The notes beneath the pieces are model-generated. The model was not told the origin of the DNA, ran no database searches, and saw only the letters and a list, made by a program, of their open reading frames with translations. From UHGV virus genome UHGV-0279745: 64,000 nucleotides of DNA; one strand, 5' to 3'. How positions within the stretch are numbered: position 1 is the first letter of the stretch; each line of letters starts with the position of its first letter. Source of the stretch: a virus. Of the stretch, positions 1 to 64,000 are shown one piece after another. A program made the position numbers and the translations under genes.

Positions 1-720
1 CGTCCCCGGAAGCTTGGAAGGAGATTTATCCACCAACGAAAAATAACCGTTATGAGAGTGAGCGCGTACGCTTAGAATGGCGTGAGTTCTTTCAGGAACA
101 ATCGTTCTCATTCTTTCCAAGACACCTTCCGATTATTTCATCAAAACTGATCGTTACGGAGGAACGCCGACAAGGTATTTTTATCGATCCGGTTTATACC
201 AGTGCTATCGACGCAGTAAAAAATGTGGCGTTATTGTACACGAATGCACGTCGCATCGAACCACGATTTATTATTCGCCGCGCAATCAAAGCGAATCGAC
301 AACTTGCGTATTTCTATATTGACCATCGTCAGGAAGTGATGGAAGGTAAACCTGGGTTCTATCGGGCAAAACTCGGGTCAACACACGTACCGTGGGGCGG
401 ACGTGTGACTATCTCTCCTATCTCTGAACCTCACGATGCGTTGAAAGTTATTGCGCCTTGGCGTTGGTTGGTTCCGTTGGCGAGTGTTCACATTGAGAAC
501 AAGTTAGGTCGTCGTGATTATACACCTCGACAATGTGAGCGTATCATTGCATTTGCGGCAATGCAGTATGTACCGCTGGTACATGAAATTATTAATGAGT
601 TGATTAAAGAATCCCCCGGCGGATTCGGCTTAATGTTGGAAGTTCTGCGTAACCCAACATTGGTTCAACTTTCTATTCAGACTTTGTTCATCTCAGCGGT
701 ACTGACAGATGTAACACAAT
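1..720 (+). CDS. multisubunit RNA polymerase beta' subunit, N-terminal module, exon 1 (5'-partial; continues upstream of window)
   Basis: Frame open from window edge (codons from nt 3). PWGGRVTISPI resembles the bacterial YSGRSVITVGP motif; LRNPTLVQLSIQTLF (nt 645-689) resembles NRAPTLHRLGIQAF. The 3' end at 720 is a model, not resolved; the frame stays open to 896. Confidence 0.6.
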
Positions 721-1070
721 GTTCTCTGCGTATTTCTGATCGCGTCATCAAAGCACCTAATGCTAAACACTGGCCCACTAGACGGGAAACCTCTAGTGTG
801 TATCCCTCGAATTGCTGGAAACCCCTAAAGCTTACGATCCCGACAGGGTGGCGAAAGTCAGAAACAATTCGTAAGATAACCTATGCTAACCAATAATGCT
901 AAGGGTTGTGATAATGGATAACCAGCAGCGATGAAAATCGTTCAACGACTATCGAAAGGGTAAAACCGAGTAGAGTAGCTGCTTAGTTTAGCGGCGAAGT
1001 GGGGGAGACCTACGGGTAGCAATACCTACGGTTATGATATAGTCTGTGCCCATGTGAAAGCATGGGAGGG
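721..1070 (+). other. putative ORF-less group I self-splicing intron in the beta' gene (boundaries approximate)
   Basis: P-like AATTGCTGGAAA (810-821) pairs with Q-like CCAGCA (922-927); R-like TTCAACGACTATCG (941-954) and S-like GATATAGTC (1036-1044) give a GACTA/TAGTC P7 pairing. GNRA-type hairpins at 776-798 and 1048-1066. Stop codons in all frames around 894-915. Reading frame switches across the element. Confidence 0.6.
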
Positions 1071-1354
1071 TGTCATTGCACACCTGCTCCAAAAGGAATG
1101 GAGTGGACAAACAGGATTTCGATGGCGACCAGTTACAATGCAGATTGGCAATCGACCAGATTGAAATGGAACTGGGCATGGCTTATCGCCCAGACAACGG
1201 GTTTATGTCAAGCACGAATGTGGACGAGGTTTCGAGTTGCATGATTCTCCATAACGAGAATATCAGCAACATAAACAGTTTCTTCCAGGATACTGAAGAG
1301 GACTTGGAAGCCGGTATCGCGCTTGACTCGGAATTATTAAAATTGGCGGGGTAA
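1071..1354 (+). CDS. RNA polymerase beta' subunit N-terminal module, exon 2 (catalytic DFDGD segment)
   Basis: DFDGD encoded at 1115-1129, followed by FMSSTNV resembling bacterial MMSTNNI. No in-frame ATG and no usable RBS upstream (in-frame stop at 1055-1057), and frame differs from exon 1, so expression as a separate polypeptide is unlikely. Confidence 0.65.
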
Positions 1355-1360
1355 TGAAAC

Positions 1361-1948
1361 ATGGGCATGTGGAACTTAGGCGGAACCATCTGGACGCGAC
1401 AAACTGAAAATAGCGGGATGTATCGCTATTTCAGAGACAATTTCGATATTAACGCCTTTGCTCCTGACATGATCGAAAGCGTTAAACGAAAATGTAATGA
1501 GTTAATTTCATTAGAGCGTTTCCGTGAGATGTATGCAGCCGCACGCAAAGTACAGCACAGCGATGCGACTGACGTTGTACGACAATTGGAGAAGATAGGA
1601 CAATTCCAGTTTGCAAACGCAACTTTACAGCCGTTGCTGATGGCATTGCCTGAATATCGACAATTGTACAATAACAACATGGCGACCGGTTACGAGAACG
1701 GGTATTCGAAAATCGATAACTTCCGTGGTTCGGCGTATATGCATACGGACGATAACTTCCGCGAAGTAACGTCGGGTATGTCCAACGAGTACGATGAAGA
1801 TCGTATTTGGAACTGGGTATCCAACGAAGATCGATCCAACAAACTCACGCGTGTGGAGCAAGTTGACATGCAAATCAACTGGGCACGTATGCGGAGTTTT
1901 GATTGGGAAGACGAAGATCCGTGTTCTGAACTCGGCGCTTCGTGTTAA
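1361..1948 (+). CDS. hypothetical protein
   Basis: 195-aa ORF immediately after the beta' module, followed by terminator at 1954-1990. Confidence 0.5.
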   Translation: MGMWNLGGTIWTRQTENSGMYRYFRDNFDINAFAPDMIESVKRKCNELISLERFREMYAAARKVQHSDATDVVRQLEKIGQFQFANATLQPLLMALPEYRQLYNNNMATGYENGYSKIDNFRGSAYMHTDDNFREVTSGMSNEYDEDRIWNWVSNEDRSNKLTRVEQVDMQINWARMRSFDWEDEDPCSELGASC

Positions 1949-1953
1949 TCGAA

Positions 1954-1990
1954 AAGAAGGGGATTGGGCACCCCCTTCTTTTTTCTTATT
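1954..1990 (+). terminator. rho-independent terminator
   Basis: Stem GAAGGGG/CCCCTTC (1956-1962 / 1972-1978) followed by a T-run. Confidence 0.6.
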
Positions 1991-2025
1991 TACAGCAGCA
2001 GCTATCAATGTGATAGGAGTAGAGA

Positions 2026-2409
2026 ATGGCGATTGCAGTAGGCACGGTTTCTACACGCGGCTGGGCAAAAACTCCCCGTGAACGTATTCGTGAGATGATG
2101 AATCATTACACGGAAGCGGGGTATAGCCAATCGCAAATTTATCAAGGCAACGTCCGGTCACTTGCGAAAGCAAAGCAAATGTTTGCTCAAGATCCCGACG
2201 GCTTAGCCAATCGGGTGAAAACAGACTTAACCACGCTTTACGAACATATTTTCCCTGAGGGGGTTGAAGTAGAGACAACCTGGGAATATTTGCCGGATAC
2301 CGATGTACGCTACCGTATCATCATCCAAGCTCGTGTTATGTCGGGTGGGGTGTGGTATGATGTGGAACGTTACGTTGAAACTGAATCATCAGTCATTGAG
2401 GATGAGTAA
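2026..2409 (+). CDS. hypothetical protein
   Basis: 127-aa ORF with RBS-like GGAG upstream. Confidence 0.5.
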   Translation: MAIAVGTVSTRGWAKTPRERIREMMNHYTEAGYSQSQIYQGNVRSLAKAKQMFAQDPDGLANRVKTDLTTLYEHIFPEGVEVETTWEYLPDTDVRYRIIIQARVMSGGVWYDVERYVETESSVIEDE

Positions 2410-2411
2410 GG

Positions 2412-3080
2412 ATGGATCAAGAACCGGGAAAATTTAATGGGGTGCCCATTGAAGAACTTTCTGGCCGTGCTAAGTTTGAGTTTGAGAAACTTCTTGAAAT
2501 GGAAGAGATGCTTAAACAGGGCCAGGGTGTGTGCAGCGTGTTTACTGAATCGATGTTCCGTCGACAAGGTTTACCGCTGTTGTCGGGGATGTTGGACGGT
2601 ACGTTTAACGAAGATACCTGGACGGATTATGTAGGTAGTGCTTTCGTTCCGTTACAGATTGTTTCGGATTCGGATAATTCAAAACTACTCTTTACGATCC
2701 CGCCCCTGCTTAATACTGGTCGGTCGCTCCAACACGTCGATGGTCAGCCGTCGCTCACTGAAGAAACAGAGATGATTCGCCAACAAGCCGATATCATTTC
2801 CGAGGTCGGTGAACGGCAGATGTATCAGATGATCGACTATACGTTGGACGGCATCGAAAAGTTGTCGTACGAAGAAAATGCACTTCGTGCGAAACAGACT
2901 ATCGATCTGTTAAACTGGATCTTCCGTCGTTATAACGTGTCAGGACAATTACCTTATCCTGAAGGACTTGAAGAATTGTGCAATCGTATCCAGGGACAAA
3001 AGAAACCTGTAACGGCGGCACAGCCTGAACAGTCCTCCCCTGCTAAGGGAAGAAGAATCATCGATGAAGAGGATTACTAA
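2412..3080 (+). CDS. hypothetical protein
   Basis: 222-aa ORF; RBS AGGA upstream; overlaps the next gene by 17 nt. Confidence 0.55.
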   Translation: MDQEPGKFNGVPIEELSGRAKFEFEKLLEMEEMLKQGQGVCSVFTESMFRRQGLPLLSGMLDGTFNEDTWTDYVGSAFVPLQIVSDSDNSKLLFTIPPLLNTGRSLQHVDGQPSLTEETEMIRQQADIISEVGERQMYQMIDYTLDGIEKLSYEENALRAKQTIDLLNWIFRRYNVSGQLPYPEGLEELCNRIQGQKKPVTAAQPEQSSPAKGRRIIDEEDY

Positions 3081-4212
3081 TCCGCCACCGAAACCAGTTG
3101 GCGTTAAGCGCATTTTCTCAACGGGCGATGTACACTTATTGCACCGTCGTGTACCGACGTGGCATATTGTTAACGTGCTCAAGGAAACCTTAGAACGGTT
3201 CGATAATACGATTGACGCTATTTATATAGCTGGTGATTTATTTGATGATTCCCGGCATTTGCGGCAAGAAGATTCTCAGGAAGCCATAGGGTTTTTAACT
3301 TGGTTATTGCTCTGGGCCAAACAGACGAATACCGCTATTCGTGTCTTGGAAGGAACACCCTCCCACGATCACAAACAATCGAAAATCGTCGAAGAGTTAA
3401 ATCAGGCGGTGGGTGCAGATTGTTTGTATCTGGATAAGATTGGCGTGTTTTACGACGAGGCGTTAGAAGCGACAGTCGGTTGGGTCCAGGACGAGTATAA
3501 AGCCCTGGGTTCCGAATCCATTGATGCTGCCGCAACAGAACAGGAAATGGCTGAATTATTAGCCACGCGTGGTATACAGCAGATGGATTTCTGCTTTATG
3601 CATGGCTGCTTTCAGTTCCAAGTTCCCGTTGAGTCTACCCGCTTTTTCCATACGGATTTTTGGGAACCGTTAGTCAAGCATTTGATTATCATCCATCACG
3701 ATCATCGTAGGAAACAATTGGGTAAGATTCGTGTACCAGGCAGCCCTGATCGCCTGGCAATGGGTGAAGAAGAGGACAAAGGCTTTGCTATTGTCGATTT
3801 CACTCCTGATTTAGCCAGAGATTATTTCTTGGTTAATGAACGCGCTTGCCCGCAGATTAAGATTGCTGCGGAGGAGGACTATGAATCGCAGTACGCGAAA
3901 TGTCTCTCTGCGCTTGAGTACATTGATACTCATCCGTCCTCAGTGATTGGACGATTGGAAATTGAATATTACCCTGATTCTCCATTGGCGGAAGCCATCA
4001 CTCGTTGGAAATCACAATATTCTTTCCATATTTCAGGTACGCGTATACGTACGCCTGAAGAGGAGCAAATTCTCGCAGCCGGTTTTGCTATCGACGCAGA
4101 GGTCGAGGAAACCATCTCTGAAGAGAATGTGGAAGCGATTTTGTTAGAAGCATTAGTGCCGTTTAAATACGATGCACAAATTGTCACTGACATTATCAGG
4201 AGCATCAAATGA
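3064..4212 (+). CDS. calcineurin-like phosphoesterase, SbcD/Mre11-like nuclease
   Basis: Phosphoesterase motifs in order: GDVHL, GDLFDD, GTPSHD, FMHGCF, IIHHDH. Confidence 0.55.
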   Translation: MKRITNPPPKPVGVKRIFSTGDVHLLHRRVPTWHIVNVLKETLERFDNTIDAIYIAGDLFDDSRHLRQEDSQEAIGFLTWLLLWAKQTNTAIRVLEGTPSHDHKQSKIVEELNQAVGADCLYLDKIGVFYDEALEATVGWVQDEYKALGSESIDAAATEQEMAELLATRGIQQMDFCFMHGCFQFQVPVESTRFFHTDFWEPLVKHLIIIHHDHRRKQLGKIRVPGSPDRLAMGEEEDKGFAIVDFTPDLARDYFLVNERACPQIKIAAEEDYESQYAKCLSALEYIDTHPSSVIGRLEIEYYPDSPLAEAITRWKSQYSFHISGTRIRTPEEEQILAAGFAIDAEVEETISEENVEAILLEALVPFKYDAQIVTDIIRSIK

Positions 4213-5045
4213 CCCCAATCAGTGTTGATCGCACGTTTGGGTTTTATCAAATGTCAATTGCTACATCGTTGGCTTTTGAAGGGCTTCTCCATGAAGGAGA
4301 ATATGCCGATTGGAAGGGTCCTGTCCCTATCCACAAGTATCAGGATATTTACCTGAATCTACGGACGTTGTTCCGTAACGCGTTTTACGCGTTTGAAACG
4401 AATCGTGAACGATTAACACCTGAAGTGTTGCTGGCATCGATTGAAGAAGATATTGCTTCTATTAACGCTACCGCGAAAGCGGTAGCGCCTTCGGTGCTAT
4501 GTGTCCCCTATATCTGTACGTATAAAAGTGCGAACAGAATCTTCCCCGAAGCAGCGTTCCGTACGATTGCAGGAGGGCAGGAAAAGATGACACCTAACCA
4601 GCATCACTTTAATGCGCTAGAACACGATACGTTAAAGTTATACGGTGAAAAATACCCTGAACAATTCAAAAGCTTTGATGTGTTTCCGAAAGGGCAGCAT
4701 GACACATTGATTTTAACCCATTACCCTGCCGATCTACTGGCCTACAAAGATTTCCCGCTGTTGAATCTGCTAGAATCACACACGGGTAAGATTAAAGGTC
4801 GGTTAGAATGGTACACGAAGCTTTACGGTAAACCCGAACAGATCCCGTTTAACAAAGCGTTTCTAACGCTATTTGGCGATGGGTATATGTTCTCCCCACT
4901 TGACAGAAAGGTGCGTAAGGTGGTTTTGAAGACTGCCGAGAAATACCACTGGCGACAAGATACGACTATGGATCGTATTTACAGTTGTTTGAAGTTGGTT
5001 AACGAACCCTTTGTCATTGAGTTCCTTCGTAGATTGTCTCGCTAA
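4209..5045 (+). CDS. hypothetical protein
   Basis: 278-aa ORF; start overlaps the preceding stop (ATGA). Confidence 0.55.
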   Translation: MTPISVDRTFGFYQMSIATSLAFEGLLHEGEYADWKGPVPIHKYQDIYLNLRTLFRNAFYAFETNRERLTPEVLLASIEEDIASINATAKAVAPSVLCVPYICTYKSANRIFPEAAFRTIAGGQEKMTPNQHHFNALEHDTLKLYGEKYPEQFKSFDVFPKGQHDTLILTHYPADLLAYKDFPLLNLLESHTGKIKGRLEWYTKLYGKPEQIPFNKAFLTLFGDGYMFSPLDRKVRKVVLKTAEKYHWRQDTTMDRIYSCLKLVNEPFVIEFLRRLSR

Positions 5046-5103
5046 TTTTACAGATCGTTTTGTTAGTTTGAGCACTCCGAAAATGTAAAAATAGGATAAG
5101 TAA

Positions 5104-5748
5104 ATGGTCAATAAAAACTTCCTTAAAGAGAAATGGCTTTACCCGCAGACTGAGCCGGATCAACAGGGCCGTACGCGTAAACTGGGCATTGAACTGAACG
5201 AGTTCAATGGTGATGTGGAACTGATGAAATTCCACTACTCCTTTGGTAAAGGCGAAGGTCTTTATTTCACCGCAGGCTATACCGTTTGCGTTGATATCTT
5301 TGAAACCCTACGTACGGTGATGCAGAAACCCGAAAAAGTTGTTTTCAAATGGGAAGATGCAAAAGGTAAGAAGGCACCGGTTAGCTTACACGTAGGTCGT
5401 GATGAAAACCTGACACCGTTCTTTGCACTGAGCGGCGAGATCCCAGGGGTTGGTGCGCGTCAGAAGAAATTCTATTTCACTTATCCGAAAGGTTATCGTG
5501 TTTTCCGTAATGGACAACTGGTCTCCGATCTGGAACTGGCAGAGCGTCAGCTACGCGCGTTCCTGAAAAATGCGGATGTATTCCTGGAAGATTTCCGTGA
5601 CAACTACAAACCGCGTGAGTTTAATAATGCGGGTGGTGGTAGTTACGGTCGTGGTGGTTACAATAACGGCGGCAATGGCGGCGGTTATAACAACCAATCC
5701 GGTGCAAAAGCCCCAACACCAACTAACGATTTTGACGATATTATCTAA
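5104..5748 (+). CDS. putative single-stranded DNA-binding protein (SSB-like)
   Basis: Gly/Asn/Tyr-rich flexible tail ending in acidic tip NDFDDII, resembling the bacterial SSB DFDDDIPF tail. Strongly optimised codon usage. N-terminal OB fold not verified. Confidence 0.45.
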   Translation: MVNKNFLKEKWLYPQTEPDQQGRTRKLGIELNEFNGDVELMKFHYSFGKGEGLYFTAGYTVCVDIFETLRTVMQKPEKVVFKWEDAKGKKAPVSLHVGRDENLTPFFALSGEIPGVGARQKKFYFTYPKGYRVFRNGQLVSDLELAERQLRAFLKNADVFLEDFRDNYKPREFNNAGGGSYGRGGYNNGGNGGGYNNQSGAKAPTPTNDFDDII

Positions 5749-5768
5749 ATAATGTAAAACTATAACAT

Positions 5769-5797
5769 AGCCCCAGGATATCCTGGGGCTCTTTATC
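5769..5797 (+). terminator. rho-independent terminator (palindromic stem)
   Basis: CCCCAGGATATCCTGGGG palindrome (5771-5788) followed by a T-rich tract. Confidence 0.5.
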
Positions 5798-5881
5798 GTG
5801 TATGTGTGTAGAATACAGTCGAAGTTATCTGAGATAGATTTTATCTTAGTGGACGACTATGTTATTCCTGGAGATTTTAAA

Positions 5882-7510
5882 ATGCGCATTGAAAAGAATC
5901 GTGACCGTTTAGTGATAAAGTACGGCGAAAAAGAGGTCGCGTTTAATGGTTTCCGAAATGGACGTAAAGACGTGAATGTGCCAGACGTACGCGATAGTTT
6001 CGGACAGATCGTAACGCACGATAAAATCATGTTCATGGAAATCGAGCGTTATTGGTCAACTTTAACGCCTGAAGAGAAAAGCGAACTGTTTTCAGTTTAC
6101 GAAGAATTAGAGTTGTTAGCTAATGAACCCCCAGAAGTTATTCGTGAACACGTCCCCACGCTCGTCGCGAGAATTGCTAAATTTCATCACGCAGATAGAT
6201 TCCGCCAGCTTTATCCACACGGTTCGGTGTGGATTCCTCAAAACGTCCACGAAACGTACGAAGAGATGTCGTCGAATTATCCAAAAGAGATGACGTATAT
6301 CGTACAAGATTATTACGAATTGGTGATTTTGTCTTTGATGACAAAACCGTTTATTCCCGTATTCTTGATTTTGGACGCTTTTCCTGCAACACGCGCTTCT
6401 GTTGAGTCGAAGCGCAAAAGTGTTTATAACCTGACCTACTGCATGGAGTTGTTGTCTGATACCGAGATTGCTACACTGCCAGCCATTACAAAGTTGCGTG
6501 AGTTTTTAGTGTCGGTGATTTCGAAAGTTCAGGACGGAGGGAGTAAAGGACCCAATACTGCAAACCTTACCGTCCTGGCATCTATCTGTGGCTACGGTAC
6601 GGATATGGTAGAGGAATACATCATAGCGTTCGCCGTTATCCGTTTAATTGCAATGAAGTTAATCGGTGCCGAACTACCGCCAGGTACGATGGTTGAAAAC
6701 AACATCGTGGCGGGGATGTATTTCAATATTCGACAAGAAATCGAAACGGGCTTCGCGGGAAAAATTTCCGGCCAAAACGTGATGTTAAAAGCGAATCCTG
6801 AGAAAATCATGTTCAATGGCGAGAAGGGGAAAACTTCGTCGATTGACCTGGTTCAAGCTCGGACTAAAGCACCAATGAAGGAATTCGTTCGTACCCAAGA
6901 ATTCTTTAATGACTATCGTCGTGCGGTACGTGCTTTGAATCTCGATATTGCTCCCGCTGATGTGAAAGTGTTGATAGATTCCATCAACATTAATCATCAA
7001 TATCCGTTCTACGAACTCTACGAATGGTTGGTGGCGGCAGTGATGCACCGATTTGCAGATCGTCGTACATACAAGGAAATCGACTCAGAAGCGTTTAAGA
7101 ACGCGATGGGTATATCCCAAGCCGTTTACATCTATTACGGAATGCCTGAGATTGCACAGTTGTTAAGTTGTGAAATGATCCGGGCACCACTAAATGGCGG
7201 GTATCCCATCGAGCCTATCGATAATGAGATTAAAATAAAAACGGATAGATATTATCCACAAGCATACCGTAAACATCGTAATACTTACGAACAATCAACA
7301 TTGAAGGATTCTCTCAGCTTGTTGGTTCGTGAACATATTGCGCCGTTCAACTTCAATCTCAGGGCAACACCGGAAGCAGCCAGAATGTTACGGTGTGGGA
7401 CAGTGATGTTGGACTATTCACCTCATCCGCGACTTCAGAACATGTTAGCAGAATTTCTGTTAATTCAAAACAGAAAGAAATGCGAAGAAGTAGCATGGTT
7501 TAATCAATAA
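5882..7510 (+). CDS. hypothetical protein
   Basis: Long ORF; start placed at the first ATG with RBS GGAGAT (5869-5874). The track's GTG start at 5798 lies inside the terminator tail. Confidence 0.55.
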   Translation: MRIEKNRDRLVIKYGEKEVAFNGFRNGRKDVNVPDVRDSFGQIVTHDKIMFMEIERYWSTLTPEEKSELFSVYEELELLANEPPEVIREHVPTLVARIAKFHHADRFRQLYPHGSVWIPQNVHETYEEMSSNYPKEMTYIVQDYYELVILSLMTKPFIPVFLILDAFPATRASVESKRKSVYNLTYCMELLSDTEIATLPAITKLREFLVSVISKVQDGGSKGPNTANLTVLASICGYGTDMVEEYIIAFAVIRLIAMKLIGAELPPGTMVENNIVAGMYFNIRQEIETGFAGKISGQNVMLKANPEKIMFNGEKGKTSSIDLVQARTKAPMKEFVRTQEFFNDYRRAVRALNLDIAPADVKVLIDSININHQYPFYELYEWLVAAVMHRFADRRTYKEIDSEAFKNAMGISQAVYIYYGMPEIAQLLSCEMIRAPLNGGYPIEPIDNEIKIKTDRYYPQAYRKHRNTYEQSTLKDSLSLLVREHIAPFNFNLRATPEAARMLRCGTVMLDYSPHPRLQNMLAEFLLIQNRKKCEEVAWFNQ

Positions 7511-7540
7511 TTTTCGGCTTGACCTAAAGGAGCATTTACA

Positions 7541-9247
7541 ATGGCAATGAAACTTTTGAAACTACAAATGTATCCAGTGTACGAAATCCCAGAGCAGATT
7601 CGTCGTCGCATTGGGTTCTTTGAATCGCAGCACGCTTTGGATGAGTTAGTGGATGTGGTTGCAGAACATGGTGATAAAGCAACAGGTTCTCGGGCTTATC
7701 AAGAAGCCTTGGGGCAGATTGTGGGTTTCGACAATACCCCAACTGGCATTGAACGTCCATTCATTAACGTGAGTGATAACGAATCGCAACCAATCCATTT
7801 TGCGTATAATTCTCGCGATACTGGTGTGTATAACTTCGTGGCGATTATTGTTTCGAACTCGTTAAATGACACACGGACTCAAGAAACACGTTATGTTGTT
7901 TCCGGGTATACGTCCCAGGCAGAGCGATCCATGTTTAATCACCTGCCGGATGACATGGTTCTGTATATCAACGAAATATACGGGTTACAATGTACGTATA
8001 TCACCGATGCGTTTGGTGGACGTCGTATCAACCCGGATTCCTTCCGTTTGATAGACAACTATGTGTTGTCCAAGACATTAACCGCAGACAGCTATGTAGA
8101 GCACACCATTGACGTTATTTCTACCGCGAAAGCAGCTGATATGGTGCGTAAAGTGGTGAAAGCAGGTGAGCAGATTGAGCTGGATAACAACACCGTTATC
8201 TCCGCTAATTGCCAGCGTGCGCCACAGTTGATGTCTAGTCAATTAACCAGACCAGAATCTTTCGTGACGGCGATCTCCAATTCCTTTATTAACACCATGG
8301 GGATTGAAACGGAGTTGAGCGCAGTAGACAGCTTCTTCGCAGGAGATCATTCTCTTGGGGTAGAATCTGAACTTAGCCAGATTGGTGTGATGCGTAATTT
8401 CAACAGTTACGAGTTGGTGAAGGCTTTTAGAACCGCCATATCCAACGCCACGTCCGATATGACTAGCGGTTGGAACGTTGCGAACCGTGCAGCATTCAAA
8501 CTGTGCGACCTGCGTAACGCGGTGATTAATCCCGAAGATGTGGATGCTGCAATTGCGCACTCGCTGGCTGTCGCAGCCCGTCGTGGTTTTGGTGAAATTG
8601 AACGCACCGATGATTGGGTAGGACGTAACAACTATTCTACTCAGGGTTCGTTGGTGGCATTTGATTTAGCCATGTTACTGGGGCCTGTGGTCACTCGTAA
8701 CCTTATCGGCGAAGTGACTTTCTTCTACGATAACCGTATGGCGGATATTGCAACACCTCCTCTGCTGCAAGTGTCAAAACACAACGTTGGGGCATTAACT
8801 GAAGACGGATTACCGGATGTGTTAGCACGTCGCTTCTTAAGTGACTTACAAGGCGTGTTCTTGCAAGTGACTAAACACAACCGTATTCGTTGTAAGATGA
8901 CCGTAACGTGTATCGTTGGGGTGGTTTCACGTATTGAAATCGAAATCGATGGTGAGCTACCTGAGTATTATACTCATGCGTCGTTCATGAAAGCACGTCT
9001 GCATTGTGGTACAACGACTGACCTTCAGTACACGAACCAGTTAGCTGCAGAAACAGCGCAGCTGATGAACAAAGTGGAAGAAGGGTACCAAGAATTCAAC
9101 CGTGGTCAGAACCGTTCGAATATCCTGTCGAATATCCCAACTGCCCCTGTGTCTGCACCTACGAGCCTGGGTAGCTTCGGTAGCTTTGGTGGTGGCGATA
9201 TGTCAACCTCTGCGCCAGTGTCTGGCTTTGGTGCATTCGGCGAGTAA
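7541..9247 (+). CDS. hypothetical protein with Gly/Ser/Phe-rich C-terminal tail
   Basis: 568-aa ORF; RBS AAGGAG; C-terminus SLGSFGSFGGGDMSTSAPVSGFGAFGE. Confidence 0.6.
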   Translation: MAMKLLKLQMYPVYEIPEQIRRRIGFFESQHALDELVDVVAEHGDKATGSRAYQEALGQIVGFDNTPTGIERPFINVSDNESQPIHFAYNSRDTGVYNFVAIIVSNSLNDTRTQETRYVVSGYTSQAERSMFNHLPDDMVLYINEIYGLQCTYITDAFGGRRINPDSFRLIDNYVLSKTLTADSYVEHTIDVISTAKAADMVRKVVKAGEQIELDNNTVISANCQRAPQLMSSQLTRPESFVTAISNSFINTMGIETELSAVDSFFAGDHSLGVESELSQIGVMRNFNSYELVKAFRTAISNATSDMTSGWNVANRAAFKLCDLRNAVINPEDVDAAIAHSLAVAARRGFGEIERTDDWVGRNNYSTQGSLVAFDLAMLLGPVVTRNLIGEVTFFYDNRMADIATPPLLQVSKHNVGALTEDGLPDVLARRFLSDLQGVFLQVTKHNRIRCKMTVTCIVGVVSRIEIEIDGELPEYYTHASFMKARLHCGTTTDLQYTNQLAAETAQLMNKVEEGYQEFNRGQNRSNILSNIPTAPVSAPTSLGSFGSFGGGDMSTSAPVSGFGAFGE

Positions 9248-9269
9248 AAGATTAATCAAGGACTCTTAA

Positions 9270-10625
9270 ATGAAAATTATTGAATTCTACAAATCGTTTC
9301 TTAAATCACAAGGATTCGATTTTGAAAACGATTTACTCACTCGTGACGGTGGTGAACCGGCAGAGTTTACGTATAACAAAGTGAAGCGCCGTTTGGCGCT
9401 TCCCACCCCAGCGATGATTAAGCGTGGTATGGAAGACGATGATGGTCGTGAATGTCAGGCATTTCATCCACTGTGTGAATCGGTACTGGCAGGTGAATCA
9501 GGGACAATTCGTTTCCTGAAGAAATCCATTAATGCGAACCTGTTCATTCGTTCCTTTGCATTAATCGACGCGATTCTGGAAACGGGGGCAAGTGGTAAAG
9601 CAGTACGTTCTGCATCCTACAAGAAGTTCTTAACAGAACAGATTTGCGAAGGGATGAAAGATCCGACGTTCGACGAACGTTTGGTGAAATCCTGGGAAGC
9701 GGTGAAAGCGTTCGTCTATGGACAATTGGAAAAAGATAAAAAGCACAAGATCACCCAGCTTTTTATTGCATCTGATTTAGTTATCGACGGCGTGAAGTTT
9801 AACCGCGTAGCTAATTATCGGAATATGTTCGAAGAAGAATCGTTAGATGGTACTGCAATGTACTTCTCTGCGAAGCTTCAACGTAAACAAGACAAAATCA
9901 TTATCCACCGTTTACTGACCACCGTGTTCGGTTGGTATCCGAGCGTAACGGGGTCTAATGATTCGCGTCCGTATTTCGGTTGCTTAGCACGTGGCTGGGC
10001 GCAGTACGTTGTGAATTACAATAATGTCGTTAAGGGATTGCGCGACCACACATCTTTACGTCCGTTGGAAGATGAATGGATTTCTCAGCTGGACAATATG
10101 GATATTTACGATAACGTTATTCAGACTTTACCGTATAACACCGGCCCACGTTCTGACAGCCCTGAACGTGATACCACGGCGCATGATTTCCGTATCGATC
10201 GTGCGCAGGCTCCGCAGCAGATTCCACAAAAACGTGCATCGGATGCGGATAAAGCGGATAAGTCAGATCCGATGGAATTCTTCCGTGCTCGTGAACGTAA
10301 CATGGCCGCGCGAAGTCCTTATGGGAATTTGACGCCAGCGATGCAACGTTACGCTGAGCAACACGGAACAACTAGCCCTGCCAACGGTATGGTAAGTCGA
10401 ATTTCTGTTGTGGATGCGTTTGGTGGTGAGCGCAAGGTGTCACCTTTCGGTGGTCAGAGTATTTTTGGTGTAGGGAATACCGGAGGCTCTTTGGCAAGTA
10501 CCTTTGGTGGAGGGAATAATTCTTTCAGCGGGGATGTCGGTGGGACTAGCGCGTTTAGCACGAGTTCAGCATTTGCAACGAACAGCAGTTTCGGTGGATT
10601 TGCAACTTCGGCATTTACGCGTTAA
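9270..10625 (+). CDS. hypothetical protein with long FG/SG-repeat-like C-terminal tail
   Basis: 451-aa ORF; the last ~80 aa are low-complexity G/S/F/T-rich (FGG, FGV, FSG, FGGF repeats). Confidence 0.6.
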   Translation: MKIIEFYKSFLKSQGFDFENDLLTRDGGEPAEFTYNKVKRRLALPTPAMIKRGMEDDDGRECQAFHPLCESVLAGESGTIRFLKKSINANLFIRSFALIDAILETGASGKAVRSASYKKFLTEQICEGMKDPTFDERLVKSWEAVKAFVYGQLEKDKKHKITQLFIASDLVIDGVKFNRVANYRNMFEEESLDGTAMYFSAKLQRKQDKIIIHRLLTTVFGWYPSVTGSNDSRPYFGCLARGWAQYVVNYNNVVKGLRDHTSLRPLEDEWISQLDNMDIYDNVIQTLPYNTGPRSDSPERDTTAHDFRIDRAQAPQQIPQKRASDADKADKSDPMEFFRARERNMAARSPYGNLTPAMQRYAEQHGTTSPANGMVSRISVVDAFGGERKVSPFGGQSIFGVGNTGGSLASTFGGGNNSFSGDVGGTSAFSTSSAFATNSSFGGFATSAFTR

Positions 10626-10635
10626 GTGAAGTATA

Positions 10636-10665
10636 AAAGAAGGGACTCGGTCCCTTCTTTTTTTA
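10636..10665. terminator. terminator hairpin between convergent genes
   Basis: Stem AGAAGGGAC/TCCCTTCT followed by a T-run; lies between the + gene ending 10625 and the - gene ending 10663. Confidence 0.55.
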
Positions 10666-10986
10666 ATCATTACCGATGGTGCTAATAATCTCACTAACCG
10701 TTCCGACGTCGGGTACGATTAGTTGCGTGATTTCAGGGGTGAAATTCATGGGGTCTTCTAGCCCGTTTAATAGCATCATCGGATAGATAATGATATCGGC
10801 GTAACCTTTGAGTTTACAGTAGGCGTAGAAATTGTGGACCTCAGGCCAACTGTAGCGTGGGTCAACATTTTCTATTTTAGTTTTCGGGTGTTTACGCAGA
10901 TAGTCTGTGTAATCGTGCATCACTTTCCATGTCGTGGTGTAAGGCGCAGGTATGAATTCTTCTAGGGTAATAAAATTGTCTAACAT
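10663..10986 (-). CDS. hypothetical small protein
   Basis: 107-aa ORF on the minus strand with RBS AGGAAC; divergent from the beta gene. Confidence 0.5.
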   Translation of the reverse strand: MLDNFITLEEFIPAPYTTTWKVMHDYTDYLRKHPKTKIENVDPRYSWPEVHNFYAYCKLKGYADIIIYPMMLLNGLEDPMNFTPEITQLIVPDVGTVSEIISTIGND

Positions 10987-11049
10987 AATCGTTCCTAAAA
11001 TAAGTGAGATAGATATTATCCTACTGAATCAACCTAAAGGAGCATTAAA

Positions 11050-13287
11050 ATGAAAACGCCAGTAGAGCTAATGAGCAGTGTGGCTGACCGTGAGATTAAT
11101 ATCACCGAAGTATCAGGTGCAAGGGCATCGATGGTAGGCAACCATATGAAGTCTGCGGTCCCTATCGACAATCCTGAACCATCGCCGCATTTTACAGGCG
11201 CAGATATAAACTACCACGATTTTCTGTTCAACGACGTTGTAGAAGATCCCGGTAGCATCTGCCACTATATGACCAAAGACGGTCGTCAGCGCCGCGCGAC
11301 GTTTACACGTTATGGTCGTCGTGGGGATTCTAAAGCGTTAGAACATGCTATCTTCTTCCGCCGTGCAGAAATGAAGGGCGGTAAAACCATGATAGATGTG
11401 CTGGAGATTAACTTCTATACTAACCACGACAACATCTTCTCATCTGAGAAACGTGAGTCGATGAAACTGCGTAGTATTTTACGTGGTGAAACCGATCAGT
11501 TGGAAAAGGATGAAATCCTTACAACGATGTCGTGTATGGTGGAAGGCGAGTACGCCGATAGCGTTGTGCTACCAACCGTTACGATTTCGCATCCTGATAT
11601 CATCGAGGATTCTTACACCATCTCTGAGTACGCCGCCCAAAAACTCCACGGTTATGGTTTGAAAATCGTTGAAAAGACGCTACGTGAAGACGAGTTTTTA
11701 CTGGATACTTACGGTTATATCGATCCGAACGGTAATCGCGTCCCACGGTATTTCCCGGATGTGGGGGAGGCTATTCGTGACGATGGGTTGGTCATTGCAT
11801 CGCGTCGTTTCGATGAACTTTACGGTGCAATTGATGCGTCGCTTGGGGAAACCCAACACGTCTCTCCGTTCTTTGATAGTTGCGAATATGTGGATGCCGA
11901 TCCCGTCCATTATAAAGCACGTCTTGCAGGTGACAAAGAACTGATGGAACGTAGCGGTACACGTATCGTCGATATCCAGGTGTGGCGTGATGAAACGTCT
12001 TGCGCGAATGGTGCTAACAATATTTCTTGTACCGAAGAGAACAAACGAGAACTGGATAAATACGCATTAGCATTGAAAGACTATTACAATGCCATCGTAC
12101 GATTCTATTTCTCGATGTCCCGTGACAAAAATATTATCTGGTCGCCGAAAGCGTGTGTGTTGTTGGAGAAAGCGTTCGCTTCTGAAACGTACGAGGTCTA
12201 TCACGAGTTTCGTGAAGAGATACGCGTGGTGATTGATGAAGCAATTCGTCGTGGTGAATACGGTAAAGAAAATGTCAGTCAGCAGATTCTTTCTAAGTTG
12301 ACCTCGCCAGTACAACGTGGACTCAGCGATCCCATCAACACGTATACCATTCGTATTGCTGTTCGTTATCCGATCCCGGTAACGGTGTCGTCTAAGATTA
12401 CCGACCGCTCGGGTACGAAAGGGATTGTTGGACGTGTATTACCCGTTGAACAGATGCCGATTAACGAATTCGGTGAACGTGTTCACGTTTTACGTTCGAT
12501 GAACGCTGTAATTCGTCGCTCGACATATGCAGCATTATTCCACATGTATTGGTCAGCTGCGTCTGAACAGTTGAAAATGCGTCTCAAACCATTGCTGGAT
12601 GAAGGACGTATCAGCGAGAGCTGGGAAATCCTGATGGATTATCTATCACGCTATAATCCAGAATGGGCCAATACACTACAGGCAACGCATCCTACGGAGG
12701 ATTTACAACGCGAACTTTTCAAAGAGATTTACGATTTTACAATCCGTATTTACTTACCACATGAACTTGACGACACGCCAGTCGATATCAGTGAACGGTT
12801 GGGTGAATTTAAACCGCGTAAATCCAAACTCCTGATTACTAATTTCGATGGTAAACAGGAATGGACAAAAAATGAGTTTTACGTAGGTGGTGTGGAAACA
12901 TTACGTCTGGATAAAACAGGTCGTGAGTTTTCCAGTATTTCGTCAATGTATCTGAATTATCTGGGTACGATAGACGCGTCTAACCAAGGCCGTGGTTCGT
13001 ATCCGATAAACTATAAAACGCTAAAATGGGCTGGTCCTTCGGAAGAACGACTGTTAGCGGGTTATGGTCCAGGTAACTACGAAGAAGTTCACGACAGGGC
13101 AAATAACCCTGCGGTGCATCGTGAGATTTTAGTAGGGCTTTATCGATCTCAAACCCCGTCTAATCCGGGTCCACTGGTAGACCGAAATAAATTCCCGTTA
13201 GGGGATTCACAGATTGACAGGATGATGAAAAACATTCACAGCTGTGAAGGGTTTGAATTGGTGAAAATGAAAAGGGGCGATGAATAA
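11050..13287 (+). CDS. multisubunit RNA polymerase beta subunit, C-terminal module
   Basis: [12 protein letters not shown] resembles [39 protein letters not shown] resembles [37 protein letters not shown] resembles EMEVWALEAYG. All in the same order as bacterial beta. Confidence 0.75.
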   Translation: [745 protein letters not shown]

Positions 13288-15386
13288 TGAAGGGCACTCC
13301 AGTTCACGTGCGTGATCTGTGTAAACTGAACTCGGATCAGGTGTGGCTATTGCGCGGCAGATATGAAGTGACGTTCGATGACGGGATAACCTTAAACATG
13401 TCAGGACGCCACATTAAAATCAGTTGGCCTTATTGGGGGCTAACACGATTTTATCCGCAGATCCCAATCAGTTCGCAAATGGCGTATAAACATGGCGACA
13501 CCGCTACAGATGACGCACATCTGAAGTTTATGTCATTGGCAGCTGTGGCAGCACGTAAAGCGGGTGTGGATTTAGCAGATACCCGCTATTTATTGCAGCA
13601 GCACGTCTATGCGGATGCGTTTAACTTATCGGTGAAAAATCTGTTGTCGTATTGTGTCACGATTGACTACGATACGATGATGGAAATTTACCAACACCGA
13701 AATTTTACGCAGATTCATCAGTGGGCACAAATGTATCCTACTGGGTACGACGAAGAAGGTCGGGATATGATCGAAGAAGCGTATCTTCTTATCGAAGATA
13801 TCTTCAAAGACCCACAACTTCGTTTAAACCCTGTGGTGATGTCGGTCTTGGATAAGACCATCAAAATGAACCAGGTTCTCCAGGCGTATATACGTGGGAA
13901 AACATCAGAGATTGATTCTCGCGTTTATTCTAACCAGGTATGGGAAGGTTTCTTTACGGGTCTACATTCTGTAATTAGCCGTCTGAAAGAAGCGGGAGCG
14001 ACGTCACGTTCTCACCTGTATAATACCGATAAAATCGCCGATGCGGAATATGCGTCACGTAAGCTACAGTTAGCAGCCAACGTGCTAATGTATTTCGAAT
14101 ACGACGATTGTGGTACGCATCATGTTCATCGCCACACGTTTACAGAAAGTAAACTGGAGCGTAAGAAGTACGACGCGATGGTGGGAATGCGATATCGTTT
14201 TGAAGGCGTGGGTGGCCCGTGGCTACGATTCGAGAAAGGGGAGTTTGAGAAAGTCTTAGGCAAACCTATTGAGTTTCGTACCGCGATGTGTTGTAAGGGG
14301 ATGGCACGTCAAAGCATTTGTGCAACATGCATGGGTGATTTGATTTATAACCTTTCGCCGGGAACATCCCCAGGTCACTTGGCATCAACCTCGATATCTG
14401 AAAAGGGTACACAGGGGATTCTCTCAACGAAGCACTTGGACTTCTTACGCTATCTGCTGAATCTGGTGCTGACTCCAAGAATGCGGGATTATCTTGGGGA
14501 GTATAAACACAACTCCGTAAAAGGGTTGAGTTTACGGGAGAAACCACAGTACGGTAATTGGGATGAATACCAACTCGTTATTTCTGATGAAGTCTATTCT
14601 GAAATCAGCCAAATCGCGTATCATGACGATTTGGAAGTGATCGACGAAACGGCATTGCCGGAGATTAACGAACTGACCTTTTTGCGGTTGGATGAAGCTG
14701 GGAATGTGTTGGCTGAAGATCCCATTGACGTCCGTATGGGGGTTTGTGGTAACTTCTCGAAAGCCTTCTTGCATTTCTTCCTGAAACAGCGCGATAACAT
14801 TACCTTCCCGTCGAAGAAACTGGTACGGATTCCCCTGAAAGGATGGAAACCGAGTTGGCCGATACTAATTTATACGAATCGGTCTGAATCTATGGCGGAG
14901 TTTGTAGCAGGGTTAGAATTGAAACTTCGTTCGGTTGCGTCTGATAAATCGGATACTTTCGAACAGTTCTCTGATGACTCAATGCGTTTGAGCAAGAAGT
15001 CGGGTAAGGTAAAACCAACGACACTGGTTCAGATGCGTGGTGCTACGGAGAAACAATGTACGCACGCGTTATTTGATGTGTTTAAATATATCCAACGTAA
15101 GCTCGGTGGTATTCCGATGACTCACATCGCGATTATGCTGGCGATATCACGCGTTGAATCACCGACCAATCCTTTCCCGGCGGTTGGGTTTGATAGTGAA
15201 GATGCTGATGTGATGGATGGCAAACGTTTCGAGGATCACAATACGTTGATTGCGATGCGTTCAGCTGTACCGATGTTGTTATTCGAAGGCCAACAGAAAA
15301 ACCTGGACAACGTGCGTTTCTACACGTCGCGTAAACGTCCGGCGTCGTTATACGACAATACGGTGGCCGCGACTATCATTGAGTAA
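13287..15386 (+). CDS. multisubunit RNA polymerase beta' subunit, C-terminal module
   Basis: Translationally coupled to the beta module (1-nt overlap). KGMARQSICATCMGDL resembles the bridge helix RKGLADTALKTANSGYL; ASTSISEKGTQGILSTKH resembles trigger-loop AAQSIGEPGTQLTMRTFH. Confidence 0.6.
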   Translation: MKGTPVHVRDLCKLNSDQVWLLRGRYEVTFDDGITLNMSGRHIKISWPYWGLTRFYPQIPISSQMAYKHGDTATDDAHLKFMSLAAVAARKAGVDLADTRYLLQQHVYADAFNLSVKNLLSYCVTIDYDTMMEIYQHRNFTQIHQWAQMYPTGYDEEGRDMIEEAYLLIEDIFKDPQLRLNPVVMSVLDKTIKMNQVLQAYIRGKTSEIDSRVYSNQVWEGFFTGLHSVISRLKEAGATSRSHLYNTDKIADAEYASRKLQLAANVLMYFEYDDCGTHHVHRHTFTESKLERKKYDAMVGMRYRFEGVGGPWLRFEKGEFEKVLGKPIEFRTAMCCKGMARQSICATCMGDLIYNLSPGTSPGHLASTSISEKGTQGILSTKHLDFLRYLLNLVLTPRMRDYLGEYKHNSVKGLSLREKPQYGNWDEYQLVISDEVYSEISQIAYHDDLEVIDETALPEINELTFLRLDEAGNVLAEDPIDVRMGVCGNFSKAFLHFFLKQRDNITFPSKKLVRIPLKGWKPSWPILIYTNRSESMAEFVAGLELKLRSVASDKSDTFEQFSDDSMRLSKKSGKVKPTTLVQMRGATEKQCTHALFDVFKYIQRKLGGIPMTHIAIMLAISRVESPTNPFPAVGFDSEDADVMDGKRFEDHNTLIAMRSAVPMLLFEGQQKNLDNVRFYTSRKRPASLYDNTVAATIIE

Positions 15387-15388
15387 AC

Positions 15389-15416
15389 GAGAGGGGCCTG
15401 CGCCCCTCTTTTTTTG
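15389..15416 (+). terminator. rho-independent terminator
   Basis: Stem AGAGGGGC/GCCCCTCT followed by a T-run. Confidence 0.6.
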
Positions 15417-15428
15417 TAAGAGGGGAGC

Positions 15429-17138
15429 ATGTACGAATTCCACATGACCTTTACGAGTATGGGCGTGAGGGTCGAAGTCCCTTGTCGACCTATAGAGTCG
15501 GCAATCCTAAAGTGGGCAGAAGAGAATATGCACGCCCCGAAAATGGGCAAACAATACGGAAGAATCATCACCGAACGTGGCGATCCGTATTACGCGCATA
15601 TACCTTCTATCCGTACCTTTATATTCCACCGGAATTTTTCCGAACGTTTACGAATCATTATTAACCGAACGGCCGCTGAGTTTGCAATTGACTTTAAACT
15701 CTACGAGCACCACTTAACCCAGGGAACACCTTACCGCTGTACGTTTGAAAACTACGGCTTTAACATGATAGAAGAAGATGAGTCGTCACGCTTCTTTTAT
15801 CAGAATGGCGTTGTAGAAACAGCGTGCCAGCCTAACCGCTTACAAACCATCTTTGAGATTGGTACAGGGATGGGTAAGTCGAAGACGAACATGAAAGTGA
15901 TGGTTCGTAAAGGGGTAAGAACGTTATTGATTCATCGTCCCACGTACATCTCTAAATGGTTATTCGACTTAACGGAAGATCCTACTGGACTTCGTGAATC
16001 GAAAGAGGACGTCTTGGTTATACAGGGCGTACAAGCGGTCTACGAAGCGCTAGAAATGGGTGAAAGTGGTGAGTTGGATAAACGTGGCATCAAAGTTATT
16101 ATCGTCTCTACAGTGACGTTACAGCGGTTTTTGAAAGAATATATCAACACCGCTGCGACTAACCCGGTGAACATCGATGATTTCTATAACACGCTAGGTG
16201 TTGGGTTCTTATCGATGGATGAAGTGCACGAACATTTCCACTTGGTGTACATGGCTGGAATTATGTTGAATCCGCCGCCCTCTGTTGAGATGTCAGCCAC
16301 ACTCCAACCGGGTGAATCGAAAGCGTTCTTGGCAGAACGGTATAAAGAACGTTTCCCACAAGAGGCACGTATCACCATTCCGATTATTCCTGCGGTACAC
16401 GTGAAAGCGTTGTATTACCGAATTGAGAATAAACGGTTTGCGTGGTGGGCAACGAAGATGACCCCGTATAACCACAAACTGTTTGAAGGGAAGCTGATTA
16501 GCGAAAACCTTCATCAGTCGTACGCGGATATGGTCTGGGATGTAATAGAACGGACGTATCTGGCAGGCTATCAACCTGGTCAGAAAGTGTTGGTGTTGTT
16601 TGCAACTGTCGCAATGTGTGAGTTCTTTACGGATTACGTGCGAGAGAAGCTTACACAATCTGATAAGTTCCATGCGTTGATGGTTGCGAAATATAACGCA
16701 GGGGATTCGTATGACGACTTTATTCAAGCGGATTTCTCTATATCAACACCAGGGAAAGCAGGTACTGCGGTTGACAAACCGGGGTTGGTGCACATGTACA
16801 TTACTACCCCTGTGGAAGACCAGCAGTTAAACCGCCAGATGGCCGGACGCCCACGTAAGATTCTCCACAACGACTGGGGTGAACTCGATCCCGTTGTGTG
16901 GTTATTCCATTCTTATTCGATACCGAAGCATTGCAATTACTTGAATGCGCGTCAAAAATCACTGAGTGATTCTGTGTTGTCGTTTAAGATAGCCACCTCA
17001 CCGTATATTGTAAGGAAAGCTGATGTTACTACCGCCGCAGCCAACAGAGCCAACCGCGCCGTATGCCGGTCTGAACTTAGCAAGTTTTCTCGAAAAAGTT
17101 TTAAAGGCGTATCCCGACGTTTTAGACGTCGTAAATAA
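15429..17138 (+). CDS. SF2 DExH-box helicase
   Basis: Walker A GTGMGKSKT; motif II MDEVHE; motif VI-like QMAGRPRK. The last ~40 codons are Arg-rich and overlap the next ORF. Confidence 0.7.
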   Translation: MYEFHMTFTSMGVRVEVPCRPIESAILKWAEENMHAPKMGKQYGRIITERGDPYYAHIPSIRTFIFHRNFSERLRIIINRTAAEFAIDFKLYEHHLTQGTPYRCTFENYGFNMIEEDESSRFFYQNGVVETACQPNRLQTIFEIGTGMGKSKTNMKVMVRKGVRTLLIHRPTYISKWLFDLTEDPTGLRESKEDVLVIQGVQAVYEALEMGESGELDKRGIKVIIVSTVTLQRFLKEYINTAATNPVNIDDFYNTLGVGFLSMDEVHEHFHLVYMAGIMLNPPPSVEMSATLQPGESKAFLAERYKERFPQEARITIPIIPAVHVKALYYRIENKRFAWWATKMTPYNHKLFEGKLISENLHQSYADMVWDVIERTYLAGYQPGQKVLVLFATVAMCEFFTDYVREKLTQSDKFHALMVAKYNAGDSYDDFIQADFSISTPGKAGTAVDKPGLVHMYITTPVEDQQLNRQMAGRPRKILHNDWGELDPVVWLFHSYSIPKHCNYLNARQKSLSDSVLSFKIATSPYIVRKADVTTAAANRANRAVCRSELSKFSRKSFKGVSRRFRRRK

Positions 17139-17406
17139 ACTCTGTACCGATCCTGTGATGGGCGTTGCATTTCACTATTACATGGTGAATGAACACTATG
17201 CAGGAATGCAGATTTTCCAACGTGGTAAATGCTATTATATCACACGTAACTCCAGTATTCGTAATACTTCGTCTTATGAATTGTACAGTTGGGTTCTGTG
17301 GTCTGAAAACCCCGCAGGTAATGTAGACCAAAACCCGAAAGTGGCCTATCGGTTATACTCCGAGAAATGGCACAGTTGGGTAACCGTTCCTCATGATAAC
17401 GGTTAA
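17023..17406 (+). CDS. hypothetical protein (overlaps helicase 3' end)
   Basis: 127-aa ORF with RBS AAGGAAAG, plausible coding composition, followed by terminator at 17417-17450. Confidence 0.4.
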   Translation: MLLPPQPTEPTAPYAGLNLASFLEKVLKAYPDVLDVVNKLCTDPVMGVAFHYYMVNEHYAGMQIFQRGKCYYITRNSSIRNTSSYELYSWVLWSENPAGNVDQNPKVAYRLYSEKWHSWVTVPHDNG

Positions 17407-17416
17407 AAAGAACAGA

Positions 17417-17450
17417 ACGGGTGTATATTGTGTACACCCTTTCTTTTTTT
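17417..17450 (+). terminator. rho-independent terminator
   Basis: Stem GGGTGTA/TACACCC followed by a T-run. Confidence 0.6.
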
Positions 17451-17467
17451 GCTAAAGGAATATAAAA

Positions 17468-18040
17468 ATGTCACGTCGTAAAAAGAAACCCGCTTATAAT
17501 CCACGTGCTCTGGCGAAGAAAACCCTTCGTGATAGCGTGAAGAACGTGTATAAACTGGTCATTCTGTTCGAAGACCAAATGAAAATTTTGGCTGAGCGTA
17601 TCGACAAAGAACGCGAGATTCTGGACGCGCTGCAAGAACCAGAATACAAAGAGTTTGCCATTAACGCGTTAGACGAAGCGAAAGCGGCTTTCGTGGGTCT
17701 GATGGCAGAGGGGAAAGAAAAGCTGGGTGCTAAATTGATTGCGATCGATGAAGTGGCAACCAAAACCAAAACGATGTTGGAAAGCACAAATTGGGCCAAT
17801 GTCAAAGAGCAATACGAGCTGGATACTCTGCTGGTGACTAACCTGGAAACCGATGCGATCTTCCTGGGCAAAGATATTCAGGGTGCCGCGATTGAAATCT
17901 TGTCATTGTACAACAGTCGCGCGGATTTTGTAAAACGTGCAATGCAGCAAGGCAGCACGTTCGCCGAAGCGTACGAACTTCTACAGCAGGCTGAGCAGGC
18001 TGTAAAACAACCAGACACCGTCGTTGAAGCAGAGGGTTAA
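17468..18040 (+). CDS. hypothetical protein (predicted helical)
   Basis: 190-aa ORF; RBS AAAGGA; moderately optimised codons. Confidence 0.6.
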   Translation: MSRRKKKPAYNPRALAKKTLRDSVKNVYKLVILFEDQMKILAERIDKEREILDALQEPEYKEFAINALDEAKAAFVGLMAEGKEKLGAKLIAIDEVATKTKTMLESTNWANVKEQYELDTLLVTNLETDAIFLGKDIQGAAIEILSLYNSRADFVKRAMQQGSTFAEAYELLQQAEQAVKQPDTVVEAEG

Positions 18041-18043
18041 TTA

Positions 18044-20002
18044 ATGTCAGATACTTTAGACCAACGCCCAGGCAATGGGCGTCGTCGGGTTCAGGAAGAC
18101 ACACCTCATGTCGTCGTACCTGAGGCTGACTTGTCTACGATGTCCGCCGACGATGGGATTATGGCAATCAAACGCAGTAATCCCCATTTTTCATTTGCCC
18201 AAGCAGAAGAGATGTATCACAATCTCGTAAAAGTGAAACCTGCTGAAGAACCAGTTCTACCTAAACCGGTTTACGAAGAAGAACCTGCTCCGGTAGTAAC
18301 GATTGCTGAGCCAGAACCCGTTGTCGTTGAGCCGGTTATTCAGCAACCTGATCCTGCCCCTGTCGCAGACAAACCTGCGCCGGTGGTAGAGAAGAAAGCC
18401 GAAGAACCTTACGTTCCTCAAGCGATCGAAGGTTCACAGATTGCCGCTGATCACGAACCTGAAGCATCCCCGGCAGTGAAAGAACAACCAGCTGAGCACC
18501 ATGTGAATTTTGGTACGCAAGCACCACACGAGGAAATCAGTGAATTGCCCGAAGACGATCCTGGTCGAGTTCTGACGGAGTTCAATACACTGATTGGTTT
18601 GCGTGAAGACCCGAACCTCATCGGTAGCGAACTGAAGAAATTCTTTTCCAGTGTTCCGCGCGGTAGTGACGGTCGGCTCCTGTTTAAATCGGAAGAACAG
18701 CGTGACCTGTACGAGCGTTTGTATCGTGCCCTGAACATGATGCCACCGCGTTTACAAAACCAACAGCAAGCATTCGATGGCGCATTGTCTCGTGAAGATA
18801 CCGCCTGGGAACAGCGTGTACAGTTGCCGGGAATGTCTAAGCCGGTTGGCTTCATTACACCACGTAACAGTCAGCACACTGGTGCTATTGCGGCACTTCG
18901 TCGTCGCCGTAAGTCAGGTATCCCTAACTGGGTATGGTTACCTGCAACGGGTATCTTTGTAGGCTTCCGTGCACCGTTAGAACGCGAAATCTGCGATTTT
19001 GATATTCAGCTGACCCTGGAAACTGCAAAAATCGGTATGCAGACCTACGGTCTGATGTTATCTGCATCTTCGGGTATCTATTTAAGCCATATGGTTGAAT
19101 TTGCGTTACGCTTCGTTACCGACTGCACGTTGGATTGCGAAGGGAACGACATGAAGACCGTGTTGCTGGATACTATCGATCTTGCGGATTATTGGCTGTT
19201 GCTGATTGGTGTGATGCAAGCGAAATATCCCGGCGGTTTGCCATGGACGTTAATCTGTGGTCATGAGGGATGTGGTTATCAAGAAGATATTCGTCTGAAC
19301 CTGGCCCGTTGTATCCGCATGGGTACGTCGCTTTACACCGATATGCAGCGTAGCCTGTGGGCCCAACAGCGTGGTAAAGAAGACGTTACGATCAGTCGTT
19401 TGGAACAACGTAAGTTTGTTGAAGAACACCTGAAAGATCCGTCTGCGACATTCGTAAGCGACGGTATTACCGTTAAATTCGGTCGTTCGACGTTAGGTAA
19501 GTTCTTTGATAATACAGAACGTTGGGTGGAAGAGAACAACACCGCGTCTACATCTGCGTTGGCTGAGAAAGGCACCGAACGTGAGCGTGAAGATCACCTT
19601 CGCCTCATTACCGAAGCACGTCGCTTAACACGTTATGCGTATATGGTAGAATCCATTACGGTAACTGAAGAAGTTATGCAGGACGATGAAATTCGTGAGG
19701 TAAGCACCACAGAAACGGATACCGATAAGATTATCCAGATTCTGGAGGAGCTGTCTTCCGATCGTCACTATGTGTACGAGTTTGAGGCGGCTGCGGCGAA
19801 CTATAACGAACGTAGTCGTTTGGCGGTGTTCGGATATATGGGTCAGAAGTGTCCGTCTTGCGGTAAAACCCATGAAGGTGAAAAAGAAGGCACTTACCGT
19901 GGTATCGTGACGATCTCACCGGACCGCGTTTTTTTCGAGCTATCTCGAGTGGTGTCCGAGATTCAGCGGTATCTGAGGGATCAATACGCCGTTATTGGCT
20001 AG
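18044..20002 (+). CDS. hypothetical protein with Pro/Glu/Val-rich N-terminal region and Cys pairs
   Basis: 652-aa ORF; PEPVVVEP-type low-complexity N-terminal region; CGHEGCG and CPSCG motifs suggest possible metal binding. Confidence 0.6.
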   Translation: MSDTLDQRPGNGRRRVQEDTPHVVVPEADLSTMSADDGIMAIKRSNPHFSFAQAEEMYHNLVKVKPAEEPVLPKPVYEEEPAPVVTIAEPEPVVVEPVIQQPDPAPVADKPAPVVEKKAEEPYVPQAIEGSQIAADHEPEASPAVKEQPAEHHVNFGTQAPHEEISELPEDDPGRVLTEFNTLIGLREDPNLIGSELKKFFSSVPRGSDGRLLFKSEEQRDLYERLYRALNMMPPRLQNQQQAFDGALSREDTAWEQRVQLPGMSKPVGFITPRNSQHTGAIAALRRRRKSGIPNWVWLPATGIFVGFRAPLEREICDFDIQLTLETAKIGMQTYGLMLSASSGIYLSHMVEFALRFVTDCTLDCEGNDMKTVLLDTIDLADYWLLLIGVMQAKYPGGLPWTLICGHEGCGYQEDIRLNLARCIRMGTSLYTDMQRSLWAQQRGKEDVTISRLEQRKFVEEHLKDPSATFVSDGITVKFGRSTLGKFFDNTERWVEENNTASTSALAEKGTEREREDHLRLITEARRLTRYAYMVESITVTEEVMQDDEIREVSTTETDTDKIIQILEELSSDRHYVYEFEAAAANYNERSRLAVFGYMGQKCPSCGKTHEGEKEGTYRGIVTISPDRVFFELSRVVSEIQRYLRDQYAVIG

Positions 20003-20429
20003 ACCCGAACGAGATTCCTTCGGATCACGTCATTAATACGCTTAAGCTTGATACCACCTCTCTGTTCAAACAGCGTAGCACGCGCCCGATAACCTATCAG
20101 GAAGCCCACGATGAGCTTTTGGGTGCGTACGACTTATCGGTCGGCCTAGACACCGGGACGAGACACGTTGGCTTATCAGATTTTGAAAACCCCGAATACG
20201 GGAGTCTGTATGAAATCTGGATGGAAGTGTATCTGCGTGAGCAGATAGGCGAGCATTTCAGAATGACCTTCGACGAGTGGTTAAATCGACCACGGTGGGA
20301 GATTATGATGATGCTCCGTGTGCTTAATCGTCGTAAAGCCGCGATTAAGAAAGTCATGAGTGACGTTACTGCCGGTGACCCAGAGCTACAAGGTTTGGAG
20401 AAAGAACTTAAGCTGAAAAATTAAGTGTA

Positions 20430-20470
20430 AGGGAGTCGTAAAGACTCCCTTAGCTTTTTTCTTTTTTTTT
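20430..20470 (+). terminator. rho-independent terminator
   Basis: Stem GGGAGTC/GACTCCC followed by a long T-run. Confidence 0.65.
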
Positions 20471-20506
20471 TCGCTTTGGTATGAACCCCTTGTATTGGAA
20501 AAGGCT

Positions 20507-21361
20507 ATGATTGACATTTATACCGATTACGCTGCCGTTCTTACCGTCAATCGTGCGGAAGAACGTGCTGCGCCTTTCCTGGACTTAGTAACGCTGTGTA
20601 TGGATTACGGTTACGATGTTGCGTTAAGCGATGTGTATTGGCAACCGTCGTCTGATCCTGCCGACGAAACCGTAAGACTGGAAGGGATTATTGTAAAATG
20701 TGCCGTGGCGTTAGGCAACCGTTTAGGCGTTGCTTTAAACCCACAAGAAGTTTTCCGTAAACCGAAAGAGACCGTACGTATTCTGGATGGTATTACGTCT
20801 AAATTCGAAGAGTTCGAAGACACCGATACGCTATACGGTCTCGTGATGTCTGGAGAGACGCCAGAGTTTATCCTGGAAAGTATCTGCCGTTACGTATACG
20901 GCGATGACAATATCCATTTTGAAGATTTGGTCATTCGTGTTTCACCCCGTGTAATGACGGTGATGCGTAACTATCTCTCGGCTATGGTTGTGGATGAACA
21001 ACTCGCAGTAGGTAACGATGCGCGTCTGACACGTATTGCAGAATACTTGCGCCTTTATCCGCAAAACCCTTCTGCGTTCGTATTCCTAAACTTACCTGAA
21101 GATCCTGATTTGACGGTTGTTCAACAATCGTTAGTGTTTGACGTCGAAGATTACAGCGAAACAGAATTACTCGAGATGTATACGGTAGGGCTTTCGATTA
21201 TCGATAACGATGACTTTGATGACGCGTATGCCGATCTTTCGACGAACTTAGAGAAACTTAATAATGATGGGTTACAACCCATTACTGTTTTACAACCTGC
21301 ATTAAAAAGCCTACGGCTGATTTATCAGGTTGAGGAGGCAGAGCACGATGACGAGGTTTGA
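20507..21361 (+). CDS. hypothetical protein
   Basis: Start placed at ATG 20507 with RBS AAAAGG; the track's start at 20495 is TTG. Confidence 0.55.
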   Translation: MIDIYTDYAAVLTVNRAEERAAPFLDLVTLCMDYGYDVALSDVYWQPSSDPADETVRLEGIIVKCAVALGNRLGVALNPQEVFRKPKETVRILDGITSKFEEFEDTDTLYGLVMSGETPEFILESICRYVYGDDNIHFEDLVIRVSPRVMTVMRNYLSAMVVDEQLAVGNDARLTRIAEYLRLYPQNPSAFVFLNLPEDPDLTVVQQSLVFDVEDYSETELLEMYTVGLSIIDNDDFDDAYADLSTNLEKLNNDGLQPITVLQPALKSLRLIYQVEEAEHDDEV

Positions 21362-22649
21362 GTTCTTAGTAGCGGCATGTAAAGCTGAAGCGTGGCGACG
21401 TCTGGTTTGGCGTATTGCTATTTTTAACATGTCGGTGTTTCCAACAGGACGCGAAGAACCCGAAGCGTTTGATATAACGTATATCGACGGCTTACCGCAT
21501 TATTACGCTGTAGAAGACGGTAAGGGCAGTTGGGAACCGATTACTGACGGCGTAAAGGACCAGGAGCTGTTTGTCCCTGAAGAACAGTTCGAGCTACGCC
21601 CTGACGATTATCCCGGTTTAGACGGTCCTATTCCCACGACAGTAGGACGATACGTTTTTAACTGGATTGTTATCTGGTATGCATTTGGTACACGCTTACC
21701 CTATCTGGCGATTTCACAAAACCCGTTGGAATATCGCAAAGAGATGCATCGGCGTTGTTTAGACCATGAAACCGATGAGCCAGAAAACGAAGGTGCAATT
21801 CGACCGAGTATGATTGAGCGCTTTGTAAGCGGCTTACACGAGCTCGCACCGCTCACGTCAGGTATTGCACCAACCGGTACGTTACGAAGCCTCACGGTGC
21901 ATCCTGATGCGTATAAAATACGTGATGCGTTGCTATTAAAGCATAAGGACGAGTTAGACGATCCTGCCGTTATCGTTAAGATTGAAAAAGCGCTGGATGA
22001 GTTAGACAAAGAGTGGTTGTCGGGTGACCAATCTATTGAGTTTTATAACTCGCCGAAATCGCGGATGCGCCGACGTAAATTAATGCTGATGTACGGTATT
22101 GAATCGTCTTTTCAGGAAGGGGGTCATTATACGCTCATCCCGAACGCATTAGTTGAAGTTGATAAAGCGGGGATGGAAAACCTGGTTGCGAAATTTAACT
22201 CTATCCGTGAAGGTTCGTTCTCTCGTGGTGCGGAAACAGCGAAAGGGGGTGAGCAGGTACGTATTATCCAGATGATTTTCCAGAACCACCGAATCGTCCC
22301 TGGTGACTGTGGAACGAAACTAACGTATCCAGTTGTGATTACCGATGATAACGTAAAACGTTACGTTGGGATGAACGCGATGGTTAATGGTAAACTGACA
22401 CCACTGACTGAGGAATATTTAAAACAGCAGTTAGGTAAAGTGGTGCGGTTACGCCGACCCATCTTATGTCAGTATGGCCACATCGACACCTGCACAGCGT
22501 GTTCGTCTGCGAATAAAGGGGAAGAACCTCGCGCAATCGCTGCGGATATATCCTCGGCGTTCTCTAACGTTATGTCCGTGGCAATGGCCGCGATGCACGG
22601 TAAAGAGACAGTGGTACACGAATTTAATCCATCGATCCACATTACGTAA
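21348..22649 (+). CDS. hypothetical protein
   Basis: Start placed at ATG 21348 with RBS GAGGAGG; overlaps the preceding stop. Confidence 0.55.
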   Translation: MTRFEFLVAACKAEAWRRLVWRIAIFNMSVFPTGREEPEAFDITYIDGLPHYYAVEDGKGSWEPITDGVKDQELFVPEEQFELRPDDYPGLDGPIPTTVGRYVFNWIVIWYAFGTRLPYLAISQNPLEYRKEMHRRCLDHETDEPENEGAIRPSMIERFVSGLHELAPLTSGIAPTGTLRSLTVHPDAYKIRDALLLKHKDELDDPAVIVKIEKALDELDKEWLSGDQSIEFYNSPKSRMRRRKLMLMYGIESSFQEGGHYTLIPNALVEVDKAGMENLVAKFNSIREGSFSRGAETAKGGEQVRIIQMIFQNHRIVPGDCGTKLTYPVVITDDNVKRYVGMNAMVNGKLTPLTEEYLKQQLGKVVRLRRPILCQYGHIDTCTACSSANKGEEPRAIAADISSAFSNVMSVAMAAMHGKETVVHEFNPSIHIT

Positions 22650-22662
22650 GGATTATTAGCCA

Positions 22663-23172
22663 ATGGCAACTAAAGATATTTCGACACAAGATGAACGCCC
22701 ATCAGCGGTAAGACGCGCTGAGGAAAATGCGGTAACTTACAGTCAGGATGATGCGTACCAGGTGCGGCTTATTGCTACTCAGCTCGATGAGGCTGGCGGG
22801 GCAATTAGCCAAAATAAACCGAAAGATACCCCAGAAGCTGACGACGCTTTCCGTAAGCTGCATCAATCGTTCCGCACGTTATTTGAACTACGTGGTCAAG
22901 CATTCATTGATGCGTTCAACGTGTTCGTTGAAGCTGCAATTAAACACAAACGTGGTATCTTCTACTATCCGAATGTGAACTACCATTTGGATTGGTTTTA
23001 CGATTCCGCTGAACGTGAAACATACGTCGTGTTTATCAATATGTTAGTACGTTTCGCAAATTCTCAGGATAAAGCAAACTTTGCTCAGCGTGACAACGTT
23101 GGACGTTTGGTACAACGTGTGACTGATCCAGAACTGCAACACTTACTGGCTTACTGCTTCAACGCGGCATAA
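22663..23172 (+). CDS. hypothetical protein
   Basis: 169-aa ORF, followed by the terminator at 23176-23220. Confidence 0.5.
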   Translation: MATKDISTQDERPSAVRRAEENAVTYSQDDAYQVRLIATQLDEAGGAISQNKPKDTPEADDAFRKLHQSFRTLFELRGQAFIDAFNVFVEAAIKHKRGIFYYPNVNYHLDWFYDSAERETYVVFINMLVRFANSQDKANFAQRDNVGRLVQRVTDPELQHLLAYCFNAA

Positions 23173-23175
23173 AAG

Positions 23176-23220
23176 TATTACCCTACTCCCGAAGGAGTAG
23201 GGTAACGTTTATTTTTTTTT
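23176..23220. terminator. bidirectional terminator hairpin (12-bp stem TTACCCTACTCC)
   Basis: Stem 23178-23189 / 23194-23205, flanked by an A-run and a T-run; lies between convergent genes. Confidence 0.65.
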
Positions 23221-25000
23221 ACTTTGCAGCTTTGATGTATTCAAAAGGATCGGTAATTGTTTCTCCTTGTCTACGTAGAAAAGCTTCTAAGACGTCATTT
23301 TTATCGGGCAACAGGAAGAAATCTGTCGCGATTTCCATTGCATTGACTCGCCCCGCAGTAAGGTTAATACCGACACGACGCCGAACCTCTTCAGGAACAC
23401 CATGAATGCTCAGTAGCTCGATTAACGTTGTTTCACGAGACTGGTTCATCATGTTCGTTGCAGATGGGTATGCCTGGGTTAAGTCAGCATCTGCAGTTTG
23501 CCCACGGAAAGCCGTGTAGAAATCATCAACTTCCTTGATGATGTTTCGTAGCCCATTCTCTGCGTTCATACACGCAGTCAATGTAACAATCCAACCATCC
23601 GTCCCAATGACTTCATTGTCGAAATCGTTACGCATCGCGCTACCCACACAACCGATAACCAGGCCCTGTTCATAGAGGTAATACGTGTATGCAATACAGA
23701 TTCGCTTCGGTAGAGAAGGGAAAATATCATACATCGAATAACCCGCCAAAACTGAAATAGCAGAAGACAGATCGTTCGTCTTTTTATCGAGCAGAACAAT
23801 CATCAAGTTATCGAAGATGTTATAAACGCAGTATTCTAACGGGAAATCCTTCTGCGCCTTTAAGTGCCATTCCAACTTTTCCTCGTAGGGCAGTTCCGGT
23901 AAGTCCAACTTGTTTAAACCCAACTCGGTTTCCAGTATCGCGTTAAGTTTGTAAGAGGGGCGTTGTCCCTCGTGTACACGCAATGAACGGAATAGACACA
24001 TTGCATCTACACAGTAGAATGACGCCGTACAATAAAGAATGTGCCACTGTTGCGAAGGCGCTTTTGTTAATGACTTTGATTCTGTTTTCTTCGATGCTTC
24101 GTCTTTCTTAAAGTAGACACGACGGTACTGTTTTGGCACGTCAGGATGACAGAAGACGTCTTCCGGTGGAATCCCCGCAGCTTCTAAAGCTTCCAACATA
24201 CGTGAAATATCGAACTCGTGGTTCCATGCGACGAGTAAGTCAGGAAGCCGAGGATGAATTTCTTCAAACATCCGTTGAATGCAACAACCTGAATTGAGGC
24301 ATTCGTAAACGAAGATTTTGTAACCATCGATAACGTTTTTGTATTTAACGATGGGGTTGTCGTTCTCGTCTTTTCCACGAAAAGCGATTTTAGAAAGCAA
24401 TTCTTGAGCACGTTTGACGAGTCGTGCTTCAAAGTTTTCACGTCCGCAACGGGTGACGTAGTCTTTCGTAGCAAAGAAATGAATTTCGTCGTCTAAAACA
24501 AAACTCATAATCCAGGGGTCTCGAGACTTATCTTCTTCTCGAGTTTCCACGTCGTATACACAGATACGGTTAGGAGAAACGGCATTAGGCCATTTACGCA
24601 TGTACTTTTCTTTAATCCAGCTAGTAATGGGCAAATCAGCCCAGTAAACATACGGTGAAGTACAAACCTGACGGAGCGGTTTCTTTTTATCGGGAAAACG
24701 AATCCCCAGACCCATCTGTATGGTTGAGGACATCATTACATCCGTTGTTAAATATTCCTGGCACTTACTACGTTCTTCGTATTCTTTCTTTTCCTTGTGG
24801 TTACGATGCTGTGGTAAAGTAATGTAGATGGGCCGTTTCAGATTTTCACGCATGACAATTCGTGGGATATATCTGCCATCTTTAGTATGGACGACCTCCT
24901 TTATGAGCACGAAGTCGTTTTCTTTCTGCTGATCGGTTGCGTAAGAAACAAACTTGCACTCCTTGGCAATAACGTCTTCCGGTGCGTAATAGTTATTCAT
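23219..25000 (-). CDS. DNA polymerase family-B-like protein, 3'-5' exonuclease module
   Basis: Exo I ICVYDVETRE, Exo II VAWNHEFD and Exo III YCVYNIFD in canonical order; possible motif-A-like MYDIFPSLP. Start placed at the Met of MNNYYAPED (24998-25000) because the longer track ORF would overlap the divergent gene. Confidence 0.6.
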   Translation of the reverse strand: MNNYYAPEDVIAKECKFVSYATDQQKENDFVLIKEVVHTKDGRYIPRIVMRENLKRPIYITLPQHRNHKEKKEYEERSKCQEYLTTDVMMSSTIQMGLGIRFPDKKKPLRQVCTSPYVYWADLPITSWIKEKYMRKWPNAVSPNRICVYDVETREEDKSRDPWIMSFVLDDEIHFFATKDYVTRCGRENFEARLVKRAQELLSKIAFRGKDENDNPIVKYKNVIDGYKIFVYECLNSGCCIQRMFEEIHPRLPDLLVAWNHEFDISRMLEALEAAGIPPEDVFCHPDVPKQYRRVYFKKDEASKKTESKSLTKAPSQQWHILYCTASFYCVDAMCLFRSLRVHEGQRPSYKLNAILETELGLNKLDLPELPYEEKLEWHLKAQKDFPLEYCVYNIFDNLMIVLLDKKTNDLSSAISVLAGYSMYDIFPSLPKRICIAYTYYLYEQGLVIGCVGSAMRNDFDNEVIGTDGWIVTLTACMNAENGLRNIIKEVDDFYTAFRGQTADADLTQAYPSATNMMNQSRETTLIELLSIHGVPEEVRRRVGINLTAGRVNAMEIATDFFLLPDKNDVLEAFLRRQGETITDPFEYIKAAK

Positions 25001-25071
25001 GATTTCACTCTCAAATCTAGCGGCTGCTATACTGATTTGTGGGTAATGTAATTTCTCAAAAGGAAACACAA

Positions 25072-26406
25072 ATGGGATATTGGCAAAATCACATTGCATC
25101 AGTTGCGGATGCAAAGGTTGTAGCCGCAGAATCGATTAAATTCCAAGACAAAAAGAAGCTGGCAGAATTGGCTGATGTTATTGCTAAGTTTCGTGGGGCA
25201 GGCGATTTCAGTCCTGCAGGCTACGAAAGTGCCGGGGTTTCGGATTGGGTATTTAAGAATATCGGCATTACGATTCACTTTAAGAACGGTAGCGAACTGG
25301 GTCTTGTTGACGTTGCTTTTGCAGGCGTAGAACCACCGAAATTGGATGCAAACAGTCCAATCATTGCATCGATGACTCGCGCACTGTACGCAGGTAACAA
25401 AGACCTGGATATGTACAGTAAGTTCATCAAAGAAAATGAACTGAACACATCTATCGATGACAGCAGTGCAAAAATCAGTGGCGATTTAAGCAAAGTGGGT
25501 TCTCCGCTTTATCTTACCCCGGTGCTGCTGGAAAAATTAAATTTGACCGATCTGGAAATCGCCTCGGTGATTCTTCATGAAGTCGGCCACATCTACTATT
25601 ATTTCCGTACGCTAATGCGTACCGTGGTGACTGATTTGCTGGCAGATGCTGCGGCTAACCGCATCATGGAAACAGAGGACCAGACTGTCCGCTTGCGCAT
25701 TGTTAAAGACGTAGAGAAGATGCTGAACACGAAAGTGAATCAGCCAGAGACCATCTGTACCGAGTACAAAAAAGAAAACGTCTACATGCACTTAGTCACG
25801 CAGTTGTTATTAGATCGCCCGTTCATTAGCGGTAGTCAAGGCTTTGCTAACAGAACGTGGGAACGTGCTGCGGACGATTTTGCTTCCCGTTTCGGGGGCG
25901 CTCCTTATCTGGCCTCTGCACTGTATAAAATGGAAACCAGTTCGTTCTATTTGCTGCGGAACTCAGCGTATATGAACATGGGTGTCCATTTGACAGTAGA
26001 ACTTTTCCGCGTGACTGCGCTGATAGTCTCTTCTACGATTCCAATTATTCCAGTGATTTCCGTGACGTTCGGAATGATCTTAAATGACCCGGATAACACC
26101 ATTTACGATCCGCCGCAGCAGCGTTTTGAGGCAATGCGACGTACACTCGTTGAAGAACTCAATACGATTAAAGACAAAAATACGAAGGCGGCTAACGAGC
26201 AACGTAAACGTATTTTAGATGGTATTGCGGTTATTGACAAGTTATTAGAAATCGTAAAAGATAAAGATAACTTGTATCAGTTTATCTGGAATACTTTAAC
26301 GCCGAAGGGTCGTCGCTCACGTGCTGCCGTTGATTACCAGCGTGCGATTGGGAAGTATATGTCGAACGATCTTCGTATTGCTTCAGCCATGTTTAATGTC
26401 GAATAA
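25072..26406 (+). CDS. putative zinc metallopeptidase-like protein (HExxH motif)
   Basis: ILHEVGHIYYY contains the HExxH zincin signature; RBS AAGGA; start placed at the first ATG. Confidence 0.4.
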   Translation: MGYWQNHIASVADAKVVAAESIKFQDKKKLAELADVIAKFRGAGDFSPAGYESAGVSDWVFKNIGITIHFKNGSELGLVDVAFAGVEPPKLDANSPIIASMTRALYAGNKDLDMYSKFIKENELNTSIDDSSAKISGDLSKVGSPLYLTPVLLEKLNLTDLEIASVILHEVGHIYYYFRTLMRTVVTDLLADAAANRIMETEDQTVRLRIVKDVEKMLNTKVNQPETICTEYKKENVYMHLVTQLLLDRPFISGSQGFANRTWERAADDFASRFGGAPYLASALYKMETSSFYLLRNSAYMNMGVHLTVELFRVTALIVSSTIPIIPVISVTFGMILNDPDNTIYDPPQQRFEAMRRTLVEELNTIKDKNTKAANEQRKRILDGIAVIDKLLEIVKDKDNLYQFIWNTLTPKGRRSRAAVDYQRAIGKYMSNDLRIASAMFNVE

Positions 26407-26420
26407 GTAAAGGTAAAATC

Positions 26421-26864
26421 ATGACGCATAAAGTTTCTTTAAATTCCCTGGTTCTGGACTTTAAACGTACGAACGAGGGTAAAGGTGTACAGGCACAACG
26501 CGCACTGACTGGCCTGGTCGCATTCGCATTGGCTTATAATACCGACATGCCCGATAATGGTCCGTTTGGGTCGAATGAAGTGTCGCAGCTAAAGCTTCGC
26601 CCGCTGATGAAAAATGTTGTTTCGGACGTAAACGAGCTTTATTGTGTCGATCTGGGCAGCATTGAAGATTTGACAGTGGCACTGTTTTGTAACCGCTACG
26701 ATAGCGCCTGGGGTGGTCGTCGCGCTATTGAAAACTTCTCTGTCCGTGAGATTTTCAATGAAGCCTTGGGCGACGATGTATGGGATACCGTTAATCTGTG
26801 GCTGGAACGTTTCATGGAAACGGTGAAATTCTATATGGAAGAAACGCGAGGCGAGCTGGTATGA
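26421..26864 (+). CDS. hypothetical protein
   Basis: 147-aa ORF with RBS AAGG. Confidence 0.55.
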   Translation: MTHKVSLNSLVLDFKRTNEGKGVQAQRALTGLVAFALAYNTDMPDNGPFGSNEVSQLKLRPLMKNVVSDVNELYCVDLGSIEDLTVALFCNRYDSAWGGRRAIENFSVREIFNEALGDDVWDTVNLWLERFMETVKFYMEETRGELV

Positions 26865-28531
26865 GTATGGAGATGACAGCAAACATTGCGCAACCGCAGT
26901 GGAAACTCGATGAACTTCCTGCACTGTTAGAACAGCGCATGGAAGAACGCATCGATTCTGTTAGCCAACTCAATCTCTACATGCAACGAAATGAAGCAGA
27001 CCTGATTTACGGTTCTCGCCTTATCGCGCAAATTGAAGCGATCTTACGGGAAATACGTAATGCAGGGTTGAACCGTGATGTTGCTGTAGCGACTGAATCG
27101 TTGCGTCCTGGCACAATCCCGAAGGCGGTACAAAGTGTCCTGACGTCGAATTATTCCAAAACACACCAGAAAGAAACGGTGGTGGCATTAGAGTCTTACG
27201 CCAATTTTGGTAAGATTAGCCTTATCGTGATGGTGATGATGGGGATAATGAAAATCCTCAGTTGGATTATCAGCAACGCCGTTCCTTTTGCAGGTGCTGC
27301 GAATATTGACGGGAACGACTATCGCGAGAAACTGGAAGAGAAGTTGGCCGATGTTCCTTTCACAGAGCGCCTGAAAACAACCGTACTGAAAGAAGTTTAT
27401 CTGGTACTGTCAAAAGGTTTGAAAGACAGCGAGTTAAGCAACCTGGAGTTATCTCTTTCGCTGGCTGACGACGTTTTTGTGAACATGGAAGCTGAAGAGT
27501 TTCTAAATAAACTCGCCGCTGCGTTAGGTAAATCACCGTTTATCGATACGTTTAAGAACCATCTTAAACGTCGGCAGAATGAGCTGCAGGTTATTCAGGA
27601 TCTGCTCGATACGCTGCTTCGGACGAATATCGGCTACGGTGTATTTGACTTCGGGGTTGCTGAGGAAGTCTATAACGGTTTGCCGCCTGATGTAAAACGT
27701 GCTGGAGTGAACATTCCGTCAGATATTCAGTTCAACTTAATGAGCACGCTTCTTGACAGTTTTGCCGGTGCGCTTCAGGACTTAGACCAGTCGCTGAAAG
27801 ACATCAAAACCTATTACCTGTCGAATAATCCGAAGGTAGGCACATCGCAAGAGAACCAAGTTGCCGCTGTGCATCTGGTTCGTGCGTTAGGCGAGATCAA
27901 TGGCCGAATTGAATATACTGCCACGGAATTTGGACGACAGAAAGGTAGCCCGGGTCCAATTTTGCGTGTAAAAGACAAGGTTGAGCTTCTCGGCTATACC
28001 ACACGTGAATTAGACAACGGTTGGATGATTGCGTCGATCGGTGCTAACTCTTTCTTTGGCTCCACAACAAACCTGGAGATGATGCGCCAGGAGTTGAGCT
28101 TAAGTAACGGGGATTACCGTGAGCTGTTGGCATGTCTGATTACACTGGCACGTAGTGGTATCTCGGATGGTGTAGCGAACACCGCGCTAGACAAGTATAA
28201 GGTGTTGGAGAAACGTGTCGATCAGGTTGTAAAAACCCTGAAAGATATGGCACGTCAATCACGTTCTGGCGTCGACAGTCAGAAATGGCAGGCGATGGAA
28301 CAGGCGTTTAAAGACCAAGTGACGCGAGGGGAAAACTTTAACCTTCACGGTCGTGAACTGACCACGATGATGGTGTTAAACCCTGACCGTAATGTCTGGG
28401 ATTCTGTTGCGCACAGTGCAAACATGATTAACATGTGGTGCAAGGCCGCAGGGTCTATGGCAACGGTGTTGAAGCGTGCCAAGTCCAACCCACTTGTGAA
28501 AGGTGGGAAGTTCAATAAATTGATCGATTAA
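26861..28531 (+). CDS. hypothetical protein (possible transmembrane segment)
   Basis: Start placed at ATG 26861, overlapping the upstream stop; hydrophobic stretch ISLIVMVMMGIMKILSWIISNAV. Confidence 0.55.
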   Translation: MSMEMTANIAQPQWKLDELPALLEQRMEERIDSVSQLNLYMQRNEADLIYGSRLIAQIEAILREIRNAGLNRDVAVATESLRPGTIPKAVQSVLTSNYSKTHQKETVVALESYANFGKISLIVMVMMGIMKILSWIISNAVPFAGAANIDGNDYREKLEEKLADVPFTERLKTTVLKEVYLVLSKGLKDSELSNLELSLSLADDVFVNMEAEEFLNKLAAALGKSPFIDTFKNHLKRRQNELQVIQDLLDTLLRTNIGYGVFDFGVAEEVYNGLPPDVKRAGVNIPSDIQFNLMSTLLDSFAGALQDLDQSLKDIKTYYLSNNPKVGTSQENQVAAVHLVRALGEINGRIEYTATEFGRQKGSPGPILRVKDKVELLGYTTRELDNGWMIASIGANSFFGSTTNLEMMRQELSLSNGDYRELLACLITLARSGISDGVANTALDKYKVLEKRVDQVVKTLKDMARQSRSGVDSQKWQAMEQAFKDQVTRGENFNLHGRELTTMMVLNPDRNVWDSVAHSANMINMWCKAAGSMATVLKRAKSNPLVKGGKFNKLID

Positions 28532-28535
28532 AAAA

Positions 28536-28580
28536 GATTACCCTACTCCCGGAGGAGTAGGGTAACTTTTATTATTTTTT
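28536..28580. terminator. bidirectional terminator hairpin (same 12-bp stem as 23176-23220)
   Basis: Stem TTACCCTACTCC / GGAGTAGGGTAA at 28538-28549 / 28554-28565, followed by a T-run; lies between convergent genes. Confidence 0.65.
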
Positions 28581-28581
28581 C

Positions 28582-31536
28582 TTAATCGGCGGTAGTATCG
28601 TGACGGTTATAAACAATCACGATATCGTCTTTAAGTCCGATGTCGCCGCTGGCCTCAATGTCCAGCTTTTTACCTATAGTTGCTCTTGATGCTTCCGAAA
28701 CAACGGTAAAGAGACGCATGTCTTTATCTGGTCCCATAGCATCGAGTTCAACACCGATAATAGACGCATCGAGGGTTTCACTCAACGCATTACCGATTTC
28801 TGTTGCAGAGATCGTTAGATGACTACCCAAGTAATCATTGATAACCTGAGACGTTTTCTTACGAATCTGCGTTAAGAGCTCGGTGTTATTACGGTTAGCA
28901 GCTGTTAGGTAATAACGCACGGTGAACTGGTTTTCCGCAGGGACAGGCGTTACTACCCCGTCCTCGGTACGGGCGTCGATATACCCCATTGTTGTAATCG
29001 GCACAAAGTAACCTTCGGTACGTTCTAACAACATAGGTTTCAAAGTCGGAAGTATTACCGTAACGTAGTTAACGATGTTTTCGATAACTTCATTCAGATA
29101 CGATTTTGCAGAAGGTGTCGTCGCGAATTTATATCGCGCATCGAATACCGCCATCTCACTACGGAATTTGATAGAACGCGATTTCGCAATCTTCGGATTG
29201 CCGAATTCGTCTTTAACTAAGTCTCCTTCACGATGTAGGACGATCTGTTGTCCAGCCTCGTCGAGTTTTGGATCACCTTTACGATGCTCGTACGTAATCT
29301 GAAGTGGTGGCGTGCGACCTGCGTCGTAGGTGTAGATTGGTACACCGTTCTCATCGCGTTTAACCACATCGATTTCCCACGTTGCCATCACGTCTTTTTC
29401 GTAATACTGGTAGTTAATGCTGTCAGTAACAGCACGCGCTTTACGCCAGTAGTACGTCATTGCTTTACCCAATTCGATTTTGAAAATCTCGTGAGTAATA
29501 CCAATCGCATCGCGTGACGGGGCAGTGATTAACGCATCCATTTCCGCACGTTCGTAATTACCAGGATAATAACCGGTGCAGCCGTAGAACAGGTTGAAGT
29601 CCGTCATCAGCGGTACAGGCGTTTCCGTGGGTGTGCTACTACTAATGCGTGTATTCGTTAGCATTAATTCGTCGTTACGGTCAACGTCTAGGTTGGTTTC
29701 CAGCAGGAATTCCCAAACGCGTTCACTACCCTGTTTACCGACTAACGTACCGTTGATATACGCTAAAGTGTTGTCTGCGTTACGTGGACGGAACGATAGC
29801 TGTGCAAAAACTTGATCGTCGGTCAGTGCTTGATAAGGTGCTTCTGACTTCGTTACGGTGCGCAATACGTAACCTGCTTCGGTCTTTTCGATAGTGTAGT
29901 CGGCTGTTACCACACTGAGTTCCGTGCTTACGTTAGTGGCAATAAAGCGTTTGGAGTTTAACGTCGGTTTATCTAATTGATAAATACGAACGTCAATGGC
30001 TTTGTTGTTGATATCCACAACGTAATGGAATGGTGTAAAGAGATAACGATTAGCGTTGGCCGCGTTAATCAAATCTTCTTTACGCATGGTTTTTGCCAAG
30101 ACCGTCATCTCCGCATCAACCGTCAGGCTGGTGTCGGTGAACCGATAAAGTGTGTCAGGAAGAATCGTCAGGCGATTACCGTTAACCTTTACCGTTGGTA
30201 GATTAACCAATTCATTCCAGGAGAAATAGAACGGTGCCGTGATTGTCCCGATGGGAGAACTGACATTAGGAATTGTCGATTCGAGCATCGGTGCCGTTAA
30301 GAAGTAAGTACGGCTAGTAACATAGTCGTTTGGTTTCGACAACGTTAGACCGTAGTCAGAAACCGTTGCTTCTAATTGTTTCTCCGTTACAGGGAGTTTT
30401 CGTGCACCTACAGCGTTGTTGACTACACGTGTACGCAAATCTTCGAACGTGAGCTGGCTACGACCACCTGACAACATTTTACCTGCTTTTGCAGCCATCT
30501 GTTTGATGGAAAAACTCTTAATCGGGTTAACGTAGTTTTCGTCGTATTCGCCGTTTAAATCACGCAATGTAAACGTGTATTCGTCAGACGGATAAGCCGA
30601 GATATCGACACTTAAAGGCCCTAAGGTCGTGTAGATATCCATACGAATTTCGCCGCTGACCAAGTTCTTCGCCATGTAGATCGAGGGGATAGTACACCGT
30701 ATAACACCGTCACCGACCTGGATTAACGCGGTTGGGGTGTTGGGGTCGTAAACGTCACGACTGTGCGTATGCTGAATTTCAACCCACTTGTTATCGTTGG
30801 TTGATTTCATCCACACCCTTACGTAGAAAAATTTGTTAGTGTAATGGCGGGTCATGACAAAGGTATTTTTCCCCGCAACGGTGTCACTTTCGTTCTTCAC
30901 CGCATACTGCATAACCGGGATATGGATTGCCAGTAGTTGCGAGGCCGTGGTGTTAGACGACGTCAACTCCCAATCCAGCGCATTCGTCGACACAGGAGAA
31001 ATAGGTGACTGTGTTTCGGTAATCCAAAGAACCTGAAACGCTGGGTTTTCATTGGTGCCGTAAGGAAGTACCCTGATTTCAATCGGGTACTGGATGGCAA
31101 AGGTGTAACCTGACACCGTGAAAACTGTGTCACGTGGGATAACAACCTTACGCACACCCGCAATCTGTAAAGGGTACGCCTTAGAGATTAAACTATCAAC
31201 ATCGATTAATAACAACAGCTCGGTGGTTGAAGGTTGGGCGAACACATCAACGTAGTCCACATCGGACATATGTCGGAACAGGTCGTCGTACGTTTGTGCC
31301 ATCGATGGAAATGTCTTTGGCACTGATTCTTGCAACCCCATAAGCGTTGCATGGCCCAACATTGTCCCCATTTCCGCCAAATAAACAACAGGGTCTGTTG
31401 GGTCACGTAGCACTATTTGGCCTTCGGCGTCTTCTACATCCAGAAGCTGATTCAAGAGCAGTGTTTGCATCGCTGCCGGATGGTGGGCAAACAACAATAT
31501 GTTCTTTGCCAAAGTATCGTAAGTCGTAGAACTCAT
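28582..31536 (-). CDS. hypothetical large protein (possible virion structural protein)
   Basis: 984-aa ORF on the minus strand, translationally coupled to the upstream minus gene. Confidence 0.6.
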   Translation of the reverse strand: MSSTTYDTLAKNILLFAHHPAAMQTLLLNQLLDVEDAEGQIVLRDPTDPVVYLAEMGTMLGHATLMGLQESVPKTFPSMAQTYDDLFRHMSDVDYVDVFAQPSTTELLLLIDVDSLISKAYPLQIAGVRKVVIPRDTVFTVSGYTFAIQYPIEIRVLPYGTNENPAFQVLWITETQSPISPVSTNALDWELTSSNTTASQLLAIHIPVMQYAVKNESDTVAGKNTFVMTRHYTNKFFYVRVWMKSTNDNKWVEIQHTHSRDVYDPNTPTALIQVGDGVIRCTIPSIYMAKNLVSGEIRMDIYTTLGPLSVDISAYPSDEYTFTLRDLNGEYDENYVNPIKSFSIKQMAAKAGKMLSGGRSQLTFEDLRTRVVNNAVGARKLPVTEKQLEATVSDYGLTLSKPNDYVTSRTYFLTAPMLESTIPNVSSPIGTITAPFYFSWNELVNLPTVKVNGNRLTILPDTLYRFTDTSLTVDAEMTVLAKTMRKEDLINAANANRYLFTPFHYVVDINNKAIDVRIYQLDKPTLNSKRFIATNVSTELSVVTADYTIEKTEAGYVLRTVTKSEAPYQALTDDQVFAQLSFRPRNADNTLAYINGTLVGKQGSERVWEFLLETNLDVDRNDELMLTNTRISSSTPTETPVPLMTDFNLFYGCTGYYPGNYERAEMDALITAPSRDAIGITHEIFKIELGKAMTYYWRKARAVTDSINYQYYEKDVMATWEIDVVKRDENGVPIYTYDAGRTPPLQITYEHRKGDPKLDEAGQQIVLHREGDLVKDEFGNPKIAKSRSIKFRSEMAVFDARYKFATTPSAKSYLNEVIENIVNYVTVILPTLKPMLLERTEGYFVPITTMGYIDARTEDGVVTPVPAENQFTVRYYLTAANRNNTELLTQIRKKTSQVINDYLGSHLTISATEIGNALSETLDASIIGVELDAMGPDKDMRLFTVVSEASRATIGKKLDIEASGDIGLKDDIVIVYNRHDTTAD

Positions 31537-32834
31537 CAGTTATTACCTGTCGGTAGTGAAGCGGCATTAGCGTTATCCAGTAATCCCGCTTTCTTGAGAA
31601 TATGTTGGTAGTCTGCCTGGTAAACATACCAGGTAAGTTTGCGTCGTACGGAATCGATGTGCGGATAACCGTAATAGTTAAACAACGGTAGCAATTGTGG
31701 CGCGATGGGTACTAATTGGTCACTAGCAATCGGGATGAAGTTGCCCGATTGAATGGAGCCTGGTTGCGGGAGCATATCGGGATTAAAAATGGAAACGGTG
31801 CGGTTAAACATTTCCATGTATAATGGATCGTTAAACCGCGCACCGATAGCTTGCCAGTTAATAGTAATCGTAACATCGTCGTTTAACTGCGGTTTGGAGT
31901 TATCAACGTTCGCCATTTGTCCCGCGTTATCGTTCATCGGCCAAGCGACGCAAATCGTCCAGAAACGGGTGATGTTCCCTAAGGCATCGTAACGCATCCC
32001 GTAGATTCGCGATTGATAATCGATTCTGCGTTGAATGGAGTTACGCATTTTCGGACGGAACTTACCCATCTTCACACCAGACATATACTCCAGCCACACA
32101 CCCATCATTTTCATCAATGGGTCGCCATAGGGGTTGTTTAATGACATGCTGATGGAAAAGCTGTTGTTAACTTCGTGGGTAGAGTCAACCATCCCCCACT
32201 GTTCACGCATTAAACCTTCACTTGCCATCCAGTTATCAATAGATTGATCGGGTGCACCACTAAGGCTAATCAGCTGCGTACTGAGTATTGGTATGAACGC
32301 TTGTAGATTATCGAATTTTACTTGAGGCATAAACGGCGTACCTAAGCGATTCTTCCGCCTACCGTTTTCCATAGGTGCGTCCGTAAATCCGAGTTCAAAA
32401 TCGGGGTCAAGCGCAGCTAAAATCGAATAATCTATGGAGTCCTTTGGCTGCATTGCCATGTTCGACATTTTACGAGACTTAGCAATGTTGTCGTAGCACA
32501 GGTTAAAATCGGGCCGGGTAATAAAAGTTAGTCCACCGTATTCTCGGTTGATTGGCGTGGGGTTAGACGCCATCATATGGTTGAACCCCATGTAGGGGTT
32601 GGTCAAACGCTGCGCAGCAAGACCCAAACCTACAGTAAGACGGATACGATCGTTCCATGCCGTAAGTTCAGTATTAGCGTCGTAAGGCGTCGGGGGGTTA
32701 GCATTACTAATCCGACCGTCGAAATACCCTGCGACCGAAGGCACTGCGTCCGCATTATTCGGATTGTGGAGAGAATCGTCGTAATCAGTATTCGGGTCAT
32801 ACCCCGGATCGTTCTTATCTGTCTCGTCACTCAT
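31536..32834 (-). CDS. hypothetical protein
   Basis: 432-aa ORF on the minus strand with an acidic N-terminus. Confidence 0.6.
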   Translation of the reverse strand: MSDETDKNDPGYDPNTDYDDSLHNPNNADAVPSVAGYFDGRISNANPPTPYDANTELTAWNDRIRLTVGLGLAAQRLTNPYMGFNHMMASNPTPINREYGGLTFITRPDFNLCYDNIAKSRKMSNMAMQPKDSIDYSILAALDPDFELGFTDAPMENGRRKNRLGTPFMPQVKFDNLQAFIPILSTQLISLSGAPDQSIDNWMASEGLMREQWGMVDSTHEVNNSFSISMSLNNPYGDPLMKMMGVWLEYMSGVKMGKFRPKMRNSIQRRIDYQSRIYGMRYDALGNITRFWTICVAWPMNDNAGQMANVDNSKPQLNDDVTITINWQAIGARFNDPLYMEMFNRTVSIFNPDMLPQPGSIQSGNFIPIASDQLVPIAPQLLPLFNYYGYPHIDSVRRKLTWYVYQADYQHILKKAGLLDNANAASLPTGNN

Positions 32835-32860
32835 CTTTAACTCCGGAGTTCATTAGGAAA

Positions 32861-33967
32861 ATGTTAGAAAAAACGTTTGAGACAAGCGTTGTCTCTTTCC
32901 TCTCCAGACTTCCCATGCTGTTTCGTTCACGTGCGGAGTCGATGGAGGAATTTAACTCAGTGCTCTATAACGAGCACATTACCTTAGTCGAACAAAGCCT
33001 GCTGGGTTTAGATTACCTTCCGGGAATTCTGGAGAAAATCCAAATTTTGCTGGCAGGAAACCAACTAACGGCTATCTCCCTGTTAACTGGTGTACCAGAT
33101 GTCGATATTATCGGTACACTGGATCAGGTCAGCACACGTCGTAGTGCGCTCGATAATGCAGTCCGCAGCGGTTCCCGCTTAGCAGCGCTTGCGGTCGGCG
33201 AATCTGCCCGTTATGGTTTACCGTCATACGATAAAATCGGCATTGCGGTCGGCGAATCTGCTCGTCGTGTTGCCCAAGAATCAAAAGGTTCAGTCAGTGG
33301 TGGGAAAGCTGATCCGATTAAACAGCTTTTCGATCAAGAAGGGTTGTCCAACGGGAAAATGTTCTCAGTAACATTCGAACGTGACGGTAATAAAGTCGAA
33401 CTCCCAATGCGTTTACGTTTGGATGTGAAATCCTTACCGACCGAACAAATTGAAACACTGATTGCGTTCAGTGACCAGACGAAAACATTCTGGGAACGTT
33501 GGCTGCGTGCACGCGTTGGCGCGTTGAGTTACGTAAAAGACATTGCGTTCTGTAACGACCTGGTAGAAGAATATCGTAAGAACCGTTATCGCGATAAGTC
33601 CGGTTATTACCGTAAGATGATGGAGAAGAAGAACGGTAACTGGCTGTCTGGTCTGCTGTCTTTGGCACCGTCTATCAATAACGCCTCTTCCGTTATGGTG
33701 GTTTCTCAAGACACCATCGACGGTTTGACCGCACAGCTAGGTGGCGAATTTGACGATTTCAATATCCGTCAGCGTGTGTTCAAAGACACCTTGACCGTCT
33801 ACTACGTTGTTGTGGACACCACCTGGAATCGTGTCACTATTTATACCCGTGGTCAGAACGGCTCTCAGGAACTCGATAAATCTGACTTTAGTAAATCGAA
33901 GTCTGGTAGCGCCGATGTAAATAAAATCATCGAAGCGTATCGCTCTGGCGCTCAGCCAGTTCTTTAA
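32861..33967 (+). CDS. hypothetical protein with internal AVGESAR duplication
   Basis: 368-aa ORF; RBS AGGAAA; 17-nt direct repeat GCGGTCGGCGAATCTGC at 33191 and 33245. Confidence 0.55.
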   Translation: MLEKTFETSVVSFLSRLPMLFRSRAESMEEFNSVLYNEHITLVEQSLLGLDYLPGILEKIQILLAGNQLTAISLLTGVPDVDIIGTLDQVSTRRSALDNAVRSGSRLAALAVGESARYGLPSYDKIGIAVGESARRVAQESKGSVSGGKADPIKQLFDQEGLSNGKMFSVTFERDGNKVELPMRLRLDVKSLPTEQIETLIAFSDQTKTFWERWLRARVGALSYVKDIAFCNDLVEEYRKNRYRDKSGYYRKMMEKKNGNWLSGLLSLAPSINNASSVMVVSQDTIDGLTAQLGGEFDDFNIRQRVFKDTLTVYYVVVDTTWNRVTIYTRGQNGSQELDKSDFSKSKSGSADVNKIIEAYRSGAQPVL

Positions 33968-33977
33968 GGGGTAAGGC

Positions 33978-34913
33978 ATGGCAATCCCGAATATGCTCGC
34001 TATGTTGTTGCCGAGCTTTGAAGCAACAAACTTGAAAAACCAACTCTCATCAAACTGCGATGCGATTGGTGAACAACTTTTACCGCGTTTCCAGTCTCTG
34101 CAAGAGCTGGTAGCGTCGAAAGAAGGCAAGCCGTTTAAATCGAAAACGGTGCAGGACATGTCGGATGATTTGGTTAAATACCTGCGGAATTCCGGTCTGG
34201 AAGCCAAAGGTCTCCGTAATCCTTCGATGCTGGAATACATCGTTGCCTCGATGGAAAACACGCTACAATTGCGTTCTTTCTTAGACCAATGTATTACGCG
34301 TGACATTGGTAAAGCGTTAGTCACGTCTTCAATGACGTTTAATAAATTAACGGTGCTCAGACTGCTTGACCTGATTGACTTCTTTACAGGTTACAGTGCC
34401 ACCTTACTTAACTACGTAACCGCAGAAGAAATAGCCGCCGTAGAAGGCTCGAATATTGAAGTAAAAGGCGTCGGTCCGAATGACCTTCAATACCTCAATA
34501 CTCGTTCTATTTCTTACTGCATTGCTGTCCGTGTGCTGGCAACGCCGCTGAATAAACTGAAAGCGGATTATGCGGAAATTCCTGAAGCGATCTTTAACGA
34601 CGAAACTTACGGTGAGTTGGCGCAACAGTTCGGTTCGAGCTCCGTTGACCCACTGGGAATGAGCAGTGTACCGTTCCCAATCTCGCTGATATTGCGCGTA
34701 CGTTTGAATATCGCTGAACGGCAGATGGATAAGTACGACGAGTGTGTAGAAGCGGCGAAAGCGGCGGAACTGCGTATCTTACTTTACAAAAAGCAAGTCG
34801 CAGAAGGTAAGGGTGATGCCCACATTGAGAAACTGATTGAAATCAGTGAAAAGCATCTGATGGAACTCAAGCACAAGCGTGAGCGTCTTGAAAAGAAATA
34901 CGGTTTAGCGTAA
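33978..34913 (+). CDS. hypothetical protein
   Basis: 311-aa ORF with RBS AAGGGG. Confidence 0.55.
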   Translation: MAIPNMLAMLLPSFEATNLKNQLSSNCDAIGEQLLPRFQSLQELVASKEGKPFKSKTVQDMSDDLVKYLRNSGLEAKGLRNPSMLEYIVASMENTLQLRSFLDQCITRDIGKALVTSSMTFNKLTVLRLLDLIDFFTGYSATLLNYVTAEEIAAVEGSNIEVKGVGPNDLQYLNTRSISYCIAVRVLATPLNKLKADYAEIPEAIFNDETYGELAQQFGSSSVDPLGMSSVPFPISLILRVRLNIAERQMDKYDECVEAAKAAELRILLYKKQVAEGKGDAHIEKLIEISEKHLMELKHKRERLEKKYGLA

Positions 34914-34930
34914 ACCGTTAGGAGAGGCGA

Positions 34931-35491
34931 ATGTTTGAGCACGATAGTCCTGAATTTAATGTTGCTGTAGAGCGCATTAAATCCTACATGTCGATTTTAT
35001 CGAAAAACCCAATCGACACACACGATGACGAGGTTATTCACAAAACACTGGAAGCCGCCGCCGTTATTTTACCGTACTTTCGTCTGATGGCTGCGGATTC
35101 TTTGCAGCAAGTATTATATGACGAATATCCGCAGGTCGGATTTACCTTTAATACGTTTTATAACGAAAGTGTAGATTTCTTGCTGGATGGTAAGCGACGT
35201 AATGTGACGTTAGGGCAGTGGTCGACTTTGCTGTCGTCGTATATGAACGATGTTCGTAACACGAAGAATGTTGAACAGACGGGTGCATTAGGCTCGCGTC
35301 TATTAGCTGCTGCGTTTGGTCGCCGAGGTACTGTACGTAATATGGGCTCTGCTCACCAATCCGTTGAGTGTAGCAAACGTCTTTTATCTTATGCAGACCA
35401 TGAACTGCTGGCACGCTGGATGACGCGCCCGAACGGGTTGTCCGACATGATCTCGTCGTTAGCAGTGTTTTTGAAAATCGCACGTCCCTAA
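34931..35491 (+). CDS. hypothetical protein
   Basis: 186-aa ORF with RBS AGGAGAGG. Confidence 0.55.
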   Translation: MFEHDSPEFNVAVERIKSYMSILSKNPIDTHDDEVIHKTLEAAAVILPYFRLMAADSLQQVLYDEYPQVGFTFNTFYNESVDFLLDGKRRNVTLGQWSTLLSSYMNDVRNTKNVEQTGALGSRLLAAAFGRRGTVRNMGSAHQSVECSKRLLSYADHELLARWMTRPNGLSDMISSLAVFLKIARP

Positions 35492-35550
35492 GGGGGCCCC
35501 TCATTCTAGGGGCGTGTAATTGGGTTATATAACCAAAGGAAATAAACGAA

Positions 35551-36822
35551 ATGGCAAATTTCGCAAAAACTCGCGCCGCTCGTGAATCGATGGAAGCGGC
35601 CGATGAAGTAATCGACGGTATCAGCAACGTTGAACCGGCAGAAGAGAACCTGGACGTCCAACTTGCGGACGTAGCATCTATCGACGGTCAGCTCGATCAG
35701 CTGGAAACCGACGGTGAAACCCTGGCTGCCGATACCGAGCGTACTGAAGACGCTATCGAACAGGCGGAAGAAGCCGTTGCTAACGGTGAAGAAATGCCGG
35801 AAGAAGCGGTTGCCCTGCACGAAGTGGCACAGGAATCCATCGCACGTCGTTGGTGCCTGGAACGTACTAAGCTGGCTCGCGAATCCTATCGTCGTGGCCG
35901 TGGTATGACTGCTGCTGCCCAGGAAGGTTGGAAAGAAACCCTGAAAGATCTTTACGATCGTTTCATTCAGTTCTGTAAAGAAGTGATTGCGAAGATCAAA
36001 GACCTGAAACTGAAATATTTCAACGTCGGTAAGACCGCACAGAAACGTGCGAAGAAATATCAGGAAATGCTGCGTAAGCTGGGCAAACAGAAGAAAGATG
36101 AGATCTCTGGTGGCTTTATCACCAAGCTGTCTATCGAAGGTAAATTCGATGCTGCTGGCTCTATCGCTATTGCGAAAGAAGTTACCGCAGGTAAAGCTAA
36201 AGGTTCCATCGCTGTTCTGGAAAAACAAGCTGGTGAAGCTGTGACTGCCGTTACCAAAGGTGACGATGACGCATTCAAGGCAATGCGTGGTGATCAGCCG
36301 GTAGAACTGTTTGGTAAAGCTGCTTCTAAACTGCACACTCTGCCGAACTTTGAAAAAGGTGATGCGTCTAAACTGCTGGCTCTGCCGGGCAACGCTTACA
36401 TTCAGGCTGGTACTAAAGAACTGGCTGGCGGCCACAAGTTCACCGCAATTGCTTTCATGAGCACCGGTGACGCTTCTGACGATAAAGACGTGAAAACTCC
36501 GTCTGTTTCTGAAATGGCTGGTGCTGCTTCTGCTCTGGAAGCGATCGGTAAAGGTTTCGAAGCCGTACTGAAAGATTTCCGTGCTTACGATTCTGAAATC
36601 GTGAAGCTGCAACAGGCTGCTGAGAATGCTGCTAAGGCGCTGAACAACGAAAAAGACGATAGCAAGTGGGATGGCCTGCGTAACGCACGTCAAGCTGCCG
36701 ATTGGTCTGTTAAGAACTACCAGACCCTGAACCGCGCAGTTAGCTATGTTGCTAACACCGTTATTAGCGGTCTGAATGGCTACCTGGGTGCTGGTATCGG
36801 TGCTTACGAAAAATCTAAATAA
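35551..36822 (+). CDS. abundant acidic protein, tandem paralog A (virion/inner-body-like candidate)
   Basis: 423 aa with strongly optimised codons; shares an MANF-K-ARESME N-terminus, a central RKLGKQKKDEISGGFI block and a GLNGYL-AGIGAYEKSK C-terminus with 36905-38170. Confidence 0.7.
   Translation: MANFAKTRAARESMEAADEVIDGISNVEPAEENLDVQLADVASIDGQLDQLETDGETLAADTERTEDAIEQAEEAVANGEEMPEEAVALHEVAQESIARRWCLERTKLARESYRRGRGMTAAAQEGWKETLKDLYDRFIQFCKEVIAKIKDLKLKYFNVGKTAQKRAKKYQEMLRKLGKQKKDEISGGFITKLSIEGKFDAAGSIAIAKEVTAGKAKGSIAVLEKQAGEAVTAVTKGDDDAFKAMRGDQPVELFGKAASKLHTLPNFEKGDASKLLALPGNAYIQAGTKELAGGHKFTAIAFMSTGDASDDKDVKTPSVSEMAGAASALEAIGKGFEAVLKDFRAYDSEIVKLQQAAENAAKALNNEKDDSKWDGLRNARQAADWSVKNYQTLNRAVSYVANTVISGLNGYLGAGIGAYEKSK
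36082..36121 (+). repeat. 40-bp perfect direct repeat, copy 1 (shared with 37478-37517)
   Basis: GGCAAACAGAAGAAAGATGAGATCTCTGGTGGCTTTATCA is identical in both paralogs. Confidence 0.8.
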
Positions 36823-36904
36823 TCATTTAGATTCGTAGTTCCGTACAGTTCTTGAAATAAATCATCAGGGGAACAATACGTTCCCCTTAGAGGAAAAGCT
36901 TAAA

Positions 36905-38170
36905 ATGGCGAATTTCTACAAAAACAAAATTGCTCGTGAGTCTATGGAGTCTACTTCTACTGTAGTTCCAGACGGCATCGAACTGCCAGCAGAATCCGTA
37001 GAAGGCACTCTGGCCGATATCGAGCATGACACCAAACCGATCGAAGCTCTGGACGCTGACGCTGAACTGCTGGCAGAAGACGGCGACGAAACTGACGCTC
37101 AGCTGGATGTTCTGGATGAAGCTCAGGCTGCTGCTGACGGTGAAGGTGCTGGCGAAGACGGTGAAGAACCGATGGACGCCGAAGAAGATATGCCGGACGA
37201 CGCTGCGACTGCGCTGGACGTTGCTCAGGAATCTATCCGTTCTCGTTGGAACTTCGAACACCGTTCTTCTGTTGCTCACGAATCCTACGGTTCTCGTAAC
37301 CGTCGTCAGGTTGCTCGTGAATCCCTGTGGGAAGACATCAAAGCCTTCCTGGGCCGTATTCTCGATTGGCTGAAAGAACAAGGCCGCAAACTGAAAGATC
37401 GCTGGCTGAAATTCCACAACCAGGGTAAATCTATTCAGGCGCGTGCTAAGAAATACGATGAAGTTATTCGTAAGCTTGGCAAACAGAAGAAAGATGAGAT
37501 CTCTGGTGGCTTTATCAAGTCTCTGTCTATCGACGGCAAGTTCGTCGGCGATAATATTCCGAAACTGAAAGGTATCCTTAACCAGGTCTCCTCGTTCTAT
37601 AGCGCTAAGATGCCTGCCATGGCCGCTAAAGCTGCTGAAGTGGTTTCCGATGTTACCAAAGGTAATGGTGTTAAAGTTGAAAAACTGAAAGCCGACTTTA
37701 CCGAACTGTCCAAACAAGACAGTCTCCAAAACTTCAAGCTCGGTAACATGGCGGTGAAAACCGAGTATGACAACGAAGGCGGCTTCAGCTCCACCTTTGT
37801 TGAAGCTGAAAACAGCGTTGAAACTAGCGTGAAAACTCCGTCTGTTGGCGAACTGGCCAAAATCAATGCTCTCTTCAACGAAGTGGGTAAACAGATTGAG
37901 AAAAACGTTCAGGATTATCGTAAAGTCGAAAGCGCGCGTAAAACCTTTGAAGATAATATCGATAAGCTCCTGAAAGAAGTCGATAAAGTTAAGATCGACG
38001 AAAAACCGGAACTGACCGAAGGTGTACGTGCTGCCCGTCGTTTCATCACCAGCGTTAACCAGGGTCTGTCTCTGGGTGAGAAGGTTATTGCTTCTACTCA
38101 GAAACACCTGGCCGGTGGTCTGAACGGTTACCTGAGTGCCGGTATCGGCGCTTACGAAAAATCTAAATAA
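36905..38170 (+). CDS. abundant acidic protein, tandem paralog B
   Basis: 421 aa; paralog of 35551-36822; optimised codons; followed by a strong terminator. Confidence 0.7.
   Translation: MANFYKNKIARESMESTSTVVPDGIELPAESVEGTLADIEHDTKPIEALDADAELLAEDGDETDAQLDVLDEAQAAADGEGAGEDGEEPMDAEEDMPDDAATALDVAQESIRSRWNFEHRSSVAHESYGSRNRRQVARESLWEDIKAFLGRILDWLKEQGRKLKDRWLKFHNQGKSIQARAKKYDEVIRKLGKQKKDEISGGFIKSLSIDGKFVGDNIPKLKGILNQVSSFYSAKMPAMAAKAAEVVSDVTKGNGVKVEKLKADFTELSKQDSLQNFKLGNMAVKTEYDNEGGFSSTFVEAENSVETSVKTPSVGELAKINALFNEVGKQIEKNVQDYRKVESARKTFEDNIDKLLKEVDKVKIDEKPELTEGVRAARRFITSVNQGLSLGEKVIASTQKHLAGGLNGYLSAGIGAYEKSK
37478..37517 (+). repeat. 40-bp perfect direct repeat, copy 2
   Basis: Identical to 36082-36121. 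Confidence 0.8.
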
Positions 38171-38186
38171 TCCCTGATTGTTTAGT

Positions 38187-38235
38187 AAGAGAACCACCCT
38201 GTAATGGGGTGGTTCTCTCTTTTCTTTTTTTTTTC
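38187..38235 (+). terminator. rho-independent terminator
   Basis: Stem AGAGAACCACCC / GGGTGGTTCTCT followed by a 16-nt T-run. Confidence 0.7.
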
Positions 38236-38247
38236 GATTAAAATAAT

Positions 38248-38289
38248 TTTCAGATATATATTACCTAGGTGAGATTACACAGTAATCTC
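38248..38289 (+). promoter_or_regulatory. candidate phage promoter (TATATTAC core) plus downstream inverted repeat
   Basis: 27-nt element TTTCAGATATATATTACCTAGGTGAGA is identical to 46505-46531; TATATTAC at 38257-38264; perfect inverted repeat GAGATTAC-aca-GTAATCTC at 38271-38289; about 68 nt upstream of ATG 38325. Confidence 0.5.
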
Positions 38290-38324
38290 TTTACGACTTG
38301 TTTATTACGTTTAGGAGAAATATC

Positions 38325-38966
38325 ATGAGCCGCATTAATTTAACTGATTTTGTTGATGGTGTTGTGTCTACGGATAAAGGTGTTGTTACGATGGTGGCAC
38401 CGAATAGTAAAGTTGTTACTTTAAATCCGGTAGAACTGATTTCTATTTCTACCTGGTTGCGCTTACTTTCTGGTAAGAAACCTAAAGACCAAGCGAAGGG
38501 TGGCTTATTAGTTGGTACACGTGAGTTTGTTTTCAAAGACATAACCCAAGATAAACTGGACAGCATTGCTAAAGAACTGAACGGCAAGCATAAAACTCGT
38601 GACATCGGGTGTGCCGAATATGACGGAGTAACGTACCATGCGTTTCTTGATAGTCACGTAGCATTGCGTGAAAAAGAAAATGGGATGTACGATTCAGTTT
38701 GTTTCTTTCACTTAATCGCACCAACAGAAAACGAAGCTGTGTATGAAACCGTTGAAAAATCGGCGGAAGCTGTTATGGAAACGGTGTCAGAACTTATAGA
38801 AGGGATGAAAAGAATCCCACGTGTGTTGAAAGTTACTGATGGGGCTTTCGATTGTTTTAAATTATTACCCCTAATAGCTAGTAAAGAATACGAAGATGAG
38901 AACACCTTCGGACTATTCGAAATTAGTCTTTCGGAAGCAGTTGTTACTTTCTTTGAAGATTTATGA
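38325..38966 (+). CDS. hypothetical protein
   Basis: Start at ATG 38325 with RBS AGGAG; first gene downstream of the promoter-like element. Confidence 0.6.
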   Translation: MSRINLTDFVDGVVSTDKGVVTMVAPNSKVVTLNPVELISISTWLRLLSGKKPKDQAKGGLLVGTREFVFKDITQDKLDSIAKELNGKHKTRDIGCAEYDGVTYHAFLDSHVALREKENGMYDSVCFFHLIAPTENEAVYETVEKSAEAVMETVSELIEGMKRIPRVLKVTDGAFDCFKLLPLIASKEYEDENTFGLFEISLSEAVVTFFEDL

Positions 38967-38970
38967 GATA

Positions 38971-39000
38971 AAAAACCCTCTACGGAGGGTTTTATTTTTT
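38971..39000 (+). terminator. rho-independent terminator
   Basis: Stem AAACCCTC / GAGGGTTT followed by a T-run. Confidence 0.6.
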
Positions 39001-39020
39001 CGACCTTTAGGAGAATAGAA

Positions 39021-39572
39021 ATGAATAAATTTAATATCTTAGACGCTGAAGTCGTATCTGAAACCAGTTTACAGCAGGAAATCTTTCGTATTCAGTTTGG
39101 CGATAAAACCCTTATCGTCCCACGTCCGGTAATGATTGGACTGGCTATTTTTATTAACTGTGCGCATTGTAATGGTTCTCAACTCTCCACGCTCACTTAC
39201 AACAATTACGAATTCTATATTCCAGAACACCTGGAATACGATCGTTTCATTGCTTTACGTCCGTTCTACAAGTTTATGTTAGACGCAGGTTATTCTACGC
39301 TGACGAAAACATACATTCGTGATTATTCGAAGCTGGAAACCTTTTACCGCCGTCGCGGTTATCGCGTTCCTGAGCCTATTGACGGTTTTCAAACACGCGT
39401 TGTGTTACTTAAACCGCTAGAAAAAGAACAGGCTTGCTATAAACTTGATATCGAGCAGAAGTTACTGCGCGAGGATTTGTTGAATTTATACAACCAGCTT
39501 TCAGTTGTACCGAAAAACACAGTAGAAAACATTCTACCTGATTACGGAATTAGACAATACCAGGAAGGTTAA
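39021..39572 (+). CDS. hypothetical protein
   Basis: 183-aa ORF with RBS AGGAGA. Confidence 0.55.
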   Translation: MNKFNILDAEVVSETSLQQEIFRIQFGDKTLIVPRPVMIGLAIFINCAHCNGSQLSTLTYNNYEFYIPEHLEYDRFIALRPFYKFMLDAGYSTLTKTYIRDYSKLETFYRRRGYRVPEPIDGFQTRVVLLKPLEKEQACYKLDIEQKLLREDLLNLYNQLSVVPKNTVENILPDYGIRQYQEG

Positions 39573-39574
39573 AA

Positions 39575-39880
39575 ATGAAACTCAAAGCCGATGCGATATG
39601 TGTTGTTAAGTTGCCGGAAAGTAATGTGGTGTACTGCGTAAAACGGCTAGACATTCGATTACTGATACCGAGACTTAATGAACCTGGTTGGAATGGGGAT
39701 TTGATGATTCCACTGATCAGACCACTCCCTACGAACGATGGCAATATAACGCATTTGCATATGGAAGCCAAAGGGCGGTACGTTACCGTTTACCATTTAG
39801 CCGATCAGTACAAAACGAGTCGGTATACCCGAAAAGATTTTATACGCCATTTAAGAGGCTCACTGGAGATAAAGAAATGA
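39575..39880 (+). CDS. hypothetical protein
   Basis: 101-aa ORF; its stop overlaps the DHFR start (ATGA). Confidence 0.5.
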   Translation: MKLKADAICVVKLPESNVVYCVKRLDIRLLIPRLNEPGWNGDLMIPLIRPLPTNDGNITHLHMEAKGRYVTVYHLADQYKTSRYTRKDFIRHLRGSLEIKK

Positions 39881-40413
39881 CAATTACAGTTTCGATGATA
39901 GCTGCTGCTGGGTTGAATAACGAAATTGGGAAAGACAATAAATTACCGTGGCGTATTCCCGATGACTTAAAGAATTTTAAGGCACTTACATCAGGTAAGG
40001 TTATCGTGATGGGAAGCAAGACATGGGAATCGTTAGGGTATAAACCCCTGCCTAATCGTCACCATGTCGTGTTGACGAGAAGACCTGGTGGTGTGCCCGA
40101 AATCGATGGGGTGCTTAACCTTAAGGGTGAAATGGGGTCGATTATTGAATTCCTCAAAACCGAGGTTGAGAAAAAGGGTTATCCTAAAGAAATCTTTATT
40201 ATCGGTGGGGCAGAAATTTACCATCAGGCGTTACCTTACGCGAATAAGATTTACTTGTCACGCGTAGAAGTTAAAGTCGATGGTGCGGATGCGTTCTTTC
40301 CTGAAATCGATCGTAACAAGTTTAGACTGGTTTATAACTTAACGCACGCTTCCAAACCGGATAGCGATGTCCCACGTTGGCATTATCAGATTTGGAAAAG
40401 AGATGGGCACTGA
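39877..40413 (+). CDS. frd: dihydrofolate reductase
   Basis: 178 aa; LPW, VIVMGSKTWESLG, PLPNRHHVVLT, IIGGAEIY and IYLSRVEVKVDGADAFFP match conserved DHFR blocks (compare E. coli VIMGRHTWESIG, IGGGRVYEQ). Confidence 0.9.
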   Translation: MTITVSMIAAAGLNNEIGKDNKLPWRIPDDLKNFKALTSGKVIVMGSKTWESLGYKPLPNRHHVVLTRRPGGVPEIDGVLNLKGEMGSIIEFLKTEVEKKGYPKEIFIIGGAEIYHQALPYANKIYLSRVEVKVDGADAFFPEIDRNKFRLVYNLTHASKPDSDVPRWHYQIWKRDGH

Positions 40414-40712
40414 GTTTGTAACCTTAGAAAAGCTCTTTTTAGGTAGAGTTGCGAAAGGGAAAATAGCACGCTTCACCTGGTATCCTTCTCCTGTAAAGCA
40501 CGCGTTTATACGCCGTTTACATCAAGAGAAAAGCGTCAGGTTGATCTTGATAGTGTTGTTCGAAAACAACCGTGGGCTGTTGATTAACAATCAGCGTTTT
40601 GCGGCAGAGATTTGGGCAACCACATCTGGGGGTGAGGAAGCGTCTGTTGGCTTCGCTAACGATGAGATTATCTTTGAAGGTATACCTTATCTGTTATAGG
40701 TAGGTTAAACGT

Positions 40713-40747
40713 AAAAGGGGACTTCGGTTCCCTTTTATTTTTTTTTT
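40713..40747 (+). terminator. rho-independent terminator
   Basis: Imperfect stem AAGGGGAC / GTTCCCTT followed by a T-run. Confidence 0.5.
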
Positions 40748-40789
40748 CATTTCGCGCCTGTGATATGACTATAACGAAGGAACAAGCCA

Positions 40790-42298
40790 ATGCAACAGTA
40801 TTTTGAAATTCCGTCGTTAGACGCGACCATTCGCAAACCAATAATCGATGGCGTTATACAACGTGTACTTAATGAGTCTGGTATTGATACAGCAGCGGTT
40901 GTTTTCCTCGATGAATTCAATAGCGCCCATCAACCGGATTCTACTTTAGGTGACGGTACTGAAGTAGAGTACAGTTCACCTGAAAAGGTTTACGTTGAAG
41001 TAGAAGAAGAACGTGATGAGTGGGCCAGAATCAATCGTCAGGTTGGTCAGCAGGCTGAACCGTACTTCTTTGAGAACCGTGTCGATCAGGTACGCGCCTG
41101 GCCCGTTAGAACGATGTATAACGTAACAGTAACGTTACGACGTACCAGTGCCTCACGTGATGAGTTATTGCGCTGGACGAACCGTTTAGACTCATTAGTG
41201 GACATGGGCCGTTATTCGACCATGACAGAGTCAGAAGCGTTCTATTATATCCCTAAACCCGCGTTAAAGTTGTTGAATGCCTGCTACGTTGCTGCAGGAA
41301 CACGAGTACCGACGTTTGACGATTTTAAAGCTTATTTGAAAGCGTATTTTACGCCCGACGTATTTCGTGCAGCCAATGTTGCCGGGGGGCAGGAAACCAT
41401 TGCGGTACGTTACGCACCTACGCGTTTAGAAACGGTATATGACGTTCAAACACCGGCTTGGGATAAAGATGAAAACCACTGGGAAGCAACGTTCGTTATC
41501 CGTTTCTCTTATCAGCGCCCTGAAGAGATTGTGGTATCGTATCCGTATATCATCAATCAGACACCACTGCCCGATGAATATTGGCCGGAGATAGATCCTC
41601 CGTGGGTATCTAACGAGGAGTTAGTTTACCGCCATCCACAACAGAAGAATCTCGATTCAACCTGGTGGATTAACGAAACTCGTCAGTATATTCGTCTCCC
41701 GTATTTGTTATCTCCCACGGAACAGTTCCATCGTACGCACTCCCCGCTTAAAGATAAACTCTTACCGATTTTCGGTACAGATGTTGTTTTTGAACCGGAC
41801 AACATGTTATCGCCGAAGGTGATGTCTACGGAAGATTTACCTTACGAATGGAACGAAGCGTTGCTACCGTATATCGAACATTGTCGTGCGATCGACCCGA
41901 CAGGACAGACGGGTGTTTTCCGTATCGAGCTGTTCGAAGAGGGACAGATTATCGAACCGCGTTTCTACCATTGGGAAGGAAATACGTTTTCGCTTAAAGG
42001 TCGTGACCTGAAAGTAAATAAGGGTTATTACTTAACCGAATCGGTCATGTTTGACTGGCGTGGAATGAACCTCTGGCCATTACAGTTATATCCACAGGCA
42101 GCGAAAGTATTAATTGAGTGGTTGTTCCCGAAATGGGACGTTCCTGATTGGTGGTGGGATAAGCCGGTGTTACCGCCGAGTGTTATCGATGACATTAATA
42201 AACTGATTCCGAACGTAGAAGCCCGTGTGTTATTGACGGTGCTGAACTCGACCATTATTACCATGCGAGGAACAGAGAATGCTCAAAGCGAAGCGTGA
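40790..42298 (+). CDS. hypothetical protein (first gene of a coupled five-gene array, possibly structural)
   Basis: 502-aa ORF; RBS GAAGGAA. Confidence 0.6.
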   Translation: MQQYFEIPSLDATIRKPIIDGVIQRVLNESGIDTAAVVFLDEFNSAHQPDSTLGDGTEVEYSSPEKVYVEVEEERDEWARINRQVGQQAEPYFFENRVDQVRAWPVRTMYNVTVTLRRTSASRDELLRWTNRLDSLVDMGRYSTMTESEAFYYIPKPALKLLNACYVAAGTRVPTFDDFKAYLKAYFTPDVFRAANVAGGQETIAVRYAPTRLETVYDVQTPAWDKDENHWEATFVIRFSYQRPEEIVVSYPYIINQTPLPDEYWPEIDPPWVSNEELVYRHPQQKNLDSTWWINETRQYIRLPYLLSPTEQFHRTHSPLKDKLLPIFGTDVVFEPDNMLSPKVMSTEDLPYEWNEALLPYIEHCRAIDPTGQTGVFRIELFEEGQIIEPRFYHWEGNTFSLKGRDLKVNKGYYLTESVMFDWRGMNLWPLQLYPQAAKVLIEWLFPKWDVPDWWWDKPVLPPSVIDDINKLIPNVEARVLLTVLNSTIITMRGTENAQSEA

Positions 42299-43649
42299 TA
42301 AACCGTCTTCTTTCGAACCGGTGGAACGCCCGATCCCTGAGTTGAATAAACCACAAGACGGTGTGAAAGAAACCACGAACGTGGTGACACAACCGACACG
42401 TACAACGGTGACGGATTTAGAGCGTATACCGAAACAGTACCTGATGAAGTACCTGGAAGGGTCTTCCTGGACAGTGGATTTCTTTAATTTCCTGAAAGGG
42501 CGTAATGACGCGAAGAAATTCTTCGATTCGAAGGTACTTACGCCTGACCAGCAAGTAGAGAAAATCATCGGGTTAGAATTGCGGGTTACCACACCGTTAG
42601 ATCGTTCTCAGGATACAACGAACAAAACGTTCACCATGTCTGGTGCCGCAACAATGGCGAACTCGGTGATTCCCAACGAAGGGTGTTTTTTCGTTGCCCC
42701 GATTGGAGACGGACGGTTCGCGTTGTTCAATGTCACGAACGTCGTGCGGATGTCCAATAACAAAATTGCAACGTATAACATTGAATATACGCTGCTGTTT
42801 GAAGTTGATCCAGAAGTTGCAGAAACCATTCGCCGGTGTACGGTCCGTGAGTATTATTACGTTTCTGAACGTGCCTGGACGGGCGGTGATACGTTACTGA
42901 CACCGAAAGAATATCGTGCGTTTTTGAAGGTCGTTGATGCGATTGCAGACATTGAACAGACTTACGTAAAACGGTTTTACGATGGGGAAACGGCAACGTT
43001 GCTTTTCCCGCACGATCGGCACAGCGATGGGTTGCGTAGCCGTGCGTACTACGATGTGTTCTTAGCACAGTTCGTACGCTCTGTAGGCTTACGCACTGTT
43101 GGTAAAGATATTCAAATCTATCCACACCCGCCAATGCGTGTGGAAGATATTGAAACGGTCTGGACAGCGTTGTTAAATCAATCGCCAACGTTCTTAGCGG
43201 ATTACAAACGTGATTCTAGTGTCTGGCAGGTAAAAACCTTCCGTACGATGCAGCATCGAAATTCTGTGACCTGGTCATTAATTTCGGATACCAGATTCTT
43301 TACCGATGAATTAAAACCGGGCTATGGGATGGCGCAACGTTTCCCTGGACAGTGGCCGAAGTGGACGGAGTTTGAACCGGTTGAAGTGGAGAACTATCGG
43401 GGTAATGAAGGTGAATCAATCCCTGCATTTCTACCACTGACTTACGAACCGTATTTGTTAAGCCCAACGTTCTACGAGGGCTCGTACAGTTCGTTATTAG
43501 AATACGGTTTATATCTCTATCTGAATAAACGCCCACTGTCAACGGTAATTGCATTACGGTTGTTTGAAGAAGTTTACCGTTTGCCAAAGGATGCGCAGTT
43601 CTACTATATTCCGATGGTGTATTTGTTGTTACGGTATGCGAGGGATTAA
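42279..43649 (+). CDS. hypothetical protein
   Basis: 456-aa ORF; RBS GAGGAACAGAGA; overlaps the upstream gene. Confidence 0.6.
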   Translation: MLKAKRDKPSSFEPVERPIPELNKPQDGVKETTNVVTQPTRTTVTDLERIPKQYLMKYLEGSSWTVDFFNFLKGRNDAKKFFDSKVLTPDQQVEKIIGLELRVTTPLDRSQDTTNKTFTMSGAATMANSVIPNEGCFFVAPIGDGRFALFNVTNVVRMSNNKIATYNIEYTLLFEVDPEVAETIRRCTVREYYYVSERAWTGGDTLLTPKEYRAFLKVVDAIADIEQTYVKRFYDGETATLLFPHDRHSDGLRSRAYYDVFLAQFVRSVGLRTVGKDIQIYPHPPMRVEDIETVWTALLNQSPTFLADYKRDSSVWQVKTFRTMQHRNSVTWSLISDTRFFTDELKPGYGMAQRFPGQWPKWTEFEPVEVENYRGNEGESIPAFLPLTYEPYLLSPTFYEGSYSSLLEYGLYLYLNKRPLSTVIALRLFEEVYRLPKDAQFYYIPMVYLLLRYARD

Positions 43650-43650
43650 C

Positions 43651-44190
43651 GTGGCTGAAAAACGTAGCGCAGCATTTATGCTGTTTCACAAGTGGGTGGG
43701 GTGGCGTGTCCCTGAATGGACGACGATTTCAACGTACATGTCTCAGGAACATGGGTTGTTCTTACCGGAAGACGAGAAAAAAGCACGCGCGATACTGCTC
43801 AATAAAAAGACTGTATACATGCGACCTTTCGAAGTTGCGGTTTATGCAGAATCAGGCGCAGCATTAGACGTCCACGACCCACATGACGGGATCATCGTGT
43901 ACGGGTATATCATGGAACACTTAGCTGATTGGCTAAATTACATGCAGACCCCACACCTGACAACACGTAAAGTCCCTATGGAGGGCTTGCGTCAGTTTAA
44001 TGCGTTAGCGCGTAAACTGTTCCCGGTAGCGAACCGTTACGGTTACTTTAAGAAACCTGAAGTAACAATGGCGGTTTCCGTACAAGCGTTATTTGGCGAA
44101 GTCCGATTGGAAACAGAACGGCATCAGTTCAACGATACGATTATGCACCGTATTGAACAGATATACCGTAGACGTGGAGGAATTCTGTAA
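43651..44190 (+). CDS. hypothetical protein
   Basis: Start placed at GTG 43651 with RBS GAGGGA; the track's start at 43549 would overlap the upstream gene by 100 nt. Confidence 0.45.
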   Translation: MAEKRSAAFMLFHKWVGWRVPEWTTISTYMSQEHGLFLPEDEKKARAILLNKKTVYMRPFEVAVYAESGAALDVHDPHDGIIVYGYIMEHLADWLNYMQTPHLTTRKVPMEGLRQFNALARKLFPVANRYGYFKKPEVTMAVSVQALFGEVRLETERHQFNDTIMHRIEQIYRRRGGIL

Positions 44191-45509
44191 TGTCGTTTGG
44201 TCGGTTACAGAACATAGCAAACGTGCACATTGCACAAGCGGCGGGATTACCGGCCATCGACTACGTACCCCTTATCACGGTCCGTGGGGTGACGATTGAC
44301 GTTTACAAAACCATGTCGATAATCCATGCCAGTAATTTCGCTCAGGATTTAACGACCATCACGCACCTCAGTGTGGTGATTCCACTGAGCCAGCAACGTA
44401 TTCTTACGTCGTCAGCAGAAGGGGATTTATCAGTTAAAATCCTGATGCGGACAATGAACAAGAAAACCATTGCGCAACTGAACTACCGAGGAATTGTGGT
44501 TAACAACCACGATCCAGATATGGAATCACCTACAATGTTTTTGGGTGAATCTGACCAAAAAGGGTTGGGCGTGGTAACGTTGGAACTGATGGACGAATCG
44601 ATGTGGTTCCTTCGTTGTCGTCAGGTAGGTGGGATTTACCACGAAACCGATGGATTAAGTGTCGTTCGTGCATTACTTGCAGATACGTTACCTACCGGGG
44701 ATGCACCAGAAGGTCAGTTGGTTGGTGTGGAATACGAGGAAGAAGAACAACAGCCTTATCGCGACATTTTGATTCCCGATTCGCAAAGTTTTCTTTCGGT
44801 TTTCGATTTCATTCAGAACCGCTACGGTGTGTATAGCCAAGGATTAGGTGTCTTCTTGTATAAACACCGTTGGCATATCTTTCAACCGTGGGATTCTAAG
44901 AAATTCTCTTCGGCAAAAAAGAAACTGGTGGTAATTAACCTTCCCAGAGAGAAAGTTGCCTATTTAGATAAAACGTGTCACATTGCAGGTGACGTCATTT
45001 ATCTGATTTGTGGTGGCGATGTTCACACCTTCGAAGACAAAGACGCCCTTGCGCTAAATCAGGGAACGGGTTACCGCGTGGGTTCAATCCGTGCCTTAGA
45101 CGGACGTGCAAGTTCTTTCTCTCCAGGCGACGTTTCAGCAACGACGTCAGATTCGTTTGTTTCGGCAGCAGACCCTACACAGTACCCCGGTGGTGTTGTT
45201 AATGCGCCTATTGATCCAAACGAGCACTTCAGCGACACGGATAAGCCTCGTCGTTCTAAGTTGGCTGCCGCCAGAGGGACACTGACCGCAACGACCTGGA
45301 ACCGTTCAGCGTACGGTTTATTGCAGCCGGGTATGGCAGTAAAATATCTGTATGCGAATAATTACGGTGTATACACTCGTTATGGGACGTTGGTTGGTGA
45401 AGTTTTCCAAGCTGCCGTTGACGGTGGTTCGATGGCGTCCCCACAATTTAATACCATTAGTCAATTGACGTTGTGGTTGACTAATGAAAAATTTACAACC
45501 GCTACGTAA
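44190..45509 (+). CDS. hypothetical protein
   Basis: 439-aa ORF; RBS GGAGGA; start overlaps the upstream stop. Confidence 0.6.
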   Translation: MSFGRLQNIANVHIAQAAGLPAIDYVPLITVRGVTIDVYKTMSIIHASNFAQDLTTITHLSVVIPLSQQRILTSSAEGDLSVKILMRTMNKKTIAQLNYRGIVVNNHDPDMESPTMFLGESDQKGLGVVTLELMDESMWFLRCRQVGGIYHETDGLSVVRALLADTLPTGDAPEGQLVGVEYEEEEQQPYRDILIPDSQSFLSVFDFIQNRYGVYSQGLGVFLYKHRWHIFQPWDSKKFSSAKKKLVVINLPREKVAYLDKTCHIAGDVIYLICGGDVHTFEDKDALALNQGTGYRVGSIRALDGRASSFSPGDVSATTSDSFVSAADPTQYPGGVVNAPIDPNEHFSDTDKPRRSKLAAARGTLTATTWNRSAYGLLQPGMAVKYLYANNYGVYTRYGTLVGEVFQAAVDGGSMASPQFNTISQLTLWLTNEKFTTAT

Positions 45510-45541
45510 ATTATGTCGTCCGTAACCTAAAGGATTTGTTA

Positions 45542-46342
45542 ATGAGTAATCTACTTACTTTCAGAATGTCTGGCCAAACGTTAATTCAAATCGACAAGTT
45601 CGAAGAAGAGAATTTTTCGAAACCGTCGAAGTTGTTAGAACGTTGCCTTAATGTTATTCCCGGTGGCGAACAACGCCAGTTGGATTACATCATGGCGTCC
45701 AGTGCTGACAAAACGATTTCTGTTATTTATACCGTAGACGGTGTACAGAATTGTCGCTTATTACCAATCGAAGAAAAAGGGACGTTAGGTCATTTGTTGT
45801 TCCTGCACGCGATCACAACTGCCGTGGTGTCTGGTGCTTTAGAAGCGCAATACGGCTTTGCTTATTGTTACTTCTATGCTCAGAAATTAGCTGCAGCGGT
45901 TATTCCAGGGCAACAAGAAACCTATCCTCAGTATATTGAACGTATTCTCCCTTCACACTTTAGTGAGTCGGAAGACTACGACTTCAATGCGTTTCGTTTT
46001 ACCGTGGTGGGCGAAGCCCGCGATCCTGAATACACAACAGCGGTTCGTGCGGTGGTGCGCTATTCTGTTATTTCTACAGACAGCGGTACATCAAATAACT
46101 TTAATGAAGTGTATCCGGTCTTGCAGTTAGGTCCTTATGTGACTTTCAACAGCTACGTACCATTCAGTTGTCAGCTTGTGGGTCCGCAGGATAACGATTC
46201 TATTCTCCCTGTTGCGGAAGAAAAGTCATTGTTTATTCGCGAATCTGTAGAAGCTATTAGCGATAAGCGCTTTATGATTTCTTCGAAGACGGGCATTAAC
46301 GATCCTGAAATCGCTGTAATGGATAAGATGCAAGGTCTGTAA
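45542..46342 (+). CDS. hypothetical protein
   Basis: Start at ATG 45542 preceded by CCTAAAGGA. Confidence 0.55.
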   Translation: MSNLLTFRMSGQTLIQIDKFEEENFSKPSKLLERCLNVIPGGEQRQLDYIMASSADKTISVIYTVDGVQNCRLLPIEEKGTLGHLLFLHAITTAVVSGALEAQYGFAYCYFYAQKLAAAVIPGQQETYPQYIERILPSHFSESEDYDFNAFRFTVVGEARDPEYTTAVRAVVRYSVISTDSGTSNNFNEVYPVLQLGPYVTFNSYVPFSCQLVGPQDNDSILPVAEEKSLFIRESVEAISDKRFMISSKTGINDPEIAVMDKMQGL

Positions 46343-46346
46343 AAAC

Positions 46347-46390
46347 TTCCCGTTACCTCTATGGGTAACGGGAATACCTTTTATTTATTC
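46347..46390 (+). terminator. rho-independent terminator
   Basis: Stem CCCGTTACC / GGTAACGGG followed by a T-rich tract. Confidence 0.55.
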
Positions 46391-46504
46391 CTAAACGACA
46401 CGCAGAAGTCATTTAACCGTTAAGACGACTAATTACCCTTTAAAAAGAAAATTGCGTCAGAATGCGTTTTAGAGCGTTCTAGAGGGTATATGGATTCAAA
46501 AAGA

Positions 46505-46546
46505 TTTCAGATATATATTACCTAGGTGAGAGTTTACGTAATACTC
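46505..46546 (+). promoter_or_regulatory. candidate phage promoter (TATATTAC core), second copy
   Basis: Same 27-nt element as 38248-38274; TATATTAC at 46514-46521; imperfect inverted repeat downstream; about 64 nt upstream of ATG 46578. Confidence 0.5.
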
Positions 46547-46577
46547 ATTTATCGAATACCTAATTAGGAGTTATATC

Positions 46578-46721
46578 ATGATTTCTGTAAAACACAAAAA
46601 AGCTATCTTCGCTGTTGTTATCGCTGTTGTTCTGGGCTGCCTGTATCTGGACATCGACAAAGGCTACGACACTTGCATTGACAACGGTAATTCCGTTGCA
46701 CAGTGCACTGGTCGCGGTTAA
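46578..46721 (+). CDS. putative small lipoprotein or membrane peptide (47 aa)
   Basis: Not in the ORF track (under 60 aa). RBS AGGAG; n-region KHKK, hydrophobic AIFAVVIAVV, lipobox-like VLGC, three Cys in the predicted mature part; optimised codons; followed by terminator at 46726-46758. Confidence 0.45.
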   Translation: MISVKHKKAIFAVVIAVVLGCLYLDIDKGYDTCIDNGNSVAQCTGRG

Positions 46722-46725
46722 TGTA

Positions 46726-46758
46726 TAAGGCACCTTCGGGTGCCCTTAATTTTTTTAT
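46726..46758 (+). terminator. rho-independent terminator
   Basis: Stem AAGGCACC / GGTGCC(C)TT with TTCG loop, followed by a T-run. Confidence 0.55.
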
Positions 46759-46775
46759 TAATTGGAGCATAAAAG

Positions 46776-47591
46776 ATGATTACCATTAAAGATTATTTTC
46801 CGCGTGGACTGAGCAATGAAAACTTCGTTCCAACTGAAGACATTGCCATCGTAACAGAGTCTAGTGATAAGTCTTTTAAACTCTACTTGAGTACGGCAGC
46901 AGGAAAATCCACTCTTATCCTTCGCGAACCTGAGGTGATAAGCATCTGCTCGTTTGGGGGCGGTGTAGAAGGAACGATTAATTGGTTGAAATCCAGAATG
47001 CATCGTTTGCTTATCGTGAACACCGATCCTGTGATTCGTTTACAGCAATTGAAATCGTTGAATGAAGTTATCGTCGGATTATTGGAACATGAAATGTTCG
47101 GTAATGCTGCGATTGCGGAAGAGATTAAATCTGTAGAACTAATCGAGTGGAGTGATATCGAATACGAACGTGCTGCGTTATTCGCAATGTACGGTGACGA
47201 TAATCCTGTTGTGTTTGCACAAACATTAGATAACGTTACAGTAACAGCGCGCGTATTGTTTGGCTTACAGCGTGTTGAGTTTGAACTGAAACACGTTTAT
47301 GTAAGTAATGCTCCAGAGATGGTGGAAACGTTGACTCGTGCGTTCGCTTACCCGTTAGACGGAGAATGGGAACAGCAGATTAATGAAGCGTTAGGTGCGA
47401 TGCTGTTCTTAGCAGGCACACTAAGGAAAGAAGAGAAATTAGAAGGTCGTGTCTATCCAGAATACGATTTTGTTTGTGAAGAATGTGGAGCACAGTATCA
47501 AATACGTGTTCCTTTAACCGGCCTGACAATCCCGAAAGCCAACGTGCAATGTAAGGAATGTGGTCATGTTCAATACGTAGCGATTAAATAA
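46776..47591 (+). CDS. hypothetical protein with C-terminal CxxC...CxxC zinc-ribbon-like motif
   Basis: 271-aa ORF; RBS GGAG; C-terminus CEECG-(x22)-CKECG. Confidence 0.6.
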   Translation: MITIKDYFPRGLSNENFVPTEDIAIVTESSDKSFKLYLSTAAGKSTLILREPEVISICSFGGGVEGTINWLKSRMHRLLIVNTDPVIRLQQLKSLNEVIVGLLEHEMFGNAAIAEEIKSVELIEWSDIEYERAALFAMYGDDNPVVFAQTLDNVTVTARVLFGLQRVEFELKHVYVSNAPEMVETLTRAFAYPLDGEWEQQINEALGAMLFLAGTLRKEEKLEGRVYPEYDFVCEECGAQYQIRVPLTGLTIPKANVQCKECGHVQYVAIK

Positions 47592-47604
47592 AAGCAACCC
47601 CTAA

Positions 47605-47650
47605 TCCCGAAAAGGATTAGGGGTACACTTTATTTATTTTCGCATTTTCA
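47605..47650 (+). terminator. rho-independent terminator
   Basis: Stem CCCCTAATCC / GGATTAGGGG followed by a T-rich tract. Confidence 0.6.
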
Positions 47651-47667
47651 ACATAGGAGAAAAGTTC

Positions 47668-47826
47668 ATGAAACATGAACAGTTGTTTCAAAGGCTAAAC
47701 GAGTTGTCCGTAAAACAGCTCGAATTTCAACGAAGGGTTAGTGAAATAGCGCAACCAACGTTAACTCAGCCCAAAGTTGCTTATCCAAGAAACACCCAGT
47801 TGATAGTTGAAAGGAGAAGTAACTGA
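47668..47826 (+). CDS. hypothetical small protein (52 aa)
   Basis: Not in the ORF track; RBS AGGAGA 7 nt upstream of the ATG; followed by a hairpin cluster. Confidence 0.35.
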   Translation: MKHEQLFQRLNELSVKQLEFQRRVSEIAQPTLTQPKVAYPRNTQLIVERRSN

Positions 47827-47833
47827 TAAAAAA

Positions 47834-47922
47834 CAAGGGGTGTGTCAGCACCCCTTTTCTTAGCTTTAACTTTTCCGAAGAGAAGTTAAAGCAAGGTACG
47901 CTGCACCAACAGCGTACCTTTT
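47834..47922 (+). terminator. cluster of three consecutive stem-loops (terminator or structured RNA)
   Basis: Hairpins AAGGGGTG/CACCCCTT (47835-47856), CTTTAACTT/AAGTTAAAG (47864-47891) and GGTACGCTG/CAGCGTACC (47895-47918) followed by TTTT. Confidence 0.45.
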
Positions 47923-48114
47923 ACAGCACCATTACGGAAACGTAATGGATTTCTTTAATCACCCTACAAAGAGGGCTTATACCATGAACAATGGTTACTA
48001 CTTTACTGACAAAATGCTTGCAGAACAGAGTGCAACAGAGACTGGCGGAACAGTCTCTGCTGTACGGTGTCAACACATAAAGTTGTTGACGTTTTTACAA
48101 CATTACGAAAGGTA

Positions 48115-48282
48115 ATGAAAATGAACGAATATCAAATACAGATGTTCAATACCGCGATGCGAAATCGTGAAAAACAAATTCAGTTTAACCAACGCATGGA
48201 CGAATATGTTCGTCTCGGCCTCGTTGCGGCACCGAAAACGGTTAACAACCACAATGTTCACCAACCACCTGTAAGGAGATAA
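48115..48282 (+). CDS. hypothetical small protein (about 55 aa)
   Basis: ATG at 48115 or 48121 with GAAAGG upstream; the track's GTG-extended version is 48067-48282; followed by a hairpin at 48299-48319. Confidence 0.35.
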   Translation: MKMNEYQIQMFNTAMRNREKQIQFNQRMDEYVRLGLVAAPKTVNNHNVHQPPVRR

Positions 48283-48424
48283 GTTACTAACTAATAAAGG
48301 GGGTGTTGCTACCACCCCCTGCTTAGTTCGGTAGTTGTTTTCCATTCATAATTAATAGTCTTCTGTTTTTTTTTGCTTTCCGAGACGCATAAGGGGTTAT
48401 AGGGGGAGCCGAAGCTCCCCAGAC

Positions 48425-49987
48425 TCAAAAGAGTTCGTCACCCATGCCGCCGGTAAATACGTTAATCGACGAGGCTGTTACAGTTTCTTCTTTATCACAA
48501 TCCCATGGCAAAATGCCAACATCACGGAAAGGTATTACAGTATAATGATAAGCTTCTTTGGTATCAATAATTGTACGGTGTTTACCGCGTTGTACTTCTA
48601 AATAACTGTGTCCGCTGACGACACGTTTGTTAAAATACATCTCACCGTCAGCTTCGTTGTCTAAGCTAGAGCAGTTGTCGTAAAGACCACGACCAGGTAA
48701 GCTCTTACAGAAACTTGCTGGGTCGAGTGCTTTTAATTTTTTGCCTTCTGGTGAGATTTGGTGTGGTGCTAAGAGGAAACCACGATTACGTACCACTTGG
48801 ATGTTTCGCGCGATACGATAAATTTCTTTAATGTCACTACCCGCAATACCGTTACCGTGCCCTGCTTTGCTGATAGTACCGAAATAGTCTCCGCGTATTC
48901 CAGCTACATGATAACCTCGACGTTTTAAATCTAAAATCAAATCATTCAAATAGTGAATTTTAAAATCGGAGTTTGTGTGCTTTTGGAAAATATACTCCCA
49001 ACCGTTTGCCCGCATTTTACTACAGAGGTAATCTGACATTTGTGCATTGTGTAGCGCTTTTTCTTCGTCAGTTGCCGTTTCAGGTGCAACCATTACCGGA
49101 GCTGTACCTTCAAAGTGTCCGTAAAGTGCTTGATACGCGTAAGCCAAGTTAACATCTAATTCGTTTTCTAAACTTAAATCCAGAATAACCGGCTGTAAGT
49201 CACCTTTAACATTCGCCATCACCTTTTCTGGGGTGTTGAATACAGGTATGCTAATAGAGAGCAATAAACTGAATAATGACTTACAGTTAAAGGGCAGTGC
49301 AGGCATCAGCCAGAGTTCTTCGGTGATCCCTTTGTTACAGCCAAGCATTTGGTTAATTGCTTTCCACCCCGTACGTAACCCGTTCCCCGCTGCTTTCTTA
49401 CTGATAGAGTCGAATACATGTACGAAGGGTGCTTTATTGTCAGTAATCAATTCCCCTACCAGAGAAGGAATCTTATTATGAGAGCGTTCACTGAACGTGG
49501 ATAAGGTATCCTTAAGGTCGTTGAGCGCCGTTTGTAAATCAACACGCGTTTCAGTGCCGTTCAGTGCGCCTAACGTACGACCCAATTTTTGTTTCAGTTG
49601 TACGCCTTGAATAGCTTGACGTAACTGAAAGTAGTATTGTGCTACTTGGCGATTAAGATGCTCGATGCGTGCTTCTGGTTCTTCTGGAATATCATCTTCC
49701 AGGAATTTGGTAATCGTATCGTATAGAGGACGTATTTGCGTAGTGGCCAGTTTCAAACGTTTCATGACGTTTGTGTGGTCGTAAGGCATACCGCCGTCTA
49801 TGATGGATGTGATGATATCCTTGATTTCGACGAGGGCGGCACGTTCGTCACCTTCTTCTGCGTAATCAGGAAGCTTAGCCTCTAACAGCACTTTTCTTAT
49901 GATGTCGTGGTCCTTTTCAGGATCGGTCAGAAGACTTTCAGCGTATAATGTGGCTAAGGCGGTTATCAACATCATTTTGTTATTCAT
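48425..49987 (-). CDS. hypothetical protein (520 aa, function not recognised)
   Basis: Long minus-strand ORF set among + genes; no nucleotide-binding or catalytic signature that I can assign with confidence. Confidence 0.6.
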   Translation of the reverse strand: MNNKMMLITALATLYAESLLTDPEKDHDIIRKVLLEAKLPDYAEEGDERAALVEIKDIITSIIDGGMPYDHTNVMKRLKLATTQIRPLYDTITKFLEDDIPEEPEARIEHLNRQVAQYYFQLRQAIQGVQLKQKLGRTLGALNGTETRVDLQTALNDLKDTLSTFSERSHNKIPSLVGELITDNKAPFVHVFDSISKKAAGNGLRTGWKAINQMLGCNKGITEELWLMPALPFNCKSLFSLLLSISIPVFNTPEKVMANVKGDLQPVILDLSLENELDVNLAYAYQALYGHFEGTAPVMVAPETATDEEKALHNAQMSDYLCSKMRANGWEYIFQKHTNSDFKIHYLNDLILDLKRRGYHVAGIRGDYFGTISKAGHGNGIAGSDIKEIYRIARNIQVVRNRGFLLAPHQISPEGKKLKALDPASFCKSLPGRGLYDNCSSLDNEADGEMYFNKRVVSGHSYLEVQRGKHRTIIDTKEAYHYTVIPFRDVGILPWDCDKEETVTASSINVFTGGMGDELF

Positions 49988-50000
49988 GGAGCATCCTTAA

Positions 50001-50525
50001 ATGCAAATTCGTTTTAGTCCACCGTGGGAAGTTCAACCTAACATAGATAAAGGCGCTGCCGTTAAAAGTATAGAATTGCTCCAGGCAGGGTTCTTTAACT
50101 GGTTATATGACTGTCCGAATGGTTTCAGTTCTATTATCTTACCTGAAGTAAGTCGTTCTGCTATTTATAAAGCACTGATGGCTCCGCCTGTGCTTCCAGG
50201 TAAATATTATGATCAGGTGTTACGTCTGGTCGAATCAGGCGAAAAGGTTTCCCTTGACGATTTATATGGGGAAACAATTCCTTGTCGCGTACGTTGGGTG
50301 TTTACTCAACGTGGTGATACGATTGTGGCGTCATTTGCAGAAGCGAAGTCCGGTTCGGGTTTTTCTTCGGGTGAAGACCACGCTGCGAAAAAGATGTTCT
50401 GCGCAGAACTTTTTAAATATATGCGTACCAAGACTCGCGTCGTGGATGACTGCTTCAGTACCTCAACGCAGTTTGCCGCTAACGAAGTGCTGACGCAATT
50501 ATACGCATGTCATTTATCTCATTAA
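50001..50525 (+). CDS. hypothetical protein
   Basis: 174-aa ORF; RBS GGAG; divergent from the 48425-49987 gene with a 13-bp spacer. Confidence 0.55.
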   Translation: MQIRFSPPWEVQPNIDKGAAVKSIELLQAGFFNWLYDCPNGFSSIILPEVSRSAIYKALMAPPVLPGKYYDQVLRLVESGEKVSLDDLYGETIPCRVRWVFTQRGDTIVASFAEAKSGSGFSSGEDHAAKKMFCAELFKYMRTKTRVVDDCFSTSTQFAANEVLTQLYACHLSH

Positions 50526-50537
50526 GGTATTAAACAA

Positions 50538-52832
50538 ATGAAAGATACCCGAATCTCTAATCTGGAGAAACTCGTACAAGCTGGTAACTCGCTGGTACAA
50601 AGCGTCATTAGTAACAACAGTGCTGGCGAAATGTGGAACACCATCGTTGCTGGTGAGTCTGTACGTAGCAACACGAAAGTTTTTGGTACCCTGCGTGACG
50701 ATGCTGCACAGCACTACGCAAACGCGTTTGCTGGCGGTAAGAAAATGTCCCACGCTGCGGAAGTTGCTTCTGCAATGATTCTGGGTGCTGCTGGTCACGG
50801 TATGGACCTGCAAGAAAAAGTAGCGCAAGAATACGCTAAGCCAGAATTCCATAGCCGTTTTAACCTGGACGTTGCGATTCCTGGTTCCCAAGCTGGTAAC
50901 GGCGACTGGGGCAAAGAGCGTATGGTTGTTGCTCAGGAATACTACACCAACAAAGATTACGACAAAAACCTGGGTCTGACCTGGACGCTGAACGTACGTG
51001 CTCTGGAAACTCAGTCTCGTTTTGCTGAGACTCTGTTCCCGACCATCACCGTTGACACCAACGATGTTGGTATTACCGTACGTACCAAAGTGACCACCGT
51101 TTCTCGTGGTGTCATGCACGCGTTACTGACCAAAGACGTTGTTGAAGATCATCGTCGTAACCTGCACGAAGCGCTGACTGACCACACCGTTCTTCAGGAC
51201 GAAGCGATCAACATCGTTCCTTACGTAATGGAAACCGGTGAAAACGCTGAATACTTCGTAAGCGAAGAACTGGTACCGAACGAATCTGTTCGCCTGGGTC
51301 GTGTACCTCCGTACCCGACTAACTACCTGAGCTTTGCTAAAGACACTCTGAACCTGTTCCAGCTGTCTGCGCATCCGGGTATCGTTCAGGAAGGTTACGA
51401 CGAAACTGATGAAATCGCACCGGGTTGTGCTCTGGGCAGCCTGCTGATTTCCGTACGTAAACCGACCGAAGAAGCGAAAGCAGGTAAATTCATCAAACTG
51501 CACGTTCGTGACATGCAGTTCGCAACCTTCCAGCGTCCTGCTGAAGGTGATGGCCGTGAGCTGGTACTGCAATTCCGTCGTACTGCGTTCTCTCTGAATG
51601 CGAAAACCACCGACTGGAAAGGCGAAGCTATTCCGGCACTGAAATCACTGGAACAGAACTCCTACACCCTGCGTTATGTGATCACCATCAACATGTCTCT
51701 GTTCACTACCGGTCAGTTCGGTGGTAAAGTTGACATCGCTGGTCACAAACTGGAAATCGAAGGTCTGTACGACGCTACCGGTAACAAAGTTGATACCAAA
51801 TCTGGTACCGGCAAAGTTATCCTGGACGGTCTGAAACTTGAACTGATGGGCTGGCGCTTCGATGGTACTCGTACCAACGAAAACCGTCGTACCCAGGGTC
51901 TGCTGCTTGACCCAATCTGGGAACAAGAAAACTACAAACTGCAATACGGTTCTCCGATCCTGACCAAGTCTCCGGTTGGCGTTGAATACGACGATACCGA
52001 ACGTCTGGACGACCTGATTTCCGCAGTTAACATCCGTAACGAACAGCTGGCTATCACTCAGACGCTGTCTTACACCGAAGCGGTACGTAACGCTGCTGCA
52101 AGCATGATCACTCCGTGGGACAAACCGGCCATTCGTGGTCTGGGCCGTCACTGGGTTGCTCCGTGGTTCAAAGAGTCTGACTACAACGTTGATGAAGTTG
52201 TACAGTCCCTGGATACCAAAGATGCACTGATCAACGCTCGTCAGGGCCTGGTACAGCGTATCGGTAATCAGGTAACTCAGGCTATCCAGGAATCTCGCTT
52301 CATTCCTGCGCTGCGTCTGTACACTGCCGATCCGGACATTCTGCCGAAAGTTGTTATTGCAACTGACGAACCGACTGCATCTATGCTGCTGCTGGTACAG
52401 GGCGACCAACGTCTGCTGGGCGATCGCTACGAATACGAAGTGATCACCACCAACGATGACCGCTGGCGTATCTACAACGCAGCTGACGGTTCCTGGACTC
52501 GTCGTCTGCAATGGTTCCTGAAAGTTCCGACTGCGGACGATGGTTCCTACAACGTGCTGAACTGGGGTAACCACTTCTGGTCTCCGATCATGGTTACCAA
52601 CATCAACATTCAGCGTAACGGTTCTACCTCTAAAGAGCTGGCTGTACAGCCGCGCAACGCGCACATCTGCCACTGCCCGATCACTGGTCTGATCTGGGTT
52701 AAAGGCATCACCAAACTGGTTGAAGAAAAACTGGCTTACAATGTTTCTGTTGAACAGAACGGTCAGAAACAAACCGAAGGTGGTGTAGCAGGTAACGTTG
52801 CTGGCGAAGGCAAAGCTGCTGCTGGTAAGTAA
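50538..52832 (+). CDS. very highly expressed structural protein candidate (major capsid or tail sheath; identity unresolved)
   Basis: 764 aa; extreme preferred-codon usage (ctg, cgt, ggt, aac, gaa) producing long stop-free antisense frames; RBS AAGG; followed by a strong terminator. Confidence 0.8.
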   Translation: MKDTRISNLEKLVQAGNSLVQSVISNNSAGEMWNTIVAGESVRSNTKVFGTLRDDAAQHYANAFAGGKKMSHAAEVASAMILGAAGHGMDLQEKVAQEYAKPEFHSRFNLDVAIPGSQAGNGDWGKERMVVAQEYYTNKDYDKNLGLTWTLNVRALETQSRFAETLFPTITVDTNDVGITVRTKVTTVSRGVMHALLTKDVVEDHRRNLHEALTDHTVLQDEAINIVPYVMETGENAEYFVSEELVPNESVRLGRVPPYPTNYLSFAKDTLNLFQLSAHPGIVQEGYDETDEIAPGCALGSLLISVRKPTEEAKAGKFIKLHVRDMQFATFQRPAEGDGRELVLQFRRTAFSLNAKTTDWKGEAIPALKSLEQNSYTLRYVITINMSLFTTGQFGGKVDIAGHKLEIEGLYDATGNKVDTKSGTGKVILDGLKLELMGWRFDGTRTNENRRTQGLLLDPIWEQENYKLQYGSPILTKSPVGVEYDDTERLDDLISAVNIRNEQLAITQTLSYTEAVRNAAASMITPWDKPAIRGLGRHWVAPWFKESDYNVDEVVQSLDTKDALINARQGLVQRIGNQVTQAIQESRFIPALRLYTADPDILPKVVIATDEPTASMLLLVQGDQRLLGDRYEYEVITTNDDRWRIYNAADGSWTRRLQWFLKVPTADDGSYNVLNWGNHFWSPIMVTNINIQRNGSTSKELAVQPRNAHICHCPITGLIWVKGITKLVEEKLAYNVSVEQNGQKQTEGGVAGNVAGEGKAAAGK

Positions 52833-52844
52833 TCTTGCTTAAAA

Positions 52845-52890
52845 AGAGTCTAAGCCCTTCGGGGCTTAGACCTTTTATTTTTTTTTTCTT
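52845..52890 (+). terminator. rho-independent terminator
   Basis: 10-bp stem GTCTAAGCCC / GGGCTTAGAC with TTCG loop, followed by an 18-nt T-rich run. Confidence 0.75.
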
Positions 52891-53015
52891 TCTATTATTT
52901 TTTGGATAGATATTATTAAAGGGAGACGGCCAGTTGGTTTTAAAGGAGTATGTATGGAAAAAATACAGTTTAAACTAAAGATATGTGTCATCATTAAAAT
53001 TTAGCTTGGGTTCCC

Positions 53016-54026
53016 ATGAAACGTCTTGATATTGATGTGGTGCCCAGTATCTCTGAACGCTCGTTATGTCAAACGTCTGGATTGAGGAAACTTGTTACGT
53101 TTGAAAATAACACTGGCGTGCCTATCCACGTCACTGAAACCAGTGGCGGTAGCTTTATTTTAAATGCTTCGAAAAACCCCGCTGATGAGCATGGGGTTAT
53201 CGTTTACGTGACGTATCAATCGTACGGAAGATGCGCGAATCTCAATGGGTTTGCTGAACTGATGCCGGGAAAACAGTTTTCTCGCTTTTGCGACCAATTG
53301 AAAGAAAAAGGGGAGGTAACGTTAGAGTATGCAGTAAACGACGTTGGTGCGTTGCTGCGAGGAGATTTGGTTGTACTAAAGCAGTTAGGCTTTGCTTTCT
53401 CAACAACACCGATACGCTTAGATAGTAAACCCCCAACTATGCGCCCTGGAGGTGAGCGCACTGAATTTACATTGGGTGTTGTTGTTGTGCAGCGCTACGA
53501 CGAGCCTGACAATTATCGGTGGCTACGTTTCTACGGTACGAAAATGAAAATCGAACCAATAACGTCACGCTATTATGAACCGGGCGTTTACATGATAATA
53601 GGAGGTGGAACGAGGGTGGAAGGGAGTCGAATGATTCATTTTGAATTTGACGACATTACTTCACCGTTTAGATTATTTAAGGATGAGGCAGCGGCGGACG
53701 CGTTTCGATGGCAAGAAGCAGTTCCCGGTCTCTTTGAGATTAAGCAACGTTTAGAGGAGCAGTACAAAGAAAAATTAGAAAGCTTGGATTCGGCAAAAGA
53801 CAAGTTAGAATTGGAACACAAGAAACAACTACAGAGCATGGCTTTAGAAAAGGAGCGATTGACTTTAGCATTCAAGCAACAGGAATTGGAAGCGAAGTCA
53901 CGGGCTGAGGCGCGTAAAGAATTCTACGAGACGCGTTCTTACATTCGTAAGGACGGCTCAGACCTATTTAAATCTGTCCCTGCGTATTTGGCGGCGGGTG
54001 TCGCATTTATAGGGATGCTAACGTAA
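53016..54026 (+). CDS. hypothetical protein with C-terminal coiled-coil-like region and hydrophobic tail
   Basis: 336-aa ORF; charged heptad-like region followed by AYLAAGVAFIGML at the C-terminus. Confidence 0.55.
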   Translation: MKRLDIDVVPSISERSLCQTSGLRKLVTFENNTGVPIHVTETSGGSFILNASKNPADEHGVIVYVTYQSYGRCANLNGFAELMPGKQFSRFCDQLKEKGEVTLEYAVNDVGALLRGDLVVLKQLGFAFSTTPIRLDSKPPTMRPGGERTEFTLGVVVVQRYDEPDNYRWLRFYGTKMKIEPITSRYYEPGVYMIIGGGTRVEGSRMIHFEFDDITSPFRLFKDEAAADAFRWQEAVPGLFEIKQRLEEQYKEKLESLDSAKDKLELEHKKQLQSMALEKERLTLAFKQQELEAKSRAEARKEFYETRSYIRKDGSDLFKSVPAYLAAGVAFIGMLT

Positions 54027-54036
54027 GGAGCATGGC

Positions 54037-55812
54037 GTGTTTAAAGATGCAATCAAAAAGCTTAAAGAGAACGGTAAAATAGTACCCTTTAACCGTGCGA
54101 TTGCGGAAGGAGTCGGTTATACACAAGCCAAAGATGGTATTCACGATCGTGTACATCGTATCTTGAAACGTGAGCTAGATTACCATCCTGTAGAGAACCC
54201 TCGTGTTCCTGAAGGCTTGGCCGTGTTGGGTGTTCGTTTAATGTCGCCGTTCGAAACCTTTATCTATAAGCTGTCTCGTTCAGAGAGCAGCAGGATGGAT
54301 AAGCGTCGTGGTGTGATGTCTATCGCGAATACCGATGCGTATATGGTCATGTCGTCGTTCCGTATTCCTGGAGACTCAAGACCAATCTCAAGACCGATTA
54401 ACTTGCCTTTCATTCGTCGTGGTGGGTTGATGAACTATTACGGAACAACGTACCATGTTGCACCTGTTATTCATCAGCCGGGTATCTGTCGTGAGCACGG
54501 CGGGGTGTTTGTTAATTTTGACTTTAAACGTAAAGCGTCATTAAAATTCTGTAAGCACCCGGTACGGATTTTAGTGAATGGGAAGAAAGAAGAATTGTTC
54601 TTGCCCGGAACAAACAATCTGTTTAAAGCCAAAAACGCCACACATCCTGACACGGACGAAAAGCCGTTAATGTACTGGCTATTCGGGCGTTATGGATTTA
54701 AGGAAGCCATCAAACGTTATACTGGCGTGGATGTGGAGATATATCCTGCATTCAAAGTACCTGAAATCGATCTCGATAAAAAAGTAGTAATCAGTTCAGG
54801 TGAGCCTAAACATAATCGGACGATTATGTACGTAGTGACGGTTCCTGCAGAGGCTTTACCAAATCTCGATAAAGCGGGATGGGATCAAAACGAGCACTTA
54901 TTACTCGTGGCGATTTCTGCATTCTTTAAAGCAGCGCACTATTATTGCGGAAAGCAAGCGATTAAAAACGGCAACGTTGTTCCTTTACCGCCGTTGTTTA
55001 CCGCGATTAACGAACTTGCAATGGAGGACGATGTTGTAAACCTGAATTCCTCCGCAATTTGGCGGGAGATTTTGGGGAGAAGTATTGTTGGACTTAAACC
55101 GTCCGATATTGAACTGGCACACAGCATGACGAAGCACTATACGGAGTGCGAACGCTACGTTAACTCAACATTCCGTGGTGAGTTAATGATGTCAGATCCC
55201 GATATCCCGGACGATATGGATATGTTTGATTTCTTCTGGTACGCGACGAAGTTGATGGTGAGAACACGCCTTACGAAACAAGGTGATATTCCGTCAATGT
55301 ATGGAAAACGTCTGACCGTAACAGATTATCTGTTATTGGGTGAGCGTGGCTTTACGCCTACCATCGCAGCGATTCGTTTCCACTTGGGACAAACGGAAAA
55401 TCGAACACCGGAGTCTTGTGCGAACATGATACGTAGTGCGTTGAATAAAGACATTGTAACTAGCCTGGTATTACGCAACATTACCGGCAATGGCGGTGTA
55501 AGTTATTTCAACGCTTCTACCGAGTCTATGGTGCTGGGGGTTTCAACCCATGCTATCAGCCAGACAGAAACAGAATCCAAACGTAACAGCAAAGGCGGTA
55601 AGACGGTTAACCTTAATGACCGGACAAAACATGCCTCTGCATCTCATCTGGAATGTGGCAACGTGTATTACATTCCGAAATCATCACCGTTTAAATCGGG
55701 TATTCTCAATCCGTATATGAAGACGAACACCCAACTGGTGATGGTACGTAATCCAAAACTCAACGAGTTGATCCAAGCAACCGAAGAAGACATTGCGAAG
55801 ATTGGCCGTTAA
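54037..55812 (+). CDS. hypothetical protein
   Basis: 591-aa ORF starting at GTG 54037, 6 nt after RBS AAGGAG. Confidence 0.55.
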   Translation: MFKDAIKKLKENGKIVPFNRAIAEGVGYTQAKDGIHDRVHRILKRELDYHPVENPRVPEGLAVLGVRLMSPFETFIYKLSRSESSRMDKRRGVMSIANTDAYMVMSSFRIPGDSRPISRPINLPFIRRGGLMNYYGTTYHVAPVIHQPGICREHGGVFVNFDFKRKASLKFCKHPVRILVNGKKEELFLPGTNNLFKAKNATHPDTDEKPLMYWLFGRYGFKEAIKRYTGVDVEIYPAFKVPEIDLDKKVVISSGEPKHNRTIMYVVTVPAEALPNLDKAGWDQNEHLLLVAISAFFKAAHYYCGKQAIKNGNVVPLPPLFTAINELAMEDDVVNLNSSAIWREILGRSIVGLKPSDIELAHSMTKHYTECERYVNSTFRGELMMSDPDIPDDMDMFDFFWYATKLMVRTRLTKQGDIPSMYGKRLTVTDYLLLGERGFTPTIAAIRFHLGQTENRTPESCANMIRSALNKDIVTSLVLRNITGNGGVSYFNASTESMVLGVSTHAISQTETESKRNSKGGKTVNLNDRTKHASASHLECGNVYYIPKSSPFKSGILNPYMKTNTQLVMVRNPKLNELIQATEEDIAKIGR

Positions 55813-55851
55813 CGAATTAAATTATAGAAAAGACGTAACAGGAGTATAATA

Positions 55852-57504
55852 ATGGCAACTGTCAATAAAGACGTAATTCGTAACCACATCTATAGCACGA
55901 TCTCCAGTGGTCGTGATGAACTTTTATCGTATCTTTGTAATCAAGCACGTGCTGCTGGATTGAATGACGACAAATACATGGATAATGCCGTTACCGTCGC
56001 CACGTGGTTTGTATACAACCGTCGTCCAGATAACGAAACTGCATCGGCGATTCTGGCAACTTTTAAATCGACGCTGTATAGTGACTTACTGGGGCGTGGT
56101 ATGCAGCCACTGGACCCGCGTATTCACAGCCAGCTGGAACAGGAATTCCGTACGGCAAATCAGTATGCGGTACAAGCTAAACAGCTTATGGCGCAATCGA
56201 GCACTTTTGGTGGCCCAGCAATGGGTGGGTCTCCGAGCTTAGCGATGCCAGCGTCTGGCTTCCCAGGCAACGGCTATGGTAGTCCACAACCAGCACCAGC
56301 GGTACAAGGGGGTTCTATCCCAATGTCAACTTACGATCCGCGCACAGCGGCACAGAAGCAAACAGCGCAACCGCAAGGTAACTTCGGCCAGCCTGCACAA
56401 CAACCTGCACAGCAACCCGTGCAACAGGCACAGCCTAAACCGACTGTTTCGCAGTCTATGGTGGAAGCTAACAAGCCGCGTGAGCTCGACGAGAAAACTA
56501 TCGAAGAACTTGTCGAACGTTACAATAAACCTATCATCGATCATTTCCGGGTGGAAATTGTGGAAGACTATTTAGATCACGAACTTAGAGAACAGATTAA
56601 GAAAAATATTCTTACGCCGAAAGAACTCAATGAACGCATCAAAAATTCACCGTATTCTAGCCATCACAACTGGTCAGAAAAGGTTGACGAAATCATCGAT
56701 AATGAAGACGTCGATTATTGCGTTTATGATGAAGCGGATGTGATGGTGAAAACCGAAAGCGAGTATAAATTGTTCCCGATGGTGAGTACGGATTCGAGCA
56801 AAACTTACCTTCAAGAATTTTATACTGCCACCCGCCAGGCAATCGATGGTATCGAAGATATTCGCGATATTGACGATCCGGAAGAAATGCTGAAGCGTAC
56901 GATCGATGAGGTGTTCCGCATCCGTAAAATGTCTGAGCGCCTACTGCAATATTTCAATACTCAGGCAGAGGAGCCGGATACACTGAAACAAAGCTGTGTG
57001 GAGTTTTGTCAGCAGTTTAACGCAACACTCACTGTTTTGGTTCATAACGCGATTGCTGTTGCGACAAACTACGGTAAAGGAATTCCAGGTACGAAATTTG
57101 TACAATTCGATTGTAACTTAAGCGATCTCGAATACTTCCGTGACACGCTGTTCCCGCGCACTATCGGTGAAAATGGTGTAACCACGGCTGCGGATTTCTT
57201 CCGCGAACTGTGCTTGCTGGTTGCACGTTCTGTTCGTAAGTTGCACTTCCGTCTGAAATCTAACGATCGTGCTATTGAAATCTGTCGCGTAACTTACACT
57301 ATTCAACTGCCTGCGGATTACCCGTCTGCAAAAGGTCGCAATATCGTAGAGATTTCCTCCTTCGGTAATGCGTTTGAACCTATTGTCGGTATCTATGAAG
57401 CAATTAACCAACGCGCACCTGAAGCTATTGTGAAGCTGGCTACCCCGTCGGCATCGTATACACTGCTTAGCAATGGTGAAATTACCGCACCGGTGCGTTA
57501 CTAA
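55852..57504 (+). CDS. hypothetical protein with Gln/Pro-rich low-complexity segment
   Basis: 550-aa ORF; RBS AGGAG; QPAQQPAQQPVQQAQP repeat region. Confidence 0.6.
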   Translation: MATVNKDVIRNHIYSTISSGRDELLSYLCNQARAAGLNDDKYMDNAVTVATWFVYNRRPDNETASAILATFKSTLYSDLLGRGMQPLDPRIHSQLEQEFRTANQYAVQAKQLMAQSSTFGGPAMGGSPSLAMPASGFPGNGYGSPQPAPAVQGGSIPMSTYDPRTAAQKQTAQPQGNFGQPAQQPAQQPVQQAQPKPTVSQSMVEANKPRELDEKTIEELVERYNKPIIDHFRVEIVEDYLDHELREQIKKNILTPKELNERIKNSPYSSHHNWSEKVDEIIDNEDVDYCVYDEADVMVKTESEYKLFPMVSTDSSKTYLQEFYTATRQAIDGIEDIRDIDDPEEMLKRTIDEVFRIRKMSERLLQYFNTQAEEPDTLKQSCVEFCQQFNATLTVLVHNAIAVATNYGKGIPGTKFVQFDCNLSDLEYFRDTLFPRTIGENGVTTAADFFRELCLLVARSVRKLHFRLKSNDRAIEICRVTYTIQLPADYPSAKGRNIVEISSFGNAFEPIVGIYEAINQRAPEAIVKLATPSASYTLLSNGEITAPVRY

Positions 57505-57548
57505 GGGGCTTCGTGCCCCCTAATCTATAGACACCACAGGACAGTATC

Positions 57549-57797
57549 ATGGCAGCCTATGTTGATTACAGTAATACAAAAATTGAGTTAAAGGAGATTG
57601 ATACCGCCGCTCGTTTAAAGCAACAGCTTAATCTGGAGTTATACCAACTCCAAGTTCGGATGCACGAACGCGAACAGTTCATTGAAAAACGCCCAATTTT
57701 CATTGACGATCGCCAAGTGAAACTGATCACTGCGGAACTGGAGGTAATGGCCGCAGAGAAGTTGTTGTTAGAAGAACGTATTGCCGCTATTGTCTAA
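57549..57797 (+). CDS. hypothetical small helical protein
   Basis: 82-aa ORF with RBS AGGACAG, followed by terminator at 57806-57842. Confidence 0.5.
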   Translation: MAAYVDYSNTKIELKEIDTAARLKQQLNLELYQLQVRMHEREQFIEKRPIFIDDRQVKLITAELEVMAAEKLLLEERIAAIV

Positions 57798-57805
57798 TCG
57801 CCCCA

Positions 57806-57842
57806 CAGGAGAGCTTCGGCTCTCCTCCTTTATTTTTATTCC
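57806..57842 (+). terminator. rho-independent terminator
   Basis: Stem AGGAGAGC / GCTCTCCT with TTCG loop, followed by a T-rich tract. Confidence 0.6.
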
Positions 57843-57884
57843 CCAATTTATTATAGCCGCCCACTATAGTGAGGGAATGAGGAA

Positions 57885-58184
57885 ATGATTAAATATGTCG
57901 TTATTAATGTAGACTACGAACGTAGCCCACGTTTTCGTTTTGAGTTACCTGAAACCAAAGCAACCATGGAGTTTAATCGCTACTTATTAGAGCATTCAAA
58001 CGCCAAAATCAATCACGGTAGATACTGGCTTATCTACTATAATGCCCGCAATGAGCTACTGAAAGCCGTCAAGAAATCAGGTCAGTCGGAACTGTTAGCG
58101 AAACTGACGGCGTACGATAACGATCCCTTAGCAATAGGAGTGATGCTAGACCTTGCTATTAAGAAAGACGAGATAGCGTGGTGA
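57885..58184 (+). CDS. hypothetical small protein
   Basis: 99-aa ORF with RBS GAGGAA. Confidence 0.5.
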   Translation: MIKYVVINVDYERSPRFRFELPETKATMEFNRYLLEHSNAKINHGRYWLIYYNARNELLKAVKKSGQSELLAKLTAYDNDPLAIGVMLDLAIKKDEIAW

Positions 58185-58198
58185 AAAAAAGAAAAGCC

Positions 58199-58243
58199 AC
58201 TCCGACCCCAGAAGGGTCGGAGTAAGCTCGAATTATTTTTTTT
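58199..58243. terminator. bidirectional terminator hairpin
   Basis: Stem CTCCGACCC / GGGTCGGAG flanked by an A-run upstream and a T-run downstream; lies between convergent genes. Confidence 0.65.
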
Positions 58244-58248
58244 GCTAT

Positions 58249-60966
58249 TTAGAGAGTTTCGTCGGTGTTGTCGTCTGTACCGGTATCCGTCCCGTCTGTG
58301 TCTTCAGCAGAAACGTCTTCTTCCGTTGTCGTATCGGTTTCCGTCGTTTCATCATCAGACATGTCCAAGTCTTCATCACCGCCCATATCGTCACCACCTA
58401 AGTCCTCATCGCCCCCTAAGCCACCGTCGTCTTCAGAGCCGCCACCGAAGTCGCTACCCCCGCCGAAGTTATTGGCGTCCTCAGGATTCAGATCAGCCGC
58501 TTTTGCTAAGGTTTCAACTTTACCTGTTGTGCGTTTAGCTAACTGAATCAGCGTCTTCGATGCTGCTGCGATTTCATCAGAAATCATCTTGACGTTTTCA
58601 CCACGTTTATCTTCGTCGTAGATCAAATCAAACAGATCGGTTTCGATACCTTGATTACGCAGCCAGTTACGCGTATAGAACGATTTAATCATCGTCTTGA
58701 GATCATCAGGCTGCATTTCGATACCTTCATTCTGAAGCATATTCGAAATATCGTCGGTAACAACCAGATCCGCCAGTTTCTCAATGAACTCATAGCGTTT
58801 ATCAAACAGATCCGCTTGTGAAGAAGAGGCTGATGTGTCTGGTGGTGGTAAAGTGACCTTCATACCGTTGATGAACTTCGCCAGATACTCCGACGTTTGT
58901 TTGGTCAAGTCTTCACCTGTTACATTAGGATTTTGATTGCGAATATATTCAACAATAATACGAACCAACTCTGCTTGTAATTTAGGAGAGGCTTGCAAAC
59001 TGTTTGTCACGTAGCGTGTTAACGGCGTAGACAGAATTTCTTGTTTCTTCACGATTTGCTGAGTGACCAGCAGTGACTTGGAATAAATCTGCGAAGCAAA
59101 TTCCAGGTTTTCCGGCGTCAAAACAAGATCAGGGTCTACACACGCGATGTGGCAAGTACGACGGAGTAAGTTCTCATCGATTTGTTGATCGGGCACTTTA
59201 TACTCAGGCGTTGTGTCCGAAACTGACACTTTATGACTGGCGTAGTATTCATTACCTGTCACGTTAAATGCAATCCCGGCATTAGCCCCCATTGACCAAG
59301 CGTCATTGATATCACCCCACATCGGTAAACGACGGTTATAGGAGTTGAGGATATCTGATTTAACTTGGTCAACCGTTTTCTGACCGTTCATGTCATCTGG
59401 CGATAACTCAATGTCGTATTGCATGTGACGTGCTGAGTTCAACACTGAAGAGTTCATCGTTGCGAACAACAGCGCCATCCTGACCGTAGAGATGATAAAG
59501 GAACGTTCAGTGATAGACACCCCAATACCATCTTCGTTAAAGTCCGTTGCAAAGTAGCACAAGTTATTAACCGGGATATAGACAACCTGTGTGTGACGTT
59601 TTGCGAGGTGACGTGCCAGCAGAATACGACCGAAAGTTTCGGTAATTTTCATGCTGATTTCAGCTCCACCCAATGCCTGGCTTAACGCACGGGTAAATTC
59701 GTTCTCAGCAATCTCGCTACAACGGGCACTTAAACGGTTGGCGATCTCTGGCGTTATACGAGAGGTATTACCCAAACCCAAATTAGAGCGGTTGATAATA
59801 CTGTCCGTCATGCCATCGTTGTTAAGGTAGTTCATAAAGTTCGCGTCCCCGTAAAGTGAAGAACGTGAGTTGATGAAGTTACCCATATCGTCAATAATGG
59901 TCAGAAACCCAATAGGGTTACGAACGTCGTCGCCGATAACCAACGGTGCGGTAGACTCAGCAGGCAATAGGCATTCGAAATATTCGATTTGGTTGTTTTC
60001 ATTCATCGAAATAATCGGAATATCGCCATAAGTCTGAGTTTTTGGTGTACCTTTGTACGCTTCGTTCAGATCGCCTAAGTTAATGAAGCCTTTTTCAGCC
60101 GCGTCACGCTGACGATCGTTAAACTGTTGATTAACTTCATACGGCGTAGCACCTGTCGGTGTGGCAGGCTTTTCATATGCGGCTTGCTCTAATTGGCCGT
60201 AGAGACCAGTACGTGCGTTCTCATGAGCGATTCGACGATAAGCATGGGGCAGTAACGTGATACGTGGGTTGTCGGTGATCGAGATGTCCATTTCGAACTT
60301 ATCTGAGAACATCTTATCATGGTTACTGAAATTGATTTTCAGTGATTGTGGTCCTTTAACAGGCCCACGGACACGACTCAGAATAGATTCCACACCCACC
60401 CGTTGCCCGTCATCTTGCCCGTTGATTGGACCGAGAATACCGAGCTGTTCTTCGAAATAGGCAGCTTGAGAACGACGTACGGATTCGGTAGCGACTTTGG
60501 CGTCTAAACCGAACAACTGGTCAAAACCGTTGTCCGAGATTATCATCACTGGACTTGCGCCTTTTGTTTTTAACGCGTCGTAAATCCACTGATATAATTT
60601 CTTAGGTAATTGACGTACGTTATCATGATAATCACGCGTTGGTGTCAGTAGGTCATTACGTAAGTCAATTGGAATGTCTGCGATGTTGTCGTAAATCAAC
60701 GTGGTGTTGATTAAGTCTTTTGTCGACAGCAAGCTCGAAGTTGCAATGGTAACAATCGTTTCGAGTTCAGGTAACGCATCAAAGATACGTTCCGCATTTT
60801 TGATAGTACGAATACGCGAACTTACAATTCCTGCAAGTTCCTGACGTGTTGGCGTAGAACCACCCTCGCTACGCGTACCGCGTTGTTGCTGGGGTGCTGG
60901 GCCCGTAGTTTTACGAAGAATTGCAGCTACGGCGGGGTCGCCCGTTAATTTACTAATATCGTCCAT
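58249..60966 (-). CDS. hypothetical large protein with strongly acidic Gly/Asp-rich C-terminal tail (possible virion protein)
   Basis: 905-aa ORF on the minus strand; the last ~70 aa are GGSDFGGGSEDDGG...DETL-type acidic low complexity. Confidence 0.6.
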   Translation of the reverse strand: MDDISKLTGDPAVAAILRKTTGPAPQQQRGTRSEGGSTPTRQELAGIVSSRIRTIKNAERIFDALPELETIVTIATSSLLSTKDLINTTLIYDNIADIPIDLRNDLLTPTRDYHDNVRQLPKKLYQWIYDALKTKGASPVMIISDNGFDQLFGLDAKVATESVRRSQAAYFEEQLGILGPINGQDDGQRVGVESILSRVRGPVKGPQSLKINFSNHDKMFSDKFEMDISITDNPRITLLPHAYRRIAHENARTGLYGQLEQAAYEKPATPTGATPYEVNQQFNDRQRDAAEKGFINLGDLNEAYKGTPKTQTYGDIPIISMNENNQIEYFECLLPAESTAPLVIGDDVRNPIGFLTIIDDMGNFINSRSSLYGDANFMNYLNNDGMTDSIINRSNLGLGNTSRITPEIANRLSARCSEIAENEFTRALSQALGGAEISMKITETFGRILLARHLAKRHTQVVYIPVNNLCYFATDFNEDGIGVSITERSFIISTVRMALLFATMNSSVLNSARHMQYDIELSPDDMNGQKTVDQVKSDILNSYNRRLPMWGDINDAWSMGANAGIAFNVTGNEYYASHKVSVSDTTPEYKVPDQQIDENLLRRTCHIACVDPDLVLTPENLEFASQIYSKSLLVTQQIVKKQEILSTPLTRYVTNSLQASPKLQAELVRIIVEYIRNQNPNVTGEDLTKQTSEYLAKFINGMKVTLPPPDTSASSSQADLFDKRYEFIEKLADLVVTDDISNMLQNEGIEMQPDDLKTMIKSFYTRNWLRNQGIETDLFDLIYDEDKRGENVKMISDEIAAASKTLIQLAKRTTGKVETLAKAADLNPEDANNFGGGSDFGGGSEDDGGLGGDEDLGGDDMGGDEDLDMSDDETTETDTTTEEDVSAEDTDGTDTGTDDNTDETL

Positions 60967-60977
60967 TGGGGTCTCCG

Positions 60978-63161
60978 ATGCAGAGATTTAACATATTTCG
61001 TGATCAGAACATCGCGTTGGCGAAATCGCTGATTATTAAATCAGAATCAATCGCACAACAGATGAATCTGGCAATAACCGAGAACGGCGGTTTCGTTTCC
61101 GATAACCGTAGTACGTGGCGATACTACCTGCATTTAGCAGGACAACGTCACGAAATGGATAAACCCATTTACATCACGTCGCTCGACACGCAAGAGCAGA
61201 TAGAATTAACGACAGCCAACCTGTCCCGTCATAAAAAGACCTCTAACGTTTTTCGTTCGAATGTCGAGTATATCGAGGCGTTGATCGCAACTTATCCCGA
61301 GTACGCGGTTTATATTCGCGGCGTCTTTACGCCAATCGATTTAAACTACGCGTTACGTGTAGACGATTGTTCTATTTTGTACTACGACAGTTCGTTAGTA
61401 GAATCACAAGAGACGTCTTTGATTAGCCGACTGGAAGCGAGGATTCGTGCAGCCCACGTCCGGTACATGGCTGAGGGTTGGAAGGTCCACAACGACGCGT
61501 TTGTGTTAGCTTTCTATTGCATGTTGTTTCCGCAGCTACCAGGCATAATTGGTTATATTCGTTCTTCTTTACAGCATACGACAGAAACACACTCTTTCTT
61601 CGTTACCGAATTTTTAGCTTCGCACCAGGAACTGCATGAGTTTATGCCGTACCTGACTCAGAAACAAAAATTCATTCTTTATCGAAATATTCGATACTGG
61701 GAACGTAACTCAGGGAAAGAGGAGATCTTCGACTGGCAAATCGATGCGCTACTGACAGGCTGGGGAATGCCTGCGGTTGGGTATAATGTTGCGCAGCAGA
61801 TTCACGAACCGAAAGATGATGACGATTCAACCTTAACACCGTTGCCTATCGGTTATCAGCAATCTTTAAACTACACAGAGAAAGACTCTGGACGCGATTT
61901 GGATATTGTTACCACTACGGACATAATCCAAAAAGAGGTGGGGTTAGCGTATAACAACCCGGCGTACGAACCAGAGTACCAAGAAGACTTAGACACGCGA
62001 CTGAGTCTGACACAATACCCCAACTTAACGACGAAGCTCGTAGAAGTAACCGCCGTTGACCCAGAAGCTATTGAGCGTTTTGAATACACACATAACCTCT
62101 TTAATGAATGGGTACATTTGGTAGCGAAAGGAAAGTATAACATCTATCACGAGATTCTTAACCCAACGAACGGCGATACATTAAAGTTAAGTTCGAAAGA
62201 ACTGTTGGCACTGTTTTTGTACGCGGCGTATAAAGGTTACTCCGATGTTGCCCTTGAAGAAATCCCCGTATTTAACGTTTTTGATGTCTTGATTAAACGT
62301 TGGGTGCCCTTCGATGAAATGGAACAACATCTTATCCCGAGTTGGGAACACCGTTTCGACGCACTGATTAACTACTACACCGACACCCACACCGAGGTAG
62401 TTGGGACCATTCTCAGTGCCGACGAACTTTACGATACGATTAATGAAATTATCTTACAGAAGCGACGCCGTTGGCGTTACAGCCAAAACCGCCGTAAGAT
62501 TCCCGATCGTGCCGCGGGCTTAATGCTGTTCGATTACCATTATCGTGATTATCGCTGTGATTTAAAGTTAAAGTATCGTAACTACGACGAGTTCTTTAAG
62601 ACCTTTGGGCTAGACTATACGTTGGTCTCTGCAGAGACGTGGCAAGATATTGCAGTCGATGCATTGAACACCGCAACAAACCTTGAAACGCGTGCAACCA
62701 TTTCGCAATCTGAAATACAGCGCGCGATGGTTCGATTAATGACCACGCTTTCGTCGTATACCGTACATTTTGCTGCACGGATGGGGTCAGATTCTTACGA
62801 CGTTATGGACCCGCTTTGTCCAATCTTAGGGGATATCCCTATGAGTGGGGAGGGTACAGTTACCATCATTGAACCTCTCTTAGGCGTACAGTCAGTTACG
62901 CGACACCAATACATGACGACGGACAAAGTGCTCCCCGCAGCGCCGGTGATTAAAGAGCTGTCCATGCCGCAACACATCAAATTACGGATGAACATTTACA
63001 TGGGTATCCGTGTGAGAGTGAATCAGCAAGTCGTGGTGGATATTAATGAACCGACCACCGGGGTTGTTAAGGTCAAGTCTTCACTTGACGACTGGGCGTT
63101 AAACGAACAGGTGAAAATTAACGATCTCGAAGGGTTTACGTTAGACCAGCTACCTAAGTGA
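60978..63161 (+). CDS. hypothetical protein
   Basis: Start placed at the first ATG (60978); the track's start at 60966 is TTG. Divergent from the minus gene with almost no spacer. Confidence 0.55.
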   Translation: MQRFNIFRDQNIALAKSLIIKSESIAQQMNLAITENGGFVSDNRSTWRYYLHLAGQRHEMDKPIYITSLDTQEQIELTTANLSRHKKTSNVFRSNVEYIEALIATYPEYAVYIRGVFTPIDLNYALRVDDCSILYYDSSLVESQETSLISRLEARIRAAHVRYMAEGWKVHNDAFVLAFYCMLFPQLPGIIGYIRSSLQHTTETHSFFVTEFLASHQELHEFMPYLTQKQKFILYRNIRYWERNSGKEEIFDWQIDALLTGWGMPAVGYNVAQQIHEPKDDDDSTLTPLPIGYQQSLNYTEKDSGRDLDIVTTTDIIQKEVGLAYNNPAYEPEYQEDLDTRLSLTQYPNLTTKLVEVTAVDPEAIERFEYTHNLFNEWVHLVAKGKYNIYHEILNPTNGDTLKLSSKELLALFLYAAYKGYSDVALEEIPVFNVFDVLIKRWVPFDEMEQHLIPSWEHRFDALINYYTDTHTEVVGTILSADELYDTINEIILQKRRRWRYSQNRRKIPDRAAGLMLFDYHYRDYRCDLKLKYRNYDEFFKTFGLDYTLVSAETWQDIAVDALNTATNLETRATISQSEIQRAMVRLMTTLSSYTVHFAARMGSDSYDVMDPLCPILGDIPMSGEGTVTIIEPLLGVQSVTRHQYMTTDKVLPAAPVIKELSMPQHIKLRMNIYMGIRVRVNQQVVVDINEPTTGVVKVKSSLDDWALNEQVKINDLEGFTLDQLPK

Positions 63162-63168
63162 GAGAATC

Positions 63169-63696
63169 ATGGCATATCGTGTCGATTTAACGAAAGCACC
63201 TAAACAAATTTTAGTAGACCGGATTAACTACGTATTTAGTCTATCCTATACTGCTGATAACATCGAGTTTAACGCAAACGGCGTTCAACCACTAACTTTA
63301 GCAGAACGTCAACGTTACGGACTAGAATCAAAGGTTGCTGCCGTCTTCCGTAACGGCGTTGTCGGTAACCAGGAATTCATTTTAACTCGCGTTGATTTGG
63401 CAACGTTCCTGGCCGATGAACCGGTGAGTGTACCGAAAGGCGCAGTAACGTCCAGTGAAGAGTTGGCTGATTATATCGTTGCACAAACAGGGATTGACCT
63501 GCGTGCTGACGACATTATGATTGAGCCGATTTCAGAGGAGCTGGATTCTTATGATGTTCGTCTCGTCCCGAATCATTTGTCTTTTAAAGGAACGATTCCG
63601 GTCGTATTTACTGATTCCACCCCACGCAAATTGGCGTCTCTTGTGACGAAATTAGCGTTGGATGGGTTCCGCCCAGGAGAATTAATCAATGTCTAA
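63169..63696 (+). CDS. hypothetical protein
   Basis: 175-aa ORF with RBS GAGAG. Confidence 0.55.
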   Translation: MAYRVDLTKAPKQILVDRINYVFSLSYTADNIEFNANGVQPLTLAERQRYGLESKVAAVFRNGVVGNQEFILTRVDLATFLADEPVSVPKGAVTSSEELADYIVAQTGIDLRADDIMIEPISEELDSYDVRLVPNHLSFKGTIPVVFTDSTPRKLASLVTKLALDGFRPGELINV

Positions 63697-64000
63697 TGTC
63701 AAAGTTTACGACGGTAAACTCTCGACGGTAACGCTTAATGCGATGCGTTTGGCTACCGCATTAATTACCGGTGCTGACGTGCAATACCCGCAAAAATCCA
63801 CACTGAATGAGTTCTATAAACTCATGCAAACACCAGTGCCGGACGGTAAAGCGCGTCCTCATTTGCAGTACATGGCAATTGGCAACCGTGGCCATATGGT
63901 CGACACCTCTGATGTGGTGGCTGACGTTGTGCCTGTAGGTAAAGAACCTATTGCTTCCGGGATGTTTTCCCGCGTTCCGTTTGTCCTGCGTACAAAAGAC
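63689..64000 (+). CDS. hypothetical protein (3'-partial, continues beyond window)
   Basis: ATG at 63689 with RBS GGAGA; frame open to the window end. Confidence 0.5.
   Translation, partial: MSNVKVYDGKLSTVTLNAMRLATALITGADVQYPQKSTLNEFYKLMQTPVPDGKARPHLQYMAIGNRGHMVDTSDVVADVVPVGKEPIASGMFSRVPFVLRTKD

Follow-up and report, generated by a model that had tools for sequence, protein, structure and literature searches.

A repeated, probable phiKZ-type early promoter, apparently followed by a 5'-terminal RNA hairpin, in an uncultivated SPN3US-like jumbo phage

Introduction

Two identical sequences of 27 nt, some 8 kb apart and each placed between a terminator and a start codon, raise the question of what enzyme, if any, reads them and what the inverted repeat next to them is for. 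They lie in a 64,000-nt stretch of viral DNA (UHGV-0279745), which as a whole is referred to here as the window. A preliminary description, made from the letters of the window and its open reading frames, had proposed a promoter-like element whose core, TATATTAC, was likened to the early-promoter consensus of phage phiKZ, and had left it undecided whether the inverted repeat is an operator or a hairpin in the 5' untranslated region. We have examined the element in the window, in related genomes and in metagenomic contigs, and have compared it with phage promoters and leaders of known type.

Results

The source of the window

The window is collinear with the 18.5-83.4 kb region of Salmonella phage SPN3US (Seoulvirus), at about 35-83% amino acid identity per gene. 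Its genes include those for a phiKZ-type major capsid protein (PF25620, E = 4e-209) and for an RNA polymerase subunit with an Rpb2 domain, and homologues of three SPN3US RNA polymerase beta-subunit genes (11050-13287, 13287-15386 and 21330-22649; 70-75% amino acid identity). Synteny, capsid and polymerase homologues together identify the source, at the level of sequence, as an uncultivated SPN3US-like jumbo phage of the phiKZ lineage (Chimalliviridae). Fragments of a 225-kb IMG/VR contig (IMGVR_UViG_3300029126_000001) agree with the window at 98.8-99% identity, and IMGVR_UViG_3300045988_113438 does so at 96%; among 50,697 phage records there was no species-level relative, the best match being at about 74% nucleotide identity.

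In the SPN3US record, NC_027402, the RefSeq locus-tag numbers apparently run opposite to the gene numbers of the literature, which matters for comparison with published work on SPN3US. Presumably the original gp number is 266 minus the RefSeq number, in which case the major head protein, ACQ60_gp191, would be gp75.

Limits and architecture of the repeated element

The window contains two exact copies of the 27-mer TTTCAGATATATATTACCTAGGTGAGA, at the positions first described (38248-38274 and 46505-46531); both are on the + strand. No further match was found in the window at up to 3 mismatches, nor was there any in 100 dinucleotide shuffles (chance expectation, none). The 8-mer TATATTAC by itself is no more frequent in the window than chance predicts (2 occurrences against 1.9 expected), so the significance of the repeat rests on the long identical match. 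Its distance from the genes is also as first given: ATG 38325 and ATG 46578 lie 68 and 64 nt, respectively, from the T of TATATTAC. Both upstream terminators were found, copy 1 following one directly and copy 2 following one at about 120 nt (Table 1).

What needed correction was the length. Judged by conservation, the functional element is about 38 nt, from -34 to +4 relative to the predicted transcription start, rather than 27 nt. The blocks of copy 1 are ATT/AAA near -30, TTTCAGAT near -20, TATATTAC at -14 to -7 (38257-38264) and TG at -1/+1, the TG being invariant among promoter copies. Across 43 distinct copies the onset of conservation is abrupt at -34 and nothing is conserved further 5', these more distal positions having been outside the search pattern that gathered the 43 copies; and when three diverged orthologous loci are compared, the longest block identical among them is the promoter. 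A duplication or mobile-element origin was considered and rejected: identity ends at -34 and at about +6, and such promoter-sized limits argue against it.

Table 1. Features of the two transcription units and their surroundings (window coordinates)
Feature	Position	Strand	Details and basis
Intrinsic terminator directly 5' of promoter copy 1	38188..38232	+	14-bp stem (38188-38218) and T-run; terminator scan
Early-promoter copy 1, class I, -34 to +4 (probable)	38237..38274	+	sequence conservation, consensus match
Predicted start G38271 and 5'-terminal hairpin	38271..38289	+	GAGATTAC-ACA-GTAATCTC; perfect, 8 bp, 3-nt loop
First gene of unit 1, 213-aa hypothetical protein	38325..38966	+	30% identity over 88 aa to SPN3US ACQ60_gp211
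Terminator-like hairpin between first and second genes of unit 1	38972..38993	+	terminator scan
Further unit 1 genes: phrog_12369, phrog_9893, DHFR, 110-aa ORF	39021..40699	+	family matches
Terminator ending unit 1, before virion structural genes	40711..40738	+	terminator scan
Terminator after ORF 45536-46342, ~120 nt 5' of copy 2	46347..46374	+	12-bp stem; terminator scan
Early-promoter copy 2, class I, -34 to +4 (probable)	46494..46531	+	TATATTAC at 46514-46521
Predicted start G46528 and imperfect 5'-terminal hairpin	46528..46546	+	by eye 6 pairs including one G-U, one internal mismatch
47-aa lipoprotein-like ORF, phrog_8574	46578..46721	+	lipobox-like VLGC
Terminator directly after the 47-aa ORF	46729..46744	+	GGCACC-TTCG-GGTGCC and T-run; terminator scan

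Recurrence in related genomes

In the complete SPN3US genome the 16-mer ATATATATTACCTAGG has eight matches with no more than 3 mismatches. They are without exception on the + strand and 50-95 nt 5' of an annotated start codon, against a chance expectation of 0.14-0.25 per 50 kb. A PWM scan of the same genome set seven near-identical copies, termed class I, apart from several weaker ones. Looser sites in SPN3US number at least 14 in all; strong or loose, the copies are effectively confined to the + strand, those judged real are on the coding strand, and nearly every one is just 5' of a gene.

For IMG/VR, a 14-mer scan gave more than 120 mostly chance matches on unrelated contigs and was too unspecific, so the exact 20-mer GATATATATTACYTAGGTGA was used instead. 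Its 45 occurrences lie almost only on contigs longer than 100 kb, and among them is a third copy for the window's species, on a 225-kb contig and beyond the window, which itself holds only two class I copies. One match, on a 115-kb contig, has neither the blocks 5' of the core nor the hairpin, and was set aside as chance.

BLAST with the 38-mer against the 50,697 phage records returned matches almost only in jumbo chimalliviruses—Salmonella, Erwinia and Serratia phages, Pseudomonas phages OBP and 201phi2-1, Goslar and PCH45—at about six intergenic places per genome. The orthologue of copy 1 in SPFM4/SPN3US lies between the second internal-head-protein gene and the next gene, 100% conserved amid diverged flanks; at the site orthologous to copy 2 the element is likewise conserved while its flanks have diverged. 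Recurrence of the motif upstream of genes elsewhere had been named beforehand as one of the observations on which a promoter reading would stand or fall, and related genomes supply it.

Correspondence to the early promoters of phiKZ

The phiKZ 'consensus early promoter' is printed as tatattaaaaaaaatttaagatgTATATTACaaatgtg / tatattaaaaaaaatttaagatgtatattacaaatgtg (Table S1, PMC12676376). Window positions 38234-38271 are identical to it at 29 of 38 positions, in register and ungapped, the identities including ATTAAAA, TTT.AGAT, TATATTAC and the terminal GTG. The first 50 kb of phiKZ hold seven TATATTAC sites, every one of them on the + strand, intergenic and 42-80 nt 5' of a gene; among these genes is PHIKZ054, at whose primary TSS dRNA-seq has placed the early-promoter motif (PMC8244752). 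The proposal that TATATTAC is the core of the phiKZ early promoter is thus borne out by the published consensus, by the 38-nt match and by the distribution of the phiKZ sites. When the seven phiKZ sites, eight of SPN3US, one of 201phi2-1 and the two of the window are aligned, a common -30/-20/-10/TG architecture emerges, and the features of a phiKZ-type promoter are all present: an ATT/A-run near -30, TTTaAGAT near -20, TATATTAC near -10 and TG at the start.

Early promoters of phiKZ number 28-32 per genome, are AT-rich and have been assigned to the virion RNAP (Ceyssens et al. 2014, as cited in PMC7598289, PMC8244752 and PMC10914365), and transcription of this phage is reported to be independent of host RNAP (PMC7598289). 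According to the same review, bioinformatic searches can recover the early motif in every jumbo phage that encodes RNAPs, as an AT-rich conserved block of about 10 nt centred near -10 that must be read by the virion RNAP (PMC7598289). The context of the window copies corresponds: the genome has phage multisubunit RNAP genes and a phiKZ-like capsid; the copies are many, intergenic and co-oriented with the downstream gene, as seen in SPN3US and in the third copy of the phage's own species; and the genes behind them encode hypothetical proteins, DHFR and a 47-aa peptide and are separated from the structural genes by terminators.

The consensus match, the intergenic and co-oriented recurrence and the near-restriction to jumbo phages lead together to a phiKZ-type early promoter. 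Taken as a whole, the explanation that each copy is an early promoter of the phiKZ/SPN3US type, read by a phage multisubunit RNAP and carrying a 5'-terminal stabilising hairpin, is very probably correct. The polymerase would most likely be the virion-packaged enzyme injected with the DNA, and both units would presumably be transcribed early. With TATATTAC placed at -14 to -7, the predicted +1 is an invariant G (G38271 and G46528), which is also the last base of the published phiKZ consensus; these predicted starts could be off by 1-2 nt, since the assignment rests on the end of that consensus and on the review's 'centred at about -10'.

The inverted repeat as a probable 5'-terminal RNA hairpin

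The inverted repeat claimed at 38271-38289 is indeed perfect, and the 30-nt segment from G38271 folds at -8.2 kcal/mol. Its counterpart after copy 2 is imperfect, RNAfold giving a weak 4-bp stem (-2.7 kcal/mol). To place these two within the family we assembled 39 distinct copies, taken from the SPN3US genome, from Erwinia phages and from contigs of IMG/VR, and folded 28-30 nt of each, beginning at the predicted +1. The stem begins at the predicted +1 in 29 of the 39 and at +2 or +3 in seven; three have no stem. The mean MFE, -5.4 kcal/mol, is lower than that of shuffles (-1.9; Wilcoxon p = 3e-8) and of the reverse complement (-3.8; p = 1e-5), and G-U pairs are commoner on the sense strand (28/249) than on the antisense (6/220).

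Stems vary among the copies—the seven class I copies of SPN3US carry seven different ones—and loops range from 3 to 11 nt. MAFFT-aligned ungapped leaders yielded no RNAalifold consensus, because loop lengths differ. We built a covariance model on seven copies of equal geometry and realigned 24 distinct sequences with it: in this alignment, which is fitted to structure, 94% of cells are paired, as against 74% in shuffled sequences (0/500) and 35-57% with slid partners. Compensatory changes on both sides are present at five of the eight pairs, many of the copies being orthologues rather than independent events.

Stems that differ in this way, together with the strand-asymmetric wobble pairs, favour an RNA hairpin over a DNA operator. 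We favour reading the inverted repeat as an RNA hairpin at the predicted 5' end of the transcript; of the two possibilities first offered, the evidence is for the 5'-UTR hairpin, and the differing stems and the G-U enrichment of the sense strand speak against the operator. A comparable hairpin accompanies two of the seven phiKZ early-promoter sites, which makes it a feature of the clade and not part of the promoter class. An Rfam search of 37.5-48.5 kb found nothing relevant. No homologue of the phiKZ RNase E inhibitor Dip was detected in SPN3US or in the window, which is weak evidence.

The transcription units and their genes

The terminator at 38188-38232 closes a group of upstream genes homologous to SPN3US internal head proteins. 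The 213-aa protein encoded first in unit 1 is, judged by its place and similarity, a fast-evolving positional orthologue of SPN3US ACQ60_gp211; replacement of the gene after copy 1 was considered and rejected, the downstream gene being a diverged orthologue. Dihydrofolate reductase (PF00186) lies within ORF 39688-40413.

The 47-aa lipoprotein-like ORF behind copy 2 exists as claimed. It begins MISVKHKKAIFAVVIAVVLGC, with a basic N-terminus, a hydrophobic stretch and a VLGC that fits the lipobox pattern, has a signal peptide and carries three cysteines besides that of VLGC; by tblastn its mature part is conserved in 13 records, all of them Salmonella/Erwinia jumbo phages. We can only speculate that a small lipoprotein made early might act in superinfection exclusion or envelope modification. 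The terminator directly after this ORF is followed by a 271-aa ORF and then by a bidirectional terminator. Both units consist of early-type genes set between blocks of virion genes.

Terminator-like hairpins are three times commoner in 36500-48500 than in shuffles (35 vs 11.5) and sigma-70-like promoters are rarer (11 vs 18). This combination is consistent with a genome punctuated by terminators that makes no use of host promoters.

Further motifs near early genes

A second, looser promoter-like class, class II, with AGATAGATATTATCT followed by GTG or GGG, is present on the + strand at 5832-5846, 7243-7257, 11007-11021 and about 52904-52918. Its -20/-10 layout is that of the 27-mer class, from which it departs by a G at -13, a T at -7 and a short UTR that lacks the 5' hairpin. 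One copy lies 38 nt 5' of 11050-13287, the homologue of an RNA polymerase beta subunit. In SPN3US the class has 14 copies or more, on the + strand in effectively every case, and one of them precedes the orthologous RNAP gene (28969). From their sequence these are probably further early promoters, of lower stringency, and if they are counted as such the total comes nearer to the 28-32 of phiKZ.

A box, TCGAC(C/T)(A/T)T, lies 8-16 nt 5' of the Shine-Dalgarno sequence in leaders of early-unit genes, at 39000-39007 in the window and in degenerate form at 38293-38299 and 46552-46558. It is found in five of the seven class I leaders of SPN3US and in four other gene leaders there, and TCGACYAT has a genome-wide strand bias in that phage (21 vs 7).

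Three tandem 10-bp repeats, GCGTCAGAAT, GCGTTTTAGA and GCGTTCTAGA, occupy 46454-46483, that is, -74 to -45 of copy 2. The orthologous SPN3US site has kept them, as have two Erwinia-phage loci 5' of class I promoters, and they occur once away from a class I promoter, at about 137.55 kb in SPN3US. Their helical phasing suggests a putative protein-binding array.

Discussion

In the mechanism that we propose, the phage's own multisubunit RNAP, most likely the virion enzyme injected with the DNA, would recognise the element from -34 to +4 and begin transcription at G38271 and G46528. At the head of each RNA, 18-21 nt would fold into a hairpin whose stem starts at +1, and the terminators upstream would insulate the units from transcription of the late structural genes. 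Unit 1 would thus express the hypothetical protein, two more of no known function, DHFR and the small ORF, and unit 2 the 47-aa lipoprotein-like peptide. By analogy with known leaders, the role of the hairpin is probably to shield the mRNA 5' end from decay by 5'-end-dependent host RNases.

Two of these analogies bear on stability. In the T7 class III promoter and phi10 leader the transcript has a stem-loop from +1 that is credited with mRNA stabilisation; there, as is predicted here, a long and near-invariant promoter for a phage RNAP is repeated through the genome and followed by a +1 stem-loop, but the T7 enzyme is a single-subunit RNAP, made after infection rather than injected, and the sequence is unrelated. 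The 5'-terminal stabilising stem-loops of E. coli mRNAs such as ompA, reportedly the subject of work by Emory, Bouvet and Belasco in 1992, leave no or very few 5' nucleotides unpaired, with sequence free and pairing needed, and the present hairpin, as predicted, would be like them; the difference is that here the 5' end is predicted and stabilisation would follow by analogy. A third system, phage N4, injects a virion RNAP that reads conserved early promoters with a small hairpin (PMC4496689), and we suppose such an arrangement for the present phage too. In N4, however, the hairpin is a DNA structure 5' of +1 and is itself the recognition element, whereas the repeat described here is downstream (+1 to about +20), varies in sequence and loop, and has wobble pairs of RNA type. 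The stem of 5-7 bp with a 3-nt loop 5' of +1 that distinguishes hairpin promoters of the N4 type is absent.

With the early promoters of phiKZ, those of the window have in common that they are multi-copy and intergenic, precede small non-structural genes, and belong to a phage with two multisubunit RNAPs. The enterobacterial clade differs in being far more uniform, the 20-mer being exact across 45 copies in more than 10 genomes; in having C at -20 and CTAGG at -6 to -2; and in the 5'-terminal hairpin that then follows, for which the phiKZ sites examined offer a counterpart in two of seven cases.

How do other readings of the same data fare? Use of the element by host RNAP as a sigma-70 promoter has practically negligible probability: TATATT could serve as a -10 box, agreeing with TATAAT at 5/6 positions, but no acceptable -35 hexamer accompanies it, and we rejected this reading when a scan (16-18 nt spacer, at least 9/12 matches) reported neither site. 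Sigma-70-like sites are moreover below chance in the region, and the near-invariance over about 38 nt, which extends to positions irrelevant to sigma-70, is common to phiKZ, a phage independent of host RNAP (PMC7598289). A DNA operator, through which a repressor would shut off early transcription, would find support in the classical operator position of the repeat, +1 to +20, and in the palindrome CCTAGG within the promoter, were it not that CCTAGG reads CTTAGG in 18 of 43 copies, that stems varying so widely within a single genome (seven different in SPN3US) provide no common recognition sequence, and that the wobble pairs are distributed so unevenly between strands (28 vs 6). Stem diversity and strand asymmetry led us to reject the operator, whose likelihood we put close to nil. 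Recombination offers another view of the repeats, in which they would primarily be cassettes for shuffling gene modules and only secondarily promoters. The model for it is the PeSL (promoter-early stem-loop) cassettes of T4-type phages, reportedly described by Arbiol et al. in 2010, where an early promoter and a stem-loop are likewise repeated between small early genes; the cassettes there carry host sigma-70 promoters and mark recombination breakpoints, whereas synteny is intact here. Identical repeats of 27-38 nt do flank small, fast-evolving genes, and each comes as a package of terminator, promoter and hairpin. Yet synteny with SPN3US is complete on either side of both copies, the gene that follows copy 1 has diverged without being replaced, and identity ends exactly at the promoter limits, so that we consider a primary role in recombination very improbable.

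An attenuator deserves somewhat more attention, although it too is unlikely. The hairpin and the U-rich tract behind it would then act not as a stabiliser but as a promoter-proximal attenuator, cutting transcription off early with a very short 5'-UTR RNA as its product, or as the target of antitermination. Positions +19 to +22 are T-rich in 22-31 of the 43 copies, terminators lie inside both units (38972-38993 and 46729-46744), and 201phi2-1 has eight sRNAs derived from 5' UTRs by premature termination, for which antitermination has been suggested (PMC11512511). The stems, however, are short and AU-rich, with the mean of only -5.4 kcal/mol given above; the U-run is just 3-4 nt and partly paired with G1/A2; the terminator scan called neither 38271-38300 nor 46528-46560, which lack the G+C-rich stem and the five or more U that it looks for; and a terminator at +1 to +25 would block every early gene behind it.

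A phiKZ-type early promoter with a stabilising 5'-terminal hairpin is accordingly the reading that we retain. The promoter class was already anticipated by published bioinformatic surveys, and what is new here is the copies in an uncultivated SPN3US-like phage. The conserved 5'-terminal hairpin and the wider leader cassette to which it belongs, of which the jumbo-phage transcriptome papers searched make no mention, are a modest and possibly new detail. A bolder proposal is that, for the strongest early promoters of the Salmonella/Erwinia branch, promoter, compensated hairpin, U-rich tract and a TCGAC(C/T)AT box some 10 nt 5' of the Shine-Dalgarno sequence form a fixed leader cassette which gives early mRNAs a specific fate beyond stability and replaces Dip. 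We regard this as a long shot; were it true, the mRNAs might leave the early-infection vesicle, be translated preferentially or be protected from an RNase that the phage encodes, and the cassette would stand in for the RNase E inhibitor of phiKZ, which is undetectable in SPN3US.

The analysis provides a precise promoter map with predicted starts for the window's phage and for SPN3US, of about 7 class I and about 14 class II sites. Such a map can be used in annotating early genes, in designing early-expression cassettes for enterobacterial chimalliviruses and in defining recognition by a virion RNAP that is still unpurified. The near-invariance of the element across genera points to a polymerase-promoter pair under very tight constraint, and the covariation of the hairpin suggests that the Salmonella/Erwinia-type clade protects the ends of its early mRNAs by structure.

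Follow-up and report, generated by a model that had tools for sequence, protein, structure and literature searches.

The element at positions 46505 to 46531 of the virus genome UHGV-0279745 is likely to be a phage-specific early promoter that is read by a virion multisubunit RNA polymerase (RNAP) and drives expression of a membrane-anchored 47-aa envelope peptide. Of the explanations that we weighed, this one best accounts for the data as a whole.

Its gene content assigns the 64,000-nucleotide stretch that was analyzed (all of which we call the window) to the SPN3US/Erwinia clade of phiKZ-like jumbo phages. Pfam matches in the window include the PhiKZ_MCP major capsid protein (E 4e-209) as well as phiKZ_IP internal head proteins and divDNAB, and the window is syntenic with SPN3US, Asesino, and phiEaH2 at an amino-acid identity of 66-69%. 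Two genes of the split type encode RNAP beta-like subunits at 11050-13284 (phrog_3295) and 13287-15383 (phrog_3015), an assignment that does not distinguish between the virion and the non-virion set. Because the phage is of the phiKZ type, the TATATTAC element is predicted to be an early promoter for virion RNAP rather than a generic promoter. The phiKZ-like, RNAP-encoding jumbo lineage to which the window is assigned is very common in assembled metagenomes, and 2399 index blocks of assemblies list the identical 47-aa protein. All features described below between 46347 and 47591, and the first copy of the element at 38248, are on the + strand.

A repeated element conserved among SPN3US-like phages

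The core of the element is an exact 27-nt repeat, TTTCAGATATATATTACCTAGGTGAGA, that occurs at 46505-46531 and at 38248-38274, with the octamer TATATTAC at 46514-46521 in the second copy. An earlier note on this DNA had described 46505-46546 and 38248-38289 as the same element, and the comparison bears this out: in addition to the exact 27-nt run, 34 of 42 positions are identical over the full spans, and the final 15 nt differ yet form an inverted repeat in each copy. With up to 3 mismatches tolerated, a 25-mer within TTTCAGATATATATTACCTAGGTGAGA still has exactly two copies in the window, and none of 100 dinucleotide-preserving shuffles contained it. Looser searches of the window (a 16-mer with 3 mismatches and an 11-mer with 1) returned no further copies. 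The octamer by itself is at chance level in the window (2 found versus 1.9 expected), and the significance therefore rests on the extended repeat. The 38248 copy precedes a gene for a 213-aa protein (38325-38966) to which no function is assigned and which has no PHROG or Pfam match.

When the region was compared with 50,697 phage records, its sole matches at the DNA level were to the promoter element in SPN3US-like jumbo phages. In related genomes, where the remaining DNA fails to align, the core TTTCAGATATATATTACCTaGGTGAGA hardly changes; it is invariant across 41 distinct copies in relatives, and the invariance spans 27 nt across genera. Exact cores number two in the 64-kb window and 2-4 in each related genome. 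In SPN3US (JN641803), the octamer TATATTAC of the gp66 promoter is at approximately 65,418. Every copy lies 5' of a Shine-Dalgarno sequence and an ATG, and in the 41 distinct copies the start codon is in the same orientation at a median distance of 56 nt downstream of the element. The genes directly downstream are diverse and small, and every one is of unknown function.

The sequence on the 5' side of the core is also patterned. In the 46505 copy, an A/T-rich upstream part of the promoter lies at 46490-46504; relative to a start of transcription near 46526, it would extend from about -35 to -20. The 41 distinct elements give the consensus atTaaAaat..TtT directly 5' of the core, and 25 of them have a run of at least 5 T within the 45 nt upstream. 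Inside the invariant 27-mer is the AT-rich motif ATATATATTAC, which is repeated upstream of operons and is co-oriented with them. All comparative hallmarks of a promoter are thus present in the sequence, in keeping with the earlier description of the element as one that drives the gene downstream, and a precise consensus for the predicted early promoters is now given for the SPN3US clade.

Similarity to early promoters of phiKZ-type phages

The closest parallels are the early promoters of phiKZ-type phages (phiKZ, 201phi2-1, and AR9), which are read by the virion multisubunit RNAP and are predicted to occur in all jumbo phages that encode an RNAP. The same TATATTAC octamer precedes early genes of phiKZ: in the first 50 kb of that genome it occurs 7 times, in each case at an intergenic site of the + strand with an ATG 34-72 nt downstream. 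One of the genes so preceded is the shell gene PHIKZ054, and the early motif is present at the primary start site of this gene (PMC8244752). Shared features also include the A/T-rich upstream sequence and the location 40-70 nt 5' of the first gene of operons of hypothetical genes, always in the same orientation. According to a review, an AT-rich motif centered near -10 is found in every RNAP-encoding jumbo phage (PMC7598289), and the early promoters of phiKZ and 201phi2-1 are conserved at -20/-30 or have a T-rich motif upstream of -19 (PMC11512511, PMC8244752). Those of 201phi2-1 likewise precede diverse genes of unknown function (PMC11512511). Split beta and beta' RNAP subunits are encoded by the phiKZ-type phages as they are here (PMC7598289, PMC8244752, PMC11512511).

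There are differences as well. The conserved block is longer here (27 nt) and extends downstream into CCTAGGTGAGA. A covarying hairpin follows the element in this clade, while none was seen at the seven phiKZ sites. In addition, there are 2-4 exact copies per genome as compared to 28-32 early promoters in phiKZ, and the low copy number (2 in 64 kb) may mean that the element is a special subclass instead of the general early promoter. A literature search returned no transcript maps for SPN3US-like phages and nothing relevant for the bare string TATATTAC.

By analogy with the phiKZ-type phages, and for the timing also from the unknown-function genes downstream, we infer the timing of the element, its start site, and its dependence on the virion polymerase, with virion RNAP as the most likely reader. 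Recognition would be through the A/T-rich stretch together with the invariant core TTTCAGATATATATTACCTAGGTGAGA, and transcription would start approximately 5-8 nt after TATATTAC, near G46526, as expected from phiKZ-type early promoters. The resulting leader of about 50 nt would begin with a stem-loop and end with AGGAG-N7-ATG.

A stem-loop at the predicted 5' end of the transcript

The inverted repeat that follows the core of the 46505 copy could fold into the stem-loop GUGAG.AGU...ACU.CUCAU at 46526-46548, at the predicted 5' end of the transcript. Its stability is low (-3.5 kcal/mol, z -1.47), which is marginal at best. The 38248 copy has a strong stem-loop, GAGATTAC-ACA-GTAATCTC, at 38271-38289 (-8.2 kcal/mol, z -3.3). 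In 37 distinct elements the first helix begins within the first 5 nt of the GTGAGA position, the arms covary, and the hairpin is often followed by UCUUUU.

Counting pairs in a fixed register was a weak test: 61.7% were paired as compared to 58.1% in shuffles, only marginally above the controls. For this reason we used in its place a folding test in which native arm pairs were compared with chimeric ones. Native pairs gave -6.5 kcal/mol versus -4.1 kcal/mol for the chimeras, and none of 2000 permutations was as stable, although the permutations ignore the kinship of the elements. RNAalifold predicted no structure from an ungapped alignment because loop lengths differ among the elements, and an Rfam scan of 46300-46800 (E<=1) returned nothing. 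The frequent G-U pairs in the arms point to RNA, or the sense strand, as the form that folds.

The stem-loop is probably a 5'-terminal RNA structure that either stabilizes the transcript or causes pausing or attenuation. In having a hairpin at or a few nucleotides from the predicted 5' end, it is similar to the 5'-terminal stem-loops that stabilize mRNA, as in the ompA leader, and to the premature terminators in the 5' UTRs of phiKZ and 201phi2-1; in jumbo phages, start sites immediately followed by termination sites have been reported (PMC11512511, PMC10914365). It differs from both in that the start is placed here by analogy, the stems are short (6-8 bp), and the 46505 copy is weak. More speculatively, it could protect early mRNAs from 5'-end-dependent decay by the host, act as a regulated attenuator, or tag transcripts of the early infection vesicle.

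A hairpin is also a part of the promoters of phage N4, where it lies upstream of the start site and is recognized as DNA with specific bases. The stem-loop described here, on the other hand, comes after the AT-rich core, and its arms include G-U pairs and can covary in sequence. What the two systems have in common is a polymerase carried in the virion and a small hairpin beside a conserved promoter sequence (PMC4496689); the N4 enzyme, however, is single-subunit.

A conserved block specific to the 46505 locus

Upstream of the promoter at 46505 is a second conserved sequence, TGCGTTTTAGAGCGTTCTAGAGGGT, at 46463-46487, in which GCGTT..AGA recurs as a direct repeat at intervals of about 10 nt. 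At the syntenic locus, 8 relatives have the string GCG..AG.GCGTT without change, with a spacer between it and the promoter that varies by up to approximately 11 nt. The TGCGTTTTAGAGCGTTCTAGAGGGT block is unique in the window and is absent from the 38248 copy of the element. Among the loci fetched from related genomes, it occurs at the syntenic locus only, and once in each case, with two overlapping hits in Asesino. The block may be a binding site for a regulator; if so, a phage or virion regulator could bind there, at this locus only. For studies that map early transcripts of SPN3US, a genetically tractable model, both the covarying hairpin and this repeat are inexpensive leads.

Alternative explanations for the element

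The element might instead be used by bacterial RNAP as a normal sigma-70 promoter of the host, in which TATATT would be the -10 hexamer. This hexamer agrees with TATAAT at 5 of 6 positions and the A/T-rich upstream region resembles an UP element; however, there is no acceptable -35 hexamer at 16-18 nt and a consensus scan did not flag the site. A look-alike, TTGAAAATATTTTCAGATATATATTACCT, also precedes a signal-peptide gene in non-jumbo contigs of 19-51 kb (the L045 group), but some chance matches to an AT-rich 16-mer are expected among 2.9 million contigs, by estimate rather than by computation. Furthermore, the invariance does not stop at the AT-rich part but runs through CCTAGGTGAGA, for 27 nt across genera, which is the pattern of promoters for phage polymerases and not of sigma-70 promoters. 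Transcription in phages of the phiKZ type is independent of the host enzyme (PMC7598289, PMC8244752), and RNAP subunits are encoded by the phage described here. We therefore regard a sigma-70 promoter as very unlikely.

Another view of the locus makes the promoter and stem-loop module mainly a homology anchor, whatever its promoter activity, for recombination that shuffles small early genes between loci or between phages. The model for this is the promoter-early stem-loop (PeSL) cassettes of T4-type phages, which have been proposed to shuffle small early genes in this manner. The layout is similar. The promoter and the modules on either side of the islet are fixed, but the genes within it differ among relatives and even among metagenomic genomes that are nearly identical. 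The promoter is also the sole stretch that can still be aligned at the DNA level. Against this, no gene was found to have moved between two promoter-led loci (the genes for the 183-aa and 213-aa proteins of the window are unrelated to Caitlin gp74), and neither a transferred gene nor a breakpoint was seen. The order of the 47-aa and 271-aa genes was kept in 5 of 5 genomes. A principal role in recombination is accordingly quite improbable, and the early promoter is the reading that we prefer.

The 47-aa protein belongs to a conserved family

The gene that follows the 46505 element (46578-46721) encodes the 47-aa protein MISVKHKKAIFAVVIAVVLGCLYLDIDKGYDTCIDNGNSVAQCTGRG and is preceded by a Shine-Dalgarno sequence, AGGAG, at 46566-46570, read from the sequence 7 nt before the ATG. 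It belongs to phrog_8574, the uncharacterized SPN3US gp66 family, and the profile match (E 3.4e-23) is full length, with residues 1-47 on profile positions 1-47 of 47. Using tblastn (E up to 10), hits were obtained in 61 phage records, all of them SPN3US-like, and each of the 5 loci inspected was the syntenic islet. In close relatives, 6 of 6 substitutions are synonymous and in the third position, while the flanks are just 79% identical. These data indicate that the ORF is a real, conserved gene. A word-indexed protein search returned just one near-identical protein and an exhaustive phmmer search 7 representatives.

The protein resembles SPN3US gp66 (AEP83899.1), Asesino gp84, ChrisDB gp82, and Caitlin gp76 in length, in islet, and in the C-x9-C-TGRG tail, and its identity to distinct homologues in the family is 45-60%. 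In 12 aligned sequences the invariant residues are I10, C33, G37, S39, and C43-G47, such that the tail reads C33-x9-C43-TGRG. Pfam searches with the 47-aa protein and the homologues P0004 and P0006 gave nothing meaningful; in the phmmer representative P0007 the Cys-loop motif is repeated fourfold, and the sole Pfam hint is a below-threshold match to thionin.

The N-terminus is basic and is followed by an apolar helix at residues 9-24; AF2 predicted a helix at residues 4-35. All 12 homologues have an apolar run of 16-22 residues and an N-terminal charge of +2 or +3. The signal-peptide-like N-terminus that the earlier note had attributed to the product is thus present, and the ORF itself is confirmed by the phrog_8574 match and the synonymous substitutions. 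By the positive-inside rule, the N-terminus is predicted to remain in the cytoplasm, with a single membrane helix and a tail of approximately 22 residues in the periplasm, where C33 and C43 probably close a disulfide loop that ends in TGRG.

Is the 47-aa protein a lipoprotein?

The same note had pointed to a lipobox-like VLGC. The motif is indeed present, at residues 18-21, but its standing as a lipobox depends on the pattern that is applied. We used a strict pattern, [LVI][ASTVI][GAS]C, and a permissive one of the PROSITE type. VLGC fails the strict pattern on account of the L at -2, and none of the 12 homologues passes it; the permissive pattern is passed by 5 of 12, the 47-aa protein among them. 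A true lipoprotein would be processed by Lgt and signal peptidase II at VLG|C21, and without an Asp at +2 the lipidated peptide of 27 residues would be sorted to the outer membrane, where it could block the receptor or further phage entry early in infection, like T5 Llp and Cor. The n-region is positive (K5, K7, and K8), the stretch A9-G20 is an uncharged h-region of 12 residues before the Cys at 21, and control by an early promoter, as inferred here, would suit the timing of an exclusion protein. Of the 12 family members, 6 have a Cys at the aligned position, and G or A precedes it in 5 of these 6, but P0006 has V at -1 and the remaining members have V, S, or A in place of the Cys (SPN3US gp66, Asesino gp84, the Huxley-type protein, P0002, P0003, and P0004; phiEaH2 likewise). 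Because the Cys is kept in just 6 of 12, lipidation cannot be the conserved feature of the family. In addition, the apolar stretch does not end at the Cys but includes the LYL after it, for 16 residues in all, like a membrane anchor, and no similarity to Llp, Cor, or any other Pfam family was found. A genuine lipoprotein that blocks the receptor or phage entry is therefore unlikely, and a membrane-anchored peptide with a periplasmic tail fits the sequence better than an obligate lipoprotein. The 47-aa orthologue differs from other phrog_8574 members in having the VLGC Cys at the helix end, followed by an acidic stretch with D25 and D27; this marginal lipobox at the outer end of the helix would make cleavage and lipidation possible in that orthologue, as distinct from a family property.

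The further suggestion of a spanin-like lysis component is contradicted by the genomic context. An o-spanin could be as small as this and could have such a Cys, but the ORF has no overlapping or adjacent i-spanin gene, the promoter and islet are of the early type rather than those of a lysis cassette, and the flanking genes belong to the structural module on one side and encode a zinc-ribbon protein of cytoplasmic appearance on the other. Conservation of the Cys is lacking and the mature part, as read from the sequence, is not proline-rich. We rejected this role, which is extremely improbable. One cysteine does not justify labeling the tiny gene a lipoprotein or a spanin.

Possible role of the peptide

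The membrane-anchored peptide has partial counterparts in other phages. T5 Llp and the Cor proteins are small lipoproteins, early or from prophages, that act at the envelope by blocking receptors and have disulfides. The peptide would be like them in its small size, predicted envelope location, lipoprotein-type signal, putative disulfide, and predicted early expression; however, it has no detectable sequence similarity to them, a mature part would comprise just 27 residues, and its marginal lipobox is not a conserved trait of the family. The small T4 proteins of the Imm, Sp, and RI type have a single N-terminal anchor and a small periplasmic part, are made early, and act on the envelope. No homology to them was found, and the 47-aa protein is much smaller. 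The peptide may act at the cell envelope early in infection, and it could be speculated that it functions in superinfection exclusion. A broader proposal is that early promoters of this class in SPN3US-like phages are coupled to a new regulatory layer, composed of the covarying 5' stem-loop and the locus-specific GCGTT..AGA repeat, and that the 47-aa peptide is an immediate-early envelope factor, for example in superinfection exclusion. This we put forward tentatively, as a possibility that is rather doubtful as a whole.

Boundaries of the islet

On the upstream side, the structural-module gene at 45536-46342 (phrog_8163) ends in an intrinsic-terminator-like hairpin at 46347-46374, with a 12-bp stem followed by TACCTTTTAT. 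On the downstream side, the 47-aa gene is followed by an intrinsic terminator at 46729-46756, which comprises the hairpin GGCACC-UUCG-GGUGCC (46729-46744), CTTAA, and a run of seven T (46750-46756). This terminator is conserved in close relatives and is of the same style as the phage's other terminators. SPN3US differs in this respect, as its gene abuts the next gene while here the gene has a terminator of its own.

The conserved partner gene of the islet (46776-47591, phrog_10180) encodes a 271-aa protein with a C-terminal CxxC...CxxC zinc ribbon, and homologues are found in SPN3US (gp70), Asesino (gp88), Caitlin (gp78), and ChrisDB (gp84). An AF2 model of the protein, from a 4-sequence alignment, was poor (pLDDT 51). 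The gene begins 19 nt after the T-run, which leaves no room for a promoter of its own. The promoter-ORF-terminator layout that had been called self-contained is thus real, but the cassette is probably not transcriptionally closed; partial read-through of the terminator would probably allow expression of the zinc-ribbon gene. The architecture is otherwise that expected for an early gene islet of a jumbo phage.

Gene content and relatives

Pfam searches identified a phiKZ major capsid protein (50538-52829, E 4e-209), a phiKZ internal head protein (36905-38167) and, on the minus strand, a divergent DnaB helicase (48425-49984). PHROGs matches added a phage DNA polymerase and two RNA polymerase beta-like subunit genes (11050-13284 and 13287-15383). 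The 439-aa virion protein encoded just 5' of the element studied here is 66-69% identical to its counterparts in Erwinia phages Asesino and phiEaH2 and Salmonella phage SPN3US. In all four, the genes come in one order: a virion structural protein gene is followed by one for a 266-269-aa protein, then by the small-gene islet, a helicase on the opposite strand and the major capsid protein. A search with 2.1 kb around the element gave no close DNA-level match among 50,697 phage records. IMG/VR and metagenome contigs of 220-225 kb were 97-99% identical to the window.

Two features of the surrounding genome were noted in passing. Directly 5' of the first copy of the element are two phiKZ-type internal head protein genes (35551-36822 and 36905-38170; 423 and 421 aa). 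They are tandem paralogues, with stretches at 76-91% mutual DNA identity. Two 50-nt terminator-like hairpins 5.4 kb apart (23171-23220 and 28531-28580) are 90% identical to each other and consist of ATTACCCTACTCC-CGAAGG/CGGAGG-AGTAGGGTAAC and a T run. Other intergenic terminators in the window have a common ending, a T run and then C, before the next unit.

A repeated element probably acts as an early promoter

The earlier note had observed the same element at 38248-38289 and 46505-46546. This holds: an exact 27-nt run, TTTCAGATATATATTACCTAGGTGAGA, occurs at 38248-38274 and 46505-46531, as read in both regions. A 25-mer inside it has exactly two copies in the window, also at up to three mismatches, and none in 100 dinucleotide-preserving shuffles of the window. 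The octamer TATATTAC alone is not significant (2 observed versus 1.9 expected in the window). Across the 42-nt spans there are 34 identities; the final 15 nt differ between the copies, and each forms an inverted repeat.

Among the phage records, the 2.1-kb query matched solely over 40-130 nt centred on the element (query positions 955-1082), and all of these matches belonged to SPN3US-like jumbo phages. A more sensitive search found 4-6 places per genome in most of these phages. An exact-match scan of IMG/VR with CAGATATATATTACCT returned 77 stretches, among which sorting gave 41 distinct elements with common features. These have an A/T-rich upstream consensus (atTaaAaat..TtT) and an invariant core running on as aggtGAgA; 25 of the 41 also have five or more consecutive T in the 45 nt upstream. 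A co-oriented gene start always follows, with its ribosome-binding site and start codon at a median of 56 nt past the core. The remaining stretches, about 20, had none of the flanking similarity and appear to be fortuitous, as an AT-rich 16-mer can match by chance in so large a collection. Non-jumbo contigs of 19-51 kb (loci L032, L045, L047, L052 and L079) carry TTGAAAATATTTTCAGATATATATTACCT 3' of a terminator and 5' of a gene whose product has a signal peptide (MKLPVKLLMSLISL...); the resemblance of this probable host-type promoter to the element would be due to chance.

According to a review (PMC7598289), a conserved, AT-rich stretch of about 10 nt can be found 5' of presumed early operons in every RNA-polymerase-encoding jumbo phage, with its centre near -10; wherever transcripts have been profiled this motif turned out to be the early promoter, and it has been assigned to the virion polymerase. 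In the first 50 kb of the phiKZ genome we found TATATTAC seven times, always intergenic and on the plus strand, 34-72 nt 5' of a start codon and in a common upstream context, AAAcatattTAAAcag. One of these sites lies 5' of the nuclear shell gene, PHIKZ054; the early promoter motif has been reported at the primary start site of this gene (PMC8244752). The window element therefore has its core octamer and general layout in common with a mapped class of early promoters. A sigma-70 consensus scan made no call at the element site, and no acceptable -35 hexamer was present there at 16-18 nt spacing. We found no transcript data for SPN3US-like phages.

The best explanation is that the element is an early promoter used by the virion RNA polymerase of a phiKZ-like jumbo phage, an assignment to promoter class that we consider likely. 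It would drive the ORF behind it, as the earlier note proposed. By analogy with phiKZ, transcription would start near G46526, and the promoter would act early and depend on the virion polymerase. The class is already catalogued, and the 46505 element is a further member. Diverse genes come first 3' of the true elements, and all those tested fall into PHROGs of unknown function or into no PHROG; the early promoters of 201phi2-1 are likewise reported 5' of unknown-function genes (PMC11512511).

Elsewhere in the window, at 52888-52926, a degenerate look-alike (TTTTGGATAGATATTATTAAAGGGAGA, 19/27 to the core) lies directly 3' of the major capsid gene terminator and 5' of an ORF at 53016. This site could represent another class of promoter or a copy that has decayed.

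A covarying hairpin and an upstream direct repeat

A hairpin beginning inside GTGAGA, at the end of the promoter core, is possible in every related copy. Its arm pairs differ: they include GAGATTAC/GTAATCTC, GATAGA/TCTATC, GAGAGA/TCTCTC, AGATTC/GAATCT, AGAGTTA/TAACTCT, GTGAGAGT/ACTCTCAC, GAGTGAA/TTCACTC and others, with more than 10 distinct complementary pairs among the elements. RNAalifold returned no structure from an ungapped element alignment because loop lengths vary, and a fixed-register count of pairs between the arms was barely over controls. We therefore built chimeras that pair the 5' arm of one element with the 3' arm of a second, and set their folding energies against those of the originals. 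Native arm pairs averaged -6.5 kcal/mol and chimeras -4.1, and none of 2000 permutations reached the native mean (37 distinct elements), although this test overstates independence because the elements are related. The arms thus covary across the 37 elements. G-U pairs are frequent in the stems, suggesting a structure of RNA or of the sense strand, and many elements have TCTTTT 3' of the stem. In the window (38269-38293 and 46526-46550), the hairpin is strong at the 38248 copy (38271-38289; -8.2 kcal/mol, z -3.3) and marginal at the 46505 copy (46526-46548; -3.5 kcal/mol, z -1.47).

Its most likely candidate role is that of a 5'-terminal stem-loop stabilising early mRNA. It might instead be a pausing or attenuation signal, a possibility raised because phiKZ and 201phi2-1 are reported to show premature termination directly past their start sites (PMC10914365, PMC11512511).

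The 46505 copy alone has a block with GCG..AG.GCGTT 30-60 nt upstream of its core. In the window the block reads TGCGTTTTAGAGCGTTCTAGAGGGT (46463-46487), a non-coding direct repeat (GCGTT..AGA units, period about 10 nt). Eight relatives from several genera conserve it at the syntenic locus, with GCG..AG.GCGTT invariant and a spacer to the promoter of variable length. The window has no second copy, and in the loci fetched from related genomes the block is confined to this syntenic position, with a single hit in each genome except Asesino, where two hits overlap. It may be a regulator-binding site. The covarying promoter-proximal hairpin and this direct repeat are the only parts for which we found no description.

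The downstream gene probably opens a leaky early unit

Sequence reading places an AGGAG at 46566-46570 and the ATG of a 47-codon plus-strand ORF at 46578 (46578-46721). A terminator hairpin on the same strand (GGCACC-TTCG-GGTGCC, 46729-46744) is followed by seven T (46750-46756). The next gene begins at 46776, leaving no space for its own promoter.

This ORF is very probably a real, conserved gene. Its product matches phrog_8574 from end to end (E 3.4e-23), and tblastn at E up to 10 found matches in 61 records, all SPN3US-like phages. Inspection of five loci found the homologue within the corresponding islet (SPN3US gp66, Asesino gp84, ChrisDB gp82, Caitlin gp76). Three close relatives, 79-99% identical in the flanks, carry 3-6 differences in the ORF, all synonymous and all at third codon positions. 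The family is already catalogued and the gene is a further member; an exhaustive search of 1.84 billion representatives added five more. Public assemblies also list the exact protein, in 2399 index blocks and on contigs of about 220-225 kb, so this uncultivated jumbo phage lineage is widespread.

An all-against-all comparison of islet proteins from five genomes gave two constant members whose order does not change, the 47-aa protein and one of 240-294 aa. The latter is here the 271-aa product of 46776-47591 (phrog_10180), with a C-terminal CxxC...CxxC zinc ribbon; its AF2 model was too poor to interpret (pLDDT 51). Other islet genes vary, and those past the 271-aa gene (47600-48420, before the helicase) differ even among near-identical metagenomic genomes (loci L084-L087). 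Only the terminator, conserved in the lineage, separates the two constant genes, and the second has no promoter of its own. All parts of the promoter-ORF-terminator cassette that the earlier note called self-contained are present; the cassette is therefore better seen as the start of an early unit that is leaky, with the 47-aa gene in first place.

The 47-aa protein as a probable membrane anchor

In every family member the first nine residues carry a net charge of +2 or +3 and the apolar run is 16-22 residues long. A 12-sequence alignment has I10, C33, G37, S39, C43, T44, G45, R46 and G47 invariant, and H6, Y30, N36 and N38 almost so. AlphaFold2, run on the single sequence, predicted a long helix (4-35) and a short one (40-43) at mean pLDDT 76.6. 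Membrane anchoring is likely, and the tail is probably periplasmic; the simplest reading is an N-in, C-out anchor whose tail, about 22 residues long, would hold a loop closed by a C33-C43 disulfide.

The lipobox-like VLGC (residues 18-21) fared less well. It matches a permissive PROSITE-type lipoprotein pattern but fails the strict lipobox [LVI][ASTVI][GAS]C because of L at -2, and none of 12 homologues passes the latter. A cysteine stands at the lipobox position in 6 of 12 aligned sequences; SPN3US gp66, Asesino gp84, Huxley-type proteins and the representative-search proteins P0003 and P0004 have V, S or A, and P0006 has V at -1. The lipid-modified cysteine is normally invariant within a lipoprotein family, so lipidation is not a conserved property of this one and is excluded as a family trait. 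The lipoprotein reading is weakened for the window orthologue, which may still be processed in this way. A spanin-like lysis role, also suggested earlier, was rejected because the gene lacks an i-spanin partner and is outside a lysis cassette, and because the promoter is of early type. Superinfection exclusion by this protein is speculative.

The representative search also returned P0007, an unrelated longer protein (381 aa) with an N-terminal signal-like segment and membrane segments, whose sole Pfam hint was a thionin match below threshold. It carries four tandem copies of Y-x-x-C-I-G-N-G-x-S-x-x-Q-C, the Cys-loop motif of the tail of the 47-aa protein.

Follow-up and report, generated by a model that had tools for sequence, protein, structure and literature searches.

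The 833-nt stretch lying between a zinc-ribbon protein gene and the 3' end of a helicase gene in the virus genome UHGV-0279745 is probably a hypervariable tandem array of small-gene cassettes, bounded by hairpins and encoding host-directed proteins. The window analyzed here consists of 64,000 nt of that genome, and the stretch in question, denoted as the island, is shown with its features in Table 1. The parts of this explanation do not carry the same weight: the structural description of the array is, on its own, highly probable, while the notion that the small proteins interact with the host, which is based on the turnover pattern and on their size, charge and position, is tentative and has somewhat less than an even chance of being correct.

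Table 1. Features of the island and of its flanking genes (positions in the window)
Feature	Position	Strand	Description
271-aa zinc-ribbon protein gene	46776-47591	+	left neighbor
Island	47592-48424		833 nt between the 271-aa gene and the helicase 3' end
Hairpin T1	47597-47624		11-12 bp palindrome, 6 nt past the stop of the 271-aa gene; -19.3 kcal/mol, z = -5.1
U-rich tail	47629-47643	+	TTTATTTATTTTCGC, after T1; conserved in Seoulvirus and Machinavirus relatives
ORF1	47668-47826	+	paralog type A; 52 aa, basic; real gene
Hairpin T	47835-47856		GGGGTG..CACCCC, G-rich palindrome ending the ORF1 cassette; first element of T-R-V
Hairpin R	47863-47892	+	GCTTTAACTTTTC-CGAA-GAGAAGTTAAAGC, 13 bp; conserved repeat recurring between cassettes
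Hairpin V	47893-47920		11 bp, abuts R without spacer
Hairpin W	47929-47948		8 bp, GAAA loop; ahead of the type E gene
ORF2	47945-48115	+	chimeric frame: hairpin W, E' remnant, hairpin V', ORF3 leader
E' remnant	47984-48034	+	first 17 codons (MNNGYYFTDKMLAEQSA) of paralog type E; AAAGAGGG at 47968-47975
Deletion junction	48028-48050		shared microhomology GCA(R)CA(R)AGAC
Hairpin V'	48034-48061		CAGAGACTG-GCGGAA-CAGTCTCTG; V element of a second T-R-V block
ORF3 leader hairpin	48069-48090	+	GTCAACA-CATAAAGT-TGTTGAC
ORF3	48121-48282	+	paralog type D; 53 aa; real gene
Hairpin after ORF3	48298-48320 (extends to 48289-48328)		z = -3.6
Helicase 3' element	48340-48424	-	conserved; T9 run 48366-48374; GACGCATAA 48384-48392; 7-bp hairpin 48403-48420
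Divergent DnaB-like helicase gene	48425-49987	-	right neighbor, convergent with the island ORFs

Genomic setting

The phage is a phiKZ/SPN3US-like jumbo phage in which domain searches detected the PhiKZ_MCP and divDNAB domains, and its helicase shares 83-85% identity with the phiEaH2, Asesino and SPN3US enzymes. A sequence-only reading had described the region as an island of small ORFs, with hairpins assigned to each, placed between structural gene blocks. The first part of this description was borne out, the island being an accessory one; the second holds only loosely, since the immediate neighbors encode the zinc-ribbon protein and the helicase, and the major capsid gene is found 2 kb farther along. 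The G+C content is 0.41, compared to about 0.46 in the surroundings, and neither a GC-skew shift nor a replication origin was seen at the locus. A megablast comparison of the island with 50,697 phage records gave no match, and the sole match in a distant blastn search was an 83-nt element at the helicase 3' end, in SPN3US-like phages. In Erskinevirus phages, the flanking genes are joined by just 110-122 nt with two hairpins and no small ORFs (such junctions being those of phiEaH2, Asesino and contig L022). The locus is, by type, a phage accessory or moron-like hypervariable locus.

Two small genes of a single protein family

The three ORFs proposed in the sequence-only reading are present (52 aa for ORF1, 56 aa for ORF2, and 55 or 53 aa for ORF3, depending on whether it starts at 48115 or 48121). 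That reading had left their coding status unverified and had pointed to conservation in related phages as a means of settling it. Such conservation was found for ORF1 and ORF3, with dN/dS values well below 1, and both are judged to be genuine protein-coding genes because they combine purifying selection, homology within a family and a position that is conserved in Seoulvirus and Machinavirus phages; ORF2, a deletion chimera described below, is not a conserved gene. ORF1 has a Shine-Dalgarno sequence (GGAG at 47656-47659, 8 nt ahead of the ATG) and a dN/dS of 0.26 when compared with contig L004, and its exact protein was found in 824 blocks of the collection. As for ORF3, the ATG at 48121 is conserved and that at 48115 is out of frame in relatives, and a dN/dS of 0.10-0.13 was obtained (16 synonymous and 11 non-synonymous changes). 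Purifying selection was observed in all six paralog types, comparing those with two intact versions: dN/dS ranged from 0.08 to 0.66 for intact E and F paralogs, and from 0.08 to 0.20 for the intact type E gene. An antisense 80-aa ORF across ORF3 was rejected as a gene, as it is not conserved.

Both proteins very probably belong to one narrow family of basic proteins of about 50 aa, which includes gp71 and gp72 of SPN3US (PHROG 18219). A search with a four-member profile retrieved 41 clusters, all of 44-87 aa, whose longest contigs span from 1 to 244 kb (219-244 kb in 19 of the 41), and those named by source correspond to Salmonella phages or enterobacterial assemblies; only 7 representatives were found among 1.84 billion proteins. 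When the profile was built exclusively from Seoulvirus and Machinavirus members, ORF1 (E = 0.0019) and ORF3 (E = 0.01) ranked first and second among 1836 window segments, the third having E = 2. The PHROG 18219 profile matched the SPN3US and Huxley members with E = 1e-27 to 1e-30 and ORF1 with E = 0.11, and gave no hit for ORF3; paralog types compared pairwise also show weak similarity (BLASTP E values of 0.03 to 6e-4). Searches of Pfam and PHROGs with ORF1-3 yielded nothing at 0.01 and merely weak matches at E ≤ 1, and no PDB sequence matched the family profile with E below 0.3. The same slot, between the gp70 homolog and the helicase 3' end and on the same strand, is occupied in SPN3US (gp71/72), SPAsTU, pEa_SNUABM_29, Huxley and pSal-SNUABM-04, and the family has persisted there from a time before the Seoulvirus, Machinavirus and window lineages separated.

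In the family alignment, M1, K16 and R23 are invariant and F20 nearly so, and the C-terminus carries a short motif, for instance QIFTE(R/K)R or GGxIIFxKR. The AF2 model of ORF1 consists of one helix (residues 2-28) followed by a disordered tail. A type I toxin was discarded as an interpretation because the proteins are hydrophilic and basic. SPN3US gp71 and gp72, encoded by two tandem copies with a hairpin after each gene, occupy the slot of the window family and, with 47-48 aa, share its size. Their pattern is likewise that of a helix at the N-terminus, bearing K..(F/Y)xQR, then a linker that contains Pro, and a C-terminus that is hydrophobic and basic. In contrast, the window paralogs are only 21-29% identical to them and lack the KGLGG motif of the Seoulvirus members, and the clade of the window differs in having six types instead of one or two, the T-R-V boundary block and far more variation in arrangement. 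A literature search on SPN3US gp71/gp72 found no paper and no expression, translation or termination data. In terms of annotation, the gain is two real genes and one deletion scar, and the joining of gp71/gp72 to a larger family of six types.

A deletion scar between the two genes

ORF2 is not conserved as a gene. The family HMM matches its E' remnant at profile positions 1-17 only, whereas type E is intact (57 aa) in contigs L010, L011, L017, L159, L160, L162, L163, L165, L167 and L168. In other relatives the frame is cut differently, L004 keeping 7 codons of E and L020 keeping 2, and type E has been lost in three independent ways. On the left of the junction the window resembles an A-E array (L165 1-437, 96%), and on the right it resembles a V'-leader-D arrangement (L164 319-693, 94%). 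Hairpin V' is highly stable (-22.9 kcal/mol, z = -5.6), and the T and R parts of the second T-R-V block, to which it belongs, were lost in the deletion. The deletion fused the first 17 codons of a sixth paralog, type E, to the hairpin and leader that stand ahead of ORF3, yielding a spurious ORF2. The ORF3 leader hairpin itself is weak and not significant (z = -1.65), and two of its pairs change compensatorily in the L006 clade, as read from the sequences of only two haplotypes.

Stacked hairpins and the T-R-V block

Seven hairpins of the island are very stable, with z at or below -3.5, and two more are weaker; a scan for terminator-like sites gave 13 in 3 kb, compared to the 2.4 ± 1.6 expected. 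A segment of 133 nt (47828-47960) folds into four perfect stem-loops with -60.1 kcal/mol, versus -24.3 ± 3.3 for shuffled sequences (z = -10.9), and the four hairpins, when folded singly, have z values from -3.5 to -5.9. The sequence-only reading had reported three stem-loops in series at 47834-47922: the series is real, but it has four members, at 47835-47948. It had also raised the possibility of small RNAs, for which a structure-aware search gave no backing: with Rfam 15 and a permissive E-value, the best hits in the island had E of about 0.1 to 3 and 17-22 bits, against gathering thresholds of 50-95, and no family matched. Rather than a stand-alone RNA, the stem-loops at 47834-47922 are a repeated block found at cassette boundaries, T-R-V, with 11 distinct versions across relatives.

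The geometry of T-R-V is constant across 11 module versions in relatives, with fixed spacings of 6 nt and 0 nt, and its hairpins are perfect, with no bulged bases; R is present in a single copy in the window. In R, a compensatory change from A:T to T:A is found in L020. The stems of V differ between copies and yet are always perfectly paired (110 of 110 cells in 10 versions), both sides having changed in 8 of the 11 pairs. Perfect compensatory stems could, however, arise mechanically, by template switching or gene conversion at quasi-palindromes, and covariation is therefore weaker proof of function here than it usually is. The loops behave differently from one hairpin to another. Inversion was seen in T1 (CGAAAA to TTTTCG or the reverse, in L161/L165), in T (at the orthologous hairpins of relatives) and in W (GAAA flipped to TTTC in 7 relatives), and the loop of the hairpin after ORF3 is inverted in L010; it was never seen in R or in the 3' hairpin of the helicase.

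The latter lies in the last ~125 nt of the island, which lie outside the array and are taken to serve the convergent helicase gene as its conserved 3' UTR and terminator; the helicase 3' element is present even in Erskinevirus phages. Its hairpin, 4 nt beyond the helicase stop codon and with a UUCG loop on the helicase strand, is moderate by energy (z = -2.2 to -3.0). It is fully paired in the 11 sequences compared, with both sides changed in 6 of 7 pairs, and its loop is never inverted (16 of 16). The element also has a conserved TATG at 48386-48389. A mini-ORF from its conserved ATG was rejected because the neighboring homopolymer is not constant in length in close relatives (8 to 10 nt), and GACGCATAA, or ACRCATAA, was dropped as a repeated genomic signal, as it is not enriched.

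Turnover of the array among relatives

Among the 22 closely related contigs that form the clade of the window, at least 12 arrangements were found. The intact genes number 1-4 and represent six paralog types, the island length is 485-1302 nt, and at least one intact gene is kept in all 22. Near-identical phages carry different paralogs, which stand in for one another. In L017, for instance, the helicase protein is identical and the 271-aa gene is 98.9% identical, and the island is different; L020, in turn, has a 271-aa gene that is only 72.7% identical, yet its ORF1 is 98.7% identical. Two T-R copies, with 55-65 nt in common, delimit the 335-nt F cassette, which some contigs have and others lack. 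In general, boundaries fall within 21-65 nt of shared homology, in the T-R block, or at microhomologies of 6-11 nt in leaders and coding sequence, and the hairpin blocks are gained and lost together with their cassettes. Remnants are also found: L010/L017 have a C truncated at its 5' end and, behind E, a piece of the 3' part of F, and the tails of P0004 and P0025 are chimeric.

Comparison of these arrangements indicates that the repeated T-R blocks provide portable homology, with whole cassettes gained or lost between copies, that short microhomologies beside palindromes have led to partial deletions, and that cassettes have been exchanged between co-circulating phages. The fact that the island differs where the flanking genes are 97-100% identical amounts to a natural swap experiment, by which cassettes could be tied to host range or defense systems, and it makes the locus a case study of palindrome-driven genome plasticity.

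Transcription signals

The scan of the island for promoters covered sigma-70 and the early-type phage motif. The latter, AGATA[GT]ATATTAY, matches the predicted early promoters published for phiKZ, 201phi2-1 and OBP (PMC7058600) and occurs six times in the window and not once in the island, the nearest upstream copy being at 46508 (65412 in SPN3US); the best score of its weight matrix within the island was -4.7, versus 19.6-54 at real sites, and no good match to sigma-70 was found. The tail TTTATTTATTTTCGC is most likely a terminator tail of the "hairpin + TTAT" type of phiKZ, although it may be a promoter. It was rejected as a repeated early promoter, given that it is single-copy in the window and that a related 11-mer, TATTTATTTTC, occurs just twice in SPN3US; scanning IMG/VR for patterns of this type returned random AT-rich hits only. 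Runs of at least eight T number seven, all on the + strand, and six of them lie within ~13 nt downstream of an inverted repeat; the one at 48366, in the island, is 45 nt past the nearest hairpin. They were dropped as a promoter element and are treated as putative terminator tails.

Each small gene appears to be followed by a stable hairpin with a U-rich tail. With a consensus terminator scan, only T1 and W passed on the + strand, where the tails of T and V are U-rich but shorter; T, V and the ORF3 hairpin passed only on the minus strand, and T1 was terminator-like on both. R has no U tract and is not terminator-like. The hairpin at 48298-48320 is a probable shared terminator of ORF3 and of the convergent helicase transcript because its better U/TTAT tail is on the minus strand.

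In phiKZ-like phages, intrinsic terminators consist of a conserved stem-loop followed by TTAT, and tandem motifs give longer stems (PMC10914365, PMC11512511). The island shares with them G/C-rich hairpins with TTAT-containing U-rich tails (T1 on the + strand, the ORF3 hairpin on the minus strand) and the co-occurrence of hairpin motifs. It differs in that three or four perfect hairpins are stacked at fixed spacing and in that the arm sequences are unlike the consensus; judged by sequence, its hairpins are candidate terminators. The T-R-V block, together with the contrast between flipping and non-flipping loops, provides candidate terminators or insulators for phage engineering.

Proposed model and alternative explanations

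The observations can be integrated in a model in which each cassette consists of a Shine-Dalgarno site, a gene of ~50 codons and the hairpin block T-R-V. In this block, T is a terminator-type G-rich palindrome, R is conserved and has a stem of 13 bp, and V, with 11 bp, varies in sequence. The proteins encoded by the cassettes form one clade-restricted basic family, with an amphipathic helix at the N-terminus and a short C-terminal tail of hydrophobic-basic character, and the window carries two live genes (A and D) and the 5' stump of a third (E). For the hairpins, the most likely roles are those of intrinsic terminator or insulator and of 3' stabilizer; T, T1 and W would work in either orientation because their loops flip, and R and the helicase 3' hairpin would be strand-specific. 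Expression of the genes probably relies on read-through from a promoter 1.16 kb upstream, of the early type used by the virion RNA polymerase. Since the strong T1 stands between the cassettes and this promoter and no cassette promoter was identified, the level of expression is uncertain. Early in infection, the small proteins probably bind to some macromolecule of the host or possibly of the phage. A role of the anti-defense or host-range type, or the regulatory or anti-defense one suggested in the sequence-only reading, would fit the extreme turnover.

The small proteins might instead serve the replication or transcription of the phage itself, for example as helicase accessory factors or as replisome adaptors docking through their C-terminal tail. 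A place beside the helicase 3' end that is conserved across three genus-level groups, the purifying selection on intact copies and the nature of the proteins (basic, one helix, a short motif at the C-terminus) would be in line with this role. However, the genes are wholly absent in Erskinevirus, whose helicase is 85% identical, they are convergent with the helicase gene and not co-transcribed with it, and they vary from 1 to 4 copies with paralogs interchanging in near-identical phages, which is rare for core machinery; this possibility is therefore regarded as unlikely. It is improbable that the ORFs are incidental and that structured RNAs are the functional products, with the hairpin series as a small RNA, a site of processing or a regulatory element of a 3' or 5' UTR. 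The hairpins are certainly exceptionally stable and closely packed, their stems stay paired while the sequence changes and the loop orientation is fixed in R and in the helicase 3' hairpin, and phages of the phiKZ type are reported to make UTR-derived and antisense RNAs (PMC10914365). Against this, dN/dS well below 1 and third-position bias reveal constraint at the protein level, no Rfam family matches, hairpin blocks come and go with the cassettes, and a specific RNA would not withstand the free flipping of loops seen in T, T1 and W.

The number of remnants and chimeras (the E' stump, the truncated C, the F fragment and the tails of P0004/P0025), as well as the three independent losses of type E, could be read as signs of neutral or selfish clutter, kept by recombining palindromes and repeats with no benefit for the phage. 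There is little chance that this is so, considering the purifying selection on all six comparable paralog types, the persistence of at least one intact gene in 22 of 22 clade contigs and the retention of the family since before the Seoulvirus, Machinavirus and window lineages diverged. Finally, the site between convergent genes and the several hairpins that score as terminators, T1 on both strands, would suit an ordinary terminator region with chance small ORFs. Nevertheless, relatives need for that purpose 110-122 nt and two hairpins, compared to the 833 nt of this island, and the ORFs are conserved, mutually homologous and selectively constrained, so that such an origin is very improbable.

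Relation to other mobile and accessory loci

A moron is an autonomous insertion made of promoter, gene and terminator, as exemplified by the lambdoid morons of Juhala and Hendrix, and related examples are the hyperplastic regions of T4-type phages. The array of cassettes resembles them in that extra small genes with their own hairpins lie between genes that are adjacent in relatives, in a G+C content lower than that of the surroundings and in a content that varies among close relatives. It differs in that no cassette-specific promoter was found, in that all cassettes are paralogs of one family instead of unrelated imports, and in the dedicated, repeated hairpin block at the boundaries. Accessory loci that change fast encode small phage proteins among which factors for host takeover and anti-defense abound, and jumbo phages that form a phage nucleus are under development as therapeutics and as model systems.

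Integron cassette arrays, in turn, adjoin an integrase gene and an attI site, and their boundaries fall at a fixed site within the imperfect attC palindrome, which carries extrahelical bases. The likeness to the window array lies in short, apparently promoterless ORFs, each followed by a palindrome, and in a number and order of cassettes that vary among close relatives. In contrast, the hairpins of the window are short and perfect, with no extrahelical bases, the setting is a lytic phage, and the junctions fit homologous or microhomology recombination and not site-specific cuts; no integrase or site-specific recombinase adjoins the island or is annotated in the SPN3US record.

A more far-reaching proposal is that the T-R-V blocks are dedicated elements for cassette exchange, hot spots that a phage function would deliberately use for shuffling, duplicating and discarding members of a family of small anti-defense or host-range proteins. 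This is distinctly unlikely; if true, a lytic jumbo phage that forms a nucleus and is widespread in metagenomes would possess a recombinase-free, integron-like generator of diversity, by which near-identical phages could bear different sets of effectors. Possible agents of such an exchange are replication template switching or an SbcCD-like nuclease acting on palindromes, and one SbcCD-like subunit is annotated in SPN3US.

The Island Lies at a Convergent Junction

The sequence-only reading had placed the island between structural gene blocks, which is not strictly so: its 833 bp are bounded by a gene for a 271-aa protein with a zinc ribbon and by the stop codon of a divergent DnaB-like helicase gene, and since these are encoded on opposite strands, the site is a convergent junction. 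Judged from the sequence, and with a PhiKZ-type major capsid protein encoded in the window, the source is a phiKZ-like jumbo phage. The nearest records by helicase protein are the Erwinia phages phiEaH2 and Asesino (Erskinevirus, 85%) and the Salmonella phage SPN3US (Seoulvirus, 83%), and none of 50,697 phage records matched the island DNA closely. In the Erskinevirus phages the small genes are absent and the flanking genes are joined by 110-122 nt.

The 271-aa gene exists as two alleles, with 72-73% DNA identity, in phages with 89% identical helicase genes, and, save for inverted loops in two contigs, no more than one base varies in the 52 nt that directly follow its stop codon; its 3' end may thus be a recombination boundary, as these comparisons suggest. 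The preceding 47-aa ORF, followed by its own hairpin, is found ahead of the gp70 homologue in many relatives (contigs L024-L032).

Features of the island and of related sites in the window
Feature	Position	Strand	Remarks
47-aa ORF	46578-46721		Hydrophobic stretch; conserved C-terminal motif C..NGNSV..CTGRG
Hairpin after 47-aa ORF	46729-46744
271-aa gene	46776-47591	+	C-terminal zinc ribbon; PHROG 10180 match (E = 2.8e-6), function unknown
Hairpin T1	47597-47624		Loop CGAAAA/TTTTCG
ORF1 start-codon hairpin	47664-47680		7 bp, GTTCATG-AAA-CATGAAC
ORF1 (type A)	47668-47826
Hairpin T	47835-47856		8-12 bp; most copies GGGGTG..CACCCC
Hairpin R	47863-47892		13 bp; GCTTTAACTTTTC..GAAGTTAAAGC
Hairpin V	47893-47920		11-12 bp; abuts R
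Hairpin W	47929-47948		Loop GAAA/TTTC
ORF2	47945-48115		Internal ATG at 47984
Hairpin V'	48034-48061		z = -5.6; V of a second block
ORF3 leader hairpin	48069-48090		Weak, z = -1.65
ORF3 (type D)	48121-48282
Hairpin with TTAT-type tail	48320-48298	-
TATG motifs	about 48346-48349; 48386-48389	-
Helicase 3' hairpin	48403-48420		7 bp; z = -2.2 to -3.0
DnaB-like helicase	48425-49987	-	Divergent
Major capsid protein	50538-52832		PhiKZ-type
Hairpin in another convergent-gene gap	57808-57825		GGAGAGC-CGAA-GCTCTCC
Early-type motif cores	5831, 7242, 11006, 38251, 46508 (46508-46521), 52903	+
Runs of at least 8 T	20462, 23212, 38225, 40738, 48366, 52878, 58236	+

ORF1 and ORF3 Belong to a Single Gene Family

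All three small ORFs that had been proposed were found in place. Coding status stands for ORF1 and ORF3, by family homology, dN/dS and a conserved slot, but not for ORF2, read here as a deletion scar. In the same slot SPN3US carries two annotated 48-aa ORFs, gp71 and gp72, and Huxley, pSal-SNUABM-04, pEa_SNUABM_29 and SPAsTU carry one small ORF each. These homologues share with ORF1 and ORF3 the residues M1, K16, F/Y20 and R23, as well as a proline-containing linker followed by a short hydrophobic-basic C-terminus. A four-member family profile retrieved 41 protein clusters of 44-87 aa, whose longest contig measures 219-244 kb in 19 cases and whose named members have Salmonella phages or E. coli/Shigella/Salmonella assemblies as their source. 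Because an exhaustive search of 1.84 billion representatives gave only 7 family matches, the family is confined to this clade.

In a non-circular test, a profile built from Seoulvirus and Machinavirus members only was run against all 1836 six-frame segments of the window, and it ranked ORF1 first (E = 0.0019) and ORF3 second (E = 0.01), the next segment having E = 2. PHROG 18219, of unknown function, matched the SPN3US and Huxley proteins (E 1e-27 to 1e-30), ORF1 only weakly (E = 0.11) and ORF3 not at all. Against orthologues with about 9-19% DNA divergence, dN/dS was 0.10-0.13 for ORF3 (16 synonymous and 11 non-synonymous changes) and 0.26 for ORF1 (7 and 8, respectively). The conserved start of ORF3 is ATG 48121, ATG 48115 being out of frame in relatives. 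With the family alignment, AlphaFold2 predicted a single helix (residues 2-28) and a disordered tail at a mean pLDDT of 70; Pfam and PDB searches found no relative.

The hairpin that would mask the start codon of ORF1 is disrupted in the contigs L004/L005 and is therefore unlikely to be a conserved regulatory element. ORF1 protein variants from other samples (P0004, P0025, P0036 and P0039) have altered C-termini, one of them, ...ERRSNLPSWWS, with a tail taken from type F; these are further chimeras, probably arising from microhomology deletions. In the ORF3 leader (48069-48100), TGTTG(AC) can pair with an upstream GTCAACA or a downstream CAACA, and all three segments change jointly in the L006 clade (G/C/G for A/T/A), which hints at alternative structures, seen in two haplotypes only and with a hairpin weak by energy.

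ORF2 Is a Scar of a Type E Gene

Type E, an intact 57-aa family member (MNNGYYFTDKMLAEQSAAKTNLQQRIYKYSQLGMDKRLKPSTNRFTQIFTEKRSEHY) with a dN/dS of 0.08-0.20, is found in L010, L011, L017 and several other contigs. It begins at the position of the internal ATG of ORF2; the window retains 17 codons of type E, and the family HMM matches ORF2 at profile positions 1-17 only. As far as 48027 the window aligns with an A-E array (L165, 96%), and from 48051 onwards with the hairpin plus leader that precede type D (L164, 94%); a GCA(R)CA(R)AGAC microhomology inside ORF2 marks where the two halves meet. By this comparison ORF2 is a scar, not a gene. Type E is also truncated in L004/L005, where 7 codons remain, and in L020/L166, where 2 remain; as aligned, this makes three independent losses.

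A Hypervariable Cassette Array

In the public collection, 824 blocks contain the exact ORF1 protein; the ten places listed are on contigs of 222-230 kb. Some sample names suggest that its sources include human-gut metagenomes, and the source names of the family clusters point to E. coli or Shigella as the probable host. Twenty-two contigs of the clade, collected by the small proteins, the helicase and the exact ORF1 protein, hold six paralog types (A-F) in islands of 485-1302 nt, each with 1-4 intact genes. At least 12 arrangements were seen (lower-case letters denote truncated remnants): A-F-C-E, with four intact genes, A-F-E, A-F-D, A-D, A-E, A-C-e'-D, A-e'-D (the window), A-e'', B-D, b'-C-D, c'-E-f'-D and e'-F-D. 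In L017 the helicase protein is identical and the 271-aa gene 98.9% identical, with a different island; in L020 the 271-aa gene is 72.7% identical, yet ORF1 is 98.7% identical. On these sequence comparisons, the island turns over faster than point mutation.

The stacked hairpins that had been pointed out are real: 47828-47960 contains four perfect stem-loops (-60.1 kcal/mol, z = -10.9), and these, T1 and 48298-48320 reach z values of -3.5 to -5.9 when folded singly. Within 3 kb, 13 sites resemble terminators, where 2.4 would be expected. Block geometry between genes is constant (T, a 6-nt spacer, R, and V without spacer), in eleven distinct versions among relatives, and 47835-47920 is one such T-R-V block; within the window, R occurs at this locus only. 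Whole-cassette differences end at the T-R-V block. The F cassette (335 nt) is present or absent between two T-R copies with 55-65 nt in common, the C cassette is bounded by a 21-nt repeat, and partial deletions show 6-11-nt microhomologies. The locus is a phage accessory, moron-like hypervariable region, unusual in its repeated triple-hairpin boundary block and frequent loop inversion.

In ten versions of V, 110 of 110 cells are paired and 8 of 11 pairs have changed on both sides, against only 28-49% of cells paired in slid controls. In eleven versions of the helicase 3' hairpin the counts are 77 of 77 and 6 of 7; the register of both alignments was set from the hairpins, a choice biased towards pairing. 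Matched changes in both arms can arise without selection, through template switching at quasi-palindromes, so these counts are weaker proof of function than normal. Reverse-complemented loops are frequent in orthologous copies of T1, T (five loop pairs) and W, and occur in no copy of R or the helicase 3' hairpin. We read the former as putative orientation-free palindromes, either bidirectional terminators or DNA-level elements, and the latter two as apparently strand-specific.

Transcription and Possible Function

A sigma-70 promoter scan gave nothing convincing. A recurrent motif, AGATA[GT]ATATTAY then ..GTG, has 25 instances in SPN3US (19) and the window (six), all on the plus strand, and has its counterpart in the early (virion RNA polymerase) promoters predicted for phiKZ (TATATTAC), 201phi2-1 and OBP (PMC7058600; see also PMC7598289). 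In the class with CAGATATATATTACCTAGGTGAG, an inverted repeat follows that would form a 5' hairpin. The island contains no such motif (best PWM score -4.7, against 19.6-54 at the six real sites), and site 46508, equivalent to 65412 in SPN3US, heads a unit of the 47-aa membrane protein, the 271-aa gene and the array; read-through from it would therefore be the most economical source of array transcripts. T1 and its conserved tail TTTATTTATTTTCGC resemble the 'stem-loop + TTAT' terminators of phiKZ (PMC10914365). All seven runs of at least 8 T in the window are on the plus strand, and six of them follow an inverted repeat at a distance of no more than about 13 nt (usually YTTTA-T(8-10)); for the run at 48366 the nearest hairpin is 45 nt before.

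No link of the small proteins to a known activity was found. They are small, basic, largely helical, restricted to one clade and diversified into six types by duplication; their genes are exchanged between lineages, lie downstream of an early-type promoter and are individually dispensable, although each member of the window's clade keeps at least one. Accessory genes for host interaction or anti-defence typically show such a pattern; we tentatively favour that reading, which may well prove wrong, and consider a phage-internal accessory role unlikely. The structural description of the locus, in which we have good confidence, is much firmer. The earlier interpretation thus survives in part, as an accessory locus with ORF1 and ORF3 as genes, and loses ORF2 and, in the strict sense, the structural-block setting.

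The Helicase 3' Element

[quoted passage not shown] Read on the helicase strand, this hairpin has the loop UUCG, UACG, UUAG, UAAG, CUAG or CAAG, inverted in none of 16 contigs examined in the window's clade. We interpret this block as a probable helicase 3' UTR, ending at a terminator common with ORF3. Close relatives differ in the length of the T-run (8 to 10 nt), and a conserved ORF across it was discarded for this reason. Downstream of the helicase gene, the minus strand has two TATG motifs that different genera have kept; as candidate phiKZ-type late start sites they are only a lead. Since phiKZ late promoters have TATG as their start motif, one can imagine a short RNA from the minus strand with its end at the 48320-48298 hairpin. 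The hairpin at 57808-57825 closely resembles that of the helicase 3' end.

Follow-up and report, generated by a model that had tools for sequence, protein, structure and literature searches.

Phage genes for head and tail proteins use host-preferred codons (Lucks et al. 2008, PMC2266997). In phage SPN3US, gp75, gp53 and gp54 are three highly abundant head proteins; gp75 is present in 1560 copies, and gp53 and gp54 together in more than 1200 (PMC5694885, PMC7552025). The gp75 protein is cleaved at the site ATE-130 (PMC5694885, Table 1). With respect to non-structural proteins, ChmC (PhiPA3 gp61, phiKZ gp67, Goslar gp176) is a nucleus-associated RNA-binding protein that has been reported as the second most abundant one in PhiPA3 (bioRxiv 10.1101/2023.09.22.559000).

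The DNA studied here, called the window, is a stretch of 64,000 nucleotides of the virus genome UHGV-0279745. An initial annotation singled out a 764-aa gene, a pair of tandem paralogs and an "SSB-like" gene, whose use of preferred codons was described as so uniform that their antisense strands are nearly free of stop codons. The products were proposed to be the likely most abundant proteins, under host-matched translational selection. The features discussed below are collected in Table 1.

Table 1. Features of the window, with coordinates in the 64-kb stretch.
Feature	Position	Strand	Length	Remarks
ChmC-type Whirly-fold nucleic-acid-binding protein (predicted)	5104..5748	+	214 aa	
Shadow ORF opposite paralog 1	35506-36693	-	395 aa	
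Internal head / ejection protein paralog 1, SPN3US gp53 ortholog (by homology)	35551..36822	+	423 aa	PF12699, phrog_2497
Shadow ORF opposite paralog 2	36887-38197	-	436 aa	Exceeds the real gene opposite in length
Internal head / ejection protein paralog 2, SPN3US gp54 ortholog (by homology)	36905..38170	+	421 aa	PF12699, phrog_2497
Strong terminator-like hairpin and T-run	38188..38228	+		14-bp stem; directly after paralog 2
Shadow ORFs opposite the capsid gene (three)	50514-51119, 51123-51572, 51645-52772	-	201, 149, 375 aa	Codon-register frame
Major capsid protein gene (by homology)	50538..52832	+	764 aa	phiKZ gp120 / SPN3US gp75 family
Predicted N-terminal propeptide of the capsid protein	50538..50939	+		gp75 alignment and A-x-E motif scan
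Intrinsic-terminator-like hairpin and T-run	52848..52890	+		Terminator scan; 10-bp GC-rich stem, TTCG loop

Identity of the codon-biased genes

The 764-aa ORF is present exactly as described earlier. Its product matches the Pfam family PF25620 (PhiKZ_MCP) with 696.3 bits (cut-off 27, E=4e-209) over profile positions 2-634 of 635, and phrog_3231, "major head protein", with E=1e-280 over positions 1-744 of 746. In a PDB sequence search the four matches obtained (E from 7e-50 to 6e-34), phiKZ gp120 (8y6v) among them, are all major capsid or head proteins of jumbo phages. Amino acid identity with SPN3US gp75 is 78%. Judged from these matches, the product is a major capsid protein of the phiKZ type and the ortholog of SPN3US gp75. 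The initial annotation had left its identity open between capsid, sheath and another abundant protein; the PF25620 and phrog_3231 matches settle the question in favour of capsid, and together with the PDB matches they rule out a tail sheath or other abundant protein. In isolate assemblies this protein is labelled "hypothetical protein". The end of its predicted propeptide, AQE-134, lines up with the gp75 cleavage site ATE-130 (pairwise alignment and A-x-E scan), and the capsid protein of the present phage would be cleaved there.

The tandem paralogs belong to the phiKZ_IP family: paralog 1 matches PF12699 with 243 bits and phrog_2497 with E=1e-147, and paralog 2 with 195 bits and E=9e-120 (cut-off for PF12699, 27 bits). 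Paralog 1 is 68% identical in amino acids to gp53 and paralog 2 is 63% identical to gp54, the identity between the two paralogs being 39%. A motif scan shows that AQE-95 and AQE-125 of paralog 1 correspond to the published gp53 cleavage sites, and both paralogs begin with MANF.K...ARESME. By homology, they are the gp53 and gp54 internal head (ejection) proteins.

Codon usage and host match

With codon adaptation index (CAI) weights derived from 30 E. coli K-12 ribosomal-protein, EF-Tu, EF-G and rpoA genes, the capsid gene ranks first in the window for codon adaptation (CAI 0.792, Nc 32.2, Fop 0.73). It is accompanied by paralog 1 (CAI 0.772, Nc 31.4) and paralog 2 (CAI 0.727, Nc 35.7), and these three are the only strong outliers, since the next Nc value is 40.1 and the rest lie at 45-61. 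The median CAI of the window is 0.38, from which the three genes stand apart at a robust z of 6-7; in E. coli, the highly expressed genes cover a CAI range of 0.55-0.84. The preferred set consists of CTG, CGT, GGT/GGC, GCT, GTT, ACC/ACT, TCT/TCC, CCG, GAA, AAA, ATC, TTC, TAC, AAC, CAC and CAG.

The synonymous-codon fractions of the three genes correlate with those of the E. coli highly expressed set at r=0.97, and the top codon is the same for 18 of 18 amino acids. The remaining phage genes in the window resemble the weakly expressed genes of E. coli (r=0.87). The borders of the bias are sharp: on the same strand, the gene located 12 nt upstream of the capsid gene has a CAI of 0.42 and the downstream gene one of 0.29, with GC3 values of 0.38 and 0.44, respectively, and 0.52 in the capsid gene. 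The CAI of other virion proteins in the window is 0.36-0.41, and that of a portal-family protein 0.43. Thus, the bias follows copy number and not the "structural" class.

The initial annotation had also called for the CAI to be computed against candidate hosts. The host codon sets used were those of E. coli and two other Enterobacteriaceae, and a comparison based on fusA covered 81 proteobacteria. In the latter, the three Enterobacteriaceae rank 1-3 as the best codon match within a set that was obtained from one contig scan with E. coli EF-G and consists mostly of arbitrary proteobacteria, with few Enterobacterales. Members of the same 90%-identity protein clusters as the window's proteins occur on contigs of 220-227 kb in isolate assemblies of Shigella, Salmonella, E. 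coli and Enterobacter. Host-matched translational selection on the three genes is therefore well supported, by the correlation with E. coli (at CAI values of 0.73-0.79) and by the related copies in enterobacterial isolate assemblies, as the initial annotation had proposed. The codon bias points to an Enterobacteriaceae host, in agreement with where the proteins occur. The fusA set itself is a specificity control, which cannot separate Salmonella, Shigella, Escherichia and Erwinia.

The relation between codon bias and abundance can be followed in SPN3US. For 22 of its virion proteins, CAI rises with the spectral count normalised to mass (rho=0.80, P=9e-6), and the genome-wide CAI ranking shows the same pattern as that of the window. 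The SPN3US orthologs of the 764-aa gene and of the paralogs are the most abundant head proteins, which bears out the proposal that these genes encode the likely most abundant proteins; the "SSB-like" gene, however, is only moderately biased. High abundance of the three proteins in the present phage is thus probable by transfer from orthologs that are 63-78% identical. The third gene in the SPN3US ranking, SPN3US_0022, gave only an unnamed PHROG, and Pfam and PDB sequence searches returned no match that would identify it as chimallin; that equation depends on the RefSeq tag ACQ60_gp244 being the same as "gp244" of PMC9365700.

Expression signals

Both transcription units, that of the capsid gene and that of the paralogs, close with strong terminator hairpins. 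The one behind the capsid gene starts 16 nt past the stop codon, and the one behind paralog 2 is the top-ranked terminator site in the region 34800-54200. The capsid gene is preceded by a weak Shine-Dalgarno sequence (AAGG), whereas a gene with the highest expression would naively be expected to have a stronger one. Fewer sigma-70-like sites occur than in shuffled sequences (17 vs 29.7), a scarcity that is compatible with transcription by a phage RNA polymerase. No tRNA genes were found within the 64-kb window; the genome has about 225 kb, and tRNA genes of the phage may be located outside the window, as SPN3US carries two.

Stop codons on the antisense strand

The shortage of antisense stops is confined to the codon-register frame, the other two antisense frames being normal. 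Opposite the 764-aa gene, this frame contains 2 stops in 763 codons, whereas the other two contain 30 and 39. In each of the paralogs it contains none, as against 15 and 29 in the other frames of paralog 1 and 14 and 29 in those of paralog 2. The numbers expected in register, conditioned on the Leu/Ser content of each gene and on window-wide synonymous usage, are 27.1 for the 764-aa gene and 13.0 and 14.7 for the paralogs (Poisson P of 7e-10, 2e-6 and 4e-7). Synonymous resampling of the 764-aa gene, repeated 3000 times, never gave 2 or fewer stops. The two that are present arise from only two sense codons, TTA at 51123-51125 and TCA at 51645-51647.

Consequently, the description of these antisense strands as nearly stop-free is correct for the 764-aa gene and the paralogs, in one frame of the three, and incorrect for the "SSB-like" gene at 5104-5748, which has 3 antisense stops where 5.9 are expected (P=0.16) and no antisense ORF of at least 100 aa opposite.

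The gene at 5104-5748

This gene shows moderate codon adaptation (CAI 0.576, fourth in the window, and Nc 40.1). Its protein has a Gly/Asn-rich disordered tail with the acidic tip NDFDDII, and gave no Pfam match and no PDB sequence match. Searches by tblastn found nothing beyond the SPN3US/Erwinia-phage group; the ChmC proteins of phiKZ and Goslar were reached only by profile comparison. In hhalign, the alignment with phiKZ gp67 has a probability of 95.5% (E=1.4e-8, 89 columns). The gene also shares its position with that of gp67, since both lie two genes after an SbcD-like nuclease (order SbcD-x-gene). An AF2 model (pLDDT 78.7) predicts two beta-sheet-plus-helix repeats, the tail residues 174-214 being below pLDDT 50, and the best Foldseek matches of this model, PUR-alpha, SsgB and MRP1/2, are weak (E=5e-3, TM 0.32-0.44).

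Profile comparison and predicted structure identify the protein as a ChmC ortholog, a putative RNA-binding protein of the Whirly fold. Its raised CAI fits the abundance of ChmC in PhiPA3. The label "SSB-like" has to be abandoned, as hhalign, AF2 and Foldseek point to a ChmC-type Whirly fold instead of an OB-fold SSB. The OB-fold candidate found no family match, the predicted fold is a tandem of beta-sheet-plus-helix units, and only the Gly-rich, acidic-tipped tail is SSB-like.

Origin of the codon bias and of the shadow ORFs

In the preferred account, the window belongs to a jumbo phage of Enterobacteriaceae that is uncultivated and SPN3US-like ("Seoul-like", Chimalliviridae). About 1560 copies of the capsid protein would be needed per virion, if the T=27 capsid of SPN3US is taken as a guide, and the capsid and internal head proteins would be required in far greater amounts than the other proteins encoded in the window. 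As the window is devoid of tRNA genes, the host would supply the ribosomes for their mRNAs and most of the tRNAs. Selection for rapid and accurate translation would then lead to the enterobacterial highly-expressed codon set, with non-optimal codons nearly gone. Since TTA, CTA and TCA are the reverse complements of stop codons, their removal would keep the codon-register antisense frame open and give rise to long non-coding shadow ORFs. Translational selection is thus the probable cause of the bias, and the whole account, from the capsid and internal head genes to the shadow ORFs as a side effect, is in our opinion very likely correct. Selection for speed, for accuracy and for mRNA stability are not separable by codon bias.

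A different reading of the antisense frames, which remain open over 375-436 aa, is that they are real overlapping genes and that TTA, CTA and TCA are avoided to keep them open. Translated antisense overlaps have been reported in bacteria, and the SPN3US capsid gene likewise lacks in-register antisense stops. However, the open frame is limited to the codon-register one, exactly as codon bias predicts, and the avoidance is general: TTG, ACA, GGG, GGA, CCC, ATA, CGG, AGA and AGG are not used either. With at least nine codons unrelated to antisense stops at zero, the avoidance is not directed at the three that would create them. The same open frame, resulting from TTA/CTA/TCA avoidance, is found in E. 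coli tufA (0 in-register stops in 393 codons) and fusA (2/703), and rplB is alike (0/272), the gsp genes having about 3 per 100 codons. The shadow ORFs opposite the capsid gene have no match in Pfam or PHROG, and for those opposite the paralogs a single marginal PHROG hit below threshold (E=0.045, 35506-36693) and nothing in Pfam was obtained. The 436-aa ORF is called by no gene caller in public assemblies, where no gene with this product is recorded. Compared with SPN3US, antisense amino acid identity is 0.59 vs 0.78 for the sense product at the capsid locus, and 0.46 and 0.44 vs 0.68 and 0.63 at the paralogs, with the substitutions concentrated at the third sense position, corresponding to the first antisense one. 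Dedicated overlapping genes are therefore extremely improbable, and we judge the shadow ORFs to be non-coding by-products of TTA/CTA/TCA avoidance. A broader proposition, that at least one antisense ORF of 375-436 aa is translated or that the unusually complete adaptation derives from the long-term "persistent" coexistence of Seoul-like phages with their enterobacterial hosts, is highly improbable; if translated, such ORFs would count among the longest phage genes that overlap another gene in antisense.

The bias could also come from mutation and composition (GC3, strand asymmetry, amino acid content) or from recent transfer out of another genome, given that neither GC content nor skew is constant along the window and that the GC3 of the capsid gene is the highest among genes of at least 100 codons, save one 100-codon ORF (0.54). 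Nevertheless, the GC3 values of the three genes (0.46-0.52) fall inside those of the others (0.34-0.54), whereas their Nc values are far outside. Moreover, the preferred codons end in T, C, G and A (GCT, GTT, CGT, ACC, CTG, GAA, AAA), a mixture that reflects the tRNA pool and not base composition; Nc in relation to GC3 and this codon mix rule out GC3 or amino acid composition as the cause. The same-strand neighbours are unbiased, the stop expectations already take Leu and Ser content into account, and the SPN3US orthologs are equally biased, which indicates that the bias is old and maintained. An origin in composition or transfer is accordingly very improbable. We attach a similarly small probability to the view that mRNA stability, co-translational folding or the timing of late expression, and not protein yield, is the main benefit of the bias. 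The strong hairpins that end both units could also stabilise the mRNA, and codon adaptation in the capsid gene is lower over the first 100 codons (CAI 0.63) than over the remainder (0.77-0.86, about 0.8), as in a 5' ramp. Against this view, the other late or structural genes of the window are unbiased, and in SPN3US the CAI goes up with copy number; in addition, such effects could coexist with translational selection, since they would act through the same optimal codons.

Under the preferred account of translational selection, the observation offers no new mechanism: the phenomenon is textbook knowledge and the gene family is a known one. It provides a worked example in which the capsid protein and the two internal head proteins made in bulk are recognisable by codon bias alone, followed by the ChmC-like protein. 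This is useful for host prediction and for annotation, for instance of proteins labelled "hypothetical protein" in isolate assemblies, and it carries a warning for annotators, since the shadow ORF at 36887-38197 is larger than the real gene opposite.

Comparison with known systems

The closest described system is SPN3US. Its capsid locus and the present one have in common a DnaB-like helicase gene, a 174-aa gene, the capsid gene, a 336-aa gene and a polymerase gene. The capsid proteins share a full-length family match and an aligned A-x-E protease site, and the codon bias is equally extreme (gp75, CAI 0.777, Nc 33.2 and 0 antisense stops). However, nucleotide identity is only about 81%, which indicates that the present phage is a distinct species or genus, and the only sources from which it is known are metagenomes and contigs of isolate assemblies. 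The SPN3US gp53 and gp54 genes (phiKZ_IP, PF12699) are likewise tandem paralogs, with the N-terminus MANF...ARES.E and AQE motifs at the same positions, and the codon bias of these genes is very strong in both phages, although the proteins are 63-68% identical.

The predicted product of 5104-5748 resembles ChmC in its Whirly-like fold, in a disordered N/G-rich tail at the C-terminus whose end is acidic, and in its SbcD-linked position, but its tail is shorter and the sequence likeness escapes tblastn and Pfam. With respect to the bias of phage head proteins described by Lucks et al. (2008), the one reported here is the same in kind, and its degree is high, the CAI being that of the ribosomal-protein genes of the host.

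Identity of the strongly biased genes

The initial annotation left open whether the 764-aa protein was a capsid, a sheath or another abundant protein. Two profiles identify it: Pfam PF25620 (PhiKZ major capsid protein gp120; 696 bits, whole profile covered) and phrog_3231 ("major head protein", E=1e-280). Its PDB sequence relatives, phiKZ gp120 (8y6v) among them, are exclusively major capsid proteins of jumbo phages. These matches settle the question: the protein is the major capsid protein. The tandem paralogs 1 and 2 are phiKZ_IP internal head proteins (matches to PF12699 and phrog_2497).

The protease sites are conserved with those of the Salmonella jumbo phage SPN3US. The capsid AQE-134 aligns with ATE-130 of gp75, AQE-95 and AQE-125 of paralog 1 coincide with the published gp53 cleavage sites, and AHE-126 of paralog 2 aligns with AQE-124 of gp54.

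Coordinates of the genes and features discussed, with stops counted in the antisense codon-register frame (the minus-strand frame aligned with the sense codons)
Feature	Position	Strand	Stops observed	Stops expected	Poisson P	Nc	Remarks
Capsid gene (764 aa)	50538-52832	+	2	27.1	7e-10	32.2	ORF confirmed in sequence
Paralog 1	35551-36822	+	0	13.0	2e-6	31.4	
Paralog 2	36905-38170	+	0	14.7	4e-7	35.7	
"SSB-like" gene (214 aa)	5104-5748	+	3	5.9	not significant	40.1	Gly/Asn-rich C-terminal tail, tip NDFDDII
Shadow ORF opposite capsid gene	50514-51119	-					In register with sense codons
Shadow ORF opposite capsid gene	51123-51572	-					In register with sense codons
Shadow ORF opposite capsid gene	51645-52772	-					In register with sense codons
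Shadow ORF (436 aa)	36887-38197	-					
Terminator-like hairpin and T-run	52848-52871						Strong; after capsid gene
Terminator-like hairpin and T-run	38188-38218						Strong; after paralog 2
Interval holding the phrog_8266 gene (174 aa)	49988-50537						
Small-ORF region	46343-48424						AT-rich (GC about 0.41), small ORFs only, several strong hairpins

Codon usage and host match

CAI was calculated with weights from 30 E. coli K-12 genes (ribosomal-protein genes, rpoA, tufA and fusA). The capsid gene and paralogs 1 and 2 reach 0.79, 0.77 and 0.73, respectively, against a window median of 0.38; the reference genes themselves score 0.55-0.84 and the cryptic gsp genes 0.24-0.40. Their GC3 (0.46-0.52) is unexceptional, and the next lowest Nc in the window is 40.1, the remainder being 45-61. 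The three genes use CTG for 89% of Leu and CGT for 84% of Arg, and also favour GGT/GGC, GCT, GTT, ACC/ACT, TCT/TCC, CCG, GAA, AAA, ATC, TTC, TAC, AAC, CAC and CAG, while TTG, CTA, ACA, GGA, GGG, CCC, ATA, AGA, AGG and CGG are absent.

The host-matched translational selection proposed in the initial annotation is supported by these data. The correlation in synonymous fractions between the three genes and the E. coli highly expressed set is r=0.97 and the top codon is identical for 18/18 amino acids, whereas other phage genes of the window are closer to weakly expressed E. coli genes (r=0.87). In a specificity control with fusA of 81 proteobacteria, the best three matches were Kosakonia, Scandinavium and E. 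coli, followed by Aeromonas and Sodalis, with Pseudomonas, Burkholderia, Legionella and others far behind. Independent evidence agrees with this match: members of the 90%-identity clusters of the three proteins, which also occur in many metagenomes, sit on 220-227 kb contigs in assemblies of NCBI isolates, namely Shigella flexneri, E. coli, Enterobacter ludwigii and many serovars of Salmonella enterica. One Shigella flexneri assembly carries both paralogs as exact sequences. A 2025 preprint (bioRxiv 10.1101/2024.12.31.630880) describes "persistent" Seoul-like jumbo phages, to which this phage appears to belong. The window contains no tRNA genes.

The bias has sharp borders: CAI is 0.42 in the 174-aa gene that ends 12 nt before the capsid gene and 0.29 in the gene that follows it. 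Within the capsid gene, CAI is 0.63 in the first 100 codons (50538-50837), which fall mostly inside the predicted propeptide, versus 0.77-0.86 in the remainder. Either a 5' ramp or reduced selection on a propeptide that is discarded could account for this.

Open antisense frames

The earlier observation that the antisense strands of these genes are nearly stop-free is valid for the codon-register frame of the capsid gene and the paralogs, but not for the other two frames, which contain 30 and 39 stops in the capsid gene, 15 and 29 in paralog 1, and 14 and 29 in paralog 2. Expected numbers were conditioned on the Leu and Ser content of each gene and on window-wide synonymous usage. No depletion at P<0.02 was found in the remaining genes of the 55 called in the window; in the "SSB-like" gene the count is not significantly low. 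In 3000 synonymous resamplings of the capsid gene the mean was 29 antisense stops and none (0/3000) had two or fewer; the two observed derive from the sense codons TTA at 51123 and TCA at 51645.

Antisense TAA, TAG and TGA in codon register correspond to sense TTA, CTA and TCA, which are three of many purged non-optimal codons. Their depletion is no greater than that of other non-optimal codons, and the open frame is thus attributable to this general purge. The same effect is seen in E. coli, where tufA has 0 codon-register antisense stops in 393 codons, fusA 2 in 703, and rplB and rpsC none, compared with about 3 per 100 codons in gsp genes. Shadow ORFs are a known by-product of strong codon bias. 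That they might be genes was rejected on four grounds: Pfam gave no match and PHROG no credible one, differences from SPN3US are mainly at sense third positions (280 of 515 in the capsid gene), amino acid identity to SPN3US is 0.44-0.59 in antisense frames versus 0.63-0.78 in sense frames, and no public assembly records a gene for the 436-aa antisense product. The latter ORF exceeds the real internal-head gene opposite (421 aa), and a longest-ORF gene caller would choose the wrong strand there.

Transcription signals

Terminator-like sites are in 2.5-fold excess in 34800-54200 (48 versus 19 in shuffles), and sigma-70-like sites are rarer than in shuffles across the region. The capsid gene begins 12 nt past the end of the phrog_8266 gene, whose start is 13 nt from a divergent DnaB-like helicase gene. 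Since this leaves no intergenic room for a promoter, that of the capsid gene must sit within a neighbouring coding region. The small-ORF region corresponds to the SPN3US small-gene block gp66-gp72, and its hairpins at 46347-46374, 47597-47624 and 47893-47920 are readable as terminators on both strands.

A ChmC-type protein

The SSB label was suggested by the Gly/Asn-rich tail and its acidic-hydrophobic, conserved tip. Codon bias in this gene is elevated (CAI 0.576, fourth in the window) but moderate rather than extreme. The protein, "hypothetical" in public records, has no Pfam match and no PDB sequence match. Its AlphaFold2 model (11 homologs; pLDDT 78.7; 103 residues at 90 or above) shows two beta-sheet-plus-helix repeats and a disordered tail, with weak best PDB fold matches to PUR-alpha, SsgB and MRP1/2 (E=5e-3, TM 0.32-0.44), all of them Whirly-like folds. 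ChmC of Chimalliviridae has a Whirly fold, an N/G-rich disordered C-terminus and RNA binding, and in PhiPA3 it ranks second in abundance among non-structural proteins (bioRxiv 10.1101/2023.09.22.559000). The family profile matches phiKZ gp67 (ChmC) with an hhalign probability of 95.5%, and in each phage the gene comes second after that of the SbcD-like nuclease. From predicted fold, tail, profile match and synteny, the protein is identified as a ChmC ortholog; an OB-fold SSB was rejected, given the lack of Pfam and PDB matches, the predicted Whirly-like fold and the gp67 match. The reported abundance of ChmC fits the elevated CAI.

The annotated ChmC-like homolog of Salmonella phage SPFM9, SPFM9_00272, has sequence blocks permuted relative to all other homologs, pointing to an artefact of assembly or annotation in that record.

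Comparison with SPN3US

Where the window can be aligned to the SPN3US-like jumbo phages of Salmonella, Escherichia, Proteus and Erwinia, nucleotide identity is about 77-82%. The window follows, collinearly, the SPN3US genes from about gp23 to gp83. Across the capsid region, identity to every record in the phage collection stays within about 82%. The capsid gene is orthologous to gp75 (78% amino acid identity), paralog 1 to gp53 (68%) and paralog 2 to gp54 (63%).

The SPN3US genome was joined from five pieces and 229 ORFs were ranked by CAI. The first four are gp75 (0.777, major capsid protein), gp53 (0.751, internal head protein), SPN3US_0022 (0.730; 617 aa; RefSeq ACQ60_gp244) and gp54 (0.714, internal head protein), followed in ranks 5-8 by gp252, gp255 (tail tube), gp29 and gp141 (0.619-0.669). 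SPN3US_0022 (15768-17621 of the SPN3US sequence) has no antisense stops, and its ortholog would fall just upstream of the window start. Judging from locus tags, it is very probably the nuclear-shell protein chimallin, named "gp244" in PMC9365700. SPN3US chimallin has been cited as YP_009153538 (bioRxiv 10.1101/2024.12.31.630880), but the 617-aa protein is YP_009153316; GenBank and RefSeq tag numbering may have been mixed up.

According to the literature, gp75, gp53 and gp54 are the three highly abundant proteins of the SPN3US head, with 1560 copies of gp75 and jointly more than 1200 of gp53 and gp54 (PMC7552025, PMC5694885). Among the 22 virion proteins listed in Table 1 of PMC5694885, CAI and spectral count per mass rise together (Spearman rho=0.80, P=9e-6). 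These orthologs and this correlation support the proposal that codon bias marks the likely most abundant proteins. Portal-family and other virion proteins of the window have ordinary CAI (0.36-0.43), indicating that the bias follows copy number and not a late or structural class. The gene families are already known and the phage clade already described, and the use of host-preferred codons in abundant phage structural genes is long established (PMC2266997).
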